DNA from: an uncultured Verrucomicrobiota bacterium
GTDB lineage: Bacteria > Verrucomicrobiota > Verrucomicrobiia > Limisphaerales > AAA164-E04
Length of the DNA: 64,000 bases
Direction: 5' to 3'
Assembly: GCA_902560705.1 (NCBI GenBank)
Contig: CACEMW010000004.1
Span: forward strand, 878-64,877
In this document: positions 1 to 64,000 of the stretch, piece by piece
Layout of the letters: each line of letters starts with the position of its first letter
How positions within the stretch are numbered: the stretch's first letter is position 1
Position numbers and translations under genes: made by a program
Notes under the pieces: model-generated
The model's input: only the letters and a program-made list of their open reading frames with translations
Databases searched by the model: none
Told to the model about the DNA's origin: nothing

Positions 1-1194
1 ATGAAGGCAAACTGCAATGATGGCAAAAAATATTATATTTGTATTAGTTTTCGGTTTCATTAATTTTCATTTTCAAGGTTCAGGCAAGCCAACACAGATT
101 TTCGCCAGTGAAAGAAATCCAATTTCTTGATGCGACGCAAGGTTGTGTAAAACTTGTAGACAACGTTCAATATTCATCAAGCAGTGGCTGTACCATTTGG
201 AAATTTCACCAGCTGGATGAAGTGAAACATTTGCATATCAATGATGAATTTTTTTGGAGTGAATGCTTCACCTTGTGCTCGAATCATTTACGCAATCAAT
301 ATCCTATACCTAAAGCCATTCAATTGGTTGACTCAAAAAATAAACGAAGAATTGGTCACGGAAGGGGAAGGTAATTATGGGCCAATCTGTTAAAGAATCG
401 ACAATAGCGTGATTGCATATTTATGGTGCTGCCAAGAAGGCCATCCAAAAAGTTGTGGGAAGATCTAAAAGAATTCTTAGATCAGTTTTGTTAAGCTAGT
501 AAGGTTTGGTAATATTAAGGGCCATAACGAAGCAGTATAAAAGTTTAATATGATAATTTTTAAAAATATTATTTTATAAATTGGACGCTAATTTCTTTCT
601 ATTACAATAAAATTTAAATAGAGTTTATCGTTATATGAGGCCCAGATTTCGGAAAGTAATTCCCGACATTTAGCACAATTTAATACAGAAATATTTTTTT
701 TCAGAAGGTAACACAATACCTTGTGGAACTTTGAGCTAGGATTTTAACCTGTTGCCCTAAAAATACGCAAAATGTATATTGTTTGCCTCCTGTGTGTTGT
801 TTTTTTTCCAGCCAGAGTCTACCAAGCTATGCAGTGTCCCATGTTTTTGATAGCTCATTCAGATAAAAAAAAATCAAGAACAACCGAACATGGTCATGGA
901 TTACCTTTCAGTATTTTAAAAGTCTGCCGGCCCAAAACGTTGCAAAGCATGAATTTGCATTTTGTAAAAATTTCGGGCTGTAAGTCCCCTTAACAAACTT
1001 CGCAACATAGAAATCTTATCGATTGTTTTATTCGATATTGGGCATGAATTTATTTCATTGGAAATGATATCCTAATATGTCGATTGGCATTCGAGATGCA
1101 GCAGGAGTAATCAAAGGGATAGCTTCTCGATAGTATCCTATTTTTATTAATACCATTCTTAACCTTGAACTACGAAAATCAGTATACCGAAGAA

Positions 1195-1824
1195 ATGAAA
1201 CCAGTCAAAAATGCTAATCATCAATCTAATTACTTTAAACTTATAAATTGGTTTGGAGTTGTTGCCATCTTAATTGTATCAATTATCGCCATTGGGTGCG
1301 GCCAAAGTCAATCAATCACAACCCCTGTTGGGATCCCTTACGCAAAAGTAGCAGATTTTTTACATACTGTTTTAGAAAATGACAGAACGGTTTATACAAA
1401 AAATGTTGTCAATAGATTAGTTAAACAAGAAAAGGTCATGAAGGCTAGTGAGCATTGGGTTGATGACAAAGCTTTACCATTACCAGCTCAAATGTTCAGA
1501 ATGGGCGCTGAAATGACTGCTGAAAAAACATCAGCATTCAGTTATTCGTTGCAATCATTATGGCCCATTAATAAGTCTAACGCTGCAGGTCAAACGGATG
1601 TAGAAAAGGAAGGACTTAAGTTCGTTGCCGATAACAAAGGAAAAGCACCTTATTACGGCGAAGAGGTTTTAGGTGACCAAAAGTATTTCGTTGGAGTTTA
1701 TGCAGATGTCGCGGTGGCACCTGTCTGTGTTAGTTGTCACAACGATCACAAGGATACACCAAAGAACGACTTTGCACTAGGGGATGTTATGGGAGGTGTT
1801 GTGATTCGAATACCCGTAGACTAA
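1195..1824 (+). CDS. DUF3365/Tll0287-like c-type haem protein (predicted lipoprotein)
   Basis: ORF 1165..1824. The in-frame ATG at 1195 gives a signal peptide ending in lipobox IAIGC. A single CVSCH haem-c motif lies close to the C-terminus (CVSCHNDHKDTPKNDFALGDVMGGVV), a layout I associate with DUF3365 proteins. AT-rich codon usage matches its neighbours. Confidence 0.55.
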   Translation: MKPVKNANHQSNYFKLINWFGVVAILIVSIIAIGCGQSQSITTPVGIPYAKVADFLHTVLENDRTVYTKNVVNRLVKQEKVMKASEHWVDDKALPLPAQMFRMGAEMTAEKTSAFSYSLQSLWPINKSNAAGQTDVEKEGLKFVADNKGKAPYYGEEVLGDQKYFVGVYADVAVAPVCVSCHNDHKDTPKNDFALGDVMGGVVIRIPVD

Positions 1825-1881
1825 TCATTTTGAGATGTAATCAGCATCACATTTCAGATTAATCCCCTGAAACCCTATTAC

Positions 1882-2295
1882 ATGAATGAACACGTAATAA
1901 AGGTGATATGTGTACTGTGCTTAACCATCTTCTCAGGATGCACCAAAACTGAAGAAAATAACCATATTATATCTTCACAAAGCACCGAAAATGAAAGCCC
2001 GACTTTTGATCCAATGGGCTTAACTTTAAATTCAACCAACCTAGTGCGCGGTCGAGACATTTGGATTGCGAATTGCTCAGTTTGTCATCTCGAGGGTTTA
2101 GGTGGAGCGCCAGTAATCGGAAATTCGAAAGCATGGTCTTGGCGTATAGATAAAACAATTGATACCTTGTACGCGCACGCAATCGAAGGTTTCTACGGCG
2201 ATTATGGAGAAATGCCAGCAAGAGGTGGTAATGACAATTTGGACGACTCAGAGGTTAAATCGGCAGTAGATTTTGTCATTTATGCGAGCAAATAA
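1882..2295 (+). CDS. class I monohaem cytochrome c (c5/c555-like), predicted lipoprotein
   Basis: Signal peptide with lipobox FSGC. CSVCHLEGLGGAPVIG followed by YGEMPARGG (Met ligand region), typical of cytochrome c5-type proteins. Confidence 0.7.
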   Translation: MNEHVIKVICVLCLTIFSGCTKTEENNHIISSQSTENESPTFDPMGLTLNSTNLVRGRDIWIANCSVCHLEGLGGAPVIGNSKAWSWRIDKTIDTLYAHAIEGFYGDYGEMPARGGNDNLDDSEVKSAVDFVIYASK

Positions 2296-2324
2296 TAACT
2301 TATTGAAAGTAAGAAAATGAAATT

Positions 2325-2390
2325 ATGAGTTTAACAAACAACAATGTTAAAGCTGACCAGCCAAGTTGGAAAAGCTGCAGTAAATGTTAA
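2325..2390 (+). pseudogene. truncated 5-prime copy of the downstream globin gene (21 codons)
   Basis: MSLTNNNVKADQPSWKSCSKC* aligns with the globin N-terminus MSLTNEEIQAVQSSWEKCVPI. The roughly 35 nt upstream including the RBS region (aagaaaatgaaattATG versus aagaaaataaaattATG) are also near-identical to 3954..3988. Confidence 0.55.
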
Positions 2391-2846
2391 GTGCAATCAT
2401 AATCCATGCTTAGAAAAAATAACGACCTTCCGCGCGAGTAGAAATAGGGCTGCGCAGTTCAAGGTGGCGAGACCCAGCCGCATCCGTGTATGAGGGGAGC
2501 AGAGTTTGTGGTTTCTTCAAACCGTCTCTTTAATAACATACAAAACCGAACCTTTACGAAATTATATTCCCCATCGGCCTCTTAAATCGTCAGATCGTAG
2601 GTCCAGCGCACGGAGTTGTCCTTCATGGATTTCTTCTTTGCCAACAAAAGCTGGCATTAACTCTACGCCGTGCCCTAATTTGACGGAAACTTTTATGGCT
2701 TTCTTATTTGCCATGTATTTTATCATATCCGATTAAAACTTCTGTTTACGTAAAAATGAGGCTACGATAAGAGAGGTATAAGGTCCCTGGTCGCAAATTA
2801 CAAAACATCCCGCTGTGAAATGGTTCTTTGTGATTTAATCTTTCAA

Positions 2847-2884
2847 ACCATGGCATGAGTGGCCAACCATGGCATGAGTGGCCA
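2847..2884. repeat. perfect tandem duplication of a 19-nt unit (accatggcatgagtggcca x2)
   Basis: Read directly from the sequence. Lies in the non-coding, degenerate segment between the globin fragment and the intact globin. Confidence 0.8.
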
Positions 2885-3092
2885 AATGACCCAAGTTACA
2901 GTATTGGTAAAAACTATTTTGAAAAAAAGTCTGAGTTTAGTTTTCGGGTTCTAAGCTTATAGCAAAGCTAACTAATTCTGATCGCAAGTGTTCGCTTATT
3001 TCCGGCGGTTTCCGTTACAATGGAAATTGTGCATTTAGGAAACATTCGTATGGTTCCCTCGAGACTTCTGGTATAAACACAAGTGAAGTATA

Positions 3093-3326
3093 TTAACTTG
3101 CCCAAATTACAAAGCGACTTCGCTCCCTATAACACAACCCATTAACAGAATCTTTCACCTCATCCATTAACGTTTCTATTCGTTTTCCATATTCGATGAA
3201 GTTTAACGCTGCGTCTGTTGGTAACATACCCTTTCCAACTTTTTGGAACTGGACACAACCAAAATCATCTTCCAAATGTCGGATGGAATGACTGGCGAAC
3301 GGTGTAAAGCTATCGTATTGTATACC
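3093..3326 (-). pseudogene. LysR-family regulator remnant (part of the HTH domain plus linker only)
   Basis: The open frame reads ...SFTPFASHSIRHLEDDFGCVQFQKVGKGMLPTDAALNFIEYGKRIETLMDEVKDSV. This matches the LysR pattern S.qIr.LEeelG..LF.R.gr...LT.aG..ll.ya.ril. It lacks the first ~25 aa and the whole effector-binding domain, and is bounded by stops. Confidence 0.45.
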
Positions 3327-3988
3327 TTAGGGAAATAGTTTTAAATCCGGCTATCGATTATTTATGTGGGAATTACCAGAACAAAGTTTATGGAAGCTTT
3401 TGAGGGTTTAACCAACTCGACGATATCCTAGAGCAAAAGGGACACCAACGATTATCTCTATTTACTTACTTTAAGGATGTAGCTAAATAAACAAACTGTA
3501 CAAAACTATTCAAAAATTTAAAACCTTTTTTACAATGCTAACTTGATTTGGTGTCGGATTCTAACAAGTAATATTCCAAAAGGACCTCAACCTTATTTTT
3601 GCGTGGTGCATAAAACATTAGTAATCAATGTGCTAGGTAGGAATCGAAATCATTCACGTTATCAGTTATTTTTTTTCAGGGCTGTAAATTTTCGAAAGTT
3701 GGCATTGGCATCGTCAGTGCTATTTGGAGGTTGTGATTTAAAATATCAAATCATCGCGGGTGTAGATGGAGCACTAGTATTCAGGAATTGGAAAGCATGA
3801 TCTTGCGGTGTTGAGAAAACAACTGATATCTTATGTTTGATCGAGATCGGATTTTTATGCGGCCATCCTCTAGCAATTCCCCCAAAAGCAGGAAATGACA
3901 ATTTTGAGGACGTATAGGTTAGCTCGAAAGTAAATTTTGTCATTTATCTGAACAAATAATCACTTATTAAGAGAAAGAAAATAAAATT

Positions 3989-4453
3989 ATGAGTTTAACA
4001 AACGAAGAAATTCAAGCCGTTCAGTCAAGTTGGGAAAAATGTGTACCGATAGCAGATAAAGCCGCGGAACTCTTTTATGGAAAATTATTTGAATTAGATC
4101 CAAATCTAAAACCCTTATTCAAAGGAGATATGCAAGAACAGGGGAAAAAATTGATGACAATGATAACTGTAGCTGTGAATGGATTAAATGATTTAGAGAA
4201 AATTGTTTCTGCTGTTAAAGCTCTTGGGGTAAGGCATGTTGGATATGGTGTGGAAGATTCTCATTACGACACTGTAGGTAGCGCTTTGATTTGGACATTG
4301 GGGAAAGGTCTTGGAGAAGAATTTACAGACGCACTGAAGGCTGCTTGGATAAAGGTCTATACTCTTTTAGCAACAACAATGAAAGAAGCGGCTGCAGAAT
4401 CCATTGCGGCATCCAAACCTATACCGTGGCAACTCAAAACTTTTACCAAATGA
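3989..4453 (+). CDS. single-domain globin
   Basis: 154 aa. Pattern SW..v......aa.lFY..LFe.dP.lk.lF....m..Q..KLm.......l.dl......l..LG.rHv.YGV...hYd.Vg.aLi.tL is characteristic of bacterial single-domain/sensor-type globins. A good purine-rich stretch precedes the ATG. Confidence 0.8.
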   Translation: MSLTNEEIQAVQSSWEKCVPIADKAAELFYGKLFELDPNLKPLFKGDMQEQGKKLMTMITVAVNGLNDLEKIVSAVKALGVRHVGYGVEDSHYDTVGSALIWTLGKGLGEEFTDALKAAWIKVYTLLATTMKEAAAESIAASKPIPWQLKTFTK

Positions 4454-4644
4454 AACAAACTGCTATGGAATGGGCTGCGGAGTCGGTTCAAAATTAATCA
4501 AAATTTTTCAAAAAACCAGATAACGGTAGAAAAGGATATTTATGCTTTATTTATGATGCTAATGGCCATAAACAATCAAATAATTACTACAAAATTCGGA
4601 AAGGACACTAAGCCTTCGCATTGAATCTTTTTTATGCTATCCAA

Positions 4645-6621
4645 ATGAGCATAAGTAATTCACCCCGAGATAAAGAGCCGATAGTTATTGTAGGTGGAGG
4701 AATGGCCGCCCATCGGTTATGCACTTCTTTATCTAACTCCGGATATAACACTGCTAATTTAGAAATATATTCCGAAGAAGGAATTTTACCCTACGATAGG
4801 GCTAATCTTTCCAAATGTTTCAGAAGTGAAAATTCTACTCCAACTCCTCTTAACCAAGATGCCTGGTACAAAAAGAACAAAATTAAAATACAACTCCAAA
4901 GTAAGGTCTCCTTAATAGTCCCGGACCAGAAACTGCTCAATTTTGCATGCGGTTTAAAAAAAAGTTACTCGAAGCTAATTTTAGCTCTTGGTTCTGAACC
5001 TTCGACTCAGTTAATCTCCGGAGCTGCATTAGAAAATGTTTTCACATACCGCACATGGGCTGACCTAAAAAGAATAAGAATTGCATGTAAACTAGCAAAG
5101 GAAGTTGCAATCATTGGCGGAGGTTTACTAGGCCTAGAAGCTGCCGGTGCGATTCACAGCAGGAGTCGTAATGTGACAGTATTTGAAATGGCTAACACGC
5201 CTTTGTGCCGTAATCTTAATGAAGAGTCGGGATTTGCCTTATTGAAATACCTTGAATCCAGCGGGATTAAAGTAATTCTTAAATCACAATTAAAAAATAT
5301 CCACCAAGCCGAAGGTTACTTAAATTTAGTTTTCAATAATAATAAAAAATTTAGAGCTAATGTTGTCGTCTTAGCAACAGGTCATAGACCAGCAGGTCAA
5401 TTAGCAAAATTAAGTGGTATCGAGGTTTCCCCTAACGGTGGTATCTTAGTAGATCAACACCTTCAAACAAGTCAAAAAGATATTTTTGCAATAGGTGATT
5501 GTATTTCCCTGAAACATAGAAGTTTTGGTTTTGTTCAACCGGCTTATCACCAAGCCGATATATTGGCCTCAAATCTGTGCGGGTCTACCGAAAAATATGA
5601 ACCAAAAGGTAAGAATATAACGCTCAATCTGTCCGGAGTTGATATTTCCATTTACGGAGACAATCTTGGTAATGCTGACCATTTAACTTATAAGAATGGT
5701 TCGACGTTTCGCTCCTTGGTTGTTCAACGGGGAATTTTAATTGGATCTACAATTATTGGAAATTGGACAAATTCAACTGCCTTAAGATTTGCTGTTGATG
5801 AAAATGTTAAAATTCCAAACCGTCAAAAAAAGGTTTTTAGCACTACTGGTGAACTAAAAGTGTTGGATGATTTCGGGGAAGCGGCCACTTGGTCAAACGA
5901 TTCTATTATATGCAATTGTTGTCATATCGATTGCGGGACCGTTAGGGAGGAAATTAAACAAGGACGCGACAACCTTCAAAAGATTAAGCACTCCTCAGGT
6001 GCAGGGAGCAAATGTGGATCGTGTAGATTACAACTGTTAGGTTTGATTCACGCTGATTTAGATAATAATGAAAAAGCAGAAAATAGCATTTTCGCTTCGG
6101 GAAAAACTTTTAAATACTTGGCATTTTGTGCTTTGATTCTGTGTGTCTTGTATTGGATCCCTTGGCAAATAAGCGCGCCTCACACTGTTGATTCCTTGAA
6201 ATTTCAGTTTTCAAAATTGTGGACCGACTCTGTAATTAAACAGATTACCGGCTTTACAGTAGCTGGCATATCGTTTTTCTCACTTCTCTATTCCCTGAGG
6301 AAAAGGCTTAACTGGTTGCGAATCGGTAAATTAGCTATATGGAAAACATTTCATGTTTTATCCGGTTTTTTAGCTATTATTGTTCTTTTCTTCCACACAG
6401 GATTATCATGGGGATACAACTTAAATTTTTTATTAGCCACAAACTTTTTGGCACTTAACACACTAGGTGCATTGGCAGCTGTTAATTATAGCACAAAACT
6501 TGATAATTCTTCTTTCGCTCAAAATCGAATTAGACATTGGCTTATTCGATCACATATTTTATTTTTTTGGCCCTACCCCGTTTTGCTTTTTATTCATTTA
6601 TACTCAGTGTATCAATATTAA
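4645..6621 (+). CDS. NirB/NAD(P)H-nitrite-reductase-like FAD-dependent pyridine nucleotide-disulphide oxidoreductase fused to a BFD-like [2Fe-2S] module and a C-terminal His-rich 5-TM domain
   Basis: IVIVGGGMAAHRL and VAIIGGGLLGLEAAG dinucleotide-binding motifs, plus AIGDC. The BFD-like Cys pattern CNCCH..CG...(31)...GSKCGSC lies at 5911..6024. After that, 6109..6618 encodes about five hydrophobic helices carrying His residues (FHVLSGFLAIIVLFFHTG, IRHWLIRSHILFFWPYPVLLFIHLY). Start chosen at the first in-frame ATG of ORF 4621..6621. Confidence 0.7.
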   Translation: MSISNSPRDKEPIVIVGGGMAAHRLCTSLSNSGYNTANLEIYSEEGILPYDRANLSKCFRSENSTPTPLNQDAWYKKNKIKIQLQSKVSLIVPDQKLLNFACGLKKSYSKLILALGSEPSTQLISGAALENVFTYRTWADLKRIRIACKLAKEVAIIGGGLLGLEAAGAIHSRSRNVTVFEMANTPLCRNLNEESGFALLKYLESSGIKVILKSQLKNIHQAEGYLNLVFNNNKKFRANVVVLATGHRPAGQLAKLSGIEVSPNGGILVDQHLQTSQKDIFAIGDCISLKHRSFGFVQPAYHQADILASNLCGSTEKYEPKGKNITLNLSGVDISIYGDNLGNADHLTYKNGSTFRSLVVQRGILIGSTIIGNWTNSTALRFAVDENVKIPNRQKKVFSTTGELKVLDDFGEAATWSNDSIICNCCHIDCGTVREEIKQGRDNLQKIKHSSGAGSKCGSCRLQLLGLIHADLDNNEKAENSIFASGKTFKYLAFCALILCVLYWIPWQISAPHTVDSLKFQFSKLWTDSVIKQITGFTVAGISFFSLLYSLRKRLNWLRIGKLAIWKTFHVLSGFLAIIVLFFHTGLSWGYNLNFLLATNFLALNTLGALAAVNYSTKLDNSSFAQNRIRHWLIRSHILFFWPYPVLLFIHLYSVYQY

Positions 6622-7973
6622 TGTATGTCTTAAGCTCTTATTTTTCATCGATATTTCTTGGGACTATATTTCTAGTTTGTACTATCGGAGGTTTGTTTTT
6701 TTTAAAACACAACCAGCAGCTTCTTACCCCTGGGCCTATGACTCATGGGCACCACCAAATAGAACTTCAGTGCGATTCCTGCCACGGAGAGTCGGAAGAA
6801 ACCATGCAACAGGCTTGTTTGGATTGTCACGAAAATGAGCTTAAACGGGTTGATGATTCGCACCCTATAGTTAAATTCCTGGATCCACGTAATGCGGACC
6901 GGTTGGAGAAAATTGATGCGCGGAAATGTGTTAGCTGCCATCGTGAGCATCAACCCGAAAATACTAATGACATGGGACTTACATTACCCAACGACTATTG
7001 CTCTTTTTGTCATCAGGAAATAGCAGAAGACCGGCCAACTCATGTAGGGCTAGGATTCGAAACATGTGCGACAGCAGGATGTCACAATTATCACGATAAC
7101 TCTTCACTATACGAATCATTCTTAACATCACATTTAAATGAGCCAGATTTTAAAGCGAACGGTAAGGTTCCAGAGCGTGATAGCACAGAGAACAATAGCA
7201 TAGATTCGACTATCCAACTCACACAAATTGAAGCTAATATGCCTTCAAATGTGCCAGTGACTCGAGAATTGTTAAATGAGTGGCAAAATTCCATACATGC
7301 AGAAAAATTGATCAATTGTAGACATTGCCATAGCTCCGTTGACGATGAAGTGGAGAGCGCACACTGGGATAATCAAGTTTCCATTGATACTTGTGCACAG
7401 TGTCACGAATATGAGTCACAGGGTTTTAAGGAAGGAAAACATGGAATGCGACTAGCTCTAGGTCTAAGCCATATGAAACCCAAGTTGGCCAGGTTAGCTA
7501 TGAAAACTGAATCGCACCATGAAGATTTAAATTGCACATCCTGCCATTCAAGCCACCGATTCGAAACTAAAAGAGCAGCAGTTGATGCATGTTTAAAATG
7601 CCATAACGATGAACATTCTAATTCATATTTGAACTCGCCCCATTATTCTACGTGGTTGAATGAATTAAGGGGAATCGAATCAAGTGGCACTGGAGTAAGT
7701 TGTGCGACATGCCATATGCCTCGAGTAAAAGTAACCCAATTCGGGGAAACTTCAATTAAAGTTGATCACAACCAAAACAATACATTAAGACCAAACGAGA
7801 AAATGATTCGCAGCGTTTGCCTTAATTGCCACGGACTACAGTTCTCGATAAATTCCCTGGCAGACGAATCACTTATAAGGCTTAATTTTAGTGGCCAATC
7901 GAATTTGCACATAAAAAGCTTAGATATGGTAGCTCAGGAGCTTCTAAGAACTCAAGAGCACTCTGATAAATAA
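6621..7973 (+). CDS. membrane-anchored multihaem cytochrome c (10 CXXCH + 1 CX4CH)
   Basis: The ATG at 6621 overlaps the upstream stop (TAATG) and gives an N-terminal TM helix (IFLGTIFLVCTIGGLFFL). Haem motifs are CDSCH, CLDCH, CVSCH, CSFCH, CATAGCH, CRHCH, CAQCH, CTSCH, CLKCH, CATCH and CLNCH. Confidence 0.8.
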   Translation: MYVLSSYFSSIFLGTIFLVCTIGGLFFLKHNQQLLTPGPMTHGHHQIELQCDSCHGESEETMQQACLDCHENELKRVDDSHPIVKFLDPRNADRLEKIDARKCVSCHREHQPENTNDMGLTLPNDYCSFCHQEIAEDRPTHVGLGFETCATAGCHNYHDNSSLYESFLTSHLNEPDFKANGKVPERDSTENNSIDSTIQLTQIEANMPSNVPVTRELLNEWQNSIHAEKLINCRHCHSSVDDEVESAHWDNQVSIDTCAQCHEYESQGFKEGKHGMRLALGLSHMKPKLARLAMKTESHHEDLNCTSCHSSHRFETKRAAVDACLKCHNDEHSNSYLNSPHYSTWLNELRGIESSGTGVSCATCHMPRVKVTQFGETSIKVDHNQNNTLRPNEKMIRSVCLNCHGLQFSINSLADESLIRLNFSGQSNLHIKSLDMVAQELLRTQEHSDK

Positions 7974-8049
7974 TATTTAATTTTCCGTTAAGTTTCTGTG
8001 CTTGTCCCTATTAAAGCTCTCGAGATTCTACAAAGTATCATCAAACCCA

Positions 8050-8119
8050 CCCCACCTCTACTTTTTGCTGAATTTTTCCATTAATTCAAAGTTCTCATTT
8101 TAATTAATGGAATAGGCGC
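8050..8119. repeat. 70-nt repeat copy 1 with an 11-bp perfect hairpin (8076..8112)
   Basis: ccccacctctactttttgctgaatttttccattaattcaaagttctcattttaattaatggaataggcgc aligns with 11267..11336 at roughly three quarters identity by eye. The stem is ttccattaatt/aattaatggaa and the loop is caaagttctcatttt. Confidence 0.65.
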
Positions 8120-8532
8120 TAGGAAGACGATCGTTTTGGTTACAACTAAGTGACACGACGCGGCAGGAATACAGAATGCTCGAAAGTATCACTACTCAGG
8201 GGCGTTTTTTGGGGCAGAATTCACCAGCTTTCCTCGTGTTACCTCAGGTAGTGCCAGCAACTTATTGTTTCGAGGGTTGGATACAACTGACACTAAGACT
8301 CCGCTGGACTTGGTTCGTCTGGTAGGGCGCCCCACTTGCTCTGGTTAAGCTGGTGGTTTTTTTGTGGCGGAATTCGGTGTTCTATGGTCATAATCTGATA
8401 TGTCCAAAGCCTGCGACATTTGTAAGCAGGTGATAAAAATGAACCAAGGATTTTGGCTGATGATGGCCATTATCTACATCAACGAAGTTACCAGCGGCCA
8501 CACTTTGGCAATTGAGCCCGCCATCGGTGACT

Positions 8533-11136
8533 TCAATTTTCTTTAACCCTCGGCTGAAGCAATTTGGCGATGAGCGCAGTCCAACCTGTCTGATGGCAAG
8601 CACCCACACCTCGGCCATTATCCCCGTGAAAATACTCATAAAACCAGATATAGTCATTGAACTTGTCGTCCGATTGAAGCTTCGGATGATGGAGGTAGAT
8701 TGGGCGAATGCCATTGGAGTTCTTTCGGAACAAGTCCCCTAAACGACCTGTAATATCTTCGGATATCGCTTCAAGCGTCATCCTTTGGGCAGAGTTTGTC
8801 GGCGATTCCAGTTTGAATTCGCTACCGTAATAATGATGGAATCGTTGCAGAGATTCGATAAGCAAAAAGTTTACCGGAAACCAGATCGGACCGCGCCAAT
8901 TCGAATTTCCACCAAACATATACGTATTGGATTCAGCAGGTTGATAATCTACTTGGGAATGACCATTGCAGTATTTGGTTCTTCCATTGCATTTTAAAAT
9001 GAACGGATCTTTTTCATGAGCCTTTGACATGGAGCGAATCCCATAAGGGGAAAGAAACTCCTCTTCATCCATCATTCGCCGAAGAAGAGATCTAAGCCGG
9101 TCTTCTCGCAAAAGGGAAAACAAATGACGATGCCCTCTACCTGGCTCGTTCCAACGGGAAACAAGGGATGCCAATTCCGGTCTATTTTTTAAAACCCAAT
9201 CAAGATATTCCTTGAATCTTGGTAATCTCTTGAGCAATTCGGGTTCAATTACTTCAACTGCAAAAATAGGAATCAGGCCAACCATTGACCGGACTCGAAG
9301 AGGGATCGGCTTTTCGTGGGGAAAATGCAAAAGGTCATAGAAAAATTGATCTTTTTCGTCCCACAGACCAATACCCGTTTCACCGATATTGGTCATCGCC
9401 TTTGCTATGGCGAGGAAATGGTTGAGAAACTTGATGGCGATTTCCTGGTAAACGGGGTTGTGCAACGCAAGTTCAAGTGCAATACGCATCATGTTGAGTG
9501 AATACATGGCCATCCAAGCCGTGCCATCTGCCTGATCCAGCTGCCCTCCTCCTGAAATAGGCTCACTCCTGTCAAAAACACCTACATTATCGAGGCCCAA
9601 GAAGCCTCCTTGAAAAATATTTCTATTGTCCGAATCTTTACGATTCACCCACCAAGTGAAATTTAAAAGCAGCTTGTGGAAAGCCTGTTCAAGAAATTTG
9701 CGGTCTTCAAAACCGTTACGTTTACGATCAATTTGATAGATTCTCCAAACACCCCAGGCGTGCACTGGAGGGTTGACATCCCCAAAAGCCCATTCGTAGG
9801 CAGGTATTTGACCATTGGGATGAAGATAATGATCTTTCAAAACCAATAACATCTGTTCCTTGGCAAATTCAGCGTCAATAAGTGCGAATGGAATACAATG
9901 GAAGGCTAGATCCCAGGCTGCATACCAGGGGTATTCCCACTTGTCTGGCATTGAAATAATATCTGCATTTTTTAAATGGAGCCACTCATGATTACGCCCA
10001 TGACGCCGTGAAGAAGGTGGCGGGGGCATCCCTAGGTCGCCATCCAACCAATCCTCGACATCGAAATAATAATATTGTTTCGACCAGATCAGCCCAGCAA
10101 AGGCCTGTCGCTGGATGGTGCGATCCTCGGCGCTGGTGATATCTGCCTGAAGCTTTGCATAAAAGCGATCTGCTGAACTCCTTATCTCAGAAAATGTTTT
10201 ATCAAATGCCTCAAATGGACTGGACAGCAGCTTCGGTACCATTCGAAATTTGAGTTTTTTAATCTCAGAGGGCTGAAGCTTAAGCCGATGCAATATGGCG
10301 GATTTACTGCCACGCTGATTCGGGTTCACTGCCTTGCGGTTACCTTGAATTAGGTAGTCATGAAAAGCGTCCTTCCAATAACCTTGAGTGTGTCGCTGCA
10401 GTGGGATTGGTGGCCGCGACTCATTTTCAGTAAAAAGTATCTCATCTGGGTCGATAGAATGAAAAAAAAGATCTCCGAGCCCATCATGATGCAAGCCAAC
10501 GCACGCACCATCGGTTTGTTGTATCACGGGTTTCTTCGGTCCTTTTTTGCCCCAAGACCAAATGTTTCGGAACCATACTTGTTGAAGGAAATCAAGTTTA
10601 GCAGGTTCTGGCCCATGATTGACGACGGTGACTTCGATCAAAAGATCTGCTGGTGAAGGACGACCATATTCGATAAATACATCAAAATATCGACCCTCAC
10701 TGAAAACACCTGTGTCTATCAATTCATATTCCGGACTCTGTTTCCCGGAACGGTTTTTCTCCAAAAGCTCTTGGTAAGGAAAGGGAGCTTGCGGGTATTT
10801 GTAGAGCATCTTGAGATAGTCGTGATTGGGTGTGGCATCAAGATAGTAATAAGCCTCTTTGACGTCTTCGCTATGGTTCCCCTCTGAGCCCGTTAGCCCG
10901 AATAGACGTTCCTTGAGTATCGGGTCTCGACCATTCCACAAACCAACTCCTAGGCACAGTAGTTGCTGATCATCGCTGAATCCTGCAATTCCATCCTCAC
11001 CCCACCTGTAAGAGCGACTGCGCGCCATGTCATGGCTCAAATAATCCCATGCCTTCCCGTTGGCACTATAATCCTCTCGAACCGTTCCCCACTGACGCTC
11101 GCTCAAATAAGGGCCCCACTTTTTCCACGCAGACAT
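8533..11136 (-). CDS. GH63-like (MGH1-type) glycoside hydrolase / glucosidase
   Basis: 867 aa. The N-terminus WGPYLSERQWGTVREDYS..G.AWDY..HD.ARSR.YRWGEDGIAG and the later (alpha/alpha)6-type region (WDLAFH, NPPVHAW, FQGGFLGLDN) match the widespread bacterial ~880-aa glucosidase family as I remember it. Confidence 0.7.
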   Translation of the reverse strand: MSAWKKWGPYLSERQWGTVREDYSANGKAWDYLSHDMARSRSYRWGEDGIAGFSDDQQLLCLGVGLWNGRDPILKERLFGLTGSEGNHSEDVKEAYYYLDATPNHDYLKMLYKYPQAPFPYQELLEKNRSGKQSPEYELIDTGVFSEGRYFDVFIEYGRPSPADLLIEVTVVNHGPEPAKLDFLQQVWFRNIWSWGKKGPKKPVIQQTDGACVGLHHDGLGDLFFHSIDPDEILFTENESRPPIPLQRHTQGYWKDAFHDYLIQGNRKAVNPNQRGSKSAILHRLKLQPSEIKKLKFRMVPKLLSSPFEAFDKTFSEIRSSADRFYAKLQADITSAEDRTIQRQAFAGLIWSKQYYYFDVEDWLDGDLGMPPPPSSRRHGRNHEWLHLKNADIISMPDKWEYPWYAAWDLAFHCIPFALIDAEFAKEQMLLVLKDHYLHPNGQIPAYEWAFGDVNPPVHAWGVWRIYQIDRKRNGFEDRKFLEQAFHKLLLNFTWWVNRKDSDNRNIFQGGFLGLDNVGVFDRSEPISGGGQLDQADGTAWMAMYSLNMMRIALELALHNPVYQEIAIKFLNHFLAIAKAMTNIGETGIGLWDEKDQFFYDLLHFPHEKPIPLRVRSMVGLIPIFAVEVIEPELLKRLPRFKEYLDWVLKNRPELASLVSRWNEPGRGHRHLFSLLREDRLRSLLRRMMDEEEFLSPYGIRSMSKAHEKDPFILKCNGRTKYCNGHSQVDYQPAESNTYMFGGNSNWRGPIWFPVNFLLIESLQRFHHYYGSEFKLESPTNSAQRMTLEAISEDITGRLGDLFRKNSNGIRPIYLHHPKLQSDDKFNDYIWFYEYFHGDNGRGVGACHQTGWTALIAKLLQPRVKEN

Positions 11137-11266
11137 ATTAGACTCAAGTTACAAAGATATTTAACAAACGAAAATATGATTTCTGTTTTCCATTGAATCC
11201 TCAAAAACTAGGGGGCTCAATCGGAGATTGTGTTTTATGGCCCACCCTCAAGGAGAGCCTTACCTT

Positions 11267-11336
11267 CCCCACATCTACTTTTGCTGGATTTTTCCACTCA
11301 TGCAAAGTTCTCATTTCCACTGACTGGCATAGGCAC
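11267..11336. repeat. 70-nt repeat copy 2 (direct orientation relative to copy 1)
   Basis: ccccacatctacttttgctggatttttccactcatgcaaagttctcatttccactgactggcataggcac. The loop sequence is conserved, and two stem positions changed on both arms (t:a to g:c, a:t to c:g). Confidence 0.65.
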
Positions 11337-11516
11337 CCGTTCCCAAGTAATGTTATTTTACAAAAAAGCGTCTCAGCACGGCACACATCTAGAGGGTTCA
11401 AAAGGACCGCTACTGCCCGTGGTAGTTCCAAAGATTCGATTTCTTTTCCAAAAGAGGCCATTATTACGCTATTCTTTTCATTTAATTTTTATCCCCATTC
11501 TGCTATTATCAAACGT

Positions 11517-13439
11517 ATGCTTTCTTCACGCAGTCAAAGGATGCGCCTCCTCAGGGTTGCCGCCTTGACCTGTGCTCTATATTGCTCGCTGGTTTTGGGG
11601 GGAAAGGGCGAGAGCGAAGAGGACCTCAGACTGGAGGCCAAAAAGACCTTCAAGGAAAACGTGGAACCTTTCGTCAAGCAATACTGCACGCGTTGCCACG
11701 GAGGGGGAAGGGCTAAGGCAAATGTCAATCTTGAGGTTGATCTGAAGGCACCCGGGCGTGGCGTTGCCTTCCTTCATTGGAAAAAGGCGGTGGCCAATGT
11801 CAAGGTTCATGACATGCCACCCGAAGATGCCGCCAAACAACCCAGCAAAGAAGAACGGCTTCAATTCATTGAGTGGATTGATCAACTCAAGTATCTGAGC
11901 CCTGTAAATCCAGGCCCCTTTGTGATTCGTCGCCTGTCCACCACCGAATATGGCAACACCTTGCGCGATCTGTATGGTGTCGATCCGTCCATTGCAGCCC
12001 CCCTCCCGGAGGAGGTCCTTGGCGAGGGCTACCTGAATTCCATCTCCCCCATGCAATCTGAATTGTTCCTCGATCTTGCCAACAGGGTTGTGGAGCAGGT
12101 GGTGGCACCCGAGGGCAAAAGAGCGACAGACGTCCAGAGGCGCCTGTTTGGCAAAAAAACCCGTAAGGAGGAGGAGTATCAATATGCAGCTCGGGAGGTG
12201 GCGCGCAACCTGGCTAGGGATGCGTATCGGCGCCCTCCCACCAAAACGGAGCTGGACGTTCTCATGGATGTGTTTGGCCTGGCTCAAACCGAAGGCCTGG
12301 ATTACACGGCATCGCTTGCCATGATGCTCAAGGCGGTTCTGATTTCTCCGCAGTTTCTTTTTATCACGCCTTCCACGGAGATTTCAGCGGAGCAGGAGAT
12401 TGTACCCCTAGACGATCATCAACTGGCCTCCCGGTTATCGTATTTGCTCTGGGCATCTCCGCCAGACACAAAATTGTCAACCCTTGCCGACCAAGGGAAG
12501 CTCCACCATCCCAAAATTCTTCGAGCTCAGATAAAGAGACTCCTCAAGCACCCTCGCGCTAGGGCTTTGTTTGACGGGTTCGGCGCTCAGTGGTTGAGGG
12601 TAACTGATTTGAGACGCCAGGTTTTTGACCCAGAGCTCTTTCCTCAGATGACAGTGCAAATGAGGGAAGCCATGACGGATGAGCCTCGATTGCTTTTCGA
12701 AAACATCGTTCAAAAAAACCATCGAGTCATCCGTTTCATTGACTGTGATTACACTTATGTCAATGAACCACTCGCCAACCTGTATGGGATCAAAAAACAT
12801 ATCCGCGGGCCAAGGATGCGGCGTATCCAACTCGATAACCCCAACCGAGGCGGCATCCTTGGCATGTCGGCCACGCTGGCAGCCACTTCATTTCCTAACC
12901 GGACCAGCCCCGTTCGTCGGGGGGTCTGGGTGCTCGAACAGGTGCTTGGGGAACGCATCCCACCACCACCGCCAGATATTCCCGAGCTCAAGGATAAAGA
13001 ACACCCGGATGTAAAAGGCCTGACGCTTCGACAGAGAACAGAAGCCCACACCTCCGATCCCACTTGCGCCACTTGCCACAGGGTGCTAGACCCCATCGGC
13101 TTTGGCTTGGAAAACTTTGACGCCATCGGACGATGGCGCGAGGAGAATCATGAAGGAACCCCCATCGATTCAGCTGGGGAACTGCCCTCTGGTGAGACCT
13201 TCTCCTCCCCGGCCGAATTGAAAAATCTCCTGAAAACACGGGAGCCCGAATTGGCTCGGAACCTGACCGAACGATTCATGGCCTATGCCCTTGGCCGACA
13301 TCTGGAAGGTTATGACGAAGTCGTCATTGACCAACTAATGGCAAGGATTGCTGAAGACGACTACCGCGCACAGACCATCCTCACAGAGGTCATCACCAGT
13401 TATCTTTTCACTCATCGAGCCGTCGAAAAAATACTATAG
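11517..13439 (+). CDS. secreted DUF1587/DUF1592/DUF1595/DUF1588/DUF1585-family protein with an N-terminal CXXCH (PSCyt3-like)
   Basis: The ATG at 11517 gives a signal peptide ([20 protein letters not shown]). Motifs: [55 protein letters not shown] and [26 protein letters not shown]. Confidence 0.8.
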
Positions 13440-13461
13440 TCTCCCCTAACCACATAACATC

Positions 13462-14835
13462 ATGAACACCACAGAAGCCTTACATGCCCTCGACCGCCGC
13501 AGTTTCCTACGGGGCGTCGGCGTCACTCTCGCACTGCCGCTGATGGATTCATTTGCCTCTGCTGCCACACTCGCCAAACCACCCGTAAGGCTCGCCTTCA
13601 TGTACATGCCGCACGGCGTCATCATGGATCAATTCTGGCCGTCCAATCAGGAAACTTTCCTGAATGCACCCCCACCCATCATTCAGTCGCTGCAACCCGT
13701 CATCGATCAGTGCCTAATGATGAAAGGTATCTCGGGTGTTCCGATTGCGCCTTTCAACGGTGCCCCACATGCCCTTGAGTTATCGACCTGGCTGACCGGG
13801 AGGTTGCCCGACGCCGACTCGCGCGATCGCATCAACATTTCCATTTCGGCAGATCAGATCATGGCCAATTATGTGGGTGCTCAAACCTTGCTCCCCTCGC
13901 TTGAGCTGGCCACTATGCCGCAGACTTGGAAGGAGAATCAGGAAGGTCTGCATGAAGGCTACTACAATCACTGCAGTTTTAGATCTCCCACACAACCTGT
14001 GCCCGCTGAGACCGATCCCCGCAACGTCTTGAACCGGCTTTTCGGAAAACGCGGTAAAGACGCTAAAACCTCCCAGACCAACCCTCTGGACCGTAAGATG
14101 CTGGACCGAGTTCTCGAGGGTGCTCGTGACCTGCGTCGCACCCTGGCCCGGGGGGATCAGGAAAAGCTCGACGAATACTTGGACAGTGTGCGCTCGGTAG
14201 AACGCCGCATTGCGGCCATCGAAAGTCGCCAACAGGAAGCGGCTCTGGAGAAAAACGGAGTCCGCCCATCCAGACGCCACGCCACCGATTCAGCGCCCAT
14301 TGAAGTGAAAATCCCTGAGGGAGACAAACGCAGTGATTACATGAAGGTCATGTGCGATCTCACCGTCCTCGCCTTCCAGACCGATACCACTCGGGTGAGC
14401 ACCTATGTGGGATCGCGACCCAATGGGGCCTCTTACCCTGAACTTGGGTTCTCCAATCAGCACCACTCGCAAACCCACTATGGCAGCGATCAGGAAAAGA
14501 TTCGTAAGGTGGCAGCCATCAATCAATTCAACGTCGACCAATACGCTTATATGGTAAGGAAGATGAGCACGCTGAAAGAAGGTGAAGGCACCTTGCTCGA
14601 CAACTGCATCATGATGTGGGGTTCGGGGCTCGAAGACGGTGACAAGCACAAACGCGAAAACCTTCCTTTCATCATAGCAGGCAAAGGTGGGGGCTCTATC
14701 AAAACGGGACATTTTCTTACGGATATCCATGGAAATCAAGGGGATCTGCTTACGACCCTGCTTTCCTGCGCGGGCATCCCCCTCGACCGCTCGATTGGCA
14801 TTGCCACCAAACAAATCAATGAAATGAAGGCTTGA
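13462..14835 (+). CDS. DUF1552-family protein with Tat-type signal
   Basis: Contains [21 protein letters not shown], then [17 protein letters not shown] and [11 protein letters not shown]. It is the usual partner of the upstream DUF1592-type gene. Confidence 0.8.
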
Positions 14836-14879
14836 GTGCAAATATTTTGCCCACCAGAATCAAACCTAAACTGAAACTC

Positions 14880-15623
14880 ATGAAACCGAAACTGTTTCGC
14901 CGTAACGAGGCCTTCACCCTGATTGAACTCTTGGTAGTGATTGCCATAATCGCCATTCTGGCCGGCATGCTTCTGCCTGCCCTCTCCAAAGCCAAGGAAA
15001 AAGTTCGACGGATCAGTTGTCTCAACAACCTCAAGCAAATGGGATTGGGTTCGATGATGTATGGGCAGGACAACGACAAGGGATGGCTCTCGGGCACTCC
15101 GGACGATGGAAGCGACGATTTGTCCTGGCTGCACCCGACCTACATTCCAAGCGCCAATGCACAGTCGGTTTTCGTCTGCCCTTCCACCCAGAATTTCATT
15201 GGCACCAACACGGTCAGGATTCGTGGCAAAACAGTCTTGGCCGACTTACTCCGGCAAGCACCCTACAAACGCATGCGCAGCAGTCGAACGCGTGAGGCTG
15301 ACTTGCGTGGAGTGAGCTACGAGATTAATGCCTTCATGAACTTCAAGACCCGCAAAACCGAGCGATCGGTCCTCAATTGGGTGCACAAGGGGTCTGCCCT
15401 GGGCTTGAAAGGCAGAGTCGTGGGGCCCTCGGACATTTATTTGATTTTCGATGGTGACGGCCAGGGAGACGGAGCCCGCAACAATTATCCCGACCCCAAC
15501 GACAATCATGGCGAAGCTGGTACCAACTTTCAGATGTGCGATGGCAGTGCGAAATGGGTGCGGAAGGAAAACTACCTCCTCACCTACGAACTCTCTCAGG
15601 ACGAAAATCGATCCAGGCCTTGA
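14880..15623 (+). CDS. prepilin-type N-terminal cleavage/methylation domain protein, HX9DG (DUF1559-like) family
   Basis: Contains [30 protein letters not shown] and a C-terminal [18 protein letters not shown] (H-x9-DG). Confidence 0.75.
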
Positions 15624-15832
15624 GAAGCTTTAAGCAGCACGGGGGAGCAGGCTTAAAACCGCCAGAATTGGGCACTCGTAAGGTACCACGAATGGATATC
15701 CCTACGCAGGGCTGACTATATGAGCATCAACCCCATGGTAAAGGCTCCATGCCAGAATTTAGCTTTCCAAAAGCCCGACTCCAGAGGAATTACTGAGAGG
15801 GAAACCTGAGATTCTGGAGCTCCAGAACACCT

Positions 15833-16525
15833 CTAGAGATTTTGCTTCCAGAGAATCAAGTCATTGGAAAGTTCGTTTTCATCACTTGGCTTTAATGGGT
15901 AATGTTGGCGAAGTTTTTGACCACAAAGGCGAATGCCTTCCACCAGACCGTCTCCAAACTGGTTTGCCCTAAAGCCATCAATGATGGCATTCTTTACCTC
16001 CACAAAATCTTCATTCTTAAAATGCTTATTGATATCGGCATCGCCCATGACGAACACCATGCGCTCGAATGACGAAATAAAGATTATGACGCCTGTGGCA
16101 CCTTGGGTTCTTCCAACCCGATGGATTTGAAAAGCCTGAATTGCTCGTTCTCTGAGGCAGGATTCCATTTCCCTTTGGGAACAGAAAAGACGCCGGATCC
16201 ACCAGACACGACTTGCGAGAAAGGATCCACCGACAAATCCCAAAATAAGTATCAAAAGAATCTCAGACAATCCTAGCTGGAGGCTCGGACCACGCTGGGT
16301 ATGCCATGAGCCGTCCTCTAAAACGTCCTGAAAATTAAACCAGCAAACACTGAGCAGCCCAATGGACAAAACGAAGCCTGCAAGATCCTCCGCACGATTA
16401 TATTGACCACTGCTCTCTGTAAGCACAGGGACGATTTCTGCAGAGGTGTAAGTTTCAGCTTCAGAAACGGCCTCTCGAATGCGTCTCTTATCACTGTCGT
16501 CAAAAAAAGTATCGATATTTTTCAT
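15833..16525 (-). CDS. TPM-domain membrane protein
   Basis: The internal ATG at 16525 lies 4 nt after the upstream stop. Contains IREAVSEAETYTSAEIVPVL, two TM helices and then GATGVIIFISSFERMVFVMGD, a TPM/TLP18.3-like pattern. Confidence 0.55.
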   Translation of the reverse strand: MKNIDTFFDDSDKRRIREAVSEAETYTSAEIVPVLTESSGQYNRAEDLAGFVLSIGLLSVCWFNFQDVLEDGSWHTQRGPSLQLGLSEILLILILGFVGGSFLASRVWWIRRLFCSQREMESCLRERAIQAFQIHRVGRTQGATGVIIFISSFERMVFVMGDADINKHFKNEDFVEVKNAIIDGFRANQFGDGLVEGIRLCGQKLRQHYPLKPSDENELSNDLILWKQNL

Positions 16526-16529
16526 GCTC

Positions 16530-17342
16530 TTACCAGGAACCAGTCGCACCACCGCCACCAGAAAATCCACCACCAAAACTACCACCACCAAATCCATCAC
16601 TGTCACCAGAAGACGTGAGGATGACGTAAAATAGCCATCCAAGAATGGAAAAGACGGCCGTCCAAAATAGCCAAGCCCAACCAGAACTACCACGTCGGAT
16701 AAGCGACACGAAGGTGAAGCCGGCCAGGATGGGTAGCAAAACCATCAGTGCATAATGCCACGAAGGCCTGGGTGGAGCCGTTACGGTCTCTCCCAGAGCC
16801 ATTTGCGCCAAGGCGCGCGTCCCAGCCAGAATTCCCCCTTCGTAATCGCCCGCTTTGAAAAATGGAATGATGTGCTCGCTCATGATCGAGGCACAGAGAG
16901 AATCTTTTGCCCTACCAAACCCGGCACCCAATTCAATACGAGCTTTACGATCATCCACCGCGACCAACAAAAGGATACCCTTATTCCAATCAATATCCTC
17001 TGACCTCCCAACCCCCGCACCCCTGACAGTGACGCGTTGATGACCAATCCCCCACTCATCGTAGAGAATGCGTGCATAGGTCTCGATGGACATGCTGCCA
17101 GCCCCGTAGTCGTGCTGACTACCAATACCCACAACAATGATGGGAATAGCTCTCTCTTTGAGCACCTCTGTAAGTCGCACCTCAAGCTCAGACGCTGAAT
17201 CGGCCGAAAGAAGACTTGCTTCATCCGAAATGAAAGAGTCACCCGAGGGCTTTGGAGGAAAGCGAACCTTCGCCTCTGCAAATTCGGGAAGACCAAATAA
17301 GAAGATAGTCAAGAGGATGAGTTTCAGTAGGAAATGGCCCAT
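16530..17342 (-). CDS. TPM-domain protein, YgcG-like (signal peptide, C-terminal TM and Gly-rich tail)
   Basis: Signal peptide, then ISDEASLLSADSASELEVRL...IPIIVVGIGS and LLLVAVDDRKARIELG. The C-terminal TM helices are followed by GGGSFGGGFSGGGGATGSW. Confidence 0.7.
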   Translation of the reverse strand: MGHFLLKLILLTIFLFGLPEFAEAKVRFPPKPSGDSFISDEASLLSADSASELEVRLTEVLKERAIPIIVVGIGSQHDYGAGSMSIETYARILYDEWGIGHQRVTVRGAGVGRSEDIDWNKGILLLVAVDDRKARIELGAGFGRAKDSLCASIMSEHIIPFFKAGDYEGGILAGTRALAQMALGETVTAPPRPSWHYALMVLLPILAGFTFVSLIRRGSSGWAWLFWTAVFSILGWLFYVILTSSGDSDGFGGGSFGGGFSGGGGATGSW

Positions 17343-17522
17343 GGGAGCGGACAGAGTTTGGGAAAAAAGGATCGTTAACAGAAACCCCTTGATTGTAAAT
17401 TACATAATTCCGATGGCAGTGTAAGCGGTTAAGCAGTCGCGTAATAAACCCCACTTTACCAGCCAACTATAAACACACACCAAAGGTGAACACCGATAGA
17501 AGCGCGGTCTCAGTCAATCGAG

Positions 17523-20500
17523 TTAGTTCTCTTGGGAATCGACTGCCTCCAGTTGATCGAGATACCAAGCCGCCCTCTCATTTAATTTCGCGGCTCCTTC
17601 TGGATCAACCTTAGACAAGTTATCAAGCTTGGCAGCGTATTTTTGAACGATGAACGGGTCCGATGGCCTGAGAACCAAAGCCTGCTCAAGCGCATCTTTG
17701 GTGTTTTGTGTGACAAGAAAATCCAAATACCAATCTTTGCTCAAGTCACTTCCGGGGTGGATTTGGGTAAGGTATCCTTTTTGCCGCCACCTAAACCATT
17801 CATCCAGCTCCTCGCTTTCAAACACAAAAGAGTCGCTCGAAACTCGATCATCTTGTTGCAATATTTTTAATGCATTACTTTGATCTTGATAAACACGGGA
17901 AGTCGATATTGCATATTTTTCCATAGTATCTCGATCACTATTAGCTATCGAAAACTTGCTCCCTATCGGCCACAAAGAAATAGAGTTTTCGGCATAGATG
18001 TTCGCCAAATAGGCAAAGTTTGGATTGGATTTTATTTTCGAATAAAAGAAGTCACCAATTAGAGGCTGCTGAAAGGGGCCATCAACATATCTACCTGTAG
18101 AAAGACTAAATGCGTAAATAGCGCGATCCCGACTAAATGTATAAATCTGATCTGGATCGTGAGGATCAATACCGACTCCTATAGCCCAATCATCGACATT
18201 TAGTGTTTTTACGTTTTCCCCGCTCTTTGTGTCCCATATTTTGGTGGTTTTGTCCCTGGAACCGGTGATTAGATATTTACTGTCAGGAGTAAAGATCATA
18301 TCCATAACCCCACTAAAGTGGGAAAGCTCATGGAGCAATTCGCCAGTTTCTACGTCCCACACCATTGGCTTAAGTGCATCAGTGCCTATCCCAGTTGAAG
18401 TTGCAAACATTTTGCCGTCAGGCGAAAAGCAGATCGGAGATTTAAAAAAGAACCCATACTTCAGAGGGTCGTATTTCAAAGCCTTAGAGCGAACATCGAA
18501 AATTCGCGCACGACCATCTTGGCAAGCTGTAAGTATATGGTCATCATCAAAGCTAAATTCTAAATTAATTATCATACCCTTGTGAGAAGAGGACTCGAAG
18601 GATTTTTCATACTTGTTTCCGCGTAACTTTAAAACCGTGAAGTTGAAAGTATATCTATTCACGAACGCTATATGCTGTGAATCAGGTGACATTTTAATCA
18701 CATTGGTAAAATCTGGAAGATCCCCCTCAAATAATACTTCGAGATTATCAGAATCGTAAACATGCCACTTCCGAAAGTTCCCAAGGCCCTTTCCTTCTGC
18801 GACAAACAATTTTTTTCCTTCATCTACAAACATAGAGACTCTGGCTTCATCGGAGAGTTTAACTTTGCTGATGAGACGAATATCAGACAATGCCCACAAC
18901 TTAATTTCTCCATCCTTGGACACGGATACTAATTTTTGGCCATCCGGACTCAAATCAAAATCGAGTATTTGATTATCATGCGTGAGTAGGATGGGTTCAA
19001 TATTTGGGCTTTCCGTTTCAAACTCAAAAATCTTACCTTCTTTGTTCAAAACTCGGATACGCTTACCGTCCCTAGAAAATGATATTGCTCCAGGGTCAGA
19101 CCCTATGTTTGTAGGGCTATTAAGCAATTTACCATTATTCAAGTCCCAAACCCACAAATCATTGTGATCGGTTGCGCTTACTAACTTCATCATGTCTGGG
19201 CTGAAAACTGAGTGCCATGGGCCTCCATCGTGTGTGAGAGGCTGAATGGTCTCTTTCCCTGACTTTAAATCCCAAATTCTAACTGTCTGGTCAATAGACG
19301 GAGTGGCCAGTAGCCTACTGTCAGGGCTGATGCTTGCGTCCACAACAATACGAAAATGAGCACGTGATTCCTCCCACAAAAGCGTACCCATTTTTGCGTC
19401 AAAAACTTCCAAAGCACCTTGGATAGGGCTTCCCCCGTAGGATACTAGATACTTACTGTCAGGAGAATATTTACAGTAAACATGATTCCTCATATCACCG
19501 TCGGGTGTAGCGTAAATATTCTTAATTTCCAGACTGTAGACATTAATTTGATATAACTTGAAATAGGAGCCCTCCTCATTTTCTACTATTGCAATATTGC
19601 TACCGTCAGAGCTGATCCTTATATCGGCCACGCGACTATCAAGCTTATATTTCTTTAAGATTTTATTGTTGAAATCGAATATAAGCACCTCCCCCATGTT
19701 GGTGCCGACGCATATCAACCCCTTTGTTACCGCGAAACCAGTAATAAAATTATCAACTTCAATGCGCATTATACCATCAAAGGCTTCCAAACCTATAATG
19801 TCAGCCACGTTCGAGCCATTTAGATCGATGGCTGCAACGATCAAAAACTTAGAATCACTGCTGAACCTCAGCCCTTCAATTTGCTTGTATTTTTCGCTCT
19901 CGAAAACTGTTTGCCGGTTTTCCGTATCCACTATCTTGAAGAATGAATTATCGGTTTCATCATGCGCTGCTGCGTAATAAGTCAAATCAGGAGAACATTG
20001 TGATCCAAGAAACCACCTTACTTTAGCCTCAGAACCCAATTCAAAAATTTTGCCTCCATAATTCAGAAAAGGGCTATGGTCTAAAGTTGATTTTAATTTT
20101 TGGGAAAAGTAATCGATGTTAGGATTCTTACCACTTTCTGCAGCCATGTAAGCGAGCGCCTTCTGCGGGAGTCGCTCCATTGACATCTTATCGGCACTTT
20201 CAGCAACGGAATAACTGAGATTATTTTGGGCCTGTTTCTTGGCTGTGTCGGCTTCAAAAGCCATAAAAACAGCAACGCAGGCCAAAACAAAAAGCACTAG
20301 GGCAAATACTTTATTTCTTTTTGCCGATCTTTTTTGGATTTCCGCTCTCTGTTTTTCCGCATTTGCCAAGGCTCTGGCCTGTTCCAATTCTCGCTTGCGC
20401 GCCTCCTCCTTGGCTCGCTGCTCGGCCTCAAAGTCTTGCTTGGACTCATCAAGAAACCGCATTGCCAAGTCGAACGAATCATTGATTCGTGCCCCCCAGT

Positions 20501-21827
20501 TTCCATTGGGTTTGTTCTTTTCCCTCCAGGAAAGGGCAATTTTCAGGTCTGGATCCCGATAAAAACCAGCCTCCCCTAAACTATGAAGTTCAGCTGTTTC
20601 ACATAGACGAATGTAAATGCGTGCTGAGTCTGCTTCCTCATTGACCCACTGCTTGAGCCGGACCCATACGCGCATCAAACTTTCATGCGATATGTCAATG
20701 ATGACATGGTCATTAATTTTGACCGTTTCACCCGGCATGATAAAGGTTCGCCCGGTAGGTCGATAAGCATCAATGACGGTAAGCATTTTTTCACGCTCAT
20801 GCCCGGTAATCTCCTCTATCTCCCCAAAGGGCAGTGGTCGCCGAATCCCACGCCCATCAGCTTGTTTTTCGGTGATTGCCTTGAACAACTTCATGCATAG
20901 CAGGCGGTGTTGATCATGCGGAAGCGCTTGGTAAACTTCATCCGCATGTCGCGAAAGAGCTTCAGCCATACGCCCAATGGCATCGTAGTGCTCAAGGTCC
21001 ATGGGCACTGATTTATCCGTGTGCCCTTCCCAATAATCCCACATACGCATCAGTGCATGCTGCAATATGGGGAGCTGATCTGGATCATCCCCGATATCGT
21101 TGAGCAATTGTTGCTTTAGACGAGGCGATATTTCGCCACCCCCAACTTTGACCGGGCCTTCGATGGCTCGCGCCCGTTGTTTGCGATTAAGCCTTGGTAT
21201 GAGGTATTCCCCCTCGTTGACCGCCTCAGCCAAGCCCTTGAACTCCGCGCAATCTCCCAAAAAGTCGGATCGCATCGTGAGAATGATGAAGATGGGCACT
21301 TCAGATTGACGGGTAGTTTCCAGCAAAAGCTGAATAAAATGGGCCGCTTCTTGGCTCGCCTTGCTGCCACTTTGACGGAATCGGAAAATCTCCTCAAACT
21401 GATCCACCAAAAGCAGTAGATTGGCACCTTTTTCTATGGCTGATTGACGATACGCTTCAATCAAACCAAGGCCACTCCGACTTAACGTTGCGCGGGTTTG
21501 CAAAACATTCTCCTCATTCTCATCACCGAATAAACCCGATTCAACCAGGGAATCGGCCAAATTGGTCAAAGGGTCTCCACCTGGCCGCATGATGGCAAGC
21601 TCCCAGGCAATGGAGGTGCTGGTCATGGTCCCTCCATGGAGTTCGGGCAGCAACCCCGCCCGAACAAGAGAGGATTTCCCACTCCCTGAAGCACCCACTA
21701 CGGCTAGAAAACGAGTATTACCCAAACGCTGCAACAATTGTGAAACTTGTTCTTCCCGGCCAAAGAAAAGAAAATTCTCATCGAATTGAAATGGGCGCAG
21801 ACCGGGGAATGGATTACCGTCAAACAT
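17523..21827 (-). CDS. STAND-type P-loop NTPase with coiled coil, single TM helix and ~900-aa WD40-like repeat region (cassette A)
   Basis: 1434 aa. NTPase motifs: NPFPGLRPFQFDENFLFFGREEQ, Walker A GASGSGKSS (21672..21695), LLLLVDQFEE and TMRSDFLG. Coiled coil EAEQRAKEEARKRELEQARALANAEKQRAE. Hydrophobic span VFALVLFVLACVAVFMAF (20256..20309). Many blades follow (DQTVRIWDLKSGK, SKDGEIKLWAL, CQDGRARIFDV, SRDKTTKIWDTKSGE). Confidence 0.85.
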   Translation of the reverse strand: MFDGNPFPGLRPFQFDENFLFFGREEQVSQLLQRLGNTRFLAVVGASGSGKSSLVRAGLLPELHGGTMTSTSIAWELAIMRPGGDPLTNLADSLVESGLFGDENEENVLQTRATLSRSGLGLIEAYRQSAIEKGANLLLLVDQFEEIFRFRQSGSKASQEAAHFIQLLLETTRQSEVPIFIILTMRSDFLGDCAEFKGLAEAVNEGEYLIPRLNRKQRARAIEGPVKVGGGEISPRLKQQLLNDIGDDPDQLPILQHALMRMWDYWEGHTDKSVPMDLEHYDAIGRMAEALSRHADEVYQALPHDQHRLLCMKLFKAITEKQADGRGIRRPLPFGEIEEITGHEREKMLTVIDAYRPTGRTFIMPGETVKINDHVIIDISHESLMRVWVRLKQWVNEEADSARIYIRLCETAELHSLGEAGFYRDPDLKIALSWREKNKPNGNWGARINDSFDLAMRFLDESKQDFEAEQRAKEEARKRELEQARALANAEKQRAEIQKRSAKRNKVFALVLFVLACVAVFMAFEADTAKKQAQNNLSYSVAESADKMSMERLPQKALAYMAAESGKNPNIDYFSQKLKSTLDHSPFLNYGGKIFELGSEAKVRWFLGSQCSPDLTYYAAAHDETDNSFFKIVDTENRQTVFESEKYKQIEGLRFSSDSKFLIVAAIDLNGSNVADIIGLEAFDGIMRIEVDNFITGFAVTKGLICVGTNMGEVLIFDFNNKILKKYKLDSRVADIRISSDGSNIAIVENEEGSYFKLYQINVYSLEIKNIYATPDGDMRNHVYCKYSPDSKYLVSYGGSPIQGALEVFDAKMGTLLWEESRAHFRIVVDASISPDSRLLATPSIDQTVRIWDLKSGKETIQPLTHDGGPWHSVFSPDMMKLVSATDHNDLWVWDLNNGKLLNSPTNIGSDPGAISFSRDGKRIRVLNKEGKIFEFETESPNIEPILLTHDNQILDFDLSPDGQKLVSVSKDGEIKLWALSDIRLISKVKLSDEARVSMFVDEGKKLFVAEGKGLGNFRKWHVYDSDNLEVLFEGDLPDFTNVIKMSPDSQHIAFVNRYTFNFTVLKLRGNKYEKSFESSSHKGMIINLEFSFDDDHILTACQDGRARIFDVRSKALKYDPLKYGFFFKSPICFSPDGKMFATSTGIGTDALKPMVWDVETGELLHELSHFSGVMDMIFTPDSKYLITGSRDKTTKIWDTKSGENVKTLNVDDWAIGVGIDPHDPDQIYTFSRDRAIYAFSLSTGRYVDGPFQQPLIGDFFYSKIKSNPNFAYLANIYAENSISLWPIGSKFSIANSDRDTMEKYAISTSRVYQDQSNALKILQQDDRVSSDSFVFESEELDEWFRWRQKGYLTQIHPGSDLSKDWYLDFLVTQNTKDALEQALVLRPSDPFIVQKYAAKLDNLSKVDPEGAAKLNERAAWYLDQLEAVDSQEN

Positions 21828-21839
21828 GGTATTGATGGA

Positions 21840-23324
21840 TTATTGCTTGATTTGGGTGACGAATGGTTCGAGGGCGCTGAAGTCATTGCCGGGAATTTGA
21901 ATGATGTCAGCCAAATGAGAACGAAACCTCTCTTTGTGTCTACTTTCAGGAGGAGCCACAAGAATCGAAGTAGCTGTGATGGGTTTGGACCGCCCAAACC
22001 CAGAGGCTTTGATGAGGTTATTGAGTTTCATATTTACCCACTGTCGTGTGGCAGAACCAAAATAAATAAGGACCCCATCACAAATGCGGAGGTTTTCTAT
22101 GTGGGCCTCAGAAACCTCTGTTTCGCTTCCACTGAATAAGGGGATTACGACCTCCAACCCTTGATCAAAAAGGTAATCCTCGATGGCTTCGATCTTATCC
22201 TCGTCATCTGGTGGTGCCATCAAGTAGACCGTCGGCGGGCCTGCATCAGCACCATGATTCAACCCCTTATCGACCTTGTTCTTTTCTTCAGTAAAGTGAT
22301 CGATGACCAAGCCCTTAAATATTTCGAATGTCCCTTCAACAAAGTCCGTTTTCTCGTAGGTAGCAGGATTCACACGCAAGCCTTCAATGAACTTGGCTTG
22401 CCGTTCTTCCTTTGCCTCCAAACCTGACGGTAGCCAGATCAGTCGTTCAAGGCCGCGATTGGCTGACTCATCTGCTGCAAGACTCAACTGGGTCTCTATG
22501 ATAGACTCCGACCCAGCCTCAGGGATCATACCATAGTTTGCACCCAGTAAATGAATGGCCACATCCGCGTGTTTGAGATACTCCCGCACTTGTTCTTTGA
22601 CCTCAAGAGCATTCAATGGAAGATGGCTGTCCGGGAGAATCATGTACCCACGTTCACGAAGATCTCGCGCAATGTTGTCACGATCAGCACTTCGATCCCC
22701 TGAAACAGTAGCCAGGTAGACGGTCTTGCCGAGAGAAACTCTCAGCGCCTCAGGATTTGAAGGGGGAGTGCTACCTGCTCGCGATTTCTTTAAAATCTCG
22801 CAGATTTCGTATGCGAGATCATAGATCCGGCTGAAGTAATTCTGCTTGGCTTCCTTTCCGAAGGCTTCGTTATATTCCACAATTTTGCCATTTTCGTCGA
22901 AATCGTAGAAATTGAACCCAAGAACACTGCCGAAAATTTTCTGCAGTTCTGGCTGAAGTTCTTCGGCATCATAGGGCGTCTTAACGACCTTGAGAATGCG
23001 GGACTTCCCATCAAAGGCGACACCCCCGTTTACTTCCGCGCTTTGGTAAAATTGGGTGATTTCCTTCACGCACCACTCAGACTTGATGTAGCGGGGGCTG
23101 AGAATGGAAACCATGAGTTTGGTATGGTCAAACTGACTAAGAATTTTCTGGTCGAAAATATCATTGCCGGTGAGTTTCTGATCACGCCACACGCGTGGCT
23201 GCTCCCCCATAAGCTGAGCAAGGCGATTTTCCAAAATACGGTGAAACTCCGTAATCCAACCTTTCTCATCATCAGAGATCGAGAGATTGTCGATATGAGC
23301 GTAACTGATGAATAGATCATTCAT
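21840..23324 (-). CDS. TIR-domain protein with two further Rossmann-like (DUF4062/TIR-like) modules (cassette A)
   Basis: Start taken at MNDLFISYAHIDN (23324) by analogy with the paralogue. The TIR block is ILSPRYIKSEWCVKEI. Module 2 is TVYLATVSGDRSADR...HLLGANYGMIPE. Module 3 is TVYLMAPPDDEDKIEAIEDYLFDQGLEVVIP...DGVLIYFG. The gene ends 12 nt before the STAND start. Confidence 0.8.
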   Translation of the reverse strand: MNDLFISYAHIDNLSISDDEKGWITEFHRILENRLAQLMGEQPRVWRDQKLTGNDIFDQKILSQFDHTKLMVSILSPRYIKSEWCVKEITQFYQSAEVNGGVAFDGKSRILKVVKTPYDAEELQPELQKIFGSVLGFNFYDFDENGKIVEYNEAFGKEAKQNYFSRIYDLAYEICEILKKSRAGSTPPSNPEALRVSLGKTVYLATVSGDRSADRDNIARDLRERGYMILPDSHLPLNALEVKEQVREYLKHADVAIHLLGANYGMIPEAGSESIIETQLSLAADESANRGLERLIWLPSGLEAKEERQAKFIEGLRVNPATYEKTDFVEGTFEIFKGLVIDHFTEEKNKVDKGLNHGADAGPPTVYLMAPPDDEDKIEAIEDYLFDQGLEVVIPLFSGSETEVSEAHIENLRICDGVLIYFGSATRQWVNMKLNNLIKASGFGRSKPITATSILVAPPESRHKERFRSHLADIIQIPGNDFSALEPFVTQIKQ

Positions 23325-23815
23325 GAAAACAAAAGCACAACCTAGCGATGAATTATCTCCATCAGATCCGCCATGAAAAAGTCTTTTTTTTGTGAAAAAG
23401 TTCATGTGGAACCGCTACCCCTCTGGCACAGCTACCTTTTTTTGGCGGTATGGGAAGACGAGATGCGTGTGTTTCACATGCAGCGTTGGAAGGATTATGC
23501 CTATTGCACCCATTGCGATCGTTCTCTTCAAGAGGAAGAATGCCGTCTGAAAATCACTTATGGAGCCGGAAACAGGATCACCAAAACCTATTGCAATTAC
23601 TGTGAGAAGAGAGCCATTCGCAATCCTAAAGGTTCATCTAAAAGCTATGTCAGGAAACAACGCTGAAACAAGTTGTATACCCTTAATAAAACTTTCTTTT
23701 GAATACAATTTTTAGTTTTGAAAAGGCAAAACGGTTCTTCTAACTTTTGAAAGATACGTCTTTCTGGCAGATCACATTAATATAACCAGGAATACTCAAC
23801 TCTCCCCGAATCCGC
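23325..23815. promoter_or_regulatory. divergent control region between the two TIR-STAND cassettes
   Basis: A 491-bp gap between head-to-head TIR genes, AT-rich at 23667..23815. No promoter motifs were confidently identified. Confidence 0.35.
23463..23666 (+). CDS. small zinc-ribbon protein (67 aa), hypothetical
   Basis: MRVFHMQRWKDYAYCTHCDRS...(26)...CNYCEKRAIRNPKGSSKSYVRKQR has two CxxC pairs and a basic tail. It is the internal start of ORF 23373..23666. There is no homology evidence, so the coding status is uncertain. Confidence 0.3.
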   Translation: MRVFHMQRWKDYAYCTHCDRSLQEEECRLKITYGAGNRITKTYCNYCEKRAIRNPKGSSKSYVRKQR

Positions 23816-25318
23816 ATGAACGATATATTCATCAGTTACGCTCACATGGACGATCAAGTCCTGGATGAAGACCAAAAGGGTTGGATCACCAAATTTCATC
23901 GGGTCTTGCGTGTTAAATTGGGCCAGCTCATGGGTGAACCCGCCAAAATATGGCGCGATGAAAAACTCTCAGGCACTGACGTCTACGACGACAAGATCGT
24001 CAGCGAATTCAAGAAGGCCAAGGTCATGATCTCCGTCCTCAGCCCCCGCTACATCAAGTCGGAATGGTGCAATCGCGAGCTGAACGAATTTTATGAAGCA
24101 GCCGAAAATGAGTCCGGAATCCGTGTGGGAGAAAAATCACGGCTTATCAAGGTGGTCAAGACGCCCTTTGATAACGACCAGGCAGCAGAGCATCTCCCCA
24201 AGATTTTTGAAGCTATCTTGGGGTTTGATTTTTTTGAGCAGGACCCCGAGTCCGGTCGTATTGTCGAATTCGACGAGGCATTTGGGGTGAAGGCCAAGCA
24301 GAATTACTATTCGCGTATCTATGACCTTGCTTCTGAAATCGCCGATATTCTCAAGCACATGGAGGGTGGTTCCTCGAGCACTCCACAGACCGAGCCTCTG
24401 GCCAAAACAGGTAAGACGGTCTATCTGGCGGCGGTGACCTCCGACATTCAAACGGGACGGGAAAAACTTCTCCGAGAACTGACCGATCGCGGTCACCGTG
24501 TATTGCCTGACCGCCCCCTCCCCAACGCGGGTCAGGAATTAATGGAAGCCATTGGTAACCTGTTGAGGCAGTCCGACTGCTCCATTCACATGGTGGGTCA
24601 GAAGTATGGTATGATCCCTGAAGACAGCGCGCACTCCATCGCAAAATTACAGAATGATCTAGCCACGGAACGCATTGAGAACCATCCCGAATTTCATCGT
24701 TTCATCTGGATGCCGCAAGCCGTCTTGACCGATGATGACCGCCAGCGCCAATTTATTACCGAATTAAGGGAAGACCCACGTGCCCATACCGGTGCCGATT
24801 TGTTGGAAGATTCCCTCGATCATTTTCGAGACTATGTGGTGGAAAAGCTCAAGCCCAAACCCAAATCGAAAACACTCTCAAGCCTGACAAGCTCCGACAT
24901 TGAGGCAAGTGGCAACTCTGCCGTTTATCTGATCTACGATATGAAGGATGACGAGGTTGTTGCCCCTCTTGAAGATTACCTTTTCGACCAAGGTTTGGAG
25001 GTCATGTTGCCTACGTTCGATGGTGAGGAGGCTGACATCAAGCGAGCCCACATTGAAAAGATGATCCACTGCGACGCCGTCCTGATCTATTACGGACAGG
25101 CCGACCGATCGTGGGTCGACATGAAACTGATGAATCTGATGAAGGCACCGGGGTATGGCAAGGAAAGCCCTTTCAAGGCACAAACCGTGTATTTGGCTCC
25201 TCCCATGGATCGGCGCAAGCAGCGTTACCGCACCCACTCAGCGGAAGTGGTTGTCCAGGAAAGTGAGGCCTTTGAACCCTCGCTCCTGGATTCCTTCGTT
25301 TCCACCCTCAAGTCCTAA
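23816..25318 (+). CDS. TIR-domain protein with two further Rossmann-like (DUF4062/TIR-like) modules (cassette B)
   Basis: Contains MNDIFISYAHMDD and VLSPRYIKSEWCNRELNEF (candidate catalytic Glu at 24077..24079). Module 2 spans about 24410..24715 (TVYLAAVTSD...HMVGQKYGMIPE). Module 3 spans about 24917..25150 (AVYLIYDMKDDEVVAPLEDYLFDQGLEVMLP...DAVLIYYG). Confidence 0.85.
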   Translation: MNDIFISYAHMDDQVLDEDQKGWITKFHRVLRVKLGQLMGEPAKIWRDEKLSGTDVYDDKIVSEFKKAKVMISVLSPRYIKSEWCNRELNEFYEAAENESGIRVGEKSRLIKVVKTPFDNDQAAEHLPKIFEAILGFDFFEQDPESGRIVEFDEAFGVKAKQNYYSRIYDLASEIADILKHMEGGSSSTPQTEPLAKTGKTVYLAAVTSDIQTGREKLLRELTDRGHRVLPDRPLPNAGQELMEAIGNLLRQSDCSIHMVGQKYGMIPEDSAHSIAKLQNDLATERIENHPEFHRFIWMPQAVLTDDDRQRQFITELREDPRAHTGADLLEDSLDHFRDYVVEKLKPKPKSKTLSSLTSSDIEASGNSAVYLIYDMKDDEVVAPLEDYLFDQGLEVMLPTFDGEEADIKRAHIEKMIHCDAVLIYYGQADRSWVDMKLMNLMKAPGYGKESPFKAQTVYLAPPMDRRKQRYRTHSAEVVVQESEAFEPSLLDSFVSTLKS

Positions 25319-25344
25319 TTTGTTAAACTCATTTTCTTTCGACC

Positions 25345-27831
25345 ATGCCAGCTCAAGCTCACAATCCATTCCCAGGCCTGCGACCTTTTGAATTCGACGA
25401 CAACCCGCACTTCTTTGGCCGCGATGAACAAACCACCGAACTGACCACTCGGCTGAGGAAAAATCGTTTCGTGGCAGTGGTCGGAACCTCAGGCAGCGGA
25501 AAGTCCTCCCTGGTACGTGCCGGCCTGCTCCCTGAGTTACTCAGTGGAACCATGTCCGGTGCCGGTTCCAGCTGGGAAACGACCATCATGCGCCCCGGCG
25601 GAGATCCCTTGACCAATTTGGCGCAGAGCATGGTCGATGCTGACTTATATGATCCTGATGAAGAAGACATCGCCGCTCAAGTAAGAGCTACTTTGACCCG
25701 CAGTGGGCTGGGACTGGTCGAAGCCATTCGCCAGAGCGATCTTTCTCAAGGGACCAACTTTCTTCTAGTCGTCGATCAATTTGAGGAAATCTTTCGATTT
25801 CGACGTAGCGAGGATGCCACTGACGAGCAGGCAGCCTTTTTTGTCAACCTGCTGCTGGAGGCCAGTGCGCAAAGCGATTTACCACTCTATGTCATTATCA
25901 CGATGCGGTCCGATTTCCTGGGAGAGTGCAGTCAATTTCCACGGTTGGCAGACACCGTCAATGAGGGCGAGTTTCTCATCCCACGCCTGAATCGGGATCA
26001 ACGTAAGGAAGCCATCCTGGGGCCGGTCAAAGTCGCGGGAGGCAGCATGACGGATCGTCTGCTCTTGCGCCTGCTCAATGATATCGGAGACGATCCCGAT
26101 CAGCTCCCCATTCTCCAACACGCCCTCATGCGTACTTGGGACCTGTTCGCCGCGCATCATGAAACGGGAGATCTCGACCTGGAGCACTACCATGCCACCG
26201 GAGGGATGAATGAGGCCCTCAGTCGACATGCTGATGAGGTATATGGAGACCTACCGGATCCAGAGCACCAGCGCATTGCACAAAAGTTATTCAAGTCGCT
26301 AACCGAAAAGGTTGATGCTAACCGAGGCATACGTCGGCCCATGGCGTTGAAGGAATTGCAAGAGATCTGCGGAGGGGAAGAAGTGCACCTGCGATCGGTC
26401 GTCGATGCCTTCCGGAGGACAGGATGCACCTTTCTCATGCCAGCCGGAGAGGCAGAGATCACACTGAAAACCATCATCGATATCTCCCATGAAAGCCTGA
26501 TGCGGGTGTGGAAAACGTTGAAAGACTGGGTCGATAATGAGGCCCAATCTGCCAAAATCTACCGCCGACTGGCCGACACTGCCAGTCTCTACGCAGATGA
26601 CAAGGCTGGCTTGTATCGCGACCCGGATCTGGGGATTGCCCTGGCATGGCGGCAAGAAAACCAACCCAACCAGACCTGGGCGGACCGGTATTACCCAGGT
26701 TTCCCGGAGGCCATGGCGTTTCTGGAAGCCTCTCAGACAGAAGCTCAACGGGAGGCCAGGGAAAAGGAAGAAGCCCGCAAACGTGAACTAGCACAGGCGA
26801 AAGCACTGGCTGAGGCAGAAAGGGAAAAGGCCGAATCTGAACGACGGGCTGCCATTAAACTGAAACGCCTAATTGCCGGGCTCACAATAGCTATGGGAAT
26901 CGCAATCCTGAGCACGATAATGGCATTCTCGGCCATGAAGAGAGCGAAAGCTAGTGAGGAAAAAGCAATTTTGTCTTTGGTGAGCAGCCAAGAATTATCA
27001 GTTGATGATGTCCGCAAAGCGCTGAATATCATCCATCGAGACGGTCTCGATTTCAAAATGCTATTAACTTCATTGCGACAGAAGGCTTGGGCTTATTACA
27101 CAAGTGGAAATTTAGTTTCTGCAAATGTTGCGATGGAAGCAGCAACCGAGATCAGCCCTAACCATAAAGATTCCCAATTATTACTAGGCTTAATAAAAGC
27201 TAAAAAAGGAGACATAAGCGACTGCCTTGATAAAATAGAACTCTTTACAAACTTGGAAGCAGAGAACCCAAGTAATGATGGATGGGCGACGATTCGTTGG
27301 ATGAAAGGAGCTGCAGTGTTGGGAGTAATTGGAGACGCAGAGATCCAAAAGCAATACTGCGAAACGATGTTCAAGGCATTGCCAGTTCCAGATGATATAA
27401 TTGGTGAACGATGCGCGAAAGCTGCTTTAATATTAAAAGTGCCGGATAATCTTTACCATAAAGCCTATGACTATGCTTTGGTCGCAAACGAAGAAAGGGA
27501 GGGCTCTGATTCCTCGGGTTTGGTGGCATGGAACAGGTGTACAATGGGACTGGCTAGTCTTAGGCTAAACAAGTTAACCGAAGCCTCAAGATGGTTGGAT
27601 AAATCCATGGATGCCATGAGTGGTAACAATCTTTTGGTTCGGGGCCTTAATGTAGCCATACGCGCTCTCGTGGAACTTAAGATGGGGAACATTTTGGAGT
27701 CAAAGCAAACCTTAGACAGTGCGAAAGAAATCTACAACAATATAGATAAGAGCCATGGCGGCTGGCACGATGTACTTTTTGTGGACCTACTAATATCTGA
27801 AGCTGAAGATTTAATCCAAAAACAAAATTAA
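25345..27831 (+). CDS. STAND-type P-loop NTPase with coiled coil, single TM helix and helical (TPR-like) C-terminal region (cassette B)
   Basis: 828 aa. NTPase motifs: NPFPGLRPFEFDDNPHFFGRDEQ, Walker A GTSGSGKSS (25483..25506), LLVVDQFEE and TMRSDFLG. Coiled coil REAREKEEARKRELAQAKALAEAEREKAE. Hydrophobic span LIAGLTIAMGIAILSTIMAFS (26869..26931). About 300 aa of helix-rich repeats follow. Confidence 0.85.
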   Translation: MPAQAHNPFPGLRPFEFDDNPHFFGRDEQTTELTTRLRKNRFVAVVGTSGSGKSSLVRAGLLPELLSGTMSGAGSSWETTIMRPGGDPLTNLAQSMVDADLYDPDEEDIAAQVRATLTRSGLGLVEAIRQSDLSQGTNFLLVVDQFEEIFRFRRSEDATDEQAAFFVNLLLEASAQSDLPLYVIITMRSDFLGECSQFPRLADTVNEGEFLIPRLNRDQRKEAILGPVKVAGGSMTDRLLLRLLNDIGDDPDQLPILQHALMRTWDLFAAHHETGDLDLEHYHATGGMNEALSRHADEVYGDLPDPEHQRIAQKLFKSLTEKVDANRGIRRPMALKELQEICGGEEVHLRSVVDAFRRTGCTFLMPAGEAEITLKTIIDISHESLMRVWKTLKDWVDNEAQSAKIYRRLADTASLYADDKAGLYRDPDLGIALAWRQENQPNQTWADRYYPGFPEAMAFLEASQTEAQREAREKEEARKRELAQAKALAEAEREKAESERRAAIKLKRLIAGLTIAMGIAILSTIMAFSAMKRAKASEEKAILSLVSSQELSVDDVRKALNIIHRDGLDFKMLLTSLRQKAWAYYTSGNLVSANVAMEAATEISPNHKDSQLLLGLIKAKKGDISDCLDKIELFTNLEAENPSNDGWATIRWMKGAAVLGVIGDAEIQKQYCETMFKALPVPDDIIGERCAKAALILKVPDNLYHKAYDYALVANEEREGSDSSGLVAWNRCTMGLASLRLNKLTEASRWLDKSMDAMSGNNLLVRGLNVAIRALVELKMGNILESKQTLDSAKEIYNNIDKSHGGWHDVLFVDLLISEAEDLIQKQN

Positions 27832-27955
27832 TTTGCTACACATGATTCTTTAATTACAACTGCTTCATCGTCGATCGTTTATAATAAAAGATTCAAAGGC
27901 AACCTTACTTACTAAGTTTACAAAAATGATATCTCGGGCCACTGTTTCGTCGACC

Positions 27956-29374
27956 CTAAACCCCGCCCAGAGCCCCGGTGCTGTCGGCAAAGGCGTCGGT
28001 TTCCACGCCCAGGCGATGCAGCATGGAGACGAAAAGGTTGGAGAGAGGCACATCCTCCTGCTGGGCTTTTTGAGTCCAGGGTTCCTTGTCTCCGGGTTTC
28101 CATCCGCCTCGGTAGGCTTTGGCACCGGCATGATTGAGGTAATATCCATGGGACACACCCAGACTTTGGCCCCCCGCTAGAATTAGAGGATAGTTGCGTG
28201 AAAGGTGGAAGGCGCTGGAGGCGGATCCAAAAAGCACCAGACTGTGATCCAGCAGGGCCCCCTGCCCTCCGGGCTCAGGCGTGTTTTTCAGCCGTTGAAT
28301 GAAGCGGGCCAGCTCTTCATGCAGAAATTGGCAGTAGAGGGCGAAATTCTTCCAGCCATCGGGCTGCTTGGTTTCATGGGAGAGCTGGTGGGCGGCAGGA
28401 AAACCGATCGCCTGTGAGAGTCGATCACTGATCCCCACCCCGTTCTCACGTCCAATTTGATAAGTCGCCACACGCGTCGAATCGGTCTGAAAGGCCAGAG
28501 AAATCAACTCGAACATATTCCGTAGATAGGCTCTTGGTTGATCAGGAGAAACTTCCAGATCGAGGTGATCCCTTTGGACTGAAGGCAAGGGGGTGTTCAT
28601 CCACTGCCTGGCCTTCTGCACCCGAAGCTCTGCTTCACGCACCGACTGCAAGTATTCTTCCAGACGGGCCTGGTCACCTGATGGGAGCCTTGACCTGAGC
28701 TGCCGGGCGTCTTCCAGCAGGTCATCCAGAGCGCTCTGGCTGTGGGCCAGTTGCTGGGCCGCCTGCGCACTGTTCTTGACAAAGAGCCCGTCAAAGATGC
28801 GCTTAGGGCGATTCTCCGCAGGAATGGCTCGCCCCTGCCGATTGAAGGACAGGGTGTGTGCCCCCCGTGCCGTCCCCGTGCCGCCTTCCGTCGACAGGAC
28901 CAGTGAGGCGTGCCGGGTTTGGTCACCCACCTTCTCGGCGTAGAGTTGATCCAAGGAGAGCGTGTTCTGGTAGTCCATATCCCCCGTGCCCGTCGCCGCT
29001 CCAGTCAGGAACATATCGGCGTTGTTGTGGCCATGCACGTTGCGACCGGCTGTATGCGACAGCCCGGAAAGAATGGTGAAGTCCTCACGGAGGGCTTCCA
29101 GGGGCTTCATGCACTGGGTCAAGGCGTAGTCCCTGCCCTGCCCGTGAGGGAACCAGGCCCAGTCTTGATGGGCTGGATCATCGGGGCGCGGCATGGGCAC
29201 CCCATCCGGGAAGTAAAAACAGGCCAGCCTCCGGGGTGGCTGGGCGTTGCCCTGCCCCAAGGTTTTCACTCCAGAGAAGGATTCAAAAAGTGGAAGGGCC
29301 AATGCCCAGCCAGTGCCGCGAAGAAATCGACGGCGATCCAAGCGGTTCCAGGGAATATGAAAGGAGGCGTTCAT
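27956..29374 (-). CDS. DUF1552-family protein with Tat-type signal
   Basis: Contains DRRRFLRGTGWALALPLFESF, DSTRVATYQ, HQLSHE and YPLILAGG. The start overlaps the upstream stop (ATGA). Confidence 0.8.
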   Translation of the reverse strand: MNASFHIPWNRLDRRRFLRGTGWALALPLFESFSGVKTLGQGNAQPPRRLACFYFPDGVPMPRPDDPAHQDWAWFPHGQGRDYALTQCMKPLEALREDFTILSGLSHTAGRNVHGHNNADMFLTGAATGTGDMDYQNTLSLDQLYAEKVGDQTRHASLVLSTEGGTGTARGAHTLSFNRQGRAIPAENRPKRIFDGLFVKNSAQAAQQLAHSQSALDDLLEDARQLRSRLPSGDQARLEEYLQSVREAELRVQKARQWMNTPLPSVQRDHLDLEVSPDQPRAYLRNMFELISLAFQTDSTRVATYQIGRENGVGISDRLSQAIGFPAAHQLSHETKQPDGWKNFALYCQFLHEELARFIQRLKNTPEPGGQGALLDHSLVLFGSASSAFHLSRNYPLILAGGQSLGVSHGYYLNHAGAKAYRGGWKPGDKEPWTQKAQQEDVPLSNLFVSMLHRLGVETDAFADSTGALGGV

Positions 29375-32040
29375 GGTGATAAAAAGAGTTCACTGGTTCC
29401 AATCAGCTGGATCAGCGAGGCCAGCCCGTCTCCTTGCTGACGGACTTGAGAGGCGATCGCTTCGACGGCTGCATGATCGGAAAAGTGCAAGGGTCGACCT
29501 AGGGCATAGACGCATAACTTGTAGGTCATCGCCAGCACAAACTGATCTTGACGCTCCTTTAACAGGAAGCGCTTGAGACCGTCCATGCCCTCCAGAGGCT
29601 GGTCGTTGAATAGATGGCTGGTGGCATCCACCGGTTTGCCTTCGATGTCATCGCGCCATCGCCCAAAGGCGTCAAAGTTTTCAAAGGCAATACCCCACGG
29701 ATCAATCTTTGCGTGACAGGACATGCAGGCCTCTTGATTGCGATGATCGGCCAGACGCTCCTTGAGGGTCATGCGGGCGATCTCCGGATCGGCCAGATCA
29801 ATTTCAGGAACCGTAGGGGGCGGAGGCGGAGGCGGATCATTCAACAGGTTTTTCAGCATCCAGATCCCGCGTTTAAGGGGATGTGAATCTTCCCCACTGG
29901 CATTCATAGCCAGAAAACCGGCTTGGGTCAGGATGCCTCCTCGCTTTGAATCACCCTTGAGCGCCACTGGGCGAAAATCATTTCCATGCACATCAGGTAT
30001 CCCGTAATGCCGGGCGAGACGCTCGTTGACCAGGGTGTGATCGGCGTGGATGAAGTCGAGCAGGCTGGCATTGGATCGAAGGCTTTGGTCAAAGAACAGG
30101 ACAGGTTCTTTCTGCATTGCTTCCTTGAGCGCCTGATCCATCACGGCATTGGGTTTGAGGAAATCCAACAACTCCATGCCCAACCATTGAGGAACAAAGC
30201 GTTCTGCAAGCCGGTGAGATCTTGGATCAGCCAGCATGCGCTCGATCTGCGTCACAAGGACCTCTGATGAACTGAGCTCCCCTTGCTGAGCCAACTCAAG
30301 CAACGGTTGATCCGGCAGACTACTCCACAGAAACATGGCAAGTCGTGTAGCCAACGCCTCGTGGGTCAGCCGATGAGCCACCAAATAGCCATTCGGCTCC
30401 TTGGTGGGGACTGTTTGCGCGCTCAAATACAGAAAGTTGGGAGAGGACAGAACAGTCGCCAGCACTTCGACCACTGCCTCTTCCAGCCCAGAAGTCGTGG
30501 GTCGAACCGCTTCATACAAGGCAAGCTTGCGATCCAGCTCTGCATCGGAAATCGCCCGCCGCCACATCTTCGGCATCCAGTGCTCCAGCAAATGCCTGAC
30601 GTAGACGGCTTCCTCCTTGAACTCGTCGCTGTCGAAAAAAACGCGCTGGTGCGAAGCTGGTGGCCACTCGGCTTGGTAAGGAGCGATGATTTCCACGTAA
30701 TCGATCTGAATATCGCCCTGAGACACCGAGCTATTGACCAGGCGAATGTGTTCAGACGGGCTGGGCGTGCCTCCCATGGGAGAGATCTTGCGCACATTGT
30801 TACGAGGATAAATGTCGCCCAGTGGAATATCCCATTGGTAAAACTCTGGAGCCTCAGGCGGGGCGTCGACGGGAAGATCGCGCTCACTGACGCGCATCAA
30901 GGCACGTCCTTCATTGCTGGCCTGCCAGCCAAAATGAAGCTGCAGACTGGGGATGGTCGCCTCTTCCTGCGAGGTTCTGGAAGCCCGCACCCGCACCCGC
31001 ATCAGCCCCTCATCGGGGAGTTGGTCTCCCAGCTCCACCACCAGTTTGTGATGCCCCCCAGGGGGCAGGATGGCGACTGTATCCGAAACCTCGGGAAGTT
31101 CCGGCGGATTCTCGGTTGGAGCAAAGGCGTATTTGGCGCCTCCGTAACTCCAAGTATGACGGGCAGTTCTTTCACTGGAGCGGTTGTAGTAGTAAACCCC
31201 AACGTGAGACGCCTTCAATTCAGTCAACTTTTGTTCGAGCTTTTGCTCAAGAGCCTGCGGATCGTCCTGATGGGCTTCTCTTAGTTTCTCAAGGGCCTCT
31301 TCCTGCTCTTTCCAAAGGGTTCGACTAGCCTGTTGCATGGAGACCCCCCAGTAAAGAGTCGGTGGCCTGGTCCCCAAAGCGGTGGCACGCTTGAGAGCCT
31401 GGCGAGCCAGTTGACGGTAGCTTTCCAGTTGGCTCACCGACATGTGCAAATGCTCCACGCTATTTTTGAAACCATCCTCTGAGCGGGCCTCAGGAGGCAA
31501 ATCTCGGCCAAATTGCCAAGGTAGCCCCAGAAGGTCCTGCAGGGCGTAATTGTATTCATAGGCGGTCATGCGCCTGAAGGAGGATGGATTCTGATCGGAA
31601 CGCCGAAGCATCGAGGCAGTTCGAATCTCACCGGAAAGCCATTCCATGACCTGTGCGCGATCGCCCTGCGTCAAGGCCGATTCTTCCGGAGGGGGCATCT
31701 CGCCGTTGCCAAGGACCGCTCGCACCTCTACCCACCAATCCACATCTGAGCCTTCGTGCAGGTTCGGATCGAGCTGATCGATACGGAGGCGTGCCTTGGT
31801 TTTTTCAGGACCATGACAAGGCACGCAGTGCTGTTTAAGAATGGGGGCAATAGCCTGATCAAAGGATTGGAGCTTCGGCTTCGGGCGCTGGTTTGCCAAT
31901 GACTCCCTCGTCCGAAGCCTAAGTAGAGAGTCACGAGCCCCTTCAAGCTTGAGCTCGTTCAACGCGGACACATGGGTTGCCGCGCTGAGTGAGCCTAGGC
32001 TAACCAGCAAACACAAGATACCATATCGCATCCAAGACAT
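29371..32040 (-). CDS. secreted DUF1587/DUF1592/DUF1595/DUF1588/DUF1585-family protein with an N-terminal CXXCH
   Basis: The ATG at 32040 gives signal peptide MSWMRYGILCLLVSLGSLSAA. Motifs: CVPCHGPEK, RRMTAYEYNYALQDLLGL, GILTQAGFLAMNASGEDSHPLKRGIWMLKNLL and CMSCHAKIDPWGIAFENFDAFGRWRD. Confidence 0.8.
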   Translation of the reverse strand: MSWMRYGILCLLVSLGSLSAATHVSALNELKLEGARDSLLRLRTRESLANQRPKPKLQSFDQAIAPILKQHCVPCHGPEKTKARLRIDQLDPNLHEGSDVDWWVEVRAVLGNGEMPPPEESALTQGDRAQVMEWLSGEIRTASMLRRSDQNPSSFRRMTAYEYNYALQDLLGLPWQFGRDLPPEARSEDGFKNSVEHLHMSVSQLESYRQLARQALKRATALGTRPPTLYWGVSMQQASRTLWKEQEEALEKLREAHQDDPQALEQKLEQKLTELKASHVGVYYYNRSSERTARHTWSYGGAKYAFAPTENPPELPEVSDTVAILPPGGHHKLVVELGDQLPDEGLMRVRVRASRTSQEEATIPSLQLHFGWQASNEGRALMRVSERDLPVDAPPEAPEFYQWDIPLGDIYPRNNVRKISPMGGTPSPSEHIRLVNSSVSQGDIQIDYVEIIAPYQAEWPPASHQRVFFDSDEFKEEAVYVRHLLEHWMPKMWRRAISDAELDRKLALYEAVRPTTSGLEEAVVEVLATVLSSPNFLYLSAQTVPTKEPNGYLVAHRLTHEALATRLAMFLWSSLPDQPLLELAQQGELSSSEVLVTQIERMLADPRSHRLAERFVPQWLGMELLDFLKPNAVMDQALKEAMQKEPVLFFDQSLRSNASLLDFIHADHTLVNERLARHYGIPDVHGNDFRPVALKGDSKRGGILTQAGFLAMNASGEDSHPLKRGIWMLKNLLNDPPPPPPPTVPEIDLADPEIARMTLKERLADHRNQEACMSCHAKIDPWGIAFENFDAFGRWRDDIEGKPVDATSHLFNDQPLEGMDGLKRFLLKERQDQFVLAMTYKLCVYALGRPLHFSDHAAVEAIASQVRQQGDGLASLIQLIGTSELFLSP

Positions 32041-32240
32041 GATCAAAAATCCACTGAGTTCATCATCCGTTGCGCTGTAGGCATTCACCGATGTGACACA
32101 CCACTTCAACAAAATAGATCCGCTTGCCACTTGAAACAAGGCCCTTTTCCGCCTCGCTCATAGAGTTGTTCACTTCATGGCCTGGATTGAGCAAACTGCA
32201 TCAACCGCTGCCTGGCCTGACGGCGAAGAGATAGTTGAAA

Positions 32241-34209
32241 TCACTTCTCCTCTTCAAGATTATTCTCTTCCCAATCATCGAAACCTTCAGGCAACAGCCC
32301 ATACCGCTTCATCATTTCCATATCCACCATCATAGATGATTCGTCTTCATCATCTTCGGGTTCCCTCAGCACGACGGGAAAAGTTTCCTCGCGCCCCTCG
32401 ACGCGCCAAAGGACGTCATCGGGTTCATCTTCATAGTTCCAGGACCGATCACGCCAATGAACTGGAATAAGCCCAGGAAAACCACCCTCGTCCTTGCCGT
32501 TCCAACCCACCGAATACAACTCAAACCCATCGCTCCCCAGTCTTCGATAATGAAAGGGTTGGCTGGACATCGGGTCCTGCGGCATGACGTCGCAAAATTC
32601 GGGCACGAGATTCTCCAGTTGTTCAGGGTAACGCCCATGCTTGAGATAAAAGCGCTCTAGTGACACCGAGGCCTTAGCCATCTCCACCATCAGCTGTCCT
32701 TTGTAAAATCGCTCGTAGACGCGCAATGCTGGAGTCAACATCGACGACAGCAGTCCGAACTCTCGACCATCGTGGTTAGGCAATTGAGCCTCCAGATCAG
32801 ACCATGGAAGACCTTTAAATTGATTCAAGATATTTTCCGCTTCCATCTCCAACTGATCATAAGAGGCGTAAAGTAGGCGCAGTTGCTTGATGTAAAAGGC
32901 CTGCGTATGAGCATTGACCAACACGCCAACCATTCCCCTCGCAAGACGTCTTCCCCCCCCCCGGTAAAGGTCTTCTTATTATTCCCCGATCTAGAGTTTC
33001 GAGCCAAACAATAAGGCTAAAGATATCCTTGTCAGCAAGATCCCTAAGCCATGGACTCAAAAATGCCCGCTCCATGTCCATAACTTTGGGAATACTTGCC
33101 TCGAATTGGATTTCTGAAAGAATTTGTTCCATCCATAGCCACTGCTCATCCGACCAGAGATGCTGATTCTGCACGGCTACGAGACAAGCTAGACCTGATG
33201 ACCAATTCGCCAGCTCTACCAATCGAGAAATCATCATGTCCGACATTCCGGTGCGGTGCACCACGACCATATCTTGCATCGTCTGAAAGGATTTCATTGC
33301 ATCCCGGCGATAGGCTTCAAAAAAAAGTCTTTGTCTAGCTCTTTGAGAAAGTGCTTTCAGTTTTGCCAAATGGGGCAGCATCATATGAGGACCGTTGTCA
33401 AAGTTGTAAGGGTAAACATCCTGCTCGCGTTTCATTGCCTCCACAAAGGCCCGGAAGCGATCTTGGTTGACTGCATAATTAGGCTTCAGGGCATTTAAAA
33501 GGGACTCAAGATTCTCGAAAGGTTCCTCGGAAACTTCACTTTCATCCTGGAGATGGTCTTCTTCATACTTTTGGGCCCAGGCCAAACTGTAAAAAGTCTG
33601 CAACGGGTTAAAGACCGAGGTTGGCATCTCCTCTAACTGGTCGAATCGAAGACCTTGAGGAGTTCCCCAAGGCAAGGCTATCCATGCATATTCCTCCTCC
33701 ATTCGCCCCCTCGCCAACTCCCCAGCATCCGGTTTGGAAGGTGGGTGTTCAAAAATATTATCGTCTGGACTGACATTCGACTGCCCTGCTTCGGCCAGCG
33801 TGATCAACAACGGGTGATCCCAGACATTGTTCTCAGGCACGACCTCCGGAGCATTGTGCAACATTGCGGGATCTAAGACTTTACCTCGGGCCTGCAGTGC
33901 CTCCTCGACTGCGAGGAGTTGATGCCATTCCCTTGATTTTAGATAAGCACCGCCTGCAACCCATAAAGCAACCAGAAGACCATGAGCCGCAACAACCCAG
34001 CCCATCTTTCGAGTTCGCTTGAGAATGAGCACCAAAAGTCCAAAAGGATAAAATAGAGGCATGAGGAGGATGAGCCCCCACCACCAACGACGGCGAAAAC
34101 CGATCACAAGGGCTGCCAACCACACTAAGAGGTGCAGTAGGTTGAATAGAACAAGCAGCAGCAAGTGCTCAGGGAGCACGTCGGGAGAGAAAGGAAAAGG
34201 ATCTGACAT
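32241..34209 (-). pseudogene. hypothetical multi-TM protein interrupted by a frameshift in a G10 tract (about 685 aa if repaired)
   Basis: ORFs 32857..34293 and 32241..32933 overlap in different frames around the homopolymer at 32953..32962. Removing one G joins ...RRPLPGGG to RRLARGMVGVLVNAHTQ.... The N-terminus (start at 34209, MSDPFPF) has 3-4 TM helices. Confidence 0.55.
32953..32962. repeat. C10/G10 homopolymer at the frameshift site
   Basis: The sequence ttcccccccccc ggtaaagg was read directly. Confidence 0.9.
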
Positions 34210-34419
34210 GTGATTGTTTTTAACCGAGGTTGATGGACAGCAGAACTTATTGGTTCTTGGTATGACACGCATCTTCACGTCAAAAGACGCCAAATGATTC
34301 AGGGTATAGCGACAATCTGCGTGGGTTTTGAAGACACTTCAACGCGTCTTGCCGCCAGAGCCTGCTCATCAAGCCCAGCTGTGGAGAATGAGGATTTGAT
34401 CCAAATGGGTGGCAAGGTT

Positions 34420-37400
34420 ATGAATAAAGAAAGACCTTCGATGAAAAGGGATTCAACATCCAAGACCTTAAATCTCAAGCGCTCTGGCACCCTTGCTCTG
34501 TTATGCGGGATCTTTTGGCTCCATTCCTCGGCAGAGGCGATTGATTTCAACCGGGAGATACGTCCCATTCTGGCCGGCAAATGCTTTGCCTGTCATGGCC
34601 CTGACGAGGAAGCGCGCAAGGCAGGGCTCCGACTGGATCGACGCGAAGCAGTCATCGATGCAGATGTTTTGTTACCGGGTAAGTTGATGGACAGCGAACT
34701 CCACCACCGTATCCATTCCACGGATCCGGATGAGGTGATGCCCCCTCCCGAATCAAACCAAAATCTGACGCCGGAAGAAATCGACTTGCTGGACAAATGG
34801 ATCGAAGCCGGCGCCGCCTACGACCGGCACTGGGCCTTCGTTCCCCCCAAAAAAACCGCTGTTCCCAGCCATGGCCCCCGTTGGGGGGAAAACCCGATCG
34901 ACGCCTTCCTCTGGCAATCCATGAACGAGCACGGCTTTGAGCCCTCTGAGCCAGCACCTCCCCACATGCTGCTTCGCCGCCTTTACCTCGATTTAACGGG
35001 ACTACCCCCGGCACCGGAAGAAGTAGAAGCCTTTGTTGGGAAAAGCAGCCAAGAAGCCTATGTTCGAATCGTGGATCGCCTTTTGGCCTCCCCTGCCTAC
35101 GGGGAGAAATGGGGGCGCGAGTGGCTGGATATTGCCCGCTACGCCGACACCAATGGCTACGAAAAAGACAGACCCCGCAGCATGTGGCCCTACCGCGACT
35201 GGGTGATTCGCAGTCTCAACGCTGACAAGCCCTTCGACCAGTTCACCATCGAACAACTCGCCGGGGACATGCTCCCAGGGGCGACTCAAGATCAACGCAT
35301 TGCAACCGGTTTCCATCGGAACACGCAACTCAACGAAGAGGGTGGCATCGATCCCCTTGAGTTTCGTTTTTACGCCGCCGTCGATCGAGTGGCCACCACA
35401 GGCACGGCCTGGATGGGGCTGACCACCGGATGCGCCCAATGCCATACCCACAAATACGACCCCATCACGCATGAAGAGTATTATGGATTGATGGCTCTGT
35501 TGGACAATGTGGAAGAACCCGACCTCATCCTCGAATCCTCATCACAAGCGACTCAACGCAAGCAGATCGACGGCGCACTGGAAACCGAACGTGTTCGGCT
35601 ACAGGAAGGCACTTCAGGCTTTGAATCGGCTTTCACCGCATGGCTCAAGGAAGGCCAAGAAGCCGCAACGCAATGGACAACCCTGACTCCGACAGAGATG
35701 AAAACCAACCTTCCCAAGTTAGAGGTCCTGGAGGACGGCTCGATCTTTTCATCAGGGGATGTCACCAAACGTGATGTGTTCACCCTTCAATTCGAAAACG
35801 ACGCGCCCATCACCGCTTTGCGACTCGAAGTGTTGCCCGATCCCCGGTTGCCAGAACAAGGACCTGGCCGATGCTATTATGAGGGGCGGAAAGGGGATTT
35901 TTTCTTGAGTGAATTCCAAGTCTTCAAAGGGGAAGAACCCATGACGATCACCCAGCCCTCCCACACCTACGGAAAGATCAGTATAGGAGGAGGATCGGCC
36001 GATGCCAACAACGTCCTGGATGGGGATGGTTCCTCAGGTTGGTCGACGGCCGAGCAGAATGGCAAGGCACACCATCTGGTGCTTCCGCTGGAGAACCCCA
36101 TTCCTGCAAAGACCCCCTTTACCATCGAAATGCTGTTTGAGCGGCATTTTGTGGTGAGCCTGGGGCGTTTTCGACTTTCGGCCACCAGCGAGACCGGCAC
36201 CCCCATCGCCAAAGCACATGGCACAAGGGCGGAGGAACATCTGGCCACAGGCAAGCTCGATGAGCCATCGGTCCTCAGCTACCTCAAGGATGTTTTTCTG
36301 GAAACCGACCCTCGGTGGAGCACTCAGCAAAAAGCCCTGGAGAAAATCCGAAACCAACTCCCCCGGCCCGATCATTCCCTGGTCATGATGGAGCGACCCG
36401 CCGACAATCCTCGCCCCACCTATCTGCGACATCGCGGAGAATACCTCAGCCCGCGCAACCTCATCGAGCCCGGACTGCCCAAAGTGTTCCGAGACCCTGT
36501 ATTGCCAGGGCCCAAAGATCGCCTGAGCTTTGCCCGCTGGTTGGCAAGTGACGCCAACCCCATGGGTGACCGCGTGACAATCAATCGCGCCTGGCGGTCT
36601 TTTTTTGGCGCCGGATTGATTCGTAGTAGCGGAAACTTTGGCACACAAGCGCCCAGCCCCGATCACCCCGAGCTCTTGGACTGGCTGGCTCTGAAGTTTC
36701 GCGAAAACGGTCGTCACCTCAAATCGCTGCACCGACTCATCGTCACCAGTGCAACTTACCGGCAGTCCTCGCAAGCCAGCCCCGAACAGCTGCAGCGTGA
36801 TCCCGAAAACCGGCAGCTGGCGCGTGGTCCGCGCTTTCGTCTTTCTGGGGAATTAATCCGCGATCACATGCTCGCTGCCAGCGGCCGACTGTCACACAAG
36901 ATGCAGGGCCCAGGTGTATATCCCCCGCAACCCCTGAGTGTCACGGCGCATGCCTTTGGCAATACCGCCTGGAAGGTTTCTTTAGGTGAAGATCGCTACC
37001 GTCGGTCGGTGTATACCTTCATCAAGCGTACGGCACCTTTTGCCAGCTACATGACTTTTGACGGCACCTCGGGAGAAAATTGCGTGGCAAGGCGAGACCG
37101 CAGCAACACGCCCCTTCAGGCCCTTTCTCTGTTAAATGATGACATGTTTCTCGAGCTGGCTCGCCACGCAGCGATCCAAGTACCTGCCGAGCCTGAAGGT
37201 GCCATCGAGATCCTGTTTCGACAATTCCTTAGCCGTCCGCCCACCAAAGAGGAGCAGGCAACCCTCATGGGCTACTACCAGCAGCAGTTGGAACGCCTGC
37301 ATGCAGGGGAACTCCAAGCCAGCGATCTCACAGCATCCCAAGATGCCCCTGTCCAAAGGGCCGCAATAGTCTTGCTTGCCCGATTGATCATGAACCTCGA

Positions 37401-37422
37401 CGAAGCCATCACCAAACCATGA
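34420..37422 (+). CDS. PSCyt1-DUF1549-PSCyt2-DUF1553 (PSD1) family secreted protein
   Basis: Signal-like LALLCGIFWLHSSAEA. Motifs: CFACHGPDEEARKAGLRLD, IDAFLWQSM..GFEPSEPAP...LLRRLYLDLTGLPP and CAQCHTHKYDPITHEEYY, plus a C-terminal DUF1553-type region. The start could also be 34405. Confidence 0.8.
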   Translation: MNKERPSMKRDSTSKTLNLKRSGTLALLCGIFWLHSSAEAIDFNREIRPILAGKCFACHGPDEEARKAGLRLDRREAVIDADVLLPGKLMDSELHHRIHSTDPDEVMPPPESNQNLTPEEIDLLDKWIEAGAAYDRHWAFVPPKKTAVPSHGPRWGENPIDAFLWQSMNEHGFEPSEPAPPHMLLRRLYLDLTGLPPAPEEVEAFVGKSSQEAYVRIVDRLLASPAYGEKWGREWLDIARYADTNGYEKDRPRSMWPYRDWVIRSLNADKPFDQFTIEQLAGDMLPGATQDQRIATGFHRNTQLNEEGGIDPLEFRFYAAVDRVATTGTAWMGLTTGCAQCHTHKYDPITHEEYYGLMALLDNVEEPDLILESSSQATQRKQIDGALETERVRLQEGTSGFESAFTAWLKEGQEAATQWTTLTPTEMKTNLPKLEVLEDGSIFSSGDVTKRDVFTLQFENDAPITALRLEVLPDPRLPEQGPGRCYYEGRKGDFFLSEFQVFKGEEPMTITQPSHTYGKISIGGGSADANNVLDGDGSSGWSTAEQNGKAHHLVLPLENPIPAKTPFTIEMLFERHFVVSLGRFRLSATSETGTPIAKAHGTRAEEHLATGKLDEPSVLSYLKDVFLETDPRWSTQQKALEKIRNQLPRPDHSLVMMERPADNPRPTYLRHRGEYLSPRNLIEPGLPKVFRDPVLPGPKDRLSFARWLASDANPMGDRVTINRAWRSFFGAGLIRSSGNFGTQAPSPDHPELLDWLALKFRENGRHLKSLHRLIVTSATYRQSSQASPEQLQRDPENRQLARGPRFRLSGELIRDHMLAASGRLSHKMQGPGVYPPQPLSVTAHAFGNTAWKVSLGEDRYRRSVYTFIKRTAPFASYMTFDGTSGENCVARRDRSNTPLQALSLLNDDMFLELARHAAIQVPAEPEGAIEILFRQFLSRPPTKEEQATLMGYYQQQLERLHAGELQASDLTASQDAPVQRAAIVLLARLIMNLDEAITKP

Positions 37423-38840
37423 ATGCTTCCTTTCTCATTGAACGTACGCGCCGGCACTTCTTTCAGGATTGTGGACTCGGGATTGGCAAAATGGCCCTGG
37501 CCTCTCTCCTGGCCCGAGAGGGCTTGCGGGGAGCCACTGCCGACCACCCGCTCGACTACATGCGCCACCCGATCAAGGCCAAACGAGTCATCTTCCTTTT
37601 CATGGCCGGGGCACCCAGCCAACTCGAACTCTTTGACCACAAGCCCAAGCTCAAGGAAATGGAAGGCAAGCCCATTCCTCCATCGGTGATTCAAGGGCAG
37701 CGGTATGCTTTCATTCAACCCGATGCGGCAGTGCTAGGCCCACGGTTCCCTTTCAGTCAACACGGGCAATCAGGAGCTGAACTTTCCGACCGACTGCCCT
37801 ACCTGAGTCAGATCGTCGACGACATCGCCGTAGTCAAATCGTTGCATACCGATCACTTCAACCATGCCCCGGCCCAATTGTTCATGACCACCGGCAGTGG
37901 CATTCCTGGGCGCGCCAGCATGGGCTCCTGGCTGAGCTATGGTCTTGGAAGTGAGGCCGATGATCTCCCGGCTTTTGTGGTTCTCAAGAGCGGGGGAAGC
38001 CTCAGCGGTGGAGCCTCGATGTGGGGATCGGGTTTCCTCCCATCCGAACATCAGGGGGTTCCCTTCCGAGAGGGCAACGACCCGATCCTGCATCTCTCGA
38101 ACCCCAAAGGCATCGATCGGGTGGCCCAGAGGCAGACCCTGGATGCCTTGAGTCATCTCAATGAGCTTTCTCACCAGCAACTGAGAGATCCGGAAATCAA
38201 AACGCGCATCGAGGCTTATGAAATGGCCTATCGCATGCAGGCAAGGGCTCCTGAGTTGATGGATTTCTCCAGTGAAAGCCAAACAACAAAGAAACTTTAC
38301 GGTATCGAGGATGGCCGGTCCAATTTCGCCAGCCACTGCCTGCTGGCACGTCGCCTTGTGGAACGCGGAACGCGCTTTGTTCAGCTCTACCACAGTGGCT
38401 GGGATGCGCATTCGGATGTTGAAGGCAATGTCAAAAACAATGCCCGCACCGTCGATCAGGCCAGTGCGGCGCTGATCACCGACCTCAAGCAACGGGACAT
38501 GCTCAAGGATACCCTGGTGGTCTGGGGCGGCGAATTCGGCCGAACCCCCATGGTAGAAGCCAGTGCCGCTTTGGGGAGAAGCAAGGGGCGGGATCACCAT
38601 CCTCAGGCCTTCACCATGTGGCTGGCGGGCGGAGGCATCCGCCCTGGCATCACGCTGGGTCGAACCGATGAACTGGGTTTTCACATCACCGAAGACCCGG
38701 TTCACGTGCATGACCTGCAGGCCACCATCCTCGAGTTGATGGGGATCGACCACACACGCCTGAGTTTCAACTTTCAGGGTTTGGATTTTCGTCTCACAGG
38801 CGTGGAGCCTCACCATTCGATCCAAAAACTCATGGCTTGA
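37419..38840 (+). CDS. DUF1501-family (sulfatase-like) protein with Tat-type signal
   Basis: Contains TRRHFFQDCGLGIGKMALASLL, GGEFGRTP and GRDHHP. The start overlaps the upstream stop (ATGA). Confidence 0.85.
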   Translation: MNASFLIERTRRHFFQDCGLGIGKMALASLLAREGLRGATADHPLDYMRHPIKAKRVIFLFMAGAPSQLELFDHKPKLKEMEGKPIPPSVIQGQRYAFIQPDAAVLGPRFPFSQHGQSGAELSDRLPYLSQIVDDIAVVKSLHTDHFNHAPAQLFMTTGSGIPGRASMGSWLSYGLGSEADDLPAFVVLKSGGSLSGGASMWGSGFLPSEHQGVPFREGNDPILHLSNPKGIDRVAQRQTLDALSHLNELSHQQLRDPEIKTRIEAYEMAYRMQARAPELMDFSSESQTTKKLYGIEDGRSNFASHCLLARRLVERGTRFVQLYHSGWDAHSDVEGNVKNNARTVDQASAALITDLKQRDMLKDTLVVWGGEFGRTPMVEASAALGRSKGRDHHPQAFTMWLAGGGIRPGITLGRTDELGFHITEDPVHVHDLQATILELMGIDHTRLSFNFQGLDFRLTGVEPHHSIQKLMA

Positions 38841-38886
38841 TCCAGGCTCAGCCCTCATTCACCTGCCCAGCCGCTCCATCCACCTC

Positions 38887-39789
38887 ATGACGACCCAACT
38901 ATTGCACCATCACCCATCACCTTCAAGATTCACGTGCTTGCTGCATGGCTTTCTATCGCTGTTTCTGTGTTTCACCGCTTGCCAGAGCCCAGGTGTCCGA
39001 GAAACTCGCATGCCCTCTGATGATCGGGCACCGGCCATCCTGGACGACACCTTGATCATGGGGCAGATGACCCAAGCGGCAAGCGAAGCCATGGATGAAG
39101 CCTCACCAACCAGGATGAGCCAACTTATCGCCACCCTGAAAACCGAACCCACCGCCAAAGTGATGCTTTCCAAACCCACCCAAAGCCCTTTGAGTGAGGT
39201 TCAGCAATCGATTGCGGTAGTCGGCGGTATTTACAAATGCAACCGATGCACCCGCTGGCATGTGGCACCTGCCAGCGGCTTTCTCATTGCGGACGACTTA
39301 TTGGTGACCAACTACCATGTCGTCAATCAACCTTCCTATCAGGCCCTGGCGGTGCGCCTTTTCGATGGACGCCTGTTCATGGTGGAAGAGGTGGTGGCCG
39401 CCAGCCGCGAGAATGATCTCGCGGTGTTGCGCATCCCCTCCACAGGACTCAAGCCCGTTTCTTTGGGAGCGGCAGCTCCCATTGGAGCGCAGGTGGATCT
39501 CATCAGCCATCCCAAACAACGTTTCTACACCCTGAGTGAAGGAAGAGTTTCGCGTTATTTCATCCGCCGACAAGGCGACCGTCGGGTCCCCATGATGAGC
39601 ATCACTGCAGACTTCGGCAGAGGATCCAGCGGGGCACCCGTCCTCAACACCAAAGGACACGTCGTTGGGATTGCCACCAGCACGGAATCGGTCTACTATT
39701 CGGAGGAAGACGGCCAGCAAAAGAATCTGCAGATGGTCTTCAAGCATTGCATTCCAGTTCAACAATTACGCATGCTGATTGGAGGATGA
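38887..39789 (+). CDS. trypsin-like (S1) serine protease, predicted lipoprotein
   Basis: Lipobox FTAC. Catalytic triad contexts are LLVTNYHVV, NDLAVLRI and GRGSSGAPVLN. Confidence 0.7.
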   Translation: MTTQLLHHHPSPSRFTCLLHGFLSLFLCFTACQSPGVRETRMPSDDRAPAILDDTLIMGQMTQAASEAMDEASPTRMSQLIATLKTEPTAKVMLSKPTQSPLSEVQQSIAVVGGIYKCNRCTRWHVAPASGFLIADDLLVTNYHVVNQPSYQALAVRLFDGRLFMVEEVVAASRENDLAVLRIPSTGLKPVSLGAAAPIGAQVDLISHPKQRFYTLSEGRVSRYFIRRQGDRRVPMMSITADFGRGSSGAPVLNTKGHVVGIATSTESVYYSEEDGQQKNLQMVFKHCIPVQQLRMLIGG

Positions 39790-39835
39790 GCCTGGCAGGA
39801 GGGTTATTTGTCCATGCGCGTCAGCCACCACCGCC

Positions 39836-39964
39836 ATGCATCCTTCAACCTCATCCTCCCAGAGGGCCAAGGCCTTGACCCTGATCGAACTCCTGGTGGT
39901 CATTGCCGTCATCGCCTTGTTGCCCCATCCCATGTTGACGCAACCGAATGGGAAGGCCACTTGA
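39836..39964 (+). pseudogene. 42-codon remnant of a prepilin-type/HX9DG gene (N-terminal methylation motif only)
   Basis: [42 protein letters not shown] keeps the [16 protein letters not shown] segment seen intact in 14880..15623, but nothing downstream. Confidence 0.35.
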
Positions 39965-40035
39965 TAGGGGCTTGGCAACCTGCAGTCGATAGGTCAAAAT
40001 TAGGTTCTTATGGTTTTTTTAAAAACATCCCTGCC

Positions 40036-40983
40036 ATGAGAGCATCCTTGATTCAGCTCCTCCTTGACCTCGTGAGTCACTTCCGACGAGATCGCTCTCT
40101 TCAGCGACAAGAAGGGCGGGCCAAACATTTTAGCACACTGGCAATCAGCTTTTTGGGACTCATCATGGTGACTTCAGGTTGTCTGAGTCCGAAACTGGAA
40201 CGAAGGGAGACCATTCGCTACGGACAGCGAAAGGGGCATGATCTGACTTATGAGCTCATGCAACCCAAGTGCTCCAACGGTTTGGGAGTGGTCGTCATGG
40301 TTAGTGGAAGCTGGAAATCCAACCCTGATTCGTTCACACCGAACATCGGGCGGGCGTTTTTGAAACGGGGCTACACCCTACTTGCGCTTTCTCATCTATC
40401 CCAACCCAAGGCCACCATCCCAGAAATCGTTGAGGATGTGACCCAAGGCATGCGCCACATCCGGCAACATGCCTCCGATTATGGCATTGCAGCCAAGTCC
40501 TTGGGAGTCACCGGTGCGAGTGCCGGCGGGCACCTCGCTCTGATGATGGCCACGCGCGGCAAGGAGTGGACCCCTGATGGAGATCCGATGGTGCATGCCG
40601 CGGCGGTCTTTTTCCCAGTGACCGACATGCATCGACTCGGGAAAATAGAAGAACGTCTGGCAGATGGGGGGCCGCCGGAATCCTTCCGAAAATATTTTGG
40701 CATTGCCGAAGGAGATACAGCCGCCTGGAAGGCTGTCGCCACGGACCTGTCCCCACTGAAGCACGTCAGCCCTGATCTCTGCCCGGTATTGATGATTCAT
40801 GGGGATGACGATGAGGTCGTACGCTGGGAACAATCGCAATGGTTTCTCGAGGCAGCCCAAAATCAGGGTGTGACAGCAAAACTGATCACCAAACCTGGCA
40901 AGGGACATGGTTGGGCGACCATTCTCTTCGATATGAACGACCTGGCCCGATGGTTCGATCAACATCTCAGCCACGCGCCATGA
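40036..40983 (+). CDS. alpha/beta hydrolase (esterase/lipase-like)
   Basis: Nucleophile elbow GASAGGHLAL, plus IHGDDDEVV and a C-terminal GKGHGW. The start is uncertain (ATG at 40036, and a possible lipobox at VTSGC). Confidence 0.65.
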   Translation: MRASLIQLLLDLVSHFRRDRSLQRQEGRAKHFSTLAISFLGLIMVTSGCLSPKLERRETIRYGQRKGHDLTYELMQPKCSNGLGVVVMVSGSWKSNPDSFTPNIGRAFLKRGYTLLALSHLSQPKATIPEIVEDVTQGMRHIRQHASDYGIAAKSLGVTGASAGGHLALMMATRGKEWTPDGDPMVHAAAVFFPVTDMHRLGKIEERLADGGPPESFRKYFGIAEGDTAAWKAVATDLSPLKHVSPDLCPVLMIHGDDDEVVRWEQSQWFLEAAQNQGVTAKLITKPGKGHGWATILFDMNDLARWFDQHLSHAP

Positions 40984-42521
40984 ATCTCTTTTGCCGCCTT
41001 CTTCTGATTTGGGTTTCCTCGGCAAGCTGCCAACAGTCGGTAGCCGAAGAGTGGAATCAATTCCGTGGCCCCAACGGTTCCGGTGTGCTGGAAGGTGCTC
41101 GCCCCCCCATCCGCTTCGATGGTCAATCCCCTACCTGGCACCAGGCCATACCAAGTGGGCTTGCATCCCCGGTTCTGTGGGAACAGCGCCTTTTCCTGAC
41201 CGGTGTGGAAAAAGGCCTCTTGCAAACCCTTTGCCTGGACACAAGAAGTGGGCGTCTATTGTGGAAGCAGCAAGCACCCAAGGTCACCTTGGCCTCTCAT
41301 CACAAGGCGAGCAGCCCGGCAGCCTCCACCCCATGTGTGGACGAACAGCGTGTCTATGTGTATTTCGACTCCTTTGGATTGCTTTGCTACGACCATGAGG
41401 GCAACGAAATATGGAAACGCCCCATCCCCACTCCGAAGTCACTCTATGGAATGTCCAGCTCTCCCATCACTTCCAATGGAAAAGTTTTTCTGGTTCTGGA
41501 CAATGACCTGAAATTACCCGAAAGCCAACTCAGCCAATCCAAGCTGATGGCCCTTGATGGAGCGACCGGGGAAATTCTTTGGGAAACACCCCGTCCCTAC
41601 CAAAAAAGCGGATGGTCCACTCCGGCTCTATGGGCACATGAAGGCAAGGAGGAACTGGTGGTTCTGGGTAACGGAAGGGCCTACGGCTACGACCTTCAGG
41701 AAGGAAAGGAACTTTGGTATGTCAATGGGTTTTCCCGCGAAACCATCGCCGTTCCCATCATGGATGAGGGACGACTCTTCCTTTCCGCGGCTCGGCAGGG
41801 AGGGGCCGGCGATGAGGTCATCGATCCGGAGCCTTTTTGGTCCTCACTGCTAAGATTTGATCAGGATCAGGATGGACGTATCAGCAAGGAAGAGATCACC
41901 AACCTCTTTACCCTGCCCATCCGCCCGGAACTTCCGGTGGAACATCCAGGATTCGGCATTCCCCTCCCCAAGGACCCTGAACAACGTCAAAAGCGTCAGG
42001 CAGATTTGTTCGAATGGCGTGATAAGAATCAGGACGGGTTTTTGAGCAAGGAAGAATTCGTGTCCGAAATGATGATTGGAAGCGGTCGACCTCATTTGTG
42101 TGCCATCACGCCGGGCGGCCGGGGAGACATCACCCAAACCCATCTTGCCTGGAGCCTCCACCGAGGCATCCCGGAAATTCCCTCTCCTGTGGTTTATGAG
42201 GATCGCCTTTATCTGTTGAGGTCCGGAGGCATGCTCAGTGGAGTCGACACCATCACCGGGCGGATGCTCTTTCAGGAGCGCCTGGGTGCCTCCGGTCAAT
42301 ACAGTGCCTCTCCCATCCGAGTCGACCAACATTTGCTGGCGATCTCGGAATCCGGCATCCTCTCGGTCATTCCGCTCAAAGGGCCTTTTCAGGTAACCCA
42401 TCAGACATTCTTGAACGGATCGGTTCATGCCACTCCGGCCATGGACATGGATACCTTTTATATTCGAACCACTGAGGCATTGCTCGCGTTCCGTAGGGAG
42501 GCTTCCCTCCCGCCAAAATAA
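40980..42521 (+). CDS. secreted PQQ-like/BamB-like beta-propeller protein with an internal EF-hand pair
   Basis: The ATG at 40980 overlaps the upstream stop (ATGA). Contains a signal peptide and WNQFRGPNGSG. Repeated G..lW blades are present (SGRLLWKQ, GNEIWKRP, GEILWETP, GKELWYVN). EF-hand loops are DQDQDGRISKEE and DKNQDGFLSKEE. Confidence 0.65.
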   Translation: MNLFCRLLLIWVSSASCQQSVAEEWNQFRGPNGSGVLEGARPPIRFDGQSPTWHQAIPSGLASPVLWEQRLFLTGVEKGLLQTLCLDTRSGRLLWKQQAPKVTLASHHKASSPAASTPCVDEQRVYVYFDSFGLLCYDHEGNEIWKRPIPTPKSLYGMSSSPITSNGKVFLVLDNDLKLPESQLSQSKLMALDGATGEILWETPRPYQKSGWSTPALWAHEGKEELVVLGNGRAYGYDLQEGKELWYVNGFSRETIAVPIMDEGRLFLSAARQGGAGDEVIDPEPFWSSLLRFDQDQDGRISKEEITNLFTLPIRPELPVEHPGFGIPLPKDPEQRQKRQADLFEWRDKNQDGFLSKEEFVSEMMIGSGRPHLCAITPGGRGDITQTHLAWSLHRGIPEIPSPVVYEDRLYLLRSGGMLSGVDTITGRMLFQERLGASGQYSASPIRVDQHLLAISESGILSVIPLKGPFQVTHQTFLNGSVHATPAMDMDTFYIRTTEALLAFRREASLPPK

Positions 42522-42583
42522 CGAGGGATACCAGAGAAAGAGCCGACCCCTTGCAATCGCCTCAAGGTGTGGCATTAAAGGAT

Positions 42584-43198
42584 ATGAATATTTCTACCAG
42601 CTGCACGCGTCTCGTCGCTTGGATATGTCTATCCATGGTCACTTTCCCCTTACTGAGTCGATCCGAAAACGAATCTGGCATCATGCAAAGACCCACCCCG
42701 ATCCGCTTCGACCAACCCGATGCATCCCGTCAATGGGTGACTGTCAACGACAACGTGATGGGAGGTCGTTCTATTGGTGATTTTACGATCAAGGAAGGAA
42801 AACTGGTCTTTCGTGGCAGCACCAACACCAATGGCGGTGGATTTTCATCCATCCGCTCCCGCCCATTGGGACGAGACATGAGTGCTGTGGCTGCCTTTCG
42901 TGTTCGCTGCAAGGGGGACGGCCGCACCTATTTGCTGAGTTGTCGCACCAAGGAGACCTACCGAGGCATGCAGGTCGCCTATCGAGCTCCCTTTGAAACG
43001 CAAGCAGGCAAGTGGGTGGAGATCGTCGTACCCATGTCCGCTTTCAAGCCCTCTTTTCGGGGCATGGACCTCAGCCGACGTGCCCCCAAACTAGAAGGGG
43101 CGGACATCCTCTCCATGGGCCTCATGATCTACGACAAAAAGGACGGCCCCTTTGATCTGGAAGTAGAGTGGATTGGATTCCAAGACTCAGCCCAATAA
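42584..43198 (+). CDS. CIA30 (complex I intermediate-associated protein 30)-domain protein, secreted
   Basis: Signal peptide, then WVTVNDNVMGGRSIGDF...GKLVFRGSTNTNGGGFSSIRS, typical of the CIA30 domain. Confidence 0.7.
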   Translation: MNISTSCTRLVAWICLSMVTFPLLSRSENESGIMQRPTPIRFDQPDASRQWVTVNDNVMGGRSIGDFTIKEGKLVFRGSTNTNGGGFSSIRSRPLGRDMSAVAAFRVRCKGDGRTYLLSCRTKETYRGMQVAYRAPFETQAGKWVEIVVPMSAFKPSFRGMDLSRRAPKLEGADILSMGLMIYDKKDGPFDLEVEWIGFQDSAQ

Positions 43199-43233
43199 GC
43201 AGCCGATACCCTTTCCCTAAAATTCTCTCTCCC

Positions 43234-45504
<2,271 letters not shown>

Positions 45505-45660
45505 CTACACGTTTCCCTCTTATTTGGCAAACCCGGAGATCGGCAGATGAGGATAGCCAACCTCACCTGCGGTCGTTCGGGTCGGGGGCAAATGGGCTCT
45601 TCGATGCCTGATGCGCGTTTGCATCATGGGCTGCAACTTGATAAAACGACTCGAAACTTC

Positions 45661-48456
45661 ATGTTATCGAGTTCGCAACAACATCTGCCTCGGGTGTCTG
45701 CCTGGCGAGACCGCCTGCCTTGGCTGATATTCTTGCTCTGCCCCCTGATCCTCTCACAAGAACCTTCTTCCAAGGTCTCCTTCATCCGCGAGATTGAGCC
45801 CGTGCTTCAGAAGCGCTGTCACAAGTGTCACGGGCCGGACAAGCAAAAGGGCGGACTTCGCCTGGATCAGCGCCCACGGCTTTTATTGGGAGGCGATAGC
45901 GGTTTGCCATCGGTTGTTCCTGGAGAGCCCGCCTCAAGCCCACTCAACCAGCGCATCCATTCAATGGATGGAGAAGAGCGGATGCCACCCGAAGGAGAAC
46001 CCCTTACTCGCAAGGAAAAGGATCTGCTGGATCGTTGGGTCCTTCAGGGTGCCATCTGGCCCAGTCAGGAGAGCGGATCGGATCCCTCACAAGCAAGGCA
46101 CTGGGCTTTTCAGCCGATCACAGCAGAGGGGCTCCTCGATGGAGCTCCCCATCCAGTGGATCACTTCATTGGCCAAGCCCTCTCAAAAAAAGGCATCACC
46201 CCCAACCCACGAGCTGCTCCCTCACAGCTACTGCGCCGACTTTCCATTCTATTGACGGGATTGCCTCCCACCGTTGAGGAGCTCGAGGCTTTTGAAGCCT
46301 CCTACCAAAGGAATGCCAAAAAGACAGTCGCTGACTGGGTCGACCGAAAACTTGCCTCGCCGCATTATGGAGAGCGCTGGGCTCAGCATTGGCTCGATGT
46401 CATCCGCTGGGCGGAAACCAATGGATCGGAAGCCAATCTCTATCGAAAAGGCGCATGGTTGTATCGAGACTATGTGATCGAGGCCTTCAACCAGGACAAA
46501 CCCTACGACCAGTTCGTCACCGAACAGATTGCAGGGGATGTACTGGGCGCAGGGGCTGCCACCGGATTTCTCGTGGCCGGCCCGCATGTCCCCGCAGCCA
46601 CCGTGGGACGAGAGCTCAGTGCCATTCGCCAGGCACGGGCAGATCGCATGGATGAAATCATGCAAACCATTGGGGCTTCCATTCTGGGGATCACCATGAA
46701 TTGCGCGCGATGCCACACACACAAATTTGATCCCATCACCCTCAAGGACTATTACGCCATGAGTGCTGTGTTCCAGGATATCGAATTTGGAAGCCGCAAG
46801 GTCGAGTGGCCCGTACAGGATGCCCGACAACAAAAGGCTCAAGGTCTTCAAGACTCTCTCCAAAAGGCGCGTGATCCTTTGCGCGACCTCGGAGCCTGGG
46901 AAGAAGATTGGACCGCCTACCGAGCCTGGCATTTTCCGGATATTCAGACCCAGGCCATTCGACTGCGATTTCTCAAGCCCAATGTCACCATCGATGAACT
47001 GGAAATCCTGGGGCCTTCGCAAACTGGGGTGAATCTGGCTTTGAAGCGCCACGGCACCAAAGTCACCGGCTTTCCTTCGCAAGGGGTGGACAACCGCAAC
47101 CCCATTGAGGTCATTCAGGATGGCATATTTGGCACGATGGCATGGCGCACCAAGAAGCAGAAGGATCTCAAGGACCTGCCATGGCTTGTATGTCACTTCG
47201 AAGAACGCCAGTGGGTGCACCAGATCAACCTCAGTGCCAACCGCGAAGCCTTTTACGATACCGATTACCTGGAACAGTCTCCACACCTCCCGACCTACGC
47301 CTTCGCTGTCGATGCCCAGCAGCCCGACGGGGCCTGGAAGGAAATCTGGAACACAAAAACACTCCTTTCACATGGCACCCATCCTCCAGAAAAGATGCAG
47401 GCCAAGGTCCAGGACTTGCAGACTATCATTCAAACCCTGAAAGCGGAAGGTCCTCCCATGGCCTTTGTGGGGCGTTTGATGGAACCGTCCCCCACCCGCG
47501 TCCTTTATCGCGGAAGTCCGGAGAACCCAAGGGAGGTGGTCGCACCGGCAGCCCCCGCCATACTCAATGGCTCCCTTGGGCTGACCCAGGAGACCAGCGG
47601 CCCCGACCGGCGCTTGCGCTTTGCCCAATGGATGACACACCCCGACCACCCCCTGCTGGCCCGCGTCATGGTCAATCGTGTCTGGCACCACCTCTTCGGT
47701 GTGGGGCTCGTCCCGACCACCAGCGATTTTGGTAAGGCCGGCAGCCCGCCCAGTCACCCAGCACTACTCGACTGGCTGGCTCACCATTTCATGCACCCTA
47801 GAGATTACAGTGACGCATGGTCCATCAAGGCGCTGATTCGCTTGATAGCCACCAGTGATGCTTTCAGTCGCTCCAGTGCCCCATCACCGGAGGCCATAGA
47901 GCTGGATGCAGACAATCGTTGGTTGTGGCGATTTGCTCCCAGACGGCTCGAAGCCGAAGTGATCCGCGACAGCATCCTGATGGCGGCCGATCGTCTCGAC
48001 ACTCGATTGGGAGGACCCAGCTACCGCATCCACAACATCAAGAAAACCTACGCACAGTGGGAAGTGACCGACAATCATGGCCCCCAAACCTGGAGGCGCA
48101 TGATCTATCAAGAGCGCATGCGGCGGGTGGACGACCAGTTATTCACTGCTTTTGACTTTCCAGACTGCGGCCAGATTCGATCGAAGCGACCTGTTTCCAC
48201 CACCCCCCTCCAGGCACTGAGCTTGATGAATAGCAACTTCGTCGTCGACCAGGCCAGGGCCATTGCCGATCAGGCTCAGAAGGAGACCGGCGGCATGGAT
48301 CACCACACGGCCGTGATCCGCTGTTTCGAACGCCTTGTCGCTCGACCGCCAGATGCTCAAGAACTGAGCCTGGGAATGGAACTGGCCGAGAGGCAATCTC
48401 TTCACCTGCTCTGCCGAAGCTTGATCAACGCCAACGAATTTGCCTTTCTGAGATGA
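45661..48456 (+). CDS. PSCyt1-DUF1549-PSCyt2-(discoidin-like insert)-DUF1553 family secreted protein
   Basis: The ATG at 45661 precedes hydrophobic LPWLIFLLCPLIL. Motifs: CHKCHGPDKQKGGLRLD, VDHFIGQAL..KGITPNPRA...LLRRLSILLTGLPP and CARCHTHKFDPITLKDYY, plus a C-terminal DUF1553-type region. Confidence 0.8.
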   Translation: MLSSSQQHLPRVSAWRDRLPWLIFLLCPLILSQEPSSKVSFIREIEPVLQKRCHKCHGPDKQKGGLRLDQRPRLLLGGDSGLPSVVPGEPASSPLNQRIHSMDGEERMPPEGEPLTRKEKDLLDRWVLQGAIWPSQESGSDPSQARHWAFQPITAEGLLDGAPHPVDHFIGQALSKKGITPNPRAAPSQLLRRLSILLTGLPPTVEELEAFEASYQRNAKKTVADWVDRKLASPHYGERWAQHWLDVIRWAETNGSEANLYRKGAWLYRDYVIEAFNQDKPYDQFVTEQIAGDVLGAGAATGFLVAGPHVPAATVGRELSAIRQARADRMDEIMQTIGASILGITMNCARCHTHKFDPITLKDYYAMSAVFQDIEFGSRKVEWPVQDARQQKAQGLQDSLQKARDPLRDLGAWEEDWTAYRAWHFPDIQTQAIRLRFLKPNVTIDELEILGPSQTGVNLALKRHGTKVTGFPSQGVDNRNPIEVIQDGIFGTMAWRTKKQKDLKDLPWLVCHFEERQWVHQINLSANREAFYDTDYLEQSPHLPTYAFAVDAQQPDGAWKEIWNTKTLLSHGTHPPEKMQAKVQDLQTIIQTLKAEGPPMAFVGRLMEPSPTRVLYRGSPENPREVVAPAAPAILNGSLGLTQETSGPDRRLRFAQWMTHPDHPLLARVMVNRVWHHLFGVGLVPTTSDFGKAGSPPSHPALLDWLAHHFMHPRDYSDAWSIKALIRLIATSDAFSRSSAPSPEAIELDADNRWLWRFAPRRLEAEVIRDSILMAADRLDTRLGGPSYRIHNIKKTYAQWEVTDNHGPQTWRRMIYQERMRRVDDQLFTAFDFPDCGQIRSKRPVSTTPLQALSLMNSNFVVDQARAIADQAQKETGGMDHHTAVIRCFERLVARPPDAQELSLGMELAERQSLHLLCRSLINANEFAFLR

Positions 48457-50117
48457 GCACTGCCAATCCTCCTGATCAACGCTGCGGGTGGCAAAAGATC
48501 TTCATGACCTTGAGCCTGAGTCTTGGTTTGGCATGCAGCGATTTGGAAGGTGCCGGTCCTTCCCCAACACACCCTAACATTTTATTCATTGCCATCGATG
48601 ACTTGCGTCCCGAACTGGGTTGCTATGGGGCAGAAAATGTTCACAGTCCCCATATCGATCGACTCGCTGCCGACGGCCTAAAATTCAATCGAGCCTACTG
48701 TCAGCAGGCCATTTGCAGTCCTTCACGTGCCAGCCTGATGACCGGGCTTTATCCTCACCGTCTGGGTGTGATTGAAAACACCACCTATTTCAGAGACCTT
48801 CACCCAGACATTGTCACCTTACCTCAGCATTTCAGACGACAAGGCTACGAAACGGTCTACTGTGGAAAAATCTTCCATGGCCGCATGACCGACGAGCCCC
48901 TGTCCTGGAGCCGAAAACCATACAGGAAAGGCATTCACTACCGAAGGGAGGCCACTCCGGGCGGCTATGCCCTCAAGGAGAATCAGGAACTTTGGCGAGC
49001 CAATCGGGAGCAAATGGTGGCGCGCTACGGACAGGCTCTAGCCGGCGGCTTGTTCAATGAACCGGCCTATGAGGCGGCCGATGTACCGGATCACGCTTAC
49101 GTTGACGGATTCCAAACCGACCTGGCCATTGCCACGCTCAAGGAACATACGGAATCAAAGCCGGAGCAGCCCCTCTTTCTGGCCCTTGGCTTCCAAAAAC
49201 CCCATCTGAACTTTGTCGCTCCCAAGCGCTACTGGGATCTCTACGATCCGGCGTCCCTCCCCCTGGCCGAAGACTCAAGACCACCCATTGGAGGTGCTGC
49301 CATGGGTTTGCATGCCTCGTTTGAGCTGCGCACGCGGGCAGGGATACCCAAACAAGGCCCCTTGGACCCTTCCCTGCAGCGGAAGTTGATCCACGCCTAC
49401 TACGCTTGCATCAGCTATATCGACGCGCAAATCGGCAAGATGATGCAGGCTCTCAAGGACACACAAACAAGGAGGCGTACCATTATTGTTCTCTGGGGAG
49501 ATCATGGTTGGCATCTGGGGGACATGGGTATCTGGGGGAAAGCAACCAACTATGAAATCGCCACACGAGTCCCCTTGCTGGTCTGGACACCTAACATGCC
49601 CATCAGCGGCCAAACCACTCAAGCGCTGGTGGAACTCATCGATCTTTATCCCAGCCTCTGCGAGTTGGCGGGCCTACACACCCCAACCCATTGTCAGGGA
49701 CGCAGCTTTGCTCCCTTGCTCAAGAACCCTCACCAAGCCTGGAAACCCTCTGTTCTGAGTCAGTATCCCAACCCAGCGCTTCGCGAATGGGCGGCCAACC
49801 CTCTTTCCGAAGGCATGCGAGCAACGTTTTTTGGACCTCTGATCGAAGAGGTGGAAAAAGGGATCATGGAACAGATGAAGAAGGGATGGGATCGAAACTT
49901 GTTTGAACAACACCTCATGGGCTTCAGCCTGCGCACGGATCGTTATCGATTCGTATCGTGGCGGGATACTCGCAACCGTTTGGCACCGGGTCTTTTCACG
50001 GAGCTTTATGACCATGGGAGGGATACCCAGGAAAGTTTCAACCTAGCACATGAGATGCCCAATATCGTTCGAAGGCTCCAGCAAGAGCTTGCGGGCTATC
50101 TGAAGCCAACCCCCTGA
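48453..50117 (+). CDS. Cys-type sulfatase (iduronate-2-sulfatase-like)
   Basis: Contains PNILFIAIDDLRPELGCYG, the formylglycine motif CSPSRASLMTG and WGDHGWHLG. The start overlaps the upstream stop (ATGA). Confidence 0.85.
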   Translation: MSTANPPDQRCGWQKIFMTLSLSLGLACSDLEGAGPSPTHPNILFIAIDDLRPELGCYGAENVHSPHIDRLAADGLKFNRAYCQQAICSPSRASLMTGLYPHRLGVIENTTYFRDLHPDIVTLPQHFRRQGYETVYCGKIFHGRMTDEPLSWSRKPYRKGIHYRREATPGGYALKENQELWRANREQMVARYGQALAGGLFNEPAYEAADVPDHAYVDGFQTDLAIATLKEHTESKPEQPLFLALGFQKPHLNFVAPKRYWDLYDPASLPLAEDSRPPIGGAAMGLHASFELRTRAGIPKQGPLDPSLQRKLIHAYYACISYIDAQIGKMMQALKDTQTRRRTIIVLWGDHGWHLGDMGIWGKATNYEIATRVPLLVWTPNMPISGQTTQALVELIDLYPSLCELAGLHTPTHCQGRSFAPLLKNPHQAWKPSVLSQYPNPALREWAANPLSEGMRATFFGPLIEEVEKGIMEQMKKGWDRNLFEQHLMGFSLRTDRYRFVSWRDTRNRLAPGLFTELYDHGRDTQESFNLAHEMPNIVRRLQQELAGYLKPTP

Positions 50118-50128
50118 ACCCTTGGATC

Positions 50129-51601
<1,473 letters not shown>

Positions 51602-51853
51602 ATCCTAGCTGACGCTGAATAGGCTTCCAATGGCGATCTCATGGCGATGATGATCGCCCACTCATTGACCACAAAGCCTTCCAGCACTTGCTCGATGCCT
51701 TCTACGATGCCATCATGTTCAAACTGTGGTAATGCTTAATAGGACAAGAGAGGCGGGCAAGCCTGGAACATCGAGCCTTGAGCACAAGCCATCCTATCCA
51801 TACGACCCTGAAGGCAATTTTGAATAGAAAACCTGGCAACTGCTAGCCCACTC

Positions 51854-52363
51854 ATGTCCCAAGAGACCAAGATCCCCGCAAGCGGCCGAATTGAAGGCAT
51901 CTATATAGCCGCTGGACACAATTACTTTGGGCGCCACGGCAAAGATGCCGCCACCTTTCCCATGGTGGCTGCCTCTGAAGCGGAATGCATCGCCGGCAAA
52001 GGGCTCTTTGGTGATCGTTTTTTTGAATACAAGTCGGCCTACAAGGGGCAAGTGACTTTTTTCGCCCTCGAAGTCTACCAGCGCCTTGAGGAGACCTTGC
52101 CTCGGTCCCATGGAAGTCCCGAGATCTTTCGCCGCAACATCATCACCTCCGGAATTGATTTGAATCGATTGATCGGAAAACGTTTTCGTCTGCAAGGCCT
52201 TCTTTTCGAAGGTACTGAGGAGTGCCGCCCCTGTTACTGGATGAACCGAGCTTGGGGGGAAGGTGCCGAAAAGACTCTCACCGGGCATGGTGGACTCAGG
52301 GCAAAAATCCTCGAAACCGGTTGGTTACGTATTGGATCCGCTTTTCAGGACCCGACATCATGA
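51854..52363 (+). CDS. MOSC-domain protein
   Basis: Contains RRNIITSGIDLNRLIGKRFRLQGLLFEGTEECRPCYWM...GGLRAKILETG. This is a beta-barrel MOSC pattern with the conserved Cys. Confidence 0.6.
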   Translation: MSQETKIPASGRIEGIYIAAGHNYFGRHGKDAATFPMVAASEAECIAGKGLFGDRFFEYKSAYKGQVTFFALEVYQRLEETLPRSHGSPEIFRRNIITSGIDLNRLIGKRFRLQGLLFEGTEECRPCYWMNRAWGEGAEKTLTGHGGLRAKILETGWLRIGSAFQDPTS

Positions 52364-52440
52364 CTTCTGGAGAGACTTGGTGTGTCGGGAATTTCATCTT
52401 GCGGCCCAGATAGGCTTGAAATACGCTTTAAGGAAATCAA

Positions 52441-53196
52441 ATGGCTGCCATCGGAAGATTCCAAAAGGGTGATGACATCTTTTACGCAAAGGTGGTCGAT
52501 GGCGAGCTTTACAAACTCAAAGGAGACGTCTTTGGATCTCCATCGTTTCAGAAGCAGCCGACCAACCCCAAGGGCATCAAGACCCTGGCCCCAGTGGCCC
52601 CTTCCAAGGTAATCGCCGTCGGCCTGAATTATGCCGATCATGCCAGGGAATCCGGAAAGCCTCTGCCCAAAACGCCTCTTTTTTGGCTGAAGGCACCCAC
52701 CTCATTGCTTCCCGATGGAGGTAAGATTGAGATACCCTTTGAAAAAAATCGCGTCGACTATGAAGCCGAACTGGCCATCGTCATCGGCAGACGGGTCCGC
52801 AATGTCACCCCTAATGCGGCTGCTCGATACATCTTCGGATACACCTCAGCCCAGGATATCAGCGATCGAACCATTCAACACTCAGAGAGCCAATGGGCGC
52901 GAGCCAAGTCCTTTGACACCTTCACGCCCCTGGGGCCCTATGTGGAAACAAAGATCGACCCTCACAAATTGACCATTCAACTCTTTCAAAACGGTCAGTT
53001 GAGGCAAAACTCGCTGACTGGTCAGCTGATTTTCAATTGTTTCGAGCTGGTCAGCTTCATCTCCACCAACATCACCTTGCTCCCCGGAGACGTCATATTG
53101 ACGGGAACTCCAAGCGGTGTAGGCCCCATTCAATCGGGAGACAAGCTTGAGGTTCGGATTCAGGGCATGGCTCCCTTGGTTAACTCGGTGAAATAA
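52441..53196 (+). CDS. fumarylacetoacetate hydrolase (FAH) family protein
   Basis: Contains VGLNYADHA, VDYEAELAIVIG, GYT.AQDISDR, KSFDTF.PLGP and GDVILTGTPSGVGP. Confidence 0.85.
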   Translation: MAAIGRFQKGDDIFYAKVVDGELYKLKGDVFGSPSFQKQPTNPKGIKTLAPVAPSKVIAVGLNYADHARESGKPLPKTPLFWLKAPTSLLPDGGKIEIPFEKNRVDYEAELAIVIGRRVRNVTPNAAARYIFGYTSAQDISDRTIQHSESQWARAKSFDTFTPLGPYVETKIDPHKLTIQLFQNGQLRQNSLTGQLIFNCFELVSFISTNITLLPGDVILTGTPSGVGPIQSGDKLEVRIQGMAPLVNSVK

Positions 53197-53253
53197 TCAG
53201 GATTTGCCCCTTGTTCCGCGGCTTACGTACGTATTAGGTTTCCCTCCTGATTT

Positions 53254-54987
53254 ATGCGCTGGTCACAATCCTTTGCCCCCACCCTGAAAGAAACACCTGC
53301 CGAGGCTGAAATTGCTTCGCATCAACTGCTGTTGCGAGCCGGCTTAATCCGGAAGCTGGCGGGAGGCCTTTACACTTTCCTGCCTATGGGCCTGAAAGCA
53401 TTGCAGAAAATCAGCCAGATCATCCGCGAAGAGATGAACCGAGCCGGTGCGCTGGAAATCCTAATGCCGGCACTTCAACCCCCCGAAATTTGGAAGGAAA
53501 GCGGACGCTACGAGACGGCCAGCGATGTCTTCTTCAAGGCCAAGGATCGGGCCCAACGGGAATGGGTTCTGGGCCCTACCCATGAGGAGGTGGTCACCAC
53601 CCTTGCAGCCGGTGAAATCAATTCATACCGACAGCTACCTAAAAACTTCTACCAAATTCAGACCAAGTTTCGCGACGAGATTCGACCCAGGTTCGGGCTC
53701 ATGCGTGCTCGTGAGTTCATCATGAAGGACGCTTACAGCTTCGATACAACCGATGAGGCAGCGCAGACGAGTTACCAGTCGATGTTTGATGCCTACGTGC
53801 GCATTTTCGAGCGTTGTGGTCTTCGAGCGCTGCCTGTAGAGGCCGACACCGGCGTCATCGGAGGCAAATTTTCCCATGAGTTCATGGTCCCGGCTGAGGT
53901 GGGTGAAAACGATGTGGTCTACGTTGAAACCGGTGAGTATGCCGCCAACGTCGAAAAGGCAACCAGCGGCTTGAAAAGCCCCTTGGCTTCCATTCCCAAA
54001 GAGGGCACGGAGTCCCTGCCCGCGTTCGAATCGTTCGAAACCCCAGGGGTCAAGACCATCGAACAGCTGAGCAAAGCCCCCTTTGAGGTGGAGGCTCACC
54101 GACAAATCAAAACCCTGGTCTATGTTGTTGAAGATCAACCCGTTCTTTTCCTGGTTCTGGGTTGTGATCAGCTCAATGAATCCAAGGTTGCAGGAATTCT
54201 AGGGACGAGCCAGTTCCGCCCCGCTGAGCCCAAGGAAATTCACGGTTGGCTCGGGGCCTACCCGGGCAGCCTTGGTGCAGTGGGTGTAGAAGAGATCCCC
54301 ATTTACGCCGATTTGTTTCTGGAAGGAGGCCAGGATCTGGTGACCGGCGCCAACAAGGACGGCTACCACCTCAGGCATGTCTGCATCGACAGAGACATCC
54401 TGGTCAAATCCTACGCAGATCTGCGAACGGTTCAGGCTGGAGAGCCCTGTCCGATCACAGGCAAACCACTCCAAATCCAGACCGCCATCGAGGTGGGTCA
54501 TGTCTTCAAATTGGGCACGAAATACAGCGAGGCCCTGCAGGCTCAATACCTGGATGAACAAGGAAAAAGTCAGCCCTGTGTCATGGGTTGTTACGGTATT
54601 GGCGTCACGCGAACCCTTCAGGCGGTCATTGAACAGTGCCGCGACGACCAGGGCATTTACTGGCCTGTCTCGGTGGCACCGTGTGTCGTGTGCATCACTC
54701 CTCTGATCTCCAAATCTGAAAGCGAGGTCATGCAGTGCGCCGAAAGTTTTTATCAACAACTTAGCGAAGCCGGCGTGGATGTGATTCTCGATGATCGAGA
54801 TGAACGTCCCGGGGTAAAATTCAAGGATTCTGAACTGATTGGTTTCCCCATGCGTATCGGTATTGGAGATCGATCCCTCAAGGAGGGTGAGGTGGAAATC
54901 AAGCCTCGCAAAGGAGACCTCATCAAGATCCCGAGGGATCAGGCAGTGGATTATGTCCTGAATTGGCTCGCCGAGGCTTCCAAGTAA
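53254..54987 (+). CDS. proS: prolyl-tRNA synthetase (bacterial type with editing insertion)
   Basis: Contains MRWSQSFAPTLKETPAEAEIASHQLLLRAGLIRKLAGGLYTFLPMG, FRDEIRPRFGLMRAREFIMKDAYSF, and class II motif 3 GCYGIGVTR. Confidence 0.9.
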   Translation: MRWSQSFAPTLKETPAEAEIASHQLLLRAGLIRKLAGGLYTFLPMGLKALQKISQIIREEMNRAGALEILMPALQPPEIWKESGRYETASDVFFKAKDRAQREWVLGPTHEEVVTTLAAGEINSYRQLPKNFYQIQTKFRDEIRPRFGLMRAREFIMKDAYSFDTTDEAAQTSYQSMFDAYVRIFERCGLRALPVEADTGVIGGKFSHEFMVPAEVGENDVVYVETGEYAANVEKATSGLKSPLASIPKEGTESLPAFESFETPGVKTIEQLSKAPFEVEAHRQIKTLVYVVEDQPVLFLVLGCDQLNESKVAGILGTSQFRPAEPKEIHGWLGAYPGSLGAVGVEEIPIYADLFLEGGQDLVTGANKDGYHLRHVCIDRDILVKSYADLRTVQAGEPCPITGKPLQIQTAIEVGHVFKLGTKYSEALQAQYLDEQGKSQPCVMGCYGIGVTRTLQAVIEQCRDDQGIYWPVSVAPCVVCITPLISKSESEVMQCAESFYQQLSEAGVDVILDDRDERPGVKFKDSELIGFPMRIGIGDRSLKEGEVEIKPRKGDLIKIPRDQAVDYVLNWLAEASK

Positions 54988-55028
54988 AACCTCAAATCTC
55001 GGTATCTGCGGTCACGTCAGACTTTCTC

Positions 55029-55463
55029 TCAAAGAGGGTCGATACTCGCAGGTCTTTGACTCCCTTCACACACAAGAATGATGCGATGTGCTCTTCCAAG
55101 CTCCAGCCAAGCCTTTGGATCCAGGGTCTGAACGGTGCCCGAAATCTGTGCATCTGAACCCTCCGTGCGGCAGGCATAGACCCTACCCTGTAGCTGAGAG
55201 AGCACCTCTTGCATGGTTGGATCTTGATCGGCCCACTTTCTAAGTCGAACGATCGCCACTGCAGGTTCCAGAAGAATCCCCACCGAGACACACCAGCGCG
55301 CATCCCCGAGAAAGTAGCGTACCCATCGAAGTCCTTCCTGAGCGCCAGCATGGTCACTGAAGACAGTGTTCCATAAAACCAGAATTGGTTGACCGGGGAG
55401 GGCGCATACATCCACTGATGGATCAGCGGATGTTTCAGGATGGGTTGAAAACACCGATTTCAT
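55029..55463 (-). CDS. DsrF/TusC-like protein (tentative)
   Basis: ILVLWNTVFSDHAGAQEGLRWVRYFLGD...VSVGILLEPAV...VYACRTE loosely follows the TusC/DsrF pattern. It overlaps the upstream gene end by 29 nt, and an alternative-frame ORF (54992..55411) competes with it. Confidence 0.35.
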   Translation of the reverse strand: MKSVFSTHPETSADPSVDVCALPGQPILVLWNTVFSDHAGAQEGLRWVRYFLGDARWCVSVGILLEPAVAIVRLRKWADQDPTMQEVLSQLQGRVYACRTEGSDAQISGTVQTLDPKAWLELGRAHRIILVCEGSQRPASIDPL

Positions 55464-55785
55464 CAGAGTGGAGAAGAATATCCGACAACAGGGTCAAACC
55501 CGCTGGAAGGATCCATGCGGGTGTATCCATGTCTTCCTGCTCCAAGGCCAGAGAGCATGCAAAGCATCGGACACCCAGCTCTTCCAGGGAGGCCATTGCA
55601 GGGTGGTGGGCTCCTCTGACTGCATGGTGAAGAAGATAAAGATAGGTTTGCTTACCATCTTTCAAGGCCTCCTGAGCATGAGCCACGGCGTGATTGAAAG
55701 CGCAATCTTCCGGCGGGGCATGCACCAAGACGCCAACAGTGATTTTCTTTTGGCTATAGGACCGTGGAGTCGATAATGAGACCAT
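55435..55785 (-). CDS. DsrE/TusD-like protein
   Basis: The ATG at 55785 lies 2 nt after the ogg stop. Contains KITVGVLVHAPPEDCAFNHAVAHAQEAL..GKQTYLYLLHHAV and VRCFACSLALEQ. Confidence 0.5.
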   Translation of the reverse strand: MVSLSTPRSYSQKKITVGVLVHAPPEDCAFNHAVAHAQEALKDGKQTYLYLLHHAVRGAHHPAMASLEELGVRCFACSLALEQEDMDTPAWILPAGLTLLSDILLHSDEIGVFNPS

Positions 55786-55787
55786 TT

Positions 55788-56693
55788 TCAGGATCCTTGG
55801 GCAAAGGGCGATGCTTTGACCATGGCTTGCCAAACCTCTGAAGGCAAGTTCCTCACATGATCAAAGAGATATTGCTGTGCATAGCCAGAGTGAGGACCGA
55901 AGTAATCCGCAACGAAAGCCTGCACTTGAGCCACAGAACTTTTCTGACCAGGGAGATAATAATCCTCAAGGATGCGTCTGATCCAGACATCCATGGGAAA
56001 TGCCTCCTGAAAGCCATACCCGAAAAGAAGGACGCATTCAGCAATCTTTGGGCCTACTCCAGGGCATTGCATCAGGACTTCGCGTGCTTCCTCCAGAGAG
56101 CTTGTTCTCAGAGAGTCGAGGTGGATTTGGCCCTCTTGAATCAGGCATGCCGTCTGGTACAAGTATTTGGCGCGATATCCCATACGGCAGGCGCGTAAGC
56201 GGGATTCACCCGCTTGAACCAGCTGCGCAGGATCAGGGAAAGCCCAGGCTGCTGAATGATGCGCCTGCATGGCGTGAGGAGAACCAAATCGACAACTGAT
56301 TTCCTGAACCGTTTGTCGGATCTGAATAATCTGTTTGGTGGATGAAAGGATGAAAGAAGCCAAGGTTACCCACGGGTCTTGCCGCAACAGCCTCAGCCCC
56401 TTGTAAGCATGAGTAGCTTCTCGCATCAGCGGGTCTTTAGGGAAGCTTTTGAGGATTCTTTGCAGGGATTGATCCAATCCGAAGTAATGACTGAGGTCCT
56501 GACGCCCCAGAGAGGGGCTTGCGGTGGTATGCACTCGCAACAAGGAAGCCTTTGGCTGATGCAAATGATAGAAGTATTTGCCCAGCATTCCATGCCAATG
56601 GCATCCATCCGATGTCGCCCAGTGAAACACTTGCCCAGAGACCAAGGTCAACCCGAGATTGAAATCCCTAACTCGTAGATCAAAGCTTTCCAT
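55788..56693 (-). CDS. ogg: 8-oxoguanine DNA glycosylase/AP lyase (OGG1-type, HhH-GPD)
   Basis: The N-terminal OGG_N-like segment is LGLTLVSGQVFHW. The HhH-GPD block is CPGVGPKIAECVLLFGYGFQEAFPMDVWIRRIL. Confidence 0.7.
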   Translation of the reverse strand: MESFDLRVRDFNLGLTLVSGQVFHWATSDGCHWHGMLGKYFYHLHQPKASLLRVHTTASPSLGRQDLSHYFGLDQSLQRILKSFPKDPLMREATHAYKGLRLLRQDPWVTLASFILSSTKQIIQIRQTVQEISCRFGSPHAMQAHHSAAWAFPDPAQLVQAGESRLRACRMGYRAKYLYQTACLIQEGQIHLDSLRTSSLEEAREVLMQCPGVGPKIAECVLLFGYGFQEAFPMDVWIRRILEDYYLPGQKSSVAQVQAFVADYFGPHSGYAQQYLFDHVRNLPSEVWQAMVKASPFAQGS

Positions 56694-56716
56694 GATCTAA
56701 AACCTCGGAAGGGCCC

Positions 56717-57271
56717 TTAATAATGAATCAGGGATCTTGCCGAGACATCCCCCAGGCCTTTGCGCCCTCCGAGAAAATCCAGTTCAATCAGAAAGACCGC
56801 TTCCTTGATGTCAGCCTTCAGACTTCCCAGCAATTGAAGAGCTGCAGCTGCAGTGCCGCCGGTGGCCAGAAGATCATCGACAAGAAGAACACTTGCTCCT
56901 GATGGAACCGCATCGACGTGCATGGCCACGGTGTTGGAGCCGTATTCGAGATCGTAGGACTTTTCAATCGTCTGGTAAGGAAGCTTCCCTTTTTTACGCA
57001 CTGGAACAAACCCTGCGGAAAGTTTTCTCGCGGCGGCCGCAGCAAATATGAAACCCCTGGCATCAATCCCCACCACCGCATCGATGTCACCTTGCTGATA
57101 AGGTGCAGTCATCAAGTCCACGGATAGTTCAAAGAGCTGTGGGGCAGCAAGAAGCGGAGTGATATCCTTGAATTGAATACCAGGCTGAGGAAAGTCTGGA
57201 ACGTTGCGTATGGCCTCCCGGAGACGCTCAATATCGGATGACATGCTTCGCTCTCTTGGCTGATCCGTCAT
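56717..57271 (-). CDS. apt: adenine phosphoribosyltransferase
   Basis: Contains IRNVPDFPQPGIQFKDITPLL, VVGIDARGFIF, and the PRPP loop VLLVDDLLATGGTA. The start may be the downstream ATG at 57244. Confidence 0.85.
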   Translation of the reverse strand: MTDQPRERSMSSDIERLREAIRNVPDFPQPGIQFKDITPLLAAPQLFELSVDLMTAPYQQGDIDAVVGIDARGFIFAAAAARKLSAGFVPVRKKGKLPYQTIEKSYDLEYGSNTVAMHVDAVPSGASVLLVDDLLATGGTAAAALQLLGSLKADIKEAVFLIELDFLGGRKGLGDVSARSLIHY

Positions 57272-58329
57272 TTCTGAACCGACTCCATTTTTTCAATCAT
57301 TTTGCGTAGCTTGGAGAGTGCCAGATTTTGAATTTGCCGGACACGCTCACGAGTGACGTTGAAATGCTCACCCACTTCTTCCAAGGTTCGTTCCGAACCT
57401 CCATCCAGGCCAAATCGATATTCGAGAATGGTGGCTTCCCGGTGAGGCAAGGTTTTGATCAGGTCGTAGAGCATGTCATTGACCGTCTTGTCTTCGAGTT
57501 GCTTGTAGGGATTCTCGGCTTTCTCATCACTGACAATTTCGGCAAATGTGCTGTTGTCATCCCCAATGGGAGAATCCAAGGAGGCCGGACGGATGGCGGC
57601 ACGCCTGAGCCGAGCAACCTTCAGTGCGTCCATTTCCATTTCCTCCCCCAATTCCTCGTCGGTGGGTTCGCGACCCAAAGCCTCCTGCAACTTCAAGGCG
57701 GTACGCTTGAGCTTGGAAATTTTATCCACCAAATGGACAGGAAGGCGGATAGTTTTGGATTGATTAGCAAGACTGCGCTTGATGGCCTGTTTGATCCACC
57801 AAGCGCTGTAAGTGGAGAGCTTGCTTCCCTTGGTGGGGTCAAAGCGCTCCACGGCCTTCATGAGGCCGATGTTGCCCTCGTTGATGAGATCCAAAAGAGG
57901 CAGTCCCAGTCCTTCGTAATCGTGTGCAATTTTGACCACCAGGCGCAAGTTGGCCTTGATCATCTGATCTCTTGCCTCCCCATCACCTTTTTGAATCCGC
58001 ACAGCAAGAGCGATTTCTTCATCAGGTGTGAGAAGTGCCACCTGGCCTATTTCGCGAAGATACAATTTGAAGGCGGTGTCCCCATCGTAACGCTCGCGCG
58101 CAGGTTCTCCTTCAGAAACTTCAGACTTGGGAGTGGAACGAGGCACGTCAGCATCTTCAAATTCGGATGCATCTTCTTCTTCAGAAAAGCCAGAAGTATC
58201 CTCTTCTTCCTCCATCAGCGCATGACTGAGATCTTCGTCATCGCCCGCCAAAACACCCTCTTCATCCTGAAGGTGGGTCTCTTCAGCATCGTCCAAAGGA
58301 GGTTCTTGAGTGGGCTTTTGGGCTGCCAT
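57268..58329 (-). CDS. rpoD: RNA polymerase sigma-70 factor, RpoD-like (group 1/2) with acidic N-terminus
   Basis: Contains YLREIGQVALLTPDEEIALA, DLINEGNIGLMKAVERFDPTKGSKLSTYSAWWIKQAI, TIRLPVHLVDKISKL and TLEEVGEHFNVTRERVRQI. Confidence 0.8.
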   Translation of the reverse strand: MAAQKPTQEPPLDDAEETHLQDEEGVLAGDDEDLSHALMEEEEDTSGFSEEEDASEFEDADVPRSTPKSEVSEGEPARERYDGDTAFKLYLREIGQVALLTPDEEIALAVRIQKGDGEARDQMIKANLRLVVKIAHDYEGLGLPLLDLINEGNIGLMKAVERFDPTKGSKLSTYSAWWIKQAIKRSLANQSKTIRLPVHLVDKISKLKRTALKLQEALGREPTDEELGEEMEMDALKVARLRRAAIRPASLDSPIGDDNSTFAEIVSDEKAENPYKQLEDKTVNDMLYDLIKTLPHREATILEYRFGLDGGSERTLEEVGEHFNVTRERVRQIQNLALSKLRKMIEKMESVQK

Positions 58330-58506
58330 GGGGCTTGGAGAAGATGGTTAAGAAATTAGAAGGTTGTAGCAAGTAAATAAATCCCGAGGCACCCAATCAC
58401 AAAGAGCCTTTACAGGGCTCCAAGGCTCCTCTACTTAGAGTCACTTGGAAAGCACAGACGCCTCTTGTTTTTCTTCGGAGATCAAAACCAACAAAACCCT
58501 ACTCCA

Positions 58507-59934
58507 ATGCACATTCTTCAGGCACGATTGCGCACCATACCACTGAAAACCCGCATGCCATTCAAGTATGGCATTGCAACCATGACCACCTTCCCCCTGG
58601 CGTTCATCGAGCTCCAATGTCAGATCAATGGCATCAAAACCAGAGGATGGTCTTCTGACATTCTTCCGCCCAAATGGTTCACCAAAGAAGCTGATAAGGA
58701 TCCAATGGTCGAGATCATCGAAATGCAGGAAGTCATCGAACATGCTTGCCTCGCTAGCAAAGAGTTGCAAGCCGATCAACCCTTTGATTTTTGGTGCAAG
58801 CTGTATACATGTCAAGCCACGTGGGCTGCTGAGAGAAACATACCCTCCCTGTTAGCTCAATTCGGCACCTCGCTCATCGAACGAGCCATCATGGATGCTT
58901 ATTGTCGATACCAAGGGAAACCATTCCACCAGCTCCTGCTCCATCACGGACTGGGGTTTGATCCCCATTGGTTTGGGAAACCCTTTGCTCTGGCGAGCAT
59001 GGGTGAAACCATCCCTGCCAAGCCTCTCGAATACCTCATAGTGCGTCATACCGTGGGGCTGTCTGATCCCATACTGGATTCGGATATCCAACCATCGGAG
59101 CGACTGGAGGATGGTCTTCCACAATCCCTTGCGCGTTGCATCGCGCATTACGGAATCAAACACCTGAAGATCAAGATCGCAGGTGATATGCAGGAGGATG
59201 CGGAGCGGCTCTTACGCATTGAACGCATGCTTAAAACTAAGCCTCTCGAGGACACGAGGTTCAGCCTCGACGGAAACGAACGTTTTGATTCCATGGCCCT
59301 TTTCAAGGATTACTGGCAACGACTCGAGAGTGATCCACGCTTAAAACGATTCTTTGAGCGCATTCTTTTTGTGGAGCAACCCTTGCACCGACAAAGCGCT
59401 CTTGAGGGAGAAACAGCCGCTACATTATCCTCCTGGGACCATGCCCCCCCCATCATCATCGATGAATCTGATGGAGACATTCACAGTAATGAGAAGGGAC
59501 TCTCCCTTGGCTACGCAGGAACCAGCCACAAAAACTGCAAAGGCATTTTCAAGAGTATCGCCAACGCCTGCCTACTTAAGGCAAAGGAAAAAGAGTTCCC
59601 CAACCGTCCTTTCCTCATCAGTGGGGAAGACCTCTGCAACCAAGGCCCGATTTCGGTCATTCAAGATTGCTGCGTAGCTGCCAGCCTGGGTATTTCCTCC
59701 GTCGAGCGCAATGGACACCACTACTGCACGGGATTGGCTGACCATCCTACCGGGATCCAGAAGGCCATCATGCAGAACCATGATGATTTTTATCGCCTCC
59801 ATGATCATGGGTGGCCAACCTTGCATATCCGTGATGGCCTGATTTCGACGCAAAGCCTCAATCGATCCTCATTTGGCCTGGGTTTTGAACCGGATTTAGG
59901 CGACTATCCTTGTGAAGTGGATCGAACTTTCTAA
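58507..59934 (+). CDS. enolase-superfamily (mandelate racemase/muconate lactonizing enzyme-like) protein, tentative
   Basis: Spacing of KHLKIKIAG, LDGNERF, EQPL and IIIDESD resembles the KxK / D / E / D metal-ligand series of the enolase superfamily. Start taken at MHILQARL. Confidence 0.5.
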   Translation: MHILQARLRTIPLKTRMPFKYGIATMTTFPLAFIELQCQINGIKTRGWSSDILPPKWFTKEADKDPMVEIIEMQEVIEHACLASKELQADQPFDFWCKLYTCQATWAAERNIPSLLAQFGTSLIERAIMDAYCRYQGKPFHQLLLHHGLGFDPHWFGKPFALASMGETIPAKPLEYLIVRHTVGLSDPILDSDIQPSERLEDGLPQSLARCIAHYGIKHLKIKIAGDMQEDAERLLRIERMLKTKPLEDTRFSLDGNERFDSMALFKDYWQRLESDPRLKRFFERILFVEQPLHRQSALEGETAATLSSWDHAPPIIIDESDGDIHSNEKGLSLGYAGTSHKNCKGIFKSIANACLLKAKEKEFPNRPFLISGEDLCNQGPISVIQDCCVAASLGISSVERNGHHYCTGLADHPTGIQKAIMQNHDDFYRLHDHGWPTLHIRDGLISTQSLNRSSFGLGFEPDLGDYPCEVDRTF

Positions 59935-60006
59935 CCGAGTGGCGTATTGACCTTGCGAGTTCAAGAGGGCAAGATGAATGTGTAAAGAGCAGTCATTCAT
60001 TCGCTA

Positions 60007-60030
60007 CCACACCACACCACACCACACCAC
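60007..60030. repeat. (CCACA)n pentanucleotide microsatellite, about 4.8 units
   Basis: ccaca ccaca ccaca ccaca ccac was read directly. It ends 17 nt upstream of the erpA/iscA start. Confidence 0.85.
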
Positions 60031-60046
60031 GTCACAGACCACAGAC

Positions 60047-60394
60047 ATGCCAGAGGTTATTCCACAACATCCTCTCACGATCACGGCGGCAGCCGCGGAA
60101 GAGATTCAATCAATGCTCCAGCATCAGAAAGAGCATCAAGGCAAGCCCCTGAGAATCTACATCGAAAAAGGAGGATGCTCAGGCATGCAATACGGTTTGC
60201 TTTTCGATGAAGTACGAGAAGGTGACACGTCATGGTCACAATATGGAATCGACCTGGTGATCGATGCGATCAGTACAGAAGTTTTGGCAGGATCGATGGT
60301 CGACTATTCCGATGACCTCAATCAGGGAGGATTCAAACTCACCAACCCAAATGCCAAACGCTCCTGCGGCTGCGGCAAATCCTTTGAGGTCTAG
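60047..60394 (+). CDS. erpA: A-type iron-sulfur cluster carrier (HesB/IscA/ErpA family)
   Basis: Contains LRIYIEKGGCSGMQYGL and a C-terminal NPNAKRSCGCGKSF. Confidence 0.85.
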   Translation: MPEVIPQHPLTITAAAAEEIQSMLQHQKEHQGKPLRIYIEKGGCSGMQYGLLFDEVREGDTSWSQYGIDLVIDAISTEVLAGSMVDYSDDLNQGGFKLTNPNAKRSCGCGKSFEV

Positions 60395-60504
60395 CCGCCC
60401 AGCAGAAGATCGATGATAAGCTGTTAAAATTGGGCACTTGAATGCCAGACATAGGGTTGCTAGGTTCCCCTTCTCGTGGAATTCTGCTCCACGCGACCAA
60501 CCTT

Positions 60505-60593
60505 GCCGGTGTGGCGAAATTGGCAGACGCACAAGACTTAAAATCTTGCGAGGGTTAAACCTCATGTCGGTTCGAGTCCGACCACCGGTACCA
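60505..60593 (+). tRNA. tRNA-Leu (anticodon UAA), CCA encoded
   Basis: Folded manually. Acceptor GCCGGTG/CACCGGT (G1-U72 wobble). D arm GCG-AAATTGGCAGA-CGC. Anticodon stem CAAGA/TCTTG with loop CTTAAAA. Long variable arm GAGG-GTTAAA-CCTC. T arm GTCGG-TTCGAGT-CCGAC. Discriminator A, then CCA. Confidence 0.85.
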
Positions 60594-60664
60594 CTCACTC
60601 CTCTCCAACAAGCGTTTGCAGTTGACGGTTGCACCTATCGCTTCAGCTCACAGGTATGGTTCCA

Positions 60665-63322
60665 TCAGCGCGCCTTGAATGAGTCACTTAAAATCACAGC
60701 AAGGATGACATCCTGCAGACCGTATTGGCTTTGGGTGGCCTCAGCAGTGAGCTGCTGCAAGACGCGACGATCCCCAAAACTTAATTTCCGTCCCAGGCTG
60801 TAGACCATGAGTTTTTCGATCAAACAGCGGGTCAATAAATCCATGTGCCCAAGAAGGTAAGCCTTTAGATCTCTCACATCTCCAATAACCGTGCCATCAG
60901 CTAGTGTGGCGGATGCATCAATGCGTGACCCAAGTCGTGTACCCCGTCCTTGGTTGGCATAGAACTCTTCTTTCAGCGTTTGGGAGGCATCTTCGGTATA
61001 AATGGGATAATGTTCTCGCCAACGACCCACCGGATCAAATTGCTCCATGACAAAACCCAAAGGATCAATTTTTTTATGACATCGAGCACAGTTACTATCT
61101 GATGCATGCCTGGTCATTTGCTCACGCATGCTACGGGCACCAGAGGTATCGGGCGCGATGGCTGGCACACCAGGCGGAGGCGGCGCCGTAGGTTGCCCGA
61201 ATACATTTTCCAGGAGCCAGACCCCTCGATGCACCGGATGGGTATCCACCCCATTGGCCGTGGCCATCATGATGGCGGCCAACCCTAAAAGCCCACCTTG
61301 GGTGCCACCTTTGGGAAAGCTCACCCGCTGCATAGCGGATTCGGTCAATGTTCCACCATAGATTTTATTGAGATTTATGTTTCGAAAGCTGAACCCAGGA
61401 TCGATGAAGTCTTCCAATGGACGATTATGGTGCAACATTTCGTCGAAGAAGAGTTCAACCTCCTCGATAATGGATTGGCGATCGGGTTCGTAAAACTTGA
61501 GCAAACGAGGATCTGGCATGATATCCTTGAGCTTTCGCGTCGCAAGCCACTGGCCCGTGAAATGCTTGACAAATTGCTTCCTGCTGGCTTTTTGCAACAG
61601 ACGACGCGCCTCTGCTTCCAGCCTTTCAGGCTGCAGAATGCGATCCGAGTTGGCGGCACTCATCAGCAAATCATCGGGTGCACTTCCATTCAGGAAATAA
61701 CTCAGACGACTGGCTAATTCATAGGCACCCAGCCCCCCATTGCCGATTTCGCGAAATAGAAATTGGGGAGAGATCAGCACCCTTCTCACTGCCAGATGCA
61801 GCGCATCTTCGATCCGCTTTTTGGGAAAATCAGCCCGATGGGTCTGAACCATCTCCACGTATTGGGAGAGTTGGCCTTCCTCCACAGGGAAACGAAAGGC
61901 TTTGGTAAGAAATCCTCTCAGGAAGCGCTCTGCAAAGTCCACATCCGTTAATTCGCTGGAGTGCCGCCCTAAAAAATCACGAGAACGCTTTATCTTTTCA
62001 CGCGCCTTTTGGCTTAGCATCACAAGATTTGGACCCGTAATTGAAAGACCCAACACATCCAGAGCTGGACCTTGTCGATGCATTTCTTCCTGAGCGTAGG
62101 CCTTGCACCAATTGTGAGGCCCATTGAAGAGGCCTCCACCATAAACCTCCGGCGAATGGGCCAGCGCAGGATCACTCAAATCGAGTGTCTGGCGTTCCAT
62201 AAGTTCACGAATGGCCCCGTAGAACTCCACCTGTGAAGAGCCTCGCTTACCCCCATTCAACTCAAGAGCTGCGGCATAAAAGGCACGATCGTTCAAAAGA
62301 CGATCCTCTAGAAACGCATGCGACAAATCAATGCGGCCAGGATCGGAGTAAATAGGACCATCGGCCCAGCGCAAACCCAGTATTTCGCCTGCATCCATCT
62401 CTATCTCAAGGGCGTTACCAAGGCTTGGGGCTCCACTGGCTGAGATGAACACCTCGCCCACCAATCTCAAATCCGAAAACCGGGCATATTTTTCTTGGCC
62501 GTTCTGACGCGCATAAACCTGCAGCTGGAAGGGGCGAGTTCGTTTTTCATAAAACATGTCATCGGTTTGAAAAGTACACGCATCGATCTTCAGTTGATAG
62601 TTACCGCTGTAGGGAGCCTCGAAAGACCCTGTCCAACCTGCAGCACTTGCCATATTGCGCGAAGAAACCAGCCGGAAAGCAGCCTCAGCAGCCTTCCCCC
62701 CACCTCCCTCGTCCGTATTCAAATCAGATGGAGTCACCCTGTAGGATCGGGGTTGGACTCGGGGCAATTGAGTCGGCTCAGGAATCCATTCATTGGCAAT
62801 GGCAGTGGCAATTTCCAGATATTGAGCCATTAAAGGCGGAGACATCACCAGACCGGAGGCGACATTATCAAAACCCAGATTGGAAACATCGGAGGGAAAG
62901 GATGGAGGCAGTTCAAATTCGGGATAATCAAACAAGTCGCGGATAGTGTTTTGATATTCCACACGACTGAGACGCCGAGGCACGGTGCCTCCAGGGGGGG
63001 CGTGGTTGACTAACTCTGCCTCAAGCCATTCCAAAAGGCTTTTTCGTTGCTTTGCCGCTGGAAAGGCATCGGCATCTTCTGGTGGCATGTCGCCTGACTC
63101 CACAACCTCGTGTATCGTCGTCCAAAGATCGAGTGTTTGTGCAGATTTCCAATCCAGCGAATCGATCTCAAGCCGAACCCCACCTTCCAATGCATCATCA
63201 CGACCGGCATGACACTGGTGGCAATATTGCTGCAAAAAGAGCTTTATGCCGGGTGGTGGAGATTCCCCAATCAGCAAGCCGCTTGCAACAAAGCTCCAGT
63301 ATAAACAAACCTTCCATTTCAT
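60665..63322 (-). CDS. secreted DUF1587/DUF1592/DUF1595/DUF1588/DUF1585-family protein with an N-terminal CXXCH
   Basis: Contains a signal peptide and CHQCHAGRDD. Other motifs are RRLSRVEYQNTIRDLFDY, GLLGLAAIMMATANGVDTHPVHRGVWLLENVF and CARCHKKIDPLGFVMEQFDPVGRWRE. Confidence 0.8.
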   Translation of the reverse strand: MKWKVCLYWSFVASGLLIGESPPPGIKLFLQQYCHQCHAGRDDALEGGVRLEIDSLDWKSAQTLDLWTTIHEVVESGDMPPEDADAFPAAKQRKSLLEWLEAELVNHAPPGGTVPRRLSRVEYQNTIRDLFDYPEFELPPSFPSDVSNLGFDNVASGLVMSPPLMAQYLEIATAIANEWIPEPTQLPRVQPRSYRVTPSDLNTDEGGGGKAAEAAFRLVSSRNMASAAGWTGSFEAPYSGNYQLKIDACTFQTDDMFYEKRTRPFQLQVYARQNGQEKYARFSDLRLVGEVFISASGAPSLGNALEIEMDAGEILGLRWADGPIYSDPGRIDLSHAFLEDRLLNDRAFYAAALELNGGKRGSSQVEFYGAIRELMERQTLDLSDPALAHSPEVYGGGLFNGPHNWCKAYAQEEMHRQGPALDVLGLSITGPNLVMLSQKAREKIKRSRDFLGRHSSELTDVDFAERFLRGFLTKAFRFPVEEGQLSQYVEMVQTHRADFPKKRIEDALHLAVRRVLISPQFLFREIGNGGLGAYELASRLSYFLNGSAPDDLLMSAANSDRILQPERLEAEARRLLQKASRKQFVKHFTGQWLATRKLKDIMPDPRLLKFYEPDRQSIIEEVELFFDEMLHHNRPLEDFIDPGFSFRNINLNKIYGGTLTESAMQRVSFPKGGTQGGLLGLAAIMMATANGVDTHPVHRGVWLLENVFGQPTAPPPPGVPAIAPDTSGARSMREQMTRHASDSNCARCHKKIDPLGFVMEQFDPVGRWREHYPIYTEDASQTLKEEFYANQGRGTRLGSRIDASATLADGTVIGDVRDLKAYLLGHMDLLTRCLIEKLMVYSLGRKLSFGDRRVLQQLTAEATQSQYGLQDVILAVILSDSFKAR

Positions 63323-63325
63323 GAG

Positions 63326-64000
63326 CTAGGATAGTTGCTCATTCAAGTTATGACTCGCTCCGGCAAATGAGTCTATTTCCATGCCCATCCCTTGCATAAG
63401 CGTCAACAGTAAATCCCCCAACATTCTCGCATGGCTTGCCGATCGATCGCTGGCCCAGTGATGACCGTGAGAAAATCCGCCACCCGCAACTAAACTAGGC
63501 AAGTTGCTATTGTCATGGGTGTTGGAATCCCCCATCCCACTGCCATACACGATGGCGGTGGATTGCAGCAAAGACTGTCCATGGGAATCCTGATGCTCCT
63601 CAAGCTTTCGAACAAAGCGAGCAAATCGTTTCACATGTTCCCTACCGACCAGATTGTAATCAGCAATTTTTTTCGGATCGTTTCCATGGTGAGAAAGACC
63701 ATGGTAGCCGGCACTCAGTCGACGACCATCAATCTCAAAGACCTGACTCCAGCCAGGCACTAGAAACGTGATTACCCGGGTGGAGTCAGTGCTCAGCGCC
63801 AGTGCCATAAGATCATACATCAAGGACTCACATTCCAGGGATTGATCGGGAGAAACAGGATCAAAAGGCGGTAATGCATAGTTCGTTTTGGGAAAGGGTT
63901 TACCCAACCAGACTTCCTGTTTCTGCACCATTTTTTCCACATCTCTCACCGAAGCGAGATACTCGTCGACTTTCCCTTGGTCCCGACGAGACACTTTCCT
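63326..64000 (-). CDS. DUF1552-family protein, C-terminal part (5-prime end outside the window)
   Basis: The frame is open to the window edge. Contains DSTRVITFLV, GYHGLSHHGN and LPSLVAGGG. The GTG given by the ORF track is probably not the true start, because family members in this window are about 460 aa. Confidence 0.75.
   Translation of the reverse strand, partial: RKVSRRDQGKVDEYLASVRDVEKMVQKQEVWLGKPFPKTNYALPPFDPVSPDQSLECESLMYDLMALALSTDSTRVITFLVPGWSQVFEIDGRRLSAGYHGLSHHGNDPKKIADYNLVGREHVKRFARFVRKLEEHQDSHGQSLLQSTAIVYGSGMGDSNTHDNSNLPSLVAGGGFSHGHHWASDRSASHARMLGDLLLTLMQGMGMEIDSFAGASHNLNEQLS

Follow-up and report, generated by a model that had tools for sequence, protein, structure and literature searches.

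The NAD(P)H oxidases and ferric reductases (NOX/DUOX/FRE, SpNOX and cyanobacterial NOX5) move electrons from NAD(P)H through a flavin and two b haems to the outside. In the NOX/FRE proteins two pairs of histidines, 12-13 residues apart on two transmembrane helices, hold two stacked b haems, and the dehydrogenase is C-terminal and FNR-like (FAD_binding_8/NAD_binding_6). Bacterial periplasmic redox enzymes are thought to be supplied almost wholly through the quinone pool. The HAO, IhOCC, octahaem nitrite reductase and NrfA enzymes of the octahaem cytochrome c superfamily transform nitrogen oxides. On the cytoplasmic side, NirB and the NasB/NasC/NorW/Flp diaphorases combine a two-Rossmann FAD/NAD(P)H unit with a BFD-type [2Fe-2S] module. 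Small His-ligated haem-b carriers of the DUF4405/MsrQ/PepSY type pass electrons received from quinols or separate flavin reductases to extracytosolic partners that are flavinylated or molybdo-proteins (PMC11334425). Finally, the Bradyrhizobium narK-bjgb-flp-nasC genes, a nitrate-assimilation operon controlled by NasT, encode a single-domain globin (Bjgb) and an NAD(P)H flavoprotein (Flp) that detoxify NO made during nitrate use (PMC4724949).

The locus described here lies in a 64,000-nucleotide stretch of DNA from an uncultured Verrucomicrobiota bacterium (the window) and encodes a protein that joins several of these elements (Table 1). We think it probable that this fusion protein is an NAD(P)H-fed flavo-iron-sulphur cytochrome b that wires a periplasmic 11-haem chain independently of quinones and serves nitrogen-oxide detoxification.

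Table 1. Features of the fusion locus, numbered from the first nucleotide of the window
Feature	Position	Strand	Evidence
Tll0287-like (DUF3365, sCache_haem) haem-c protein	1165..1824	+	Pfam PF11845, 9.3e-18
Monohaem cytochrome c, c5/cbb3-subunit-III type	1882..2295	+	Pfam PF13442, 1.4e-11
Degenerate non-coding stretch of 1.7 kb between cytochrome c and globin	2296..3988	.	No ORF >85 aa
Single-domain globin, cytoplasmic	3989..4453	+	Pfam Globin 2.9e-17; NCBIfam NF009805 2.9e-18
NirB-type FAD/NAD(P)H flavoprotein module of the fusion protein	4645..5904	+	Pyr_redox_2 8.5e-51; TIGR02374
BFD-like [2Fe-2S] module of the fusion protein, CxC...CxxC	5905..6048	+	PF04324, residues 429-476
Five-helix membrane domain of the fusion protein, two H-x13-H pairs	6109..6621	+	AlphaFold2; stop TAA 6619-6621
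Membrane-anchored periplasmic 11-haem cytochrome c	6621..7973	+	10 CXXCH + CATAGCH

The reading frame of the fusion protein is open to 6621 from a TTG at 4621 (666 aa) or an ATG at 4645 (658 aa), and the closest homologues (P0001-P0004) are also 658 aa long, in favour of the ATG. An earlier note, made from the sequence alone, had described two Rossmann motifs of the pyridine nucleotide-disulphide oxidoreductase type, a BFD-like cysteine cluster at 5911..6024 and a membrane domain in the place of the sirohaem domain of NirB. Our searches recovered all three. Pfam and NCBIfam profiles placed Pyr_redox_2 at residues 21-312 and Fer2_BFD over the cysteine cluster, whose coordinates were correct; both GxGxxG motifs are conserved and the four BFD cysteines invariant among 103 homologues. 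The alignment to the NirB profile TIGR02374 covers only positions 1-477 of 794 and reaches 284 bits where the cut-off is 578; nothing in the protein matches positions 478-794. The two modules stand in the same order as in NirB and the diaphorases, but where NirB has its catalytic half with sirohaem and [4Fe-4S] the fusion protein has a membrane domain of five helices and four histidines. The fusion is neither a missed stop nor a frameshift artefact, as the note had feared it might be, since it belongs to a family of 518 homologue clusters (50% identity) with lengths mostly of 650-690 aa, and its codon-position identities to the nearest relative (0.91/0.94/0.78) indicate purifying selection. 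A role as substitute for the assimilatory nitrite reductase was also considered and rejected because a separate full-length NirB (>1000 bits) is encoded elsewhere in four of five carrier genomes that were checked.

The C-terminal 180 residues of the fusion protein match no Pfam family above the cut-off. Hydropathy reveals hydrophobic spans in this region, and a confident AlphaFold2 model (pLDDT 90.4, pTM 0.86) holds five transmembrane helices in a bundle, in agreement with the roughly five helices and paired histidines that had been read at 6109..6618. His578 and His592 lie in helix 3 and His645 and His659 in helix 5, the partners of each H-x13-H pair being 14 residues apart; all four are invariant in sets of 103 and 69 sequences, and the motif RKR...W-R/K..H...HTG is invariant across five phyla. 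Basic residues cluster in the predicted cytoplasmic loops (RKR after helix 2, read from the sequence). We propose from these positions a candidate inner haem b on His578/His645 and a candidate outer haem b on His592/His659. The spacing matches that of NOX/FRE, and the W-R..H-x13-H helix is common to the fusion protein and the DUF4405/MsrQ/PepSY-type modules; haem b binding has been demonstrated for one DUF4405 protein in which the His-helix motif is the same (PMC11334425).

The membrane domain is nevertheless unlike any solved fold and brushes only the DUF4405 and ferric-reductase profiles. With its model as query against the PDB, Foldseek gave a best E of 0.6 (talin-like bundles) and no NOX, STEAP, b561 or FoxB, and a sequence-profile search of the PDB gave no match. 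The earlier note had advised a search for a ferric-reductase, DUF4405 or cytochrome b-like fold; there is likeness to the first two at sub-threshold profile level, and the Foldseek search found neither a ferric-reductase nor a cytochrome b fold. DUF4405 (PF14358) scored 18.8 bits, on one helix only, against a gathering score of 26.7, and 42 of the 69 relatives matched it weakly at E<0.1 (best 9.4e-6); the corresponding hhalign alignment (E 0.009, probability 4%) covered the His helix only. Ferric_reduct (PF01794) appeared below threshold in 7/69 members (best 1.1e-3), a bona fide ferric-reductase domain aligned by hhalign over a single helix (E 0.014, probability 3%), and a PF01794 search of the genome of the window returned nothing. 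Compared with NOX/FRE, the fusion protein thus shows no significant homology, has five helices instead of six, carries its dehydrogenase N-terminally in another fold with an extra [2Fe-2S] cluster, and is paired with a dedicated 11-haem cytochrome as predicted acceptor rather than O2 or Fe(III). Unlike the DUF4405/MsrQ/PepSY-type carriers, it contains its own dehydrogenase for NAD(P)H and has a multihaem cytochrome as partner.

Our analysis uncovered sister proteins in which a cNMP-binding or EF-hand domain, a BFD module and an FNR-like dehydrogenase (FAD_binding_6/NAD_binding_1) replace the NirB-type module. BFD and the same four-His membrane domain are retained, and the dehydrogenase again precedes the membrane domain; these variants thereby combine an FNR-type dehydrogenase and EF-hand/cNMP domains in the manner of NOX. 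A cytochrome of ~450 aa adjoins the FNR-type variant, with a Tll0287-like gene in the same cluster, at 5/5 loci. This interchange of NirB-type and FNR-type dehydrogenases on one membrane domain is new here, and it argues for NAD(P)H as the source of the electrons, a non-homologous NAD(P)H module having taken over with the other parts retained. NO synthase, P450 and desaturase domains occur elsewhere in fusion with the BFD-FNR module, which suggests that this module reduces haem or iron acceptors. Among the longer homologues no globin-flavoprotein fusion was found; these were cNMP/EF-hand-BFD-FNR variants or proteins with long disordered linkers.

The stop codon of the fusion gene overlaps the start codon of the cytochrome gene (ATG 6621-6623), giving the TAATG at 6619..6623 that the earlier note had pointed out, and such an overlap is also present in relatives. 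The cytochrome (450 aa) carries a hydrophobic helix at its N-terminus and, as had been counted, ten CXXCH motifs and one CX4CH. All 11 haem motifs and 11 further histidines, five in the N-terminal and six in the C-terminal half, are invariant among 51 orthologues. Taken as candidate distal ligands by sequence, these histidines would suffice for the 11 haems, so that no open catalytic haem is evident. The invariance of the four membrane histidines, the four BFD cysteines and the 11 haem motifs in 51-103 homologues is far beyond chance. A PDB profile search gave local matches to NrfA and octahaem nitrite reductase (1e-9 to 1e-8), and Foldseek returned HAO (6t5e, 4n4n) and IhOCC (4qo5) with probabilities of 0.97-1.0 but E of 6e-3 to 2e-2 and TM of ~0.28, the model being of low confidence in the N-terminal half. 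The protein would thus appear to join a c3-like N-terminal half to a six-haem C-terminal half resembling HAO and octahaem cytochromes, a likeness at the level of fold and local profile. It differs from the octahaem superfamily in its 11 haems, c3-like half and membrane anchor, in a predicted feed by a flavocytochrome b in place of quinol dehydrogenases, and in having no CXXCK motif, HAO-type catalytic signature or evident five-coordinate haem. The 'undecahaem' cytochrome UetJ of Tenderiales was considered as a relative and judged unrelated, its context being different and its predicted location extracellular.

The family occurs in Verrucomicrobiota, Pseudomonadota, Planctomycetota, Myxococcota and Poribacteria. 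The earlier note had made its reading depend on the adjacency of homologues to multihaem cytochromes, and such a gene follows the fusion gene at 82/83 loci, including 61/61 well-covered ones, which all carry fusion protein, 11-haem cytochrome and Tll0287-like protein together, the gene for the last lying beside the other two. The Tll0287-like protein has a lipoprotein-type signal and a single CVSCH motif; a second cysteine able to act as distal ligand was not found in its sequence, and homologue comparison identified its subfamily-invariant residues. A monohaem cytochrome c, which in the window has a lipoprotein signal and a conserved Met-ligand region (MP..GG), is found in 31 of the 61 loci. 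The note had also left undecided whether the upstream globin is a partner or merely a neighbour. A globin or truncated globin is present in 44/61 loci and is translationally coupled at Polyangiaceae loci, which makes it a frequent companion but not a universal one. In the window the gene ends 167 nt before the TTG (the note gave 168 bp) and 191 nt before the ATG, and its product is, as claimed, a globin without signal peptide. Literature searches found no description of this gene set or of the fusion protein, which the note had likewise failed to recognise as a characterised enzyme; the set is widely conserved across bacteria yet unstudied.

The company of the fusion gene, often found among nitrate-assimilation genes, points to nitrogen oxides. 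The globin has its closest match in the globin domain of the NO-inducible flavohaemoglobin Hmp (the profile match covers residues 3-137), Rrf2 regulators near the loci score best as NsrR, and ANTAR (NasT-like) regulators and NrtA-type nitrate-transporter genes are among the neighbours, the latter frequently. At least one such nitrogen-related neighbour (globin, NsrR- or NasT-like regulator, NrtA-type transporter) occurs in 51/61 loci and none in the other ten; the window itself has no Rrf2/NsrR-like gene, nor have the 877 bp upstream of it to the contig end. Here, as in Hmp and the Bjgb-Flp pair, a globin of NO-dioxygenase type goes together with an NAD(P)H flavoprotein, and at one carrier locus (L071) a globin gene and then an Flp-like gene adjoin the module. 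Flp itself differs in being soluble and in lacking the membrane domain, the multihaem cytochrome and the Tll0287-like partner. Globins, NsrR-/NasT-like regulators and nitrate transporters together suggest that the target is NO or a nitrogen oxide related to it (nitrite or hydroxylamine), and judging from these genes the role is most likely the handling of nitric oxide or related nitrogen oxides.

In the model that we favor, NAD(P)H would be oxidised in the cytoplasm by the flavin module, and electrons would pass from FAD to [2Fe-2S] and then cross the inner membrane by way of the inner and the outer haem b. The outer haem would reduce the co-translated, membrane-anchored 11-haem cytochrome, which may in turn serve the periplasmic Tll0287-like lipoprotein and, where present, the monohaem cytochrome c. 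The globin would act on nitrogen oxide within the cell, the haem-c chain outside it. The earlier note had drawn the same route from NAD(P)H to a multihaem wire, and the FNR-type variants lend it support, the b haems being predicted from the motifs. A chain that needs no quinone and dissipates membrane potential would not serve respiration but would be a reductase system for detoxification or housekeeping. The fuller reading, to which we commit only tentatively, is of an independently evolved, quinone-independent, NOX-like flavo-FeS-cytochrome b with an interchangeable NAD(P)H module (in some cases under cNMP or Ca2+ control), powering 11 c-haems and a Cache-fold haem protein for the extracytoplasmic reduction of NO or another nitrogen oxide.

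One could instead suppose that the membrane domain is a cytochrome b that reacts with quinones and that electrons travel via the quinone pool, the complex being either an NDH-2-like NADH:quinone reductase or a CbcL/CymA/NrfH-like quinol:cytochrome c reductase. NirB-type modules and NDH-2 do belong to the same class of flavoproteins with two dinucleotide-binding motifs (Pyr_redox_2), the quinone-reactive di-haem b family Ni_hydr_CYTB is weakly matched, below threshold, by 10/69 members, and the known multihaem proteins that partner membrane cytochromes b mostly receive their electrons from quinol. A quinol-fed cytochrome, however, needs no permanently fused NAD(P)H dehydrogenase and [2Fe-2S] module, let alone one exchanged for a non-homologous NAD(P)H module with the rest retained, and profile searches gave no significant quinone-site motif or family assignment, so we regard this as unlikely. 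Slightly less credible to us is a role in metal reduction or as an outlet for extracellular electron transfer, the system being a bacterial counterpart of FRE/STEAP that acts on periplasmic Fe(III) chelates or other metals. It would fit the NOX/FRE-like layout, the TonB-dependent receptor gene directly upstream at one variant locus, the porin genes that recur near fusion loci and the weak matches of the cytochrome to MtrC/MtrF-domain and DmsE-family profiles. Against it, the neighbours are mostly globins, NsrR-/NasT-like regulators and nitrate transporters and not iron-uptake or Fur-type genes, and no MtrAB-type outer-membrane porin-cytochrome partner is conserved at the loci.

The flow might also be inward, with an HAO-like cytochrome oxidising periplasmic hydroxylamine or NO, or taking electrons from cytochrome c, and passing them through the b haems and [2Fe-2S]/FAD to the globin or NAD(P)+. 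The globin does require a reductant, the C-terminal half of the cytochrome resembles hydroxylamine oxidoreductases, and the monohaem cytochrome c and the Tll0287-type haem, with a potential of roughly +120 mV (preprint 10.64898/2026.02.01.703092), could be donors. Transfer from the positive to the negative side and up to the potential of NAD(P) should, we infer, be thermodynamically unfavourable for such substrates; the missing HAO signature and the candidate bis-His ligands for all haems also count against it, and interchangeable NAD(P)H modules with cNMP/EF-hand control suit a donor role, as in NOX5. We consider inward flow quite improbable. To a Flp-like role, in which the domain is a haem-free anchor that keeps a globin or NasC-type reductase of the cytoplasm at the membrane and the cytochrome is independent, we give hardly any credence: soluble Flp-like flavoproteins do serve globins and nitrate reductase (PMC4724949) and the domain has no fold match to known cytochromes b, but four invariant histidines at haem-type spacing, the conserved motif around them in five phyla and the strict translational coupling to the cytochrome would be left unexplained.

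If the quinone-independent route holds, NAD(P)H electrons would go straight across the membrane, a distinct way to power periplasmic chemistry and a parallel to the eukaryotic NADPH oxidases and ferric reductases built from unrelated parts. Should it also reduce NO or another nitrogen oxide, it would be a new nitrogen-cycle enzyme system in marine Verrucomicrobiota, Gammaproteobacteria, Planctomycetota and Myxococcota, and may reveal an unrecognised NO-handling step during nitrate assimilation in abundant marine heterotrophs. It would also give the stand-alone Tll0287/DUF3365 haem proteins, for which a recent study reported no genetic association (preprint 10.64898/2026.02.01.703092), a first function and set of partners.

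A promoter and terminator scan found fewer sites than in shuffled sequence and was hence uninformative. An Rfam search of 1-12 kb, which takes in the degenerate stretch upstream of the globin gene, matched nothing. Within this stretch, positions 3753..3956 are a decayed copy of the 3' end of the cytochrome c gene (tblastn, 41% identity to cytochrome c residues 70-137), and in related Opitutales-type loci the cytochrome c gene is followed directly by the globin gene.

The fusion protein combines a Pyr_redox_2 domain (8.5e-51) and a Fer2_BFD domain with a C-terminal stretch of ~180 residues for which no curated family was found. Its alignment to NirB (TIGR02374) was limited to profile positions 1-477 of 794 and scored 284 bits, where the cut-off is 578. 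The stop codon TAA (6619-6621) overlaps the ATG (6621-6623) of the 11-haem cytochrome gene, and the earlier note, which had described a fusion in one polypeptide, this overlap and the haem motifs, was right in every detail. The length of the closest homologues, 658 aa, favors the ATG at 4645 as the start; residue numbers below refer to the 666-aa form with the TTG start.

Genes of the redox block in the window
Gene	Coordinates	Strand	Remark
Tll0287-like haem-c lipoprotein	1165..1824	+	
Monohaem cytochrome c lipoprotein	1882..2295	+	
Globin	3989..4453	+	downstream of a 1.7-kb degenerate gap
Fusion	4621/4645..6621	+	
11-haem cytochrome c	6621..7973	+	

A missed stop or a frameshift had been put forward as a possible source of the fusion. 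When 1.84 billion representative proteins were searched with the C-terminal 182 aa, 518 clusters matched (371 at E<=1e-10), most of them 650-690 aa long with the domain at the extreme C-terminus. Two dinucleotide motifs, four BFD Cys and His578, His592, His645 and His659 are invariant in 103 aligned full-length relatives. The fusion and cytochrome genes share 85% and 89% amino-acid identity with those of the nearest relative (locus L105), and identity is lowest at third codon positions (0.78 and 0.82, 0.91-0.96 at the others), so both genes are under purifying selection. The artefact can thus be dismissed, and the fusion is real and conserved. Its protein tree mostly tracks phyla and places the window's copy, on a very long and composition-skewed branch, in an Opitutales-type clade (support 98) with the gene order Tll0287-cytochrome c-globin-fusion-cytochrome. 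The window's genome shares its class with a Coraliomargarita genome, which places it in the Verrucomicrobiota; the domain was found in only 4 of 200 sampled high-quality genomes of this phylum. Some NirB-type members (P0136 and P0158) carry a low-complexity, probably disordered linker of ~270 residues from the BFD module to the membrane domain; if these are functional, the [2Fe-2S] module may dock dynamically and not rigidly.

One genome per species was scanned, giving 80 loci (Verrucomicrobiota, Gamma- and Alphaproteobacteria, Planctomycetota, Polyangiaceae and Poribacteria), and three loci from metagenome assemblies were added. Cultured carriers include Cerasicoccus maritimus NBRC 105382, Luteolibacter marinus NBU1238, Neptuniibacter sp. 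CAU 1671 and Bremerella sp. JC770. A ~450-aa cytochrome with 10 CXXCH follows the fusion in 82 of the 83, bearing out the proposed pairing, and 78 have a Tll0287-like gene. In the 61 well-covered loci, those with enough flanking DNA, both partners are always found (61/61 each), together with a globin or truncated globin (44), a monohaem cytochrome c (31), NrtA-type transporter genes (23), an ANTAR response regulator (10) or an Rrf2 regulator (9); NsrR is the best-scoring identity of the Rrf2 proteins, yet under the curated cut-off. At least one nitrogen-related neighbor occurs in 51 of these loci. The globin, which had been considered either a partner or a mere neighbor, is thus a frequent companion but not a universal one.

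The membrane domain was modeled with AlphaFold2 on 69 orthologues. The model is confident (pLDDT 90.4, pTM 0.86) and shows five transmembrane helices and a short amphipathic helix. Helix 3 carries His578 and His592, helix 5 carries His645 and His659, and each of the two places one His near either membrane face. The prediction of a membrane-embedded domain with paired His was therefore upheld, by this model and by the invariance of the four residues. The flavoprotein must be cytoplasmic as it has no signal peptide, which puts its basic stretches, RKR after helix 2 and a K/R-rich loop preceding helix 5, on the cytoplasmic side. In NOX/FRE proteins and cytochromes b, His pairs near opposite membrane faces ligate two stacked b haems, and by analogy the membrane domain probably binds two b haems.

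The suggested search for a ferric-reductase, DUF4405 or cytochrome b-like fold gave no significant match. The best Foldseek match of the model in the PDB had E 0.6, and a PDB sequence-profile search with the domain gave no match. Pfam matches among the 69 members were all sub-threshold (DUF4405 in 42, Ni_hydr_CYTB in 10, Ferric_reduct in 7), and hhalign aligned only the 'W-R..H-x13-H' helix, both with DUF4405 proteins (E 0.009) and with a genuine ferric-reductase domain (E 0.014), at a probability of 3-4%. As these membership tests failed, the domain is, by these comparisons, a separate uncurated family that shares a haem-helix motif with other families. One of those sharing it is DUF4405, a member of which has been demonstrated to bind haem b (PMC11334425).

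Among the homologues, the longer ones proved not to be globin fusions: cNMP-binding domains (or EF-hands), BFD and FNR-like FAD_binding_6/NAD_binding_1 precede the four-His membrane domain in them. This FNR-type variant family is large. In 5/5 loci examined the variant is followed by a ~450-aa multihaem cytochrome and shares its cluster with a Tll0287-like gene, and globins are also present in two. The constant core hence consists of the [2Fe-2S] module, the membrane domain, the 11-haem cytochrome and the Tll0287-like protein, and it can apparently be fed by either of two unrelated NAD(P)H-flavin modules. The cNMP and EF-hand variants echo the regulation of NOX5/DUOX. In other proteins (P0250, P0267, P0283, P0241, P0237, P0248) the BFD-FNR module is joined to the oxygenase domain of NO synthase or to a P450, fatty-acid desaturase or Trp-halogenase domain, and it must be the reductase in the NO synthase, P450 and desaturase fusions. 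Often accompanied by cNMP-binding or EF-hand domains, the module seems to be a versatile reductase cassette, self-sufficient and regulated; the NO synthase fusion resembles the NO synthase of Sorangium cellulosum, which is also self-sufficient. One FNR-type variant locus (L102 2165-5726, minus strand) has, as a divergent operon beside fusion and cytochrome, a rubredoxin-rubredoxin-reductase fusion (NorW-like), a tandem globin, a single globin and a Tll0287-like gene. The rubredoxin-reductase fusion is a possible second globin reductase.

Besides its N-terminal hydrophobic helix, the cytochrome carries ten CXXCH motifs and a single CATAGCH. Across 51 orthologues every one of these 11 haem motifs is invariant, as are exactly 11 further His, five in the N-terminal and six in the C-terminal half. 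This pattern would fit eleven candidate bis-His haems, a wire rather than an enzyme. The profile gave local matches to haem-pair modules of NrfA and octahaem nitrite reductase (E 1e-9 to 1e-8). The model is good only at residues ~200-450, and its only meaningful Foldseek matches (probability 0.97-1.0, E 6e-3 to 2e-2) were to hydroxylamine oxidoreductases and to the octahaem cytochrome of Ignicoccus. Since the cytochrome fits a wire, catalysis may take place at the Tll0287-like protein, as the end of the chain. Its subfamily lacks the distal Cys of Tll0287 and is densely set with invariant polar residues. A stand-alone relative is reported to have a +123 mV haem and to bind NO weakly, and no genetic association was found for stand-alone proteins of this type (preprint 10.64898/2026.02.01.703092).

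We propose that NAD(P)H would be the donor and that the FAD/[2Fe-2S] module would pass electrons to the membrane domain as acceptor, for export to the positive side of the membrane. The strongest argument here for this donor and acceptor is the swapped modules, and set beside them an inward electron flow is improbable. That the membrane domain is a mere anchor is hardly credible next to its four invariant His. Such export would dissipate energy, which suits detoxification rather than respiration; coupling to quinones seems unlikely. As to the target, the gene company (a globin resembling, in the window, the NO-dioxygenase domain of Hmp, NsrR-like and NasT-like regulators and nitrate-transporter genes) points to nitrogen oxides, and metal reduction is slightly less probable even than quinone coupling. 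A precedent for a globin in nitrogen-oxide gene company is Bjgb-Flp, an NO-detoxifying pair under NasT control inside a nitrate-assimilation operon (PMC4724949). A role as a substitute for assimilatory nitrite reductase was rejected, as a complete NirB is encoded elsewhere in 4/5 carrier genomes. No account of this system turned up in literature searches. New in this analysis are the Verrucomicrobial NsrR-type arrangement, the variants with a swapped dehydrogenase, the negative outcome of the fold and profile comparisons of the membrane domain, and the NirB co-occurrence test.

The redox block is AT-rich, with a GC of 0.37-0.39 over 1..8000 and 0.51-0.57 in the remaining window, and may be an old unameliorated island or reflect locally constrained composition. 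The same contrast is seen on the L105 contig (1-3400; module 0.37-0.40, flanks 0.45-0.53). Immediately past the block, at the GC rise, lies a large GH63/MGH1-like glycoside hydrolase gene (8533-11136, minus strand). The cytochrome c and globin genes, adjacent in related loci, are separated in the window by 1.7 kb without real ORFs (2296-3988), which looks like an insertion or duplication scar. Within it lie a decayed copy of the 3' end of the cytochrome c gene (3753..3956), 41% identical to residues 70-137, and a short minus-strand ORF (3093..3275) with a resemblance, judged by eye, to a LysR-type regulator helix-turn-helix. Just upstream of the window, on its own contig, an outer-membrane beta-barrel gene adjoins the module (L087 2-937, minus strand), as in at least 8-10 other loci (e.g., L004 10058-11257, L012 10590-11825 and L060 11415-12680). 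Its matches are weak (Pfam Alginate_exp in one locus, NCBIfam Opr-porin in another), and the barrel may let the substrate through as a porin.

Follow-up and report, generated by a model that had tools for sequence, protein, structure and literature searches.

Two divergent cassettes of a TIR protein and a STAND NTPase

The window analyzed here, a 64,000-nucleotide stretch of DNA from an uncultured Verrucomicrobiota bacterium, contains two cassettes in head-to-head orientation, each encoding a triple TIR-fold protein and, downstream on the same strand, a STAND NTPase. The minus-strand cassette comprises TIR-A (21840..23324; 494 aa) and STAND-A (17523..21827; 1434 aa), the latter resolved by ORF and Pfam analyses into an nSTAND1 NTPase and a coiled coil, then a single transmembrane helix followed by WD40 propellers and a tail of helices. 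The plus-strand cassette comprises TIR-B (23816..25318; 500 aa) and STAND-B (25345..27831; 828 aa), in which the nSTAND1 NTPase, coiled coil, and transmembrane helix are followed by a helical (TPR-like) sensor. Neither STAND protein has an N-terminal adaptor domain, the NTPase being its very start. An ORF check confirmed the coordinates of all four genes and the 12- and 26-nt gaps within the cassettes that had been given by an earlier annotation of the same DNA (hereafter, the sequence-only reading), and every motif quoted there from the TIR and NTPase proteins was found in the translations; the TIR-A ORF is extendable to 23405, and the MNDLF start was chosen, matching every homologue.

The two TIR proteins align over their full length, as had been claimed (45% identity, E 2e-162), and the similarity of STAND-A to STAND-B does carry on past the coiled coil and across the hydrophobic helix, where it ends and gives way to unrelated C-termini that are WD40 propellers in STAND-A and helical, with weak TPR matches only, in STAND-B. 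The sole numerical error concerned the NTPases, whose identity had been put at 65–75% and is 59% over the first 500 aa and 53% over ~590 aa (E 0.0). The surroundings are ordinary chromosome, not a defence island, and are without defence genes; within the window we found neither a downstream effector gene linked to the cassettes nor a Thoeris ThsA-like gene (SIR2 or Macro/TM with SLOG).

The cassettes as independent neighbors

The sequence-only reading took the cassettes for sensor-swapped duplicates, i.e., the products of a local inverted duplication with one bidirectional control region co-regulating both. Their head-to-head placement, with start codons 491 bp apart, fits such an origin, as does a 41-nt inverted repeat over both 5′ ends, though this is merely homologous MND(L/I)FISYAH coding sequence. 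However, both cassettes are much closer to orthologues from other genomes than to each other, the NTPase identity to those orthologues being 82–91% for STAND-A and 84% for STAND-B, versus 59% from A to B. Further, a 7.8-kb segment (15635..23433; blastn and boundary alignment) that holds two TPM-domain genes, STAND-A, and TIR-A is missing from two relatives ~93% identical in DNA (L083 and L084), and is a presence/absence polymorphism; relatives without cassette A retain the same region upstream of TIR-B, while another, L085, keeps the 5′ end of TIR-A. A divergent pair was seen in 0 of 80 related loci, which, together with the relatives lacking cassette A, removes the head-to-head layout as a feature of the system, and promoter and terminator scans of the intercassette region gave matches at chance level, leaving the proposed shared control region with no promoter signal above chance. 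We regard a local inverted duplication as extremely unlikely; what survives of this part of the earlier proposal is the swapping of sensors. The best explanation is that the cassettes are independent members of one family, back to back by chance.

Other candidate features of the locus were rejected. An inverted duplication extending as far as the DUF1592/DUF1552 pairs on either side was dismissed, these pairs being only 32% identical and ordinary PVC paralogue families. The TPM-domain genes lie in the 7.8-kb segment yet are absent from all related loci, and were not retained as system components. Upstream of TIR-B, a small ORF (23463..23666, plus strand; 67 aa, two CxxC pairs) is a doubtful gene, although L084 has it annotated as one; the idea of a conserved third gene was discarded, the ORF occurring in four close relatives only, at 73–79% amino acid identity versus ~93% for the flanking DNA. 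Signatures of a mobile element (target-site duplication, terminal repeats) were not found at the 7.8-kb indel.

A transmembrane helix between NTPase and sensor

Both NTPases match Pfam nSTAND1 (PF20703), at residues 6–413 of STAND-A (E about 9.8e-93) and 8–419 of STAND-B (E about 1.6e-99), with 312 and 335 bits (cut-off 27.1) and covering model positions 1–369 and 1–374 of 379, so that the nSTAND-type affinity suggested in the sequence-only reading proved right; a sequence search for nSTAND1 relatives of solved structure returned P-loop matches only. Walker A (GxxxxGK[ST]) and Walker B (hhhhD plus acidic) are intact in both proteins, reading GASGSGKSS (Lys codon 21675–21677) and LLLLVDQFEE in the STAND-A module (20589..21812, minus strand), and GTSGSGKSS (Lys codon 25501–25503) and FLLVVDQFEE in STAND-B.

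Each STAND has a single hydrophobic 19-mer peak (Kyte-Doolittle 2.7 in A, 2.2 in B), corresponding to a helix at 20250..20312 on the minus strand in STAND-A (residues 506–526, KVFALVLFVLACVAVFMAF, with KRSAKRNK just before) and at 26869..26931 on the plus strand in STAND-B (residues 509–529). The helix that had been noticed between NTPase and sensor is a family-wide trait, one following the NTPase in 63 of 65 nSTAND1 partners, and K+R flanking it is 5.9 on the N-terminal versus 2.6 on the C-terminal side, a bias present in 57 of 62 proteins (p = 4e-11). Because one positive-inside helix follows the NTPase, the NTPase is predicted to be cytoplasmic and the variable domain to lie outside the cytoplasm, a topology read from hydropathy and charge bias alone. 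This predicted outward sensor, unlike the arrangement of Avs or bNACHT, was overlooked in the sequence-only reading.

Such a topology bears directly on whether these proteins could be Avs/bNACHT-like intracellular phage sensors, in which the helix would be a mere membrane tether and the repeats would be cytoplasmic and bind phage proteins. A resemblance to Avs and TIR-NLR exists both in the overall order, with repeats placed after the NTPase, and in the coupling of STAND with TIR, and cytoplasmic bacterial STANDs with WD40 and TPR sensors are known (PMC13581612). However, a single spanning helix puts its flanks on opposite sides of the membrane, and the ATP-dependent NTPase must be cytoplasmic, with which the charge bias agrees; moreover, one allele of the family has a DUF1080 domain, reported only as periplasmic on PVC transmembrane kinases (PMC11032199), and matches to Avs or NACHT models were absent in PADLOC and Pfam. 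An intracellular sensor is, in our judgment, highly improbable.

Sensor replacement between close relatives

Beyond the helix, STAND-A continues into fast-evolving WD40 propellers (17526..20249, minus strand; GC 41.6%), with Pfam WD40 families at residues about 650–1250, and STAND-B into a helical domain (26932..27828, plus strand; GC 42.4%), the sensor GC of ~42% comparing with 50–55% in the NTPase part. Strains ~93% identical in DNA have the same TIR gene and NTPases that are 92–100% identical; beyond the helix, the sensors of these same strains are 24–36% identical or unrelated, and one strain-level allele has DUF1080 plus ankyrin in place of the sensor. DNA similarity of the STAND-B locus to close relatives stops at ~26873–26885 and restarts at 27956, and STAND-A orthologues show 82–91% identity before the helix and 20–46% after it. 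The exchange of sensors is real and occurs even between strains, the variable domain being either replaced or diverging much more rapidly than the remainder of the gene. Sensor types in the family are mostly WD40, with TPR-like and DUF1080 domains also present; recent blade amplification in the WD40 sensor was looked for, and no tandem repeats were seen. The module has the look of an outside-sensing immune or signaling receptor because its predicted outward sensor is replaced between closely related strains.

A triple-TIR partner with one canonical module

TIR NADase activity requires a catalytic Glu and oligomeric assembly. The three Rossmann-like modules that the sequence-only reading had described were recovered by several routes: Pfam TIR_2 (52.8 and 67.1 bits for the two window proteins; cut-off 28) and DUF4062 (PF13271; 25.9 and 29.0 bits, the 29 being TIR-B; gathering cut-off 24.7), a full-length AF2 model of TIR-B with three beta-alpha-beta flavodoxin-like units, and a model of module 3. 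The inter-module arrangement is not fixed by the full-length model because its pTM is 0.40. Since whole-chain Foldseek returned the TIR module only, module 3 was modeled separately (pLDDT 91.7), and its model matched NDT, the RRS1/RPS4 TIR, DNPH1, and the SARM1 TIR (TM 0.6–0.66).

Along TIR-B (plus strand), module 1 is a canonical TIR (23816..24370; TIR_2 E 2.6e-18) with the catalytic Glu E88 (codon 24077–24079), module 2 is DUF4062/NIR-like (24407..24850) with Gln Q279 (codon 24650–24652) at the catalytic Glu position, and module 3 has a TIR/NDT fold (24911..25315) with Lys K437 (codon 25124–25126) at the equivalent helix position; the TIR-A counterparts (minus strand) are E88 (codon 23061–23063), Q279 (22488–22490), and K433 (22026–22028). 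Foldseek of module 1 gave the RUN1, SNC1, AbTir, TLR, and SARM1 TIRs as top domain matches. The catalytic Glu, on which the earlier effector proposal depended, is thus present: E88 aligns to RPS4 E88 in the WCxxEL motif of helix alpha-C and, with the surrounding SxWCxxE motif, is invariant in 195/195 relatives. Its loss in modules 2 and 3 had been overlooked; the module 2 Gln is likewise invariant (195/195 family members) and the module 3 Lys is kept in 190 of 193 relatives. Module 2 has a profile match to the KpSwz structure 10wc (10wc_A), and hhalign (probability 95.7%) places Q279 on E83, which is KpSwz E97. In DUF4062 proteins, E-to-Q mutants lost NADase activity and defence (bioRxiv 2026.09.04.749371, 2026.05.01.722283). 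Because the catalytic Glu is here an invariant Gln, and this change abolishes activity in characterized members, module 2 is predicted to be inactive as an NADase. The protein as a whole is predicted to be soluble and cytoplasmic, with the catalytic Glu confined to module 1.

Two degenerate modules out of three would also suit a protein without enzymatic activity that serves as an adaptor or scaffold, as MyD88-type TIRs do in animals, with the real output elsewhere, and the varied kinase, cyclase, and peptidase domains appended in many relatives are what might be expected around a constant adaptor. We nonetheless find this highly improbable, given the invariance of the module 1 Glu and its motif and given that most family members, both window copies included, have no enzymatic domain besides TIR.

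Conservation and spread of the gene pair

The sequence-only reading placed the effector in trans and upstream, and adjacency across genomes bears this out: in 70 of 71 loci with room for both genes, the TIR gene is followed on the same strand by nSTAND1, with a median gap of 18 nt. These loci belong to Verrucomicrobiota, Acidobacteriota, Bacteroidota, Cyanobacteria, Spirochaetota, Chloroflexota, Deferribacteres, and Pseudomonadota, so that the module extends over at least eight phyla. TIR and STAND identities co-vary across loci (r = 0.95), TIR units fused to kinase, trypsin, or cyclase domains also have nSTAND1 downstream, and the TIR protein has 1127 representatives (50% identity clusters, E ≤ 1e-30). 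Some genomes contain multiple copies, e.g., four loci in the MAG SP274 and three in NIOZ-UU28.

In some relatives the locus is linked to membrane proteins of the SLATT or TrkA_N-RyR type, or kinase, cyclase, or peptidase domains are added; one locus (L087) has a MoxR neighborhood, and Bacteroidota relatives are located downstream of CIS genes. No relatives were found on viral contigs in IMG/VR, so that the module has no direct phage link.

Comparison with described systems

PADLOC (2023 models), NCBIfam, and a literature search assigned the gene pair to no named system, an assignment that would have spoken against the novelty proposed earlier. PADLOC on the window gave only weak matches to ThsB (E 2e-5 to 6e-4) and PDC-S66; Thoeris was rejected, these ThsB matches being weak and a ThsA-like gene being absent from the window. 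Avs and bNACHT were also rejected, with no matches in PADLOC or Pfam, an effector in a separate gene, and a transmembrane helix. FxsC (FxSxx-COOH system, NCBIfam NF040588) scored 50 and 54 bits, below its cut-off of 130, and the eCIS TIR toxin EAT15 (WP_034246516.1; 327 aa) is unrelated in sequence beyond generic TIR. In the two-gene EACC1 system, the 5′ gene encodes a small EACC1 domain with a single TM and the 3′ gene a caspase or cyclase (Kaur 2020, PMC7159879); it is set apart by that description, the present loci having neither a caspase nor a small transmembrane protein of EACC1 type.

Closest in the NTPase are the nSTAND1 counter-invader systems (Kaur, Iyer, Burroughs, Aravind, eLife 2021, PMC8195603), which share the NTPase clade, a C-terminal ligand-binding domain, effectors of TIR, kinase, trypsin, and cyclase type, and several diversified copies per genome. 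As described there, however, the effector or EAD adaptor is fused N-terminal to the NTPase and the sensor is of FGS/C-type-lectin type, often DGR-diversified, whereas here a separate triple-TIR protein is paired with WD40, TPR-like, or DUF1080 sensors and a transmembrane helix divides NTPase from sensor; the text consulted holds no description of a triple-TIR/nSTAND1 dyad. The cyanobacterial WRAP operon (Dunin-Horkawicz et al. 2014, as relayed in PMC9218822) likewise couples a TIR protein to a STAND-WD40 with rapid propeller turnover, but in that account a second STAND ATPase carries the TIR and a transmembrane helix is not reported, and the propellers here have no recently amplified blades. 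In plant TNLs (RPP1, ROQ1), Avs, TIR-NLR, and bNACHT, as expected here, NTPase oligomerization assembles TIRs into an NADase and the C-terminal sensor varies, but these are single cytoplasmic polypeptides for intracellular ligands, in contrast to two genes, a membrane-spanning receptor, and a predicted outward sensor. Module 2 is homologous to the DUF4062/NIR NADases of Swarozyc, PsAvs2, Vulcan, Vesta, and Evangelion (2026 preprints), which need their catalytic Glu (E97, E108, E98, E103; KpSwz E97, PsAvs2 E108) where the present proteins have Gln; here the module is also flanked by two further TIR-fold modules. Animal Toll-like receptors offer an analogy only, with an outer repeat sensor, one transmembrane helix, and a cytoplasmic TIR output; their architecture is not homologous, and in the present module the TIR is encoded separately, with an NTPase oligomerization module interposed.

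From the same lineage, Planctomycetota/PVC single-pass Ser/Thr kinases combine a cytoplasmic enzyme, a transmembrane helix, and outer repeats, with WD40, TPR, FGE, or DUF1080 domains predicted to be periplasmic (PMC11032199). The sensor repertoire here is that of these kinases, and a kinase domain of this sort is fused to the TIR unit in some relatives; transduction on the cytoplasmic side, however, falls to a STAND NTPase and its TIR partner instead of a kinase. This match in sensors and single-pass layout (PMC11032199) fits non-immune sensing equally well. The module might serve general outside-in signal transduction rather than immunity, its outer domain sensing environmental, prey, or kin cues, a role already put forward for the expanded PVC kinases, and the TIR making a nucleotide messenger that regulates physiology. 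The frequent fusion of the TIR unit to Ser/Thr kinase or cNMP cyclase domains, the chromosomal context without defence genes, and the TrkA_N-RyR and SLATT membrane proteins at some loci, which could read a nucleotide signal, point the same way. On the other hand, allelic sensor replacement, presence/absence polymorphism, and multiple copies with differing sensors are a signature of conflict or recognition rather than housekeeping, STAND plus TIR otherwise pairs in immunity or cell death, and the trypsin-type fusions and the MoxR neighborhood of L087 match the conflict-system effector set as given in PMC7159879 and PMC8195603. We consider general signaling unlikely, though a serious contender.

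A candidate transmembrane receptor-effector module

We favor, with moderate confidence, the interpretation that each cassette is a conserved, unnamed receptor-effector module in which a transmembrane STAND receptor activates a TIR NADase encoded in trans. The best reading of this pairing is as a variant of known STAND/TIR conflict systems, with putative NADase activity, and its most likely role is in conflict or immunity, as a receptor for threats at the level of the envelope. In the mechanism that we propose, a ligand would be bound by the outer domain, autoinhibition would be lifted across the membrane via the coiled coil and helix, and the cytoplasmic NTPase modules would exchange nucleotide and oligomerize at the membrane. 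The STAND oligomer would then recruit or reorder the triple-TIR protein such that module 1 TIRs form composite active sites and cleave NAD+, the degenerate modules (Gln, Lys) having no enzymatic part in this and possibly providing a scaffold for docking, pseudo-oligomer formation, or ligand binding. Because no downstream effector gene is linked in the window, the likely output would be either a depletion of NAD+ that arrests growth or kills the cell, or a diffusible signal derived from ADPR. A bolder formulation, which we hold only tentatively and think somewhat doubtful in its entirety, is that of a large, cross-phylum class of transmembrane STAND receptors that sense ligands beyond the cytoplasm by hypervariable, exchanged ectodomains and fire a TIR NADase carrying a degenerate-module scaffold for assembly or regulation, a prokaryotic hybrid of TLR topology and NLR oligomerization logic for envelope-level immunity or allorecognition.

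Characterized bacterial STAND/NLR-like immune sensors (Avs, bNACHT) are cytoplasmic and detect phage proteins after entry, and our literature search found periplasmic sensor domains on STAND proteins as in silico predictions only (DGR targets). An outer-face sensor, if true, would extend STAND/TIR immunity to extracytoplasmic surveillance, with attack being detected before breach of the cytoplasm. The module would offer a natural system for an NTPase switch driven across a membrane and a predicted natural example of DUF4062/NIR and TIR domains turned non-catalytic beside an active TIR, while strain-level sensor replacement would provide a ready map of the specificity determinant. If it instead serves non-immune signaling, it would still represent a new TIR-based signaling route in PVC and Bacteroidota bacteria.

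Paired triple-TIR and nSTAND1 genes

The four ORFs of the sequence-only reading were all found exactly where it had placed them, with TIR-A (21840..23324) followed after 12 nt by STAND-A (17523..21827) on the minus strand (cassette A), and TIR-B (23816..25318) followed after 26 nt by STAND-B (25345..27831) on the plus strand (cassette B), and every motif it had quoted is present in the translations. As claimed, the two TIR proteins align over their whole length (45% identity end to end, E 2e-162), but the by-eye NTPase identity of 65-75% was too high, as we measured 59% between STAND-A and STAND-B across the first 500 residues and 53% across ~590 residues. The NTPases had been likened to novel-STAND clades, and both indeed match the Pfam family nSTAND1 over the full model (E 1e-93 and 1e-99), keep their Walker A and Walker B motifs intact, and have no N-terminal adaptor domain. 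Pairwise alignment also bore out that their likeness covers the coiled coil as well as a hydrophobic helix, beyond which it ends, this helix being the single transmembrane-grade hydropathy peak of each protein (residues 506-526 in STAND-A and 509-529 in STAND-B). The C-termini beyond are unrelated, consisting of WD40 propellers (Pfam) in STAND-A, as proposed, and in STAND-B of a helical region, for which matches to TPR repeats are weak.

Catalytic sites of the triple-TIR protein

Pfam searches located TIR_2 at residues 4-100 and DUF4062 at residues 202-280 of partner proteins, both above the Pfam cut-off, and an AF2 model of the full TIR protein, built from a 20-sequence alignment (pTM 0.40, low inter-domain confidence), comprised three successive five-stranded beta-alpha units. 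Whole-chain Foldseek matched module 1 to TIR structures, and module 3 modeled alone (AF2 pLDDT 91.7) matched nucleoside 2-deoxyribosyltransferases, DNPH1, and the TIR domains of RRS1, RPS4, and SARM1 (TM 0.6-0.66). Together, these lines of evidence place all three modules, first seen as Rossmann-like, in the TIR/NDT superfamily.

The modules differ at the catalytic position (TIR-B numbering). In module 1, E88 aligns with RPS4 E88 within an SxWCxxEL motif and is kept in all 195 aligned members of the family. For DUF4062, the catalytic Glu of the solved NADase KpSwz is E97, and in characterised DUF4062/NIR proteins an E-to-Q substitution abolishes both NADase activity and defence (bioRxiv 2026.09.04.749371; bioRxiv 2026.05.01.722283). 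This residue is E83 (SYTEKEF) in plasmid orthologues that are without the 14-residue N-terminal extension of KpSwz, and module 2 presents Q279 there (hhalign probability 95.7%), invariant in all 195 aligned members, so module 2 lacks its catalytic Glu. Module 3 has a near-invariant Lys, K437 (190/193), at the equivalent helix position, a placement less secure than that of module 2 because it relies on our own helix-register reading and a weak hhalign match. Judged from these alignments, the protein is best seen as combining one predicted active TIR with two putatively degenerate TIR-fold modules.

Conservation of the pair and its predicted topology

The TIR protein family includes 1453 clusters at 90% identity (E<=1e-5) and 1127 representatives at 50% identity (E<=1e-30), while a Flavobacteriaceae-member seed recovered 2235 clusters (E<=1e-40). 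Scanning the species genomes of GTDB gave 201 confirmed relatives, and 80 loci were kept, from Verrucomicrobiota, Acidobacteriota, Bacteroidota, Cyanobacteria, Leptonemataceae, Deferribacteres, Chloroflexota, and Pseudomonadota; the closest relatives are annotated as Limisphaerales or Pedosphaera. Of the 71 loci with enough space downstream, 70 have an nSTAND1 gene after the TIR gene on the same strand (median gap 18 nt), the single exception (L043) having unrelated genes there, so that the proposed trans-encoded, upstream effector holds across genomes. Related loci whose TIR is more similar to the window proteins also have the more similar NTPase (r=0.95 between the two identities).

Of 65 partners whose NTPase is complete, 63 have one hydrophobic helix near residue 500, after the NTPase, which extends to the family the membrane helix noticed between NTPase and sensor. 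Its flanks hold 5.9 Lys+Arg on the N-terminal side vs 2.6 on the C-terminal side (57/62 proteins; p=4e-11), and by the positive-inside rule the NTPase is predicted to be cytoplasmic and the variable domain outside. The latter is a WD40 propeller in ~32/42 cases and mostly short and helical in the remainder. The sequence-only account is incomplete in having left out both this outward topology and the two predicted inactive modules.

Sensor exchange and the head-to-head layout

Four contigs with ~92-93% DNA identity to the window all encode one and the same TIR-B sequence, which has 96% identity to that of the window, yet two of them, L083 and L084, differ from the window in the sensor. The L084 STAND (826 aa) shares 92-100% identity with STAND-B per 50-residue window to residue 500 but 24-36% beyond residue 550, and that of L083 (1644 aa) shares 92% to residue 552 and is unrelated beyond, its C-terminal part being a 3-keto-disaccharide-hydrolase/DUF1080 domain plus ankyrin repeats. 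By blastn, DNA likeness of the window to its close relatives ends at 26873-26885, inside the helix-coding segment, and restarts in L083 at 27956, which is the next gene. The NTPases of L002 and L003, which bear long WD40 tails, are 84% identical to that of STAND-B, whose sensor found a match in L021 only among the related loci; STAND-A orthologues share 82-91% identity before the helix vs 20-46% after it. Both window sensors are ~42% GC (GC3 0.42), compared with 50-55% for the NTPase portion of each gene. Strain-level replacement, orthologue divergence, and the GC gap show the sensor to be a separately evolving, exchangeable cassette, which is the strongest support for the swapped-sensor idea, although the exchange is between alleles and orthologues and not, as had been thought, via local duplication.

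Against such a duplication, L083 and L084 align to window positions 8363-15634 and then from 23434 on, with ~80 bp in place of the 7.8-kb segment (15635-23433) that holds STAND-A, TIR-A, and two overlapping minus-strand TPM-domain ORFs (15833..16693 and 16530..17342). Since L085 keeps the 5' end of TIR-A, this segment is polymorphic among close relatives; boundary alignment and a repeat search found no repeats at its edges. The divergent pair is absent from all other loci among the 80 (L079 holds a distant tandem pair), TPM genes, considered as part of the module, were found at no related locus, and promoter-like and terminator-like matches between the cassettes, where a shared control region had been proposed, do not exceed chance level. 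Taken together, these observations show that the divergent layout is incidental.

On either side of the locus lie mirror-oriented pairs of DUF1592 (PSD/PSCyt) and DUF1552 genes (11193-15623 and 27956-32139); a larger inverted duplication including them was rejected, as they are ordinary PVC paralogue families (32% identity). Upstream of TIR-B, a plus-strand ORF of 67 aa with two CxxC pairs (23463-23666; annotated as a gene in L084) is confined to close relatives and is only 73-79% identical despite ~93% DNA identity, so strong constraint at the protein level is unlikely.

Genomic context, partners, and fusions

Besides the DUF1592/DUF1552 pairs, the window contains DUF1559, DUF1501/PSD1, isocitrate dehydrogenase, and similar genes, which is the content of an ordinary PVC-type chromosome and not of a defence island. 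Separately, positions 1-8000 are 36-39% GC vs ~52% for the remainder, encode a Tll0287-like protein, a pyridine-nucleotide-disulphide oxidoreductase with a BFD-like [2Fe-2S] domain, and a multihaem cytochrome, and may be a foreign segment.

Elsewhere, a TrkA_N(+RyR) membrane protein adjoins the pair in ~25 loci (L009:16443-18131 and ~24 Bacteroidota loci, e.g., L045:125-2065); TrkA_N is an NAD-binding domain, and RyR was detected in the L009 copy only. This neighbour is of interest in view of the classical role of cADPR as the messenger of animal ryanodine receptors. In five loci, the TIR gene adjoins a DUF4231/SLATT two-helix membrane protein (L034:8342-8899, L053:3071-3499, L069:645-1073, L048:9127-9765, and L038:822-1364); such proteins have been predicted to be pore effectors gated by nucleotide signals, a hint that the TIR might act as a signal generator. 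In Bacteroidota (L042, L050, L054, L066, L067, L071, and L075; e.g., L054:2091-19788), the pair sits in a tight same-strand array straight after a contractile-injection-system tape-measure gene (PF19268) and an AAA ATPase, in the order tape-measure, AAA ATPase, TrkA_N, pair, TonB-plug-like 877-aa protein, and MFS-like 847-aa protein, suggesting that this receptor module may be linked to eCIS loci. None of these three kinds of partner occurs within the window.

In many family members, the triple-TIR unit is extended at its N-terminus. Ten extended members were scanned, yielding six Ser/Thr kinases (P0241, P0243, P0246, P0247, P0278, and P0283), one cNMP cyclase (P0245), one trypsin-like peptidase (P0370), one set of LRRs (P0343), and an extra DUF4062 stretch (P0226); in the kinase-, trypsin-, and cyclase-fused genes checked, nSTAND1 is still downstream. 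L087 has a MoxR-like AAA gene and an additional TIR gene upstream. Variable enzymes on a constant unit are also what has been reported of NTP-dependent conflict systems (PMC7159879, PMC8195603).

Predicted role

PADLOC v2 and NCBIfam gave only sub-threshold matches to the window proteins. Kaur et al. 2021 (PMC8195603) defined nSTAND1 from STAND-FGS lectin systems, in which it is the NTPase and effectors or EADs are fused at the N-terminus; unlike the window pair, it is described there without a separate triple-TIR gene or transmembrane helix. A 2026 phylogenomic survey of defence STANDs (PMC13581612) makes no mention of membrane-spanning forms or trans-encoded TIRs, and no description of the triple-TIR + nSTAND1 pair was found in open-access full text. 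Outward STAND sensors do have precedent as a prediction, because DGR-targeted STANDs with predicted periplasmic C-type-lectin domains have already been noted in the literature.

We lean towards a conflict receptor because sensors are replaced between strains, presence/absence polymorphism occurs, one genome can carry several copies that differ in their sensors, STAND and TIR are paired, and the fused effectors are of conflict type. A non-immune signalling role seems less likely, though it would fit the absence of a defence-island context in the window, the kinase and cyclase fusions, and a single-pass layout with WD40/TPR/DUF1080 sensors as in the expanded Ser/Thr kinases of PVC bacteria, for which periplasmic repeats have been predicted (PMC11032199). 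Overall, what the sequence-only reading observed is confirmed and its interpretation partly supported.

For the conflict receptor, a mechanism can be sketched from what was established directly (i.e., which parts there are and in what order, the residues at the three catalytic positions, the one helix with its charge bias, and the hypervariable, predicted-outer domain), with plant TNL resistosomes, Avs, and SARM1 as models. Ligand binding by the outer domain would release the NTPase, which would oligomerise on the inner membrane face and collect triple-TIR proteins, so that module 1 domains could build active NADase sites; modules 2 and 3 would probably serve as docking or pseudo-oligomer surfaces, or bind nucleotide without cleavage. 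The output in the window would probably be NAD+ depletion or a diffusible ADPR-type signal. The TIR + nSTAND1 pair is widespread and unnamed, and is predicted to belong among STAND/TIR conflict systems.

Follow-up and report, generated by a model that had tools for sequence, protein, structure and literature searches.

The stretch of DNA analyzed here (64,000 nt, referred to as the window) comes from an uncultured marine Verrucomicrobiota bacterium and contains two large genes, STAND-A and STAND-B, each of which has one TIR+DUF4062 gene upstream (Table 1). The end of the TIR-A gene and the start of STAND-A are separated by 12 nt, and the TIR-A and TIR-B proteins share 45% identity. Four TIR + nSTAND1 cassettes were found in this 52%-complete genome, each with a different sensor, and the window holds two of them. 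The nSTAND1 family was patchily distributed, occurring in 10 of 40 relatives and in 13 of 400 genomes of the phylum. Promoter and terminator scans gave results no better than chance.

Table 1. Coordinates of the cassette features within the window
Feature	Position	Strand	Evidence or description
Block missing from contig L035: TPM-domain gene pair and complete cassette A	15635..23434		blastn
TPM-domain gene pair	15833..17342		TPM_phosphatase, 82 and 36 bits
STAND-A	17523..21827	-	1434 aa; nSTAND1 NTPase (PF20703)
STAND-A sensor, aa 525-1434, AT-rich	17526..20255	-	AlphaFold2 pLDDT 90, pTM 0.85; GC 0.417
STAND-A helical C-terminal domain, aa 1296-1433	17526..17942	-	AlphaFold2
STAND-A two WD40 propellers, aa 589-1287	17967..20063	-	AlphaFold2; ~58 strands = 14-15 blades
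STAND-A juxtamembrane region, three helices, aa 527-584	20064..20255	-	AlphaFold2
STAND-A predicted transmembrane helix VFALVLFVLACVAVFMAF, aa 507-524	20256..20309	-	Kyte-Doolittle 2.72; insertion energy -1.6 kcal/mol
STAND-A linker and charged coiled-coil stalk, aa 414-506	20310..20588	-	translation; C-terminal end KRSAKRNK
STAND-A nSTAND1 NTPase module, aa 1-413, predicted cytoplasmic	20589..21827	-	PF20703 E ~1e-92; Walker A GASGSGKSS; GC 0.504
TIR-A putative effector gene (P0003, 521 aa by longest ORF)	21840..23405	-	TIR_2 52 bits, DUF4062 (NIR/DrHyd) 25.6 bits (Pfam), third Rossmann-like module
TIR-B putative effector gene (P0004, 500 aa)	23816..25318	+	TIR_2 67 bits, DUF4062 29.0 bits
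STAND-B	25345..27831	+	828 aa; nSTAND1 NTPase (PF20703)
STAND-B nSTAND1 NTPase, aa 1-419, predicted cytoplasmic, and coiled-coil stalk, aa 420-508	25345..26868	+	PF20703 E ~1e-99 (2e-99); GC ~0.55-0.58
STAND-B predicted transmembrane helix LIAGLTIAMGIAILSTIMAFSAM, aa 509-531	26869..26937	+	Kyte-Doolittle 2.21; insertion energy -1.05 kcal/mol
STAND-B replaceable cassette: helix, sensor, 3' spacer	26874..27955	+	no DNA similarity to L035 here
STAND-B sensor, TPR-like alpha-solenoid, 13 helices, aa 553-827, AT-rich	26938..27831	+	AlphaFold2 pLDDT 85-95; GC 0.425

Membership in PF20703 was defined as a score above the curated cut-off of 27.1 bits across the whole module. STAND-A matched the profile with 312 bits over positions 1-369 of 379 and STAND-B with 335 bits over positions 1-374 of 379, while the paralogues C and D scored 331 and 330 bits, respectively. 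The P-loop Walker A motif of STAND-B reads GTSGSGKSS. The stalk of STAND-B, which is homologous to that of STAND-A, was modeled by AlphaFold2 as one long helix (aa 453-498). Foldseek ranked 6mfv, a STAND protein with TPR, first for the STAND-B model (E 1.6e-6, low TM-scores), and a PDB search by sequence returned only P-loop matches for STAND-B and no relatives of the TIR protein. The NACHT module (PF05729) was absent from the best 25 of 51 matches of STAND-A and from the full list of STAND-B. PADLOC had no model for a TIR + nSTAND1 system and returned just P-loop-length matches (AbiLi, mads) with E values of 1e-4 to 1e-6.

In both TIR partners, the glutamate expected of TIR NADases was found, in the motifs SEWCVKEI and SEWCNREL, the latter belonging to TIR-B. 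The catalytic role of this residue is known from the plant and bacterial TIR literature. With a TIR match and the glutamate in place, the TIR partners are putative NADase effectors, and both also score above the Pfam cut-off of 24.7 bits for DUF4062; the NIR catalytic Glu was not located. In Avs2, Vulcan and Vesta, experiments have shown DUF4062 to act as an NADase effector (preprint 10.64898/2026.09.04.749371). In distant homologues, the N-terminus of nSTAND1 is fused to DUF4062 (L040) or to TIR (L028), which links the TIR/DUF4062 gene and the nSTAND1 gene functionally; a second DUF4062-nSTAND1 fusion (L043) had a DUF4062 match slightly below the Pfam cut-off.

Membrane helices were called from hydrophobicity, flank charges and an approximate additive sum on the Hessa scale of 2005. 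The first-pass annotation had described a basic stretch, KRSAKRNK, before an 18-residue hydrophobic span in STAND-A; its coordinates were confirmed, with the basic residues (aa 499-506) directly preceding the helix, which was the sole window in the protein above 1.6 (Kyte-Doolittle 19-mer) and was followed by a next-best insertion energy of +6. The corresponding motif of STAND-B, RRAAIKLKR, again lies directly before the helix, and the motif, helix and start position stood as described, whereas the end was moved from 26931 to 26937. Each STAND protein had a single membrane-grade helix, the next-best window being +6 kcal/mol or worse. All 124 close homologues examined had a helix at the equivalent position, as did all 12 distant ones from Verrucomicrobiota, and across the close homologues its hydrophobicity was kept while the sequence itself varied freely. 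Because the 18-23 residues are uniformly hydrophobic, with a low hydrophobic moment (0.15-0.38) and a negative insertion energy, the helices are predicted to be full membrane spans and not in-plane or hairpin helices. STAND-A and STAND-B very probably span the inner membrane once. In the AlphaFold2 model, the STAND-B helix packs against no domain, and confidence was low near aa 496-518.

The first-pass annotation had assigned about 900 aa of WD40-like blades to the STAND-A sensor. This was replaced by a composite architecture in the AlphaFold2 model, in which juxtamembrane helices are followed by two propellers and a helical C-terminal domain. Foldseek matched this sensor to tandem WD40 proteins including Apaf-1, and all matches were cytoplasmic eukaryotic proteins. 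Repeats of the canonical WD40 and Ank kinds normally belong to cytoplasmic proteins, which counts against a periplasmic sensor. The about 300 aa of helical repeats reported for STAND-B, ending at 27831, were recovered as a TPR-like solenoid. In homologues and in paralogue D, the domains C-terminal to the helix were of the LamG (79 bits), DUF1080 (71 bits), PA14 (35 bits) and F5/8C types.

The base composition changed at the helix. Computed over whole domains, GC and GC3 were 0.504 and 0.504 in the NTPase part of STAND-A against 0.417 and 0.418 in its sensor, and 0.548 and 0.589 against 0.425 and 0.415 in STAND-B. These values agree with the earlier impression of about 40 percent GC in the sensor against about 50 percent in the NTPase, extend it to synonymous sites, and bear out the AT-richness claimed for the STAND-B tail. 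In a codon permutation, the observed GC difference was reached in 0-2 of 10,000 trials. The GC change-point lay at most about 25 codons from the helix in 9 of 13 genes, and a step near the helix (~25 codons) was seen in all four paralogues and several orthologues; paralogue D also had a GC3 change-point, within 7 codons. Three other genomes and five independent ENA/JGI contigs had the step as well, and in a host genome of ~64% GC it took GC3 from 0.85 to 0.40. In the NTPase part, GC3 followed the host, with values of 0.50-0.66 here and 0.67-0.85 in G022, and that of the sensor was constant at 0.30-0.42. No GC step was seen in twelve distant nSTAND1 genes that encode a TM helix. Two simple causes of the step were rejected. 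Median GC3 among the ORFs of this genome was 0.560 for signal-peptide-like, 0.565 for cytoplasmic and 0.582 for multi-span proteins (crude predictor), and cell location was dismissed as the cause of low GC because of these medians together with the lack of a step in the twelve distant genes. Amino-acid composition alone does not suffice either, since FYMINK rose from ~0.21 to ~0.31, yet GC3 also dropped by 9 to 30 points.

From the helix onward, the DNA forms an evolutionary unit of its own that is swapped between related strains, a conclusion we hold with high confidence. When contig L035 was aligned to the window with blastn, positions 23435-26873 (92.9%) and 27956-31653 (94%) matched and the interval between them did not; the left break, 26873, falls four bases into the STAND-B helix, and L035 carries an unrelated Ank/DUF1080 sensor of 3450 nt in place of the solenoid. 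The Ank/DUF1080 variant (P0115) and STAND-B are 92% identical over aa 1-508. One locus held three sensor classes in three other contigs, with sensor GC of 0.354, 0.423 and 0.463. The NTPase module of STAND-A was 94-99% identical at the nucleotide level to close strains, while its sensor (~17600..20400) was 57-78% identical to strains whose flanks were ~95% identical, and synonymous divergence rose 17-fold, from 0.10 in the NTPase part to 1.7 in the sensor part. Strains alike at ~93-97% in NTPase, TIR gene and flanks thus bear unrelated or anciently diverged sensors. The NTPase tree requires 20 changes of sensor class (minimum 6, shuffled mean 24), and the classes are distributed on it almost randomly. 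Cassette A as a whole is present in some strains and lacking in others, for example L035.

The AT-rich composition marks the exchangeable unit, and of the earlier proposal that sensor modules were acquired or exchanged separately, the exchange is well founded (the L035 replacement, the 17-fold divergence and the three classes at one locus), whereas a foreign AT-rich donor was not found. When 300 genomes of the order were searched for a donor of the A-type sensor, the sole hits were G022, at 65% identity, and one weak match at 28%. An origin of the low GC in place competes only with acquisition from elsewhere and is a substantial possibility, although we would not bet on it. Divergent sensor halves that cannot recombine would miss GC-biased gene conversion and efficient codon selection and would drift to an AT-rich mutational equilibrium, while the NTPase half kept the composition of the genome. 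The step is indeed located where homology ends and is not scattered through the NTPase part, and the host-following GC3 of the NTPase, the constant GC3 of the sensor and the missing donor agree with such drift. So does the dN/dS of ~0.09 in both halves, an equality from which it also follows that the sensor is not simply decaying. Against drift in place, allelic cassettes at one locus differ in sensor GC, the distant nSTAND1-TM genes have no step though their sensors are presumably variable as well, and unrelated sensors substitute for each other at one locus, so that import of sensors does occur. Recent sensor transfer among the sampled genomes was rejected, as the sensor halves were more diverged than the NTPase halves and fourfold sites were saturated. 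Orphan sensor cassettes of the Rhs-like kind were absent from the C14 spacer, the sole spacer searched. DGR-type hypermutation was also discarded, since 15000-28500 contained no direct repeats of at least 30 nt, hence no repeat pair, and no reverse transcriptase among the ORFs examined there.

The first-pass annotation had placed the sensors outside the cytoplasm, and an N-in/C-out topology of both STANDs, with the NTPase inside and the sensor in the periplasm, is likely from the protein sequences. The NTPase lacks a signal peptide and should therefore be cytoplasmic, and a single span would then put the C-terminal sensor outside. Among close homologues, the flank before the helix has a mean of 5.6 K+R and the flank after it 2.9, which points the same way. 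A periplasmic sensor is the best reading of the single conserved span, the cytoplasmic NTPase, the charge bias and the lectin-type domains of the homologues.

We consider it probable, by a modest measure, that these are TIR + nSTAND1 conflict cassettes, perhaps directed against phage, which would combine a cytoplasmic NTPase, an exchangeable periplasmic sensor and a TIR/NIR effector. Standing against this explanation is the fact that no nSTAND1 protein has been experimentally tested or structurally solved. The genes could instead be housekeeping or regulatory envelope switches without a role in immunity, with the TIR/DUF4062 partner acting as a scaffold or signal generator, and the co-movement of the TPM-domain gene pair with cassette A and the absent PADLOC match would suit that role. 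We nevertheless find it unlikely in view of the patchy distribution, the four copies with a different sensor in each, the presence and absence of cassette A among strains, the ancient and reassorted sensor alleles, the glutamate retained in the TIR motif and the DUF4062 immune NADase activity seen in experiments (10.64898/2026.09.04.749371).

That the helix only anchors the protein on the inside of the membrane, or is a buried or oligomerisation helix, so that a cytoplasmic sensor reads cytoplasmic ligands like Avs and bNACHT, is improbable. In its favor, cytoplasmic STAND sensors are usually built from WD40, TPR or Ank repeats, the AlphaFold2 confidence around the STAND-B helix is low, and the basic flank after that helix, which had been noted earlier, was confirmed (4 K/R after, 6 before). 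Tethering is, however, at odds with the length, uniformity, low moment and insertion energy expected of a full span, with the hydrophobicity kept while sequence varies, with the C-terminus outside that a single span and a cytoplasmic NTPase would give, and with the LamG, PA14, F5/8C and DUF1080 domains after the helix. Assembly artefacts, in which chimeric contigs joined in the conserved NTPase region would create both the GC step and the swaps, can be dismissed almost entirely: the genome is a 52%-complete MAG of 157 contigs and the comparison contigs are all metagenomic, but the step is repeated across paralogues, genomes and independent contigs, open reading frames run across every junction, similarity returns downstream of each sensor at the same locus, and such joining would call for common sequence at the helix, by which point identity has been lost.

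The domain order itself has been recorded before. The supplement of Kaur, Iyer, Burroughs and Aravind (eLife 2021, PMC8195603) lists 'nSTAND1+TM+BetaPropeller' 278 times, 'nSTAND1+TM+TPR' 22 times and 'TIR+DrHyd' 92 times, and STAND-A and STAND-B share with these architectures PF20703, one TM helix between NTPase and repeat sensor, and TIR + DUF4062 (DrHyd) effector domains. The premise that STAND immune sensors are soluble accordingly holds for the experimentally characterized ones but not for the TM-bearing STANDs catalogued there. In that paper the layout appears just in supplementary rows, the single main-text mention of nSTAND1 concerning another context, and the main text, searched for 'transmembrane', had no passage about the nSTAND1+TM layout; a helix-bounded GC step with allelic sensor replacement was not found in searches of PMC8195603. 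The nSTAND1+TM+BetaPropeller/TPR layout is thus already known, and the helix-bounded cassette exchange appears to be new. For those bNACHT proteins that have TM regions, Kibby et al. predicted sensing of signals in the periplasm or within the membrane. Avs and bNACHT systems have the same tripartite plan of effector (TIR or DUF4062/NIR), STAND NTPase and diverse, variable repeat sensor, whereas here the NTPase is of another clade, without a NACHT or Avs model match, the effector is on its own gene and a membrane helix lies between NTPase and sensor; moreover, all characterized Avs and bNACHT members sense ligands within the cell. The PCTM systems (preprint 10.64898/2026.10.19.760177), a computational prediction with a ParA NTPase, a C-terminal TM and a periplasmic domain, were proposed to sense periplasmic perturbation and likewise place an effector gene upstream of a receptor in which a cytoplasmic NTPase continues into one TM helix and a periplasmic sensor, of the TPR or another type. 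Their NTPase is of the ParA/SIMIBI type, unlike the STAND module here. Rhs/CdiA polymorphic toxins evolve by 'C-terminal displacement', in which a conserved core keeps its place and a variable, lower-GC C-terminus is swapped by recombination. The likeness is in the mode of evolution only: in both, a conserved core with the composition of its genome meets, at a fixed point, a variable low-GC C-terminus that is replaced between strains, but the toxin tip and peptide-motif junction of Rhs/CdiA correspond to a sensor tip and membrane-helix junction here, and the Pfam matches of STAND-A and STAND-B included no Rhs/CdiA YD or FHA repeats. DGR-diversified STAND sensors (Dore et al., 2024) differ in their template/variable repeat pair, which was not found in 15000-28500. 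By analogy, the layout resembles that of Toll-like receptors, with a repeat sensor outside, one membrane helix and TIR-based signaling inside, although the sensors are non-homologous, a protein of its own carries the TIR domain here, and sensor and effector would have an NTPase switch between them.

If the cassettes act in conflict as proposed, the first gene would supply an effector of the NAD-cleaving type (TIR + DUF4062/NIR) and the second a receptor-like STAND NTPase. The P-loop module and its charged coiled-coil stalk would lie inside, one signal-anchor helix would pass through the inner membrane, and the periplasm would hold the sensor, consisting of two WD40 propellers with a helical cap in A and a TPR-like solenoid in B. 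The sensor may bind an envelope-side cue, candidates being entering phage parts, envelope damage or foreign surface proteins. Bound receptors would then cluster, allowing the STAND modules to oligomerise beneath the membrane and activate the TIR/NIR partner, and NAD depletion would abort the infection. Soluble STANDs are activated by an intramolecular release of autoinhibition that cannot be passed on through a single helix, so the activation step is a conjecture. More tentatively, the proteins could be bacterial pattern-recognition receptors with an NLR-type switch and Toll-like-receptor wiring, which would detect invaders outside the cytoplasm and change specificity through whole-cassette swaps at the helix in natural populations.

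Characterized bacterial STAND/NLR-like sensors all read intracellular ligands, so a periplasmic member, if true, would mean that this immune chassis also watches the envelope, perhaps while a phage genome enters or even earlier. Strains with a common NTPase, TIR partner and flanks but TPR, Ank/DUF1080 or other WD40 sensors are natural domain swaps for mapping specificity, and if the proposed function is correct, they would provide a ready-made test of the target of each sensor. The sharp GC step at the helix is a simple sequence mark by which exchangeable sensor cassettes may be recognized in other genomes.

Two divergent two-gene cassettes, each pairing a TIR gene with a STAND gene, occupy window 17523..27831 (contig C4, positions 878-64877 for the window) in a genome of 2.75 Mb (52% complete, GC 0.513); the names of its close protein matches point to marine Verrucomicrobiota. 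Both STAND proteins matched Pfam nSTAND1 (PF20703; E 1e-93 for STAND-A and 2e-99 for STAND-B), and both TIR proteins had TIR_2 and DUF4062 matches above the Pfam cut-off. A PADLOC search returned no model covering a TIR + nSTAND1 system. STAND-A and STAND-B shared 53% identity as far as a hydrophobic helix and were unrelated beyond it, and the TIR proteins shared 45%. Two further cassettes of this kind lie on contig C14, paralogue C with a WD40 sensor and paralogue D with a propeller plus F5/8C and LamG domains. The conserved genes flanking the window cassettes could act as homology arms for island turnover. A small ORF noted in the first-pass annotation had no Pfam match and was left uncalled in L031 and L035, two related contigs; nucleotide identity in its intergenic surroundings was 81-85%, lower than in the adjoining genes.

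Features of the cassettes, their surroundings and homologous loci (window coordinates unless a contig is named)
Feature	Coordinates	Strand	Remarks
TIR-A	21840..23405	minus	first gene of cassette A; then 12 nt gap
STAND-A	17523..21827	minus	second gene of cassette A; 1434 aa
TIR-B	23816..25318	plus	first gene of cassette B; then 26 nt gap
STAND-B	25345..27831	plus	second gene of cassette B; 828 aa
PSCyt/PSD (DUF1592/1588 and others, Planctomycete-type) pair + DUF1552 (HXXSHH)	13462-15623 and 27956-32139		two copies, flanking the cassettes
CxxC...CxxC ORF	23463-23666		
Aligned with L035	11473-15634		91% identity
Aligned with L035	23435-26873		92.9% identity
Aligned with L035	26874-27955		no similarity
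Aligned with L035	27956-31653		94% identity
TPM-domain gene pair + all of cassette A	15635-23434		7.8 kb, missing from L035
DUF4062 fused to nSTAND1 N-terminus	L040:1-3402		25.9 bits
DUF4062 fused to nSTAND1 N-terminus	L043:1-3396		21.5 bits, under Pfam cut-off
TIR_2 fused to nSTAND1 N-terminus	L028:2608-9369		82 bits
Small gene 3' of sensor	L054:4596-4949		
Small gene 3' of sensor	L057:4902-5252		
Small gene 3' of sensor	L055:4952-5248		
nSTAND1 genes of two genomes	L023:3146-7310 and L024:1860-6023		NTPase parts 98% identical

The first-pass annotation had described a membrane helix and AT-richer sensor DNA behind it in both STAND genes, and both observations were confirmed. The helices lay where it had put them, at aa 507-524 of STAND-A (Kyte-Doolittle 19-mer 2.72, approximate insertion energy -1.6 kcal/mol) and aa 509-531 of STAND-B (2.21 and -1.05 kcal/mol), with low hydrophobic moments and no other window in either protein better than +6 kcal/mol. 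Four paralogues and 120 database homologues all had a hydrophobic span of 17-23 residues near aa 500-540 (124/124), with a second hydrophobic peak in three proteins, a helix sequence free to vary, and a mean of 5.6 K+R per 15 residues on its N-side vs 2.9 on its C-side. Since distant nSTAND1 genes from 400 sampled genomes of the phylum also had the helix, 366-462 residues past the P-loop in all 12 evaluable cases, it is old and general in this nSTAND1 branch. In the AlphaFold2 model of STAND-B, the long stalk helix spans aa 453-498 and runs into residues of low confidence; beyond these, a helix at aa 516-545 packs against nothing and precedes a confident TPR-like solenoid of 13 helices. The best Foldseek match of the model was 6mfv, a STAND protein with TPR. 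The STAND-A sensor model (pLDDT 90, pTM 0.85) comprised three helices, two propellers (~14-15 WD40 blades) and a helical cap, and matched tandem WD40 proteins, Apaf-1 among them.

The NTPase part, 500 residues without a signal peptide, needs nucleotide and is therefore cytoplasmic, and one full span would thus put the C-terminal part outside. The region past the helix in paralogue D and in many homologues contains, among them, LamG (56-79 bits), DUF1080 (3-keto-disaccharide hydrolase family, 71 bits), PA14 (35 bits) and F5/8C domains, which in bacteria are almost always extracytoplasmic and support this placement. However, repeats of the WD40, TPR and Ank types occur just as readily in cytoplasmic proteins. 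From the single span, the cytoplasmic NTPase and the domain content, we infer that the sensor would lie outside the cytoplasm.

The compositional difference held over whole domains, as the first-pass annotation had proposed to check, with GC at 0.504 in the NTPase part and 0.417 in the sensor part of STAND-A (GC3 0.504 and 0.418); the corresponding values for STAND-B were 0.548 and 0.425 (GC3 0.589 and 0.415). Differences of this size were reached in 0-2 of 10,000 permutation trials. The paralogues had larger GC3 steps (C, 0.66 to 0.35; D, 0.58 to 0.36), and the sensor halves ranked in the lowest 4-6% of the genome's ORFs by GC3. Maximum-likelihood change-points were fitted to 13 genes from six genomes. 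The all-position change-point fell no more than about 25 codons from where the helix starts in nine genes, two of which (L023 and L024) are near-identical copies; the GC3 change-point of paralogue D lay within 7 codons, and three genes, all from single-copy genomes, had no step. Orthologues in G022, a genome of ~64% GC by the stretches fetched around its loci, fell in GC3 from 0.85 to 0.40 and from 0.67 to 0.30; therefore, only the NTPase half tracks the composition of the host. Elsewhere in the genome there are further strongly AT-rich blocks (GC3 0.22-0.31), among them window 1-8000 (GC 0.36-0.39) and blocks on contigs C52, C48, C75 and C78, and the lowest-GC3 ORFs are concentrated on few contigs, a pattern expected of flexible islands.

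At locus B, the 145 kb ENA contig L035 carried a complete sensor replacement. Opposite the stretch without similarity, it has 3450 nt (GC 0.41) coding for a helix and a DUF1080- and Ank-containing sensor, and its protein was 92% identical to STAND-B over aa 1-508 and unrelated beyond. The left break lies four bases inside the helix, and the right break coincides with the end of the adjacent convergent gene. L035, otherwise 91-94% identical, has 80 unrelated bases in place of cassette A and the TPM pair. This pair follows STAND-A in L030-L033 and not in L034, so that only some strains have it moving together with cassette A.

At locus A, nucleotide identity of L030 and L031 to the window was 94-99% over the TIR gene, the NTPase-coding part and the greater share of the downstream flank, and only 57-78% over roughly 17600-20400. 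Between STAND-A and L030, Nei-Gojobori estimates were dN 0.009 and dS 0.10 for the NTPase part, and dN 0.155 and dS 1.72 for the sensor part (dN/dS ~0.09 in both). Therefore, the sensor alleles either are far older than the DNA around them or came in by import; they are under purifying selection and not merely relaxed. At a third locus (L054, L055 and L057), the upstream gene and NTPase part were 94-95% alike up to aa 514-538, followed by three unrelated sensor classes (GC 0.354, 0.463 and 0.423, respectively) and renewed alignment at 80-85% shortly past the stop codon. A small gene (~100-117 aa), with a weak DUF6717 match in two of the three, sits directly 3' of these sensors where similarity resumes. 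Across the family, pairs with NTPase parts at least 95% identical had a median sensor identity x coverage of 37, and unrelated sensors in 18% of cases. Placing the seven sensor classes on a 38-protein NTPase tree required 20 changes (minimum 6, shuffled mean 24.4). Of the L023 and L024 genes, which come from two genomes, one is intact (1387 aa) and the other is split into ORFs of 752 aa and 675 aa by a frameshift, pseudogenization or a sequencing error. The locus B replacement, the locus A dS values, the third locus and the tree placement bear out the proposal that sensor modules were exchanged separately from the NTPase. Rhs and CdiA toxins evolve by C-terminal displacement, a mode that the sensor replacement resembles.

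The data are compatible with a pool of compositionally distinct sensor cassettes that moves faster than amelioration. The acquisition claim stood as to exchange at the loci and lacked its donor: none for the AT-rich DNA was found with the A-type sensor in 300 genomes of the order. Neither DGR repeats (direct repeats of at least 30 nt, window 15000-28500) nor orphan sensor cassettes (one contig C14 spacer) were detected. The data also fit decay in place within a segment too divergent to recombine. Cellular location was rejected as the cause, as ORFs with signal-peptide-like starts equalled cytoplasmic ORFs in GC3 and distant TM-bearing nSTAND1 genes showed no step.

Kaur et al. 2021 (PMC8195603) named nSTAND1, mentioning it once in the main text, and their supplement lists 'nSTAND1+TM+BetaPropeller' (x278), 'nSTAND1+TM+TPR' (x22) and 'TIR+DrHyd' (x92). 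Kibby et al. predicted that bNACHT proteins with TM regions sense the periplasm or membrane interior, and for some DGR targets Dore et al. predicted lectin domains in the periplasm. Therefore, the architecture was already catalogued and the periplasmic idea raised as a prediction for sister families. ParA-based receptors predicted in a 2026 preprint (10.64898/2026.10.19.760177) have the same layout as STAND-A and STAND-B but with ParA as the NTPase, and a 2026 survey of STAND sensors covers intracellular recognition, with the periplasm unmentioned. Neither a compositional step bounded by the helix nor the replacement of entire sensors between alleles was found in the literature. The first-pass interpretation is thus supported with two limits, the donor and the premise that STAND sensors are soluble, which holds only for characterised members, TM architectures being listed in the Kaur et al. 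supplement.

The family is patchy (10/40 relatives, 13/400 genomes of the phylum), half a genome holds four cassette copies each with another sensor, and cassette A is present in some strains and absent in others; together with the reassorted sensors, these are features typical of conflict systems. The TIR domains retain the WCxxE Glu, and DUF4062 was recently shown to be an NADase effector of Avs2 and two other systems (preprint 10.64898/2026.09.04.749371). In distant Verrucomicrobiota homologues, the effector domain, a separate gene in the window, is fused to the nSTAND1 N-terminus, and the helix after the NTPase is retained in all three (L040, L043 and L028). The L040 and L028 fusions tie together the two genes of each cassette. 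On these grounds we propose a receptor model, in which an envelope-side ligand would cluster the STAND receptors, the STAND modules may oligomerise under the membrane, and the TIR/DUF4062 partner would then deplete NAD, all steps past ligand binding being predicted. The cassettes belong to a catalogued architecture, and their mode of sensor exchange is a well-documented new evolutionary feature.

What the first reader, a model, noticed from the sequence alone, without database searches (positions are those of the whole stretch)
21840..25318. TIR proteins carry two extra TIR/DUF4062-like Rossmann modules instead of a known sensor or partner domain
Seen: after the canonical TIR domain (residues 1 to about 175) both paralogues contain two further segments with the beta-strand/acidic-loop/helix rhythm of small Rossmann-like domains. 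Module 2 is TVYLA[AT]V[ST].D...R....L...G..[VI]LPD...[HM][LV]G..YGMIPE. Its G.xYG motif resembles what I remember of DUF4062, a domain often found at the N-terminus of STAND proteins. Module 3 is [AT]VYL[IM]...D[DE]......EDYLFDQGLEV[MV][LI]P........I....I...D[AG]VLIY[YF]G. Established: TIR, DUF4062 and nucleoside 2-deoxyribosyltransferase-like domains share a flavodoxin-like fold, and TIR activity depends on self-association. Inference: the tandem modules could be degenerate TIR-like units. They might template filament or oligomer assembly, bind a nucleotide signal, or dock onto the STAND oligomer.
Basis: partly seen in the sequence, partly recalled or inferred. Interest (0 to 1): 0.6.

Follow-up and report, generated by a model that had tools for sequence, protein, structure and literature searches.

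The report
TIR protein with two dead TIR-like modules
Both genes encode a probably active NAD-cleaving TIR domain followed by two conserved TIR-like domains that lack the catalytic residue, and this protein is always encoded just upstream of a membrane-anchored STAND ATPase; the architecture is already listed in a 2021 supplement, but the loss of catalysis has not been described.

Summary

- **The genes.** The two genes (45% identical) each encode three (beta/alpha)5 modules joined by disordered linkers.
- **Module 1** is a TIR domain that keeps its catalytic Glu (E88).
- **Module 2** is a Pfam DUF4062 domain (also called NIR or DrHyd). Three 2026 preprints showed this family to be a TIR-like NADase. 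Here an invariant Gln (Q279 / Q306) replaces the catalytic Glu in 73 of 73 relatives from six phyla.
- **Module 3** matches no Pfam, NCBIfam or PDB sequence. It folds confidently (pLDDT 93), and its best structural matches are nucleoside deoxyribosyltransferases, DNPH1 and TIR domains. It has no conserved acid at the catalytic position.
- **Conservation.** Both extra modules are as conserved as the TIR core.
- **Partner gene.** An nSTAND1 NTPase gene lies immediately downstream in all four copies in this genome and in 76 of 80 related loci; the other four contigs end at the gene. Every partner long enough to judge has one transmembrane helix (63 of 63).
- **Variable head.** The N-terminal head varies (TIR, kinase, cyclase), while module 3 and the nSTAND1 neighbour stay constant.
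- **Best reading.** The extra modules are non-catalytic docking or assembly units for the STAND partner. This is inferred, not shown.
- **Prior record.** Kaur et al. 2021 list the architecture in supplement rows only. This scan has also met the family on other DNA.

The parts
23816..25318 (+). Gene B: 500-aa three-module protein (TIR, Gln-variant DUF4062, module 3)
   Evidence: ORF, translation, Pfam, AF2 model with pLDDT 81.5
23816..24364 (+). Gene B module 1: TIR domain, residues 1-183. The catalytic Glu E88 (codon 24077-24079) sits in SEWCNRELNEF
   Evidence: Pfam TIR_2 E=2.6e-18. Foldseek hits to SARM1, AbTir, MyD88 and RUN1 TIR domains. E88 is kept in 62 of 73 relatives and in all ~500-aa forms
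24413..24850 (+). Gene B module 2: DUF4062/NIR/DrHyd-type domain, residues 200-345. Gln279 (codon 24650-24652) occupies the catalytic Glu position
   Evidence: Pfam DUF4062 at 29.0 bits, cut-off 24.7. PDB profile hit to KpSwz 10wc_A. hhalign 96%. Q279 is invariant in 73 of 73
24917..25315 (+). Gene B module 3: unannotated TIR/NDT-like (beta/alpha)5 domain, residues 368-500
   Evidence: AF2 pLDDT 93.4 and pTM 0.87. Foldseek top hits are NDT, MilB, DNPH1, TIR-1 and RRS1 TIR. No Pfam, NCBIfam or PDB sequence hit
21840..23405 (-). Gene A: paralogue, 521-aa ORF. The likely true start is Met28 at nt 23324, giving 494 aa
   Evidence: ORF, translation, 45% identity to gene B, homologues start at MND
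22779..23324 (-). Gene A module 1: TIR domain (ORF residues 28-209)
   Evidence: Pfam TIR_2 E=9e-14; alignment to gene B
22293..22727 (-). Gene A module 2: DUF4062-type domain (ORF residues 227-371). Gln306 (codon 22488-22490) occupies the catalytic Glu position
   Evidence: Pfam DUF4062 at 25.6 bits, residues 229-307 matching profile positions 2-79; alignments
21843..22235 (-). Gene A module 3 (ORF residues 391-521)
   Evidence: Aligned with gene B module 3
17523..21827 (-). Partner of gene A: nSTAND1 NTPase, one TM helix, WD40 propellers (1434 aa). It starts 12 nt after gene A ends
   Evidence: Pfam nSTAND1 E=1e-92 plus WD40. A TM helix follows the NTPase module in all 63 partners from related loci that were long enough to score; in this window's own two partners the hydrophobic span was seen by eye in the translations
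25345..27831 (+). Partner of gene B: nSTAND1 NTPase, one TM helix, TPR-like repeats (828 aa). It starts 26 nt after gene B ends
   Evidence: Pfam nSTAND1 E=1.6e-99; translation

Best explanation
Each gene encodes the cytoplasmic effector half of a two-gene STAND (NLR-like) system. The N-terminal TIR domain is the probable enzyme: it cleaves NAD+ or makes an NAD-derived signal. The two following modules are catalytically dead members of the TIR/DUF4062/NDT fold group. They act as a fixed C-terminal cassette that couples whatever head domain is present (TIR here; kinase or cyclase elsewhere) to the nSTAND1 NTPase encoded immediately downstream. That partner has no effector domain of its own. It is anchored by one TM helix, with its repeat sensor predicted outside the cytoplasm. 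On activation, the NTPase modules would oligomerise at the membrane. The cassette would then dock on or co-polymerise with that oligomer and bring TIR heads close enough to form composite active sites. Shown here: the fold and family of each module, the loss of the catalytic Glu, strong conservation, strict gene linkage, and the swapping of heads. Inferred: physical docking, activation by oligomerisation, the topology, and any role in immunity.
For: **Module 2 is DUF4062 with Gln at the catalytic position.**
- The solved KpSwz E97A chain carries Ala where its Vibrio homologue has Glu83.
- Pfam coordinates place Vibrio E83 and P0002 Q279 both on profile position 78.
- hhalign (96%, E=2e-9) and MAFFT give the same pairing.
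- Q279 is invariant in 73 of 73 relatives.
- E-to-Q or E-to-A changes at this position abolish NADase activity and defence in PsAvs2, Vulcan, Vesta and KpSwz.

**Module 3 has a TIR/NDT-like fold.** The position on alphaC equivalent to the catalytic Glu is D/R/N/E.

**The extra modules are under selection.** They are as conserved as the TIR core, while the linkers are free to vary.

**The nSTAND1 gene lies directly downstream.**
- This holds in 4 of 4 copies in this genome.
- It holds in 76 of 80 related loci from six phyla; the other four contigs end at the gene.
- It still holds when module 3 sits next to a kinase or cyclase instead of the usual arrangement.

**The head domain varies.** Pkinase, guanylate cyclase or extra TIR domains occur. 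In the kinase-fused forms the TIR itself has lost its catalytic Glu in 11 of 19, yet all three TIR-like modules are retained. This argues for a non-catalytic role of the array.

**The partners.** The nSTAND1 partners begin directly with the NTPase module and have no effector domain.

**Precedent.** Inactive TIR domains proposed to support multimerisation occur in TIR-ParA(-STAND) systems.
Against: - No interaction, oligomerisation or NADase activity was tested, and no complex prediction could be run.
- The nSTAND1 partner carries no copy of module 2 or 3. Docking would therefore be heterotypic, unlike the homotypic 'EAD principle' described for such systems.
- The conserved residues of both modules lie in the loops after strands A, C and D (one search read against the secondary structure). 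This is the usual ligand-binding face of the fold, so it fits ligand binding as well as docking.
- Gene linkage shows only that the two proteins work together, not which domain contacts the partner.
- Neighbouring genes in the window are ordinary PVC-type genes, not defence genes.
Confidence: 0.55

Rival explanations
1. Modules 2 and/or 3 are ligand-binding pseudoenzymes. They keep the nucleotide pocket of the NADase fold and bind NAD+, ADP-ribose or a TIR-made signal without cleaving it. This would regulate the TIR head allosterically or drive feed-forward assembly.
For: Gln279 is invariant rather than drifting, and the neighbouring family hallmarks are kept (D210, R215/R220, G261, Y264-G265, S274). 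E-to-Q is the classic substitution that removes catalysis while retaining substrate binding, and it was used as the dead control in PsAvs2, Vulcan and Vesta. The invariant residues of module 3 (D378, E386, D387, W433, K468, R470) lie in the loops after strands A, C and D, where the pocket sits in this fold.
Against: No ligand docking or binding data exist. The DUF4062 'E-Y' and Q/W/E motifs named in the Evangelion preprint are both absent from module 2. Module 3 shows no significant sequence similarity to any nucleotide-binding family. This reading is compatible with the docking model and may be true together with it.
Confidence: 0.25
2. Module 2 is still an enzyme. It would use a relocated acid (the nearly invariant E269 in YG-x-x-P-E) or Gln-assisted chemistry, so the protein would carry two catalytic domains.
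For: E269 is Glu in 70 of 73 relatives and Asp in the other 3. It sits in the betaC-alphaC loop next to the pocket, and canonical DUF4062 proteins have no fixed acid there.
Against: In every tested DUF4062 protein the alphaC Glu is essential, and E-to-Q or E-to-A kills activity. The following aromatic residue of the 'E-Y' motif is also lost here (Q-N). Human NWD1, NWD2 and NPHP3 DUF4062 proteins showed no NADase activity in vitro, so inactive members of the family exist.
Confidence: 0.08
3. The extra modules are decaying relics of a domain triplication and have no function of their own.
For: Module 2 against module 3 gives only a weak in-register profile match (E about 0.01-0.05). This is what an ancient duplication would leave.
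Against: Both modules are as conserved as the TIR core across six phyla, with 14-15 near-invariant columns each, while the linkers are unconstrained. Module 3 is found in 1384 representative clusters and travels with different head domains.
Confidence: 0.02

Closest known systems
[quoted passage not shown]
   Same: The architecture and gene order are the same. 'TIR+DrHyd' occurs 92 times and 'nSTAND1+TM' 412 times in that file, and 'TIR+DrHyd+TIR' 9 times. Rows labelled DrHyd carry NCBI's name 'DUF4062 domain-containing protein'.
   Different: These are supplement rows only. The main text names nSTAND1 once and never names DUF4062; it does mention DRHyd in a list of effector domains, but the passages read do not discuss this pair, the Glu-to-Gln change or the nature of the third module. 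Most rows omit the third module altogether.
DUF4062 / NIR TIR-like NADases: Swarozyc (KpSwz), NIR-Avs2 (PsAvs2), Vulcan, Vesta, Evangelion, human TEP1 (bioRxiv 10.64898/2026.05.01.722283, 2026.09.04.749371, 2026.06.25.731849)
   Same: Module 2 belongs to the same Pfam family (PF13271). It shares the fold and the hallmarks on strand A, helix A and the G-x-Y-G motif, and it is associated with a STAND NTPase.
   Different: In those proteins DUF4062 is the effector and needs its alphaC Glu (E97, E108, E98, E103, E1008). Here that residue is an invariant Gln, the domain is internal, an active-looking TIR sits in front of it, and the STAND is a separate, membrane-anchored protein.
Inactive TIR domains FxsC-C and TIR-FT in TIR-ParA(-STAND) systems (bioRxiv 10.64898/2026.10.19.760177)
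   Same: An active TIR (TIR-FC) is fused to a further, catalytically dead TIR-like domain and is encoded upstream of an NTPase that can include nSTAND1. The authors propose that the dead TIRs support multimerisation. The window's TIR gives its only NCBIfam hit to FxsC_Nterm.
   Different: There is no ParA module here (nSTAND1 starts at residue 6-8). The FxsC_Nterm score is 54 bits against a cut-off of 130. Whether FxsC-C is homologous to module 2 or 3 could not be tested.
Plant RRS1/RPS4 paired TIRs and animal adaptor TIRs (MyD88, MAL)
   Same: These are non-catalytic TIR domains that act through TIR-TIR assembly. The RRS1 TIR is among the best structural matches of module 3 (TM 0.64).
   Different: Sequence identity is only 12-16%, the proteins are in a different kingdom, and there is no evidence of common descent beyond the fold.

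Membership tests
TIR domain (Pfam TIR_2 PF13676), catalytic type | Profile match above the gathering cut-off | tested here: met
   67.1 and 52.4 bits against a cut-off of 28
TIR domain (Pfam TIR_2 PF13676), catalytic type | Catalytic Glu on helix alphaC (W-C-x-x-E context) | tested here: met
   E88 in SEWCNRELNEF is invariant in the 40-sequence alignment and kept in 62 of 73 of the broad set. It is lost only in long kinase-fused forms. Its identification as the catalytic residue rests on my knowledge of the plant and bacterial TIR motif, not on a structural superposition
TIR domain (Pfam TIR_2 PF13676), catalytic type | NAD+ cleavage activity | not testable with these tools
   Needs a biochemical assay
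DUF4062 / NIR (Pfam PF13271), module 2 | Profile match above the gathering cut-off | tested here: met
   29.0 and 25.6 bits against 24.7. All four copies in this genome are over the cut-off. hhalign to Swarozyc-like proteins gives 96%
DUF4062 / NIR (Pfam PF13271), module 2 | Catalytic Glu of the 'E-Y' motif (KpSwz E97, PsAvs2 E108, TEP1 E1008) | tested here: not met
   Gln279/Gln306 occupies that position (profile position 78), followed by Asn/Leu instead of Tyr/Phe. Module 2 is therefore a member by descent but not a member of the active NADase group
DUF4062 / NIR (Pfam PF13271), module 2 | TIR-like five-stranded (beta/alpha)5 fold | tested here: met
   AF2 gives strands at 201-204, 228-230, 255-259, 294-299 and 327-331 with intervening helices, pLDDT 85-95
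TIR / nucleoside 2-deoxyribosyltransferase-like fold group, module 3 | Structural similarity to solved members | tested here: met
   The top 22 Foldseek PDB hits are all NDT, MilB/BcmB, DNPH1 or TIR domains (E 2e-4 to 1.6e-3, TM 0.48-0.67). Generic flavodoxin-like folds appear only from rank 23
TIR / nucleoside 2-deoxyribosyltransferase-like fold group, module 3 | Significant sequence or profile similarity to TIR, DUF4062 or NDT families | tested here: not met
   No Pfam hit and no NCBIfam hit. A PDB profile search found nothing relevant. hhalign gives E=0.39 against DUF4062, 0.6 against TIR and 0.01 against module 2, the last at 4% probability
TIR / nucleoside 2-deoxyribosyltransferase-like fold group, module 3 | Conserved catalytic Glu | tested here: not met
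   The alphaC positions 435/436 are D30/R27/N11/E4 and M/I/S/R. No invariant acid follows strands C or D
nSTAND1-centred two-gene conflict or signalling system (Kaur et al. 2021) | nSTAND1 NTPase gene adjacent and co-directional | tested here: met
   Pfam nSTAND1 E=1e-92 and 1.6e-99, with gaps of 12 and 26 nt. The same holds in 76 of 80 related loci
nSTAND1-centred two-gene conflict or signalling system (Kaur et al. 2021) | Role in defence against invaders | not tested
   No defence genes flank the cassettes, and PADLOC gives only weak TIR/ThsB-type hits
TIR-ParA / FxsC-type system | ParA-like NTPase in the downstream gene | tested here: not met
   The downstream proteins match nSTAND1 from residue 6-8 with no ParA domain
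TIR-ParA / FxsC-type system | FxsC_Nterm equivalog score | tested here: not met
   50-56 bits against a cut-off of 130

The most novel reading that the evidence does not exclude
The Gln-variant DUF4062 plus module 3 pair is a previously unrecognised heterotypic adaptor cassette built from dead NADase folds. It plugs interchangeable heads (TIR, Ser/Thr kinase, nucleotide cyclase) onto a transmembrane nSTAND1 receptor whose sensor lies outside the cytoplasm. Module 2 would keep its NAD-type pocket as a built-in ligand gate.
Probability: 0.3. Interest if true: 0.75.

Novelty: new variant of a known kind. Interest (0 to 1): 0.5.

Why it matters
DUF4062/NIR was recognised as an NADase effector only in 2026. 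This family is a natural, strictly conserved Glu-to-Gln version of that domain. It sits between an active-looking TIR and a third TIR-like domain that no database models. That makes it a ready-made case for asking what catalytically dead TIR-like domains do: scaffold, adaptor or ligand sensor. The same question is open for human NWD1, NWD2 and NPHP3, whose DUF4062 domains showed no NADase activity. The strict pairing with an effector-less, membrane-anchored STAND protein also offers a simple two-gene system. It could be used to test how a STAND oligomer recruits an effector in trans. Module 3 occurs in more than 1,300 representative protein clusters and deserves a family model of its own.

Tried and rejected
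1. **Sequence routes to module 3.**
   - Pfam, NCBIfam, a PDB profile search, and hhalign against TIR and against canonical DUF4062 all gave nothing significant.
   - Only the structure identified the fold.
2. **Module 2 against module 3.** The profile comparison aligns in register over about 100 columns, but only at E 0.01-0.05 and 1-4% probability. This is too weak to claim an internal duplication.
3. **Foldseek with the full-length model.** It mixed hits from the three modules and could not assign them. Module 3 was therefore modelled alone.
4. **Comparison with FxsC-C and TIR-FT.**
   - No FxsC sequence could be obtained. A tblastn of the TIR region against plasmids found only two Methylocella TIR proteins.
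   - The FxsC_Nterm model matched none of the 14 control genomes.
   - The preprint has no supplements held as text.
5. **Apparent module 3-nSTAND1 fusions.** Three representatives (P0257, P0262, P0213) look like fusions. At least two contain garbled stretches typical of frame errors on short metagenome contigs, so I do not count them as Rosetta-stone evidence.
6. **Prevalence in the phylum.**
   - Module 3 was found in none of 300 other genomes sampled from the phylum. The family is therefore patchy.
   - This is not evidence of absence from the phylum, because many Verrucomicrobiota MAGs carry it.
7. **Known defence system.** I considered this and rejected it. PADLOC gives only weak TIR/ThsB-type hits.


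Full report
**What is there.** The interval holds two divergently transcribed genes. Gene A is at 21840-23405 on the minus strand (a 521-aa ORF). Gene B is at 23816-25318 on the plus strand (500 aa). Their products are 45% identical end to end. Nearly all homologues begin MND..., so gene A most likely starts at its Met28, nt 23324. Each gene is followed, 12 and 26 nt downstream on the same strand, by a large nSTAND1 NTPase gene. These are 17523-21827 with WD40 propellers and 25345-27831 with TPR-like repeats. The closest database relative (96% identity) is annotated from a Limisphaerales MAG.

**Checking the observation.** Pfam finds TIR_2 at the N-terminus of both proteins. Nothing in Pfam or NCBIfam covers 'module 3'.

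AlphaFold2 on a 40-sequence alignment (mean pLDDT 81.5) gives three separate beta-alpha-beta-alpha... modules of five strands each, at 1-183, 201-344 and 369-499. The linkers at 185-197 and 348-365 have low confidence.

In a 73-sequence family alignment drawn from six phyla, mean pairwise identity is 48% for the TIR core, 43% for module 2 and 49% for module 3, but only 10-14% for the linkers. Each module has 13-15 columns that are at least 95% conserved. The extra segments are real, selected domains.

**Module 2 is a DUF4062 domain without its catalytic residue.** Three 2026 preprints show that DUF4062 (renamed NIR) is a TIR-like NADase. Its activity depends on one Glu: KpSwz E97, PsAvs2 E108, Vulcan E98, VstA E103 and TEP1 E1008. 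E-to-Q or E-to-A mutants are dead.

I anchored that residue as follows. The solved KpSwz 15-C E97A chain (PDB 10wc_A) aligns over its full length with a Vibrio plasmid homologue. It carries Ala at chain position 84, where the homologue has Glu83 in S-Y-T-E-K-E-F-D-Y-A. That Glu is invariant in seven canonical DUF4062 proteins. Three independent alignments then place Gln279 of gene B (Gln306 of gene A) on this Glu:
- Pfam coordinates. Vibrio residues 6-87 match profile positions 1-82, so E83 is position 78. Gene B residues 202-278 match positions 2-77, so Q279 is position 78.
- hhalign of the family's module 2 against canonical DUF4062 (probability 96%, E=2e-9).
- MAFFT.

Gln279 is invariant in 73 of 73 family members. 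The aromatic residue that follows the Glu in the 'E-Y' motif is also replaced. Module 2 is therefore a DUF4062 by descent that nature has fixed in the same state experimenters use as a catalytically dead control. A nearly invariant Glu269 in the preceding loop keeps open a small chance of relocated catalysis.

**Module 3 is a TIR/NDT-like fold with no database family.** Modelled alone on a 47-sequence alignment, it folds with pLDDT 93.4 and pTM 0.87 into a five-stranded (beta/alpha)5 domain. Its top 22 Foldseek matches in the PDB are all nucleoside 2-deoxyribosyltransferases, the CMP N-glycosidases MilB and BcmB, DNPH1, or TIR domains (TIR-1/SARM1, RRS1, RPS4). These have E 2e-4 to 1.6e-3 and TM 0.48-0.67. 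Generic flavodoxin-like proteins appear only below them.

Sequence methods see nothing. The alphaC position that would hold a catalytic Glu is D/R/N/E across the family. Its invariant residues (Y371, D378, E386, D387, G393, W433, K468, R470) fall in the loops after strands A, C and D. This was read from the secondary structure, not measured in three dimensions.

A search of 1.8 billion representative proteins with module 3 alone gives 1384 clusters at E<=1e-3. The match lies at the C-terminus in nearly all of them.

**Context.** This 52%-complete genome has four such genes, two in the window and two on another contig. Each sits directly upstream of an nSTAND1 gene with a different C-terminal region: WD40, TPR or a concanavalin-like lectin domain.

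In 80 related loci from Verrucomicrobiota, Planctomycetota, Acidobacteriota, Bacteroidota, SAR202 and Alphaproteobacteria, 76 have the nSTAND1 gene immediately downstream. The remaining four contigs end at the gene. The partners start directly with the NTPase module and carry no effector domain. All 63 that are long enough have one hydrophobic helix, preceded by a basic stretch, 60-80 residues after the NTPase. This fits a first-reader note on this window.

The head of the effector protein varies. About 800-aa forms carry a protein kinase in front of the three modules. Others carry a nucleotide cyclase, duplicated TIRs or a duplicated module 2, and one has module 3 N-terminal to a kinase. Where context could be read, these variants are still followed by an nSTAND1 gene. 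In 11 of 19 long (mostly kinase-fused) forms the TIR itself has lost its catalytic Glu, yet Gln279 and all three modules are kept.

**How it most likely works.** The constants are module 3 (usually with module 2) and the nSTAND1 neighbour. The variable is the enzymatic head. That is the signature of an adaptor.

I therefore read modules 2 and 3 as non-catalytic docking or assembly units. They would couple the head in trans to the oligomerising, membrane-anchored STAND protein and concentrate TIR heads so that composite active sites can form (confidence 0.55). The retention of a dead TIR in kinase-fused forms supports a structural role for the whole TIR-like array.

The main rival, which may be true at the same time, is that the dead pockets still bind NAD+ or an NAD-derived ligand and gate the system (0.25). 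Residual catalysis by module 2 (0.08) and functionless relics (0.02) are unlikely.

No binding, activity or topology was tested. A defence role is also not shown: the flanking genes are ordinary PVC-type genes, and PADLOC recognises no known system.

**What is known.** The architecture is not new to print. Supplementary file 1 of Kaur et al. [quoted passage not shown] DrHyd there corresponds to proteins that NCBI names DUF4062. The main text mentions nSTAND1 only once and, in the passages I read, does not discuss this pair.

An October 2026 preprint from the same laboratory describes catalytically inactive TIR domains (FxsC-C, TIR-FT) next to an active TIR in TIR-ParA(-STAND) systems, and it suggests a multimerisation role. 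The window's TIR gives its only NCBIfam hit to FxsC_Nterm, but far below the cut-off, and there is no ParA here. I could not obtain an FxsC sequence to test whether FxsC-C equals module 2 or 3.

Earlier reports of this scan describe the same family on other genomes. One of them gave me the lead to the 2021 supplement, which I then verified.

As far as I could find, three points are new:
- the invariant Glu-to-Gln state of the DUF4062 module;
- the definition of module 3 as a widespread, unmodelled TIR/NDT-like domain;
- the constant-cassette, variable-head pattern tied to nSTAND1.

**Verdict.** The function remains inferred. This is a new variant of a known kind of system, of moderate interest.

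Noticed in passing
window 17523-21827 and 25345-27831; partners in L006-L085: All 63 nSTAND1 partners from related loci that were long enough to judge have a single hydrophobic helix, preceded by a basic stretch, 60-80 residues after the NTPase module. The variable sensor (WD40, TPR, lectin) would therefore lie outside the cytoplasm. The window's own two partners show the same span by eye. Topology is untested.
   Followed up: partly
window 11193-14835 (+) and 27956-32139 (-): The two cassettes are bracketed by inverted paralogous gene pairs (DUF1592/PSD-type plus DUF1552), which gives the whole 21-kb region a roughly palindromic layout. No defence or mobile-element genes are adjacent.
   Followed up: no
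G000 contig C14 (L005: 1027-6858 + and 9416-16016 -): There are two more TIR-DUF4062-module 3 / nSTAND1 pairs in the same genome, one of them with a concanavalin-like lectin (Laminin_G_3) sensor. That makes four pairs in a 52%-complete MAG. Module 3 was found in none of 300 other genomes sampled from the phylum.
   Followed up: partly
L015, L019, L021, L022, L025, L028, L029, L034, L036, L039, L046: In long, mostly Planctomycetota forms with an N-terminal extension of about 250-450 residues, the TIR catalytic Glu is replaced by F, G, H, I, L or D. In Pfam-scanned representatives of similar length, that extension is a protein kinase. Gln279 of module 2 stays invariant.
   Followed up: partly
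P0208, P0240, P0210, P0241 (representative proteins): Rare architectures exist: TIR-mod2-mod2-mod3; module 3 flanked by two TIR_2 domains with no module 2; and module 3 N-terminal to a kinase. The last is still followed by a gene that begins with the nSTAND1 N-terminal motif NPFPGLRPF.
   Followed up: partly
   Followed up: no
window 18001-20000: The WD40-coding part of the nSTAND1 gene is 41% G+C, against 48-58% in the neighbouring 2-kb bins.
   Followed up: no
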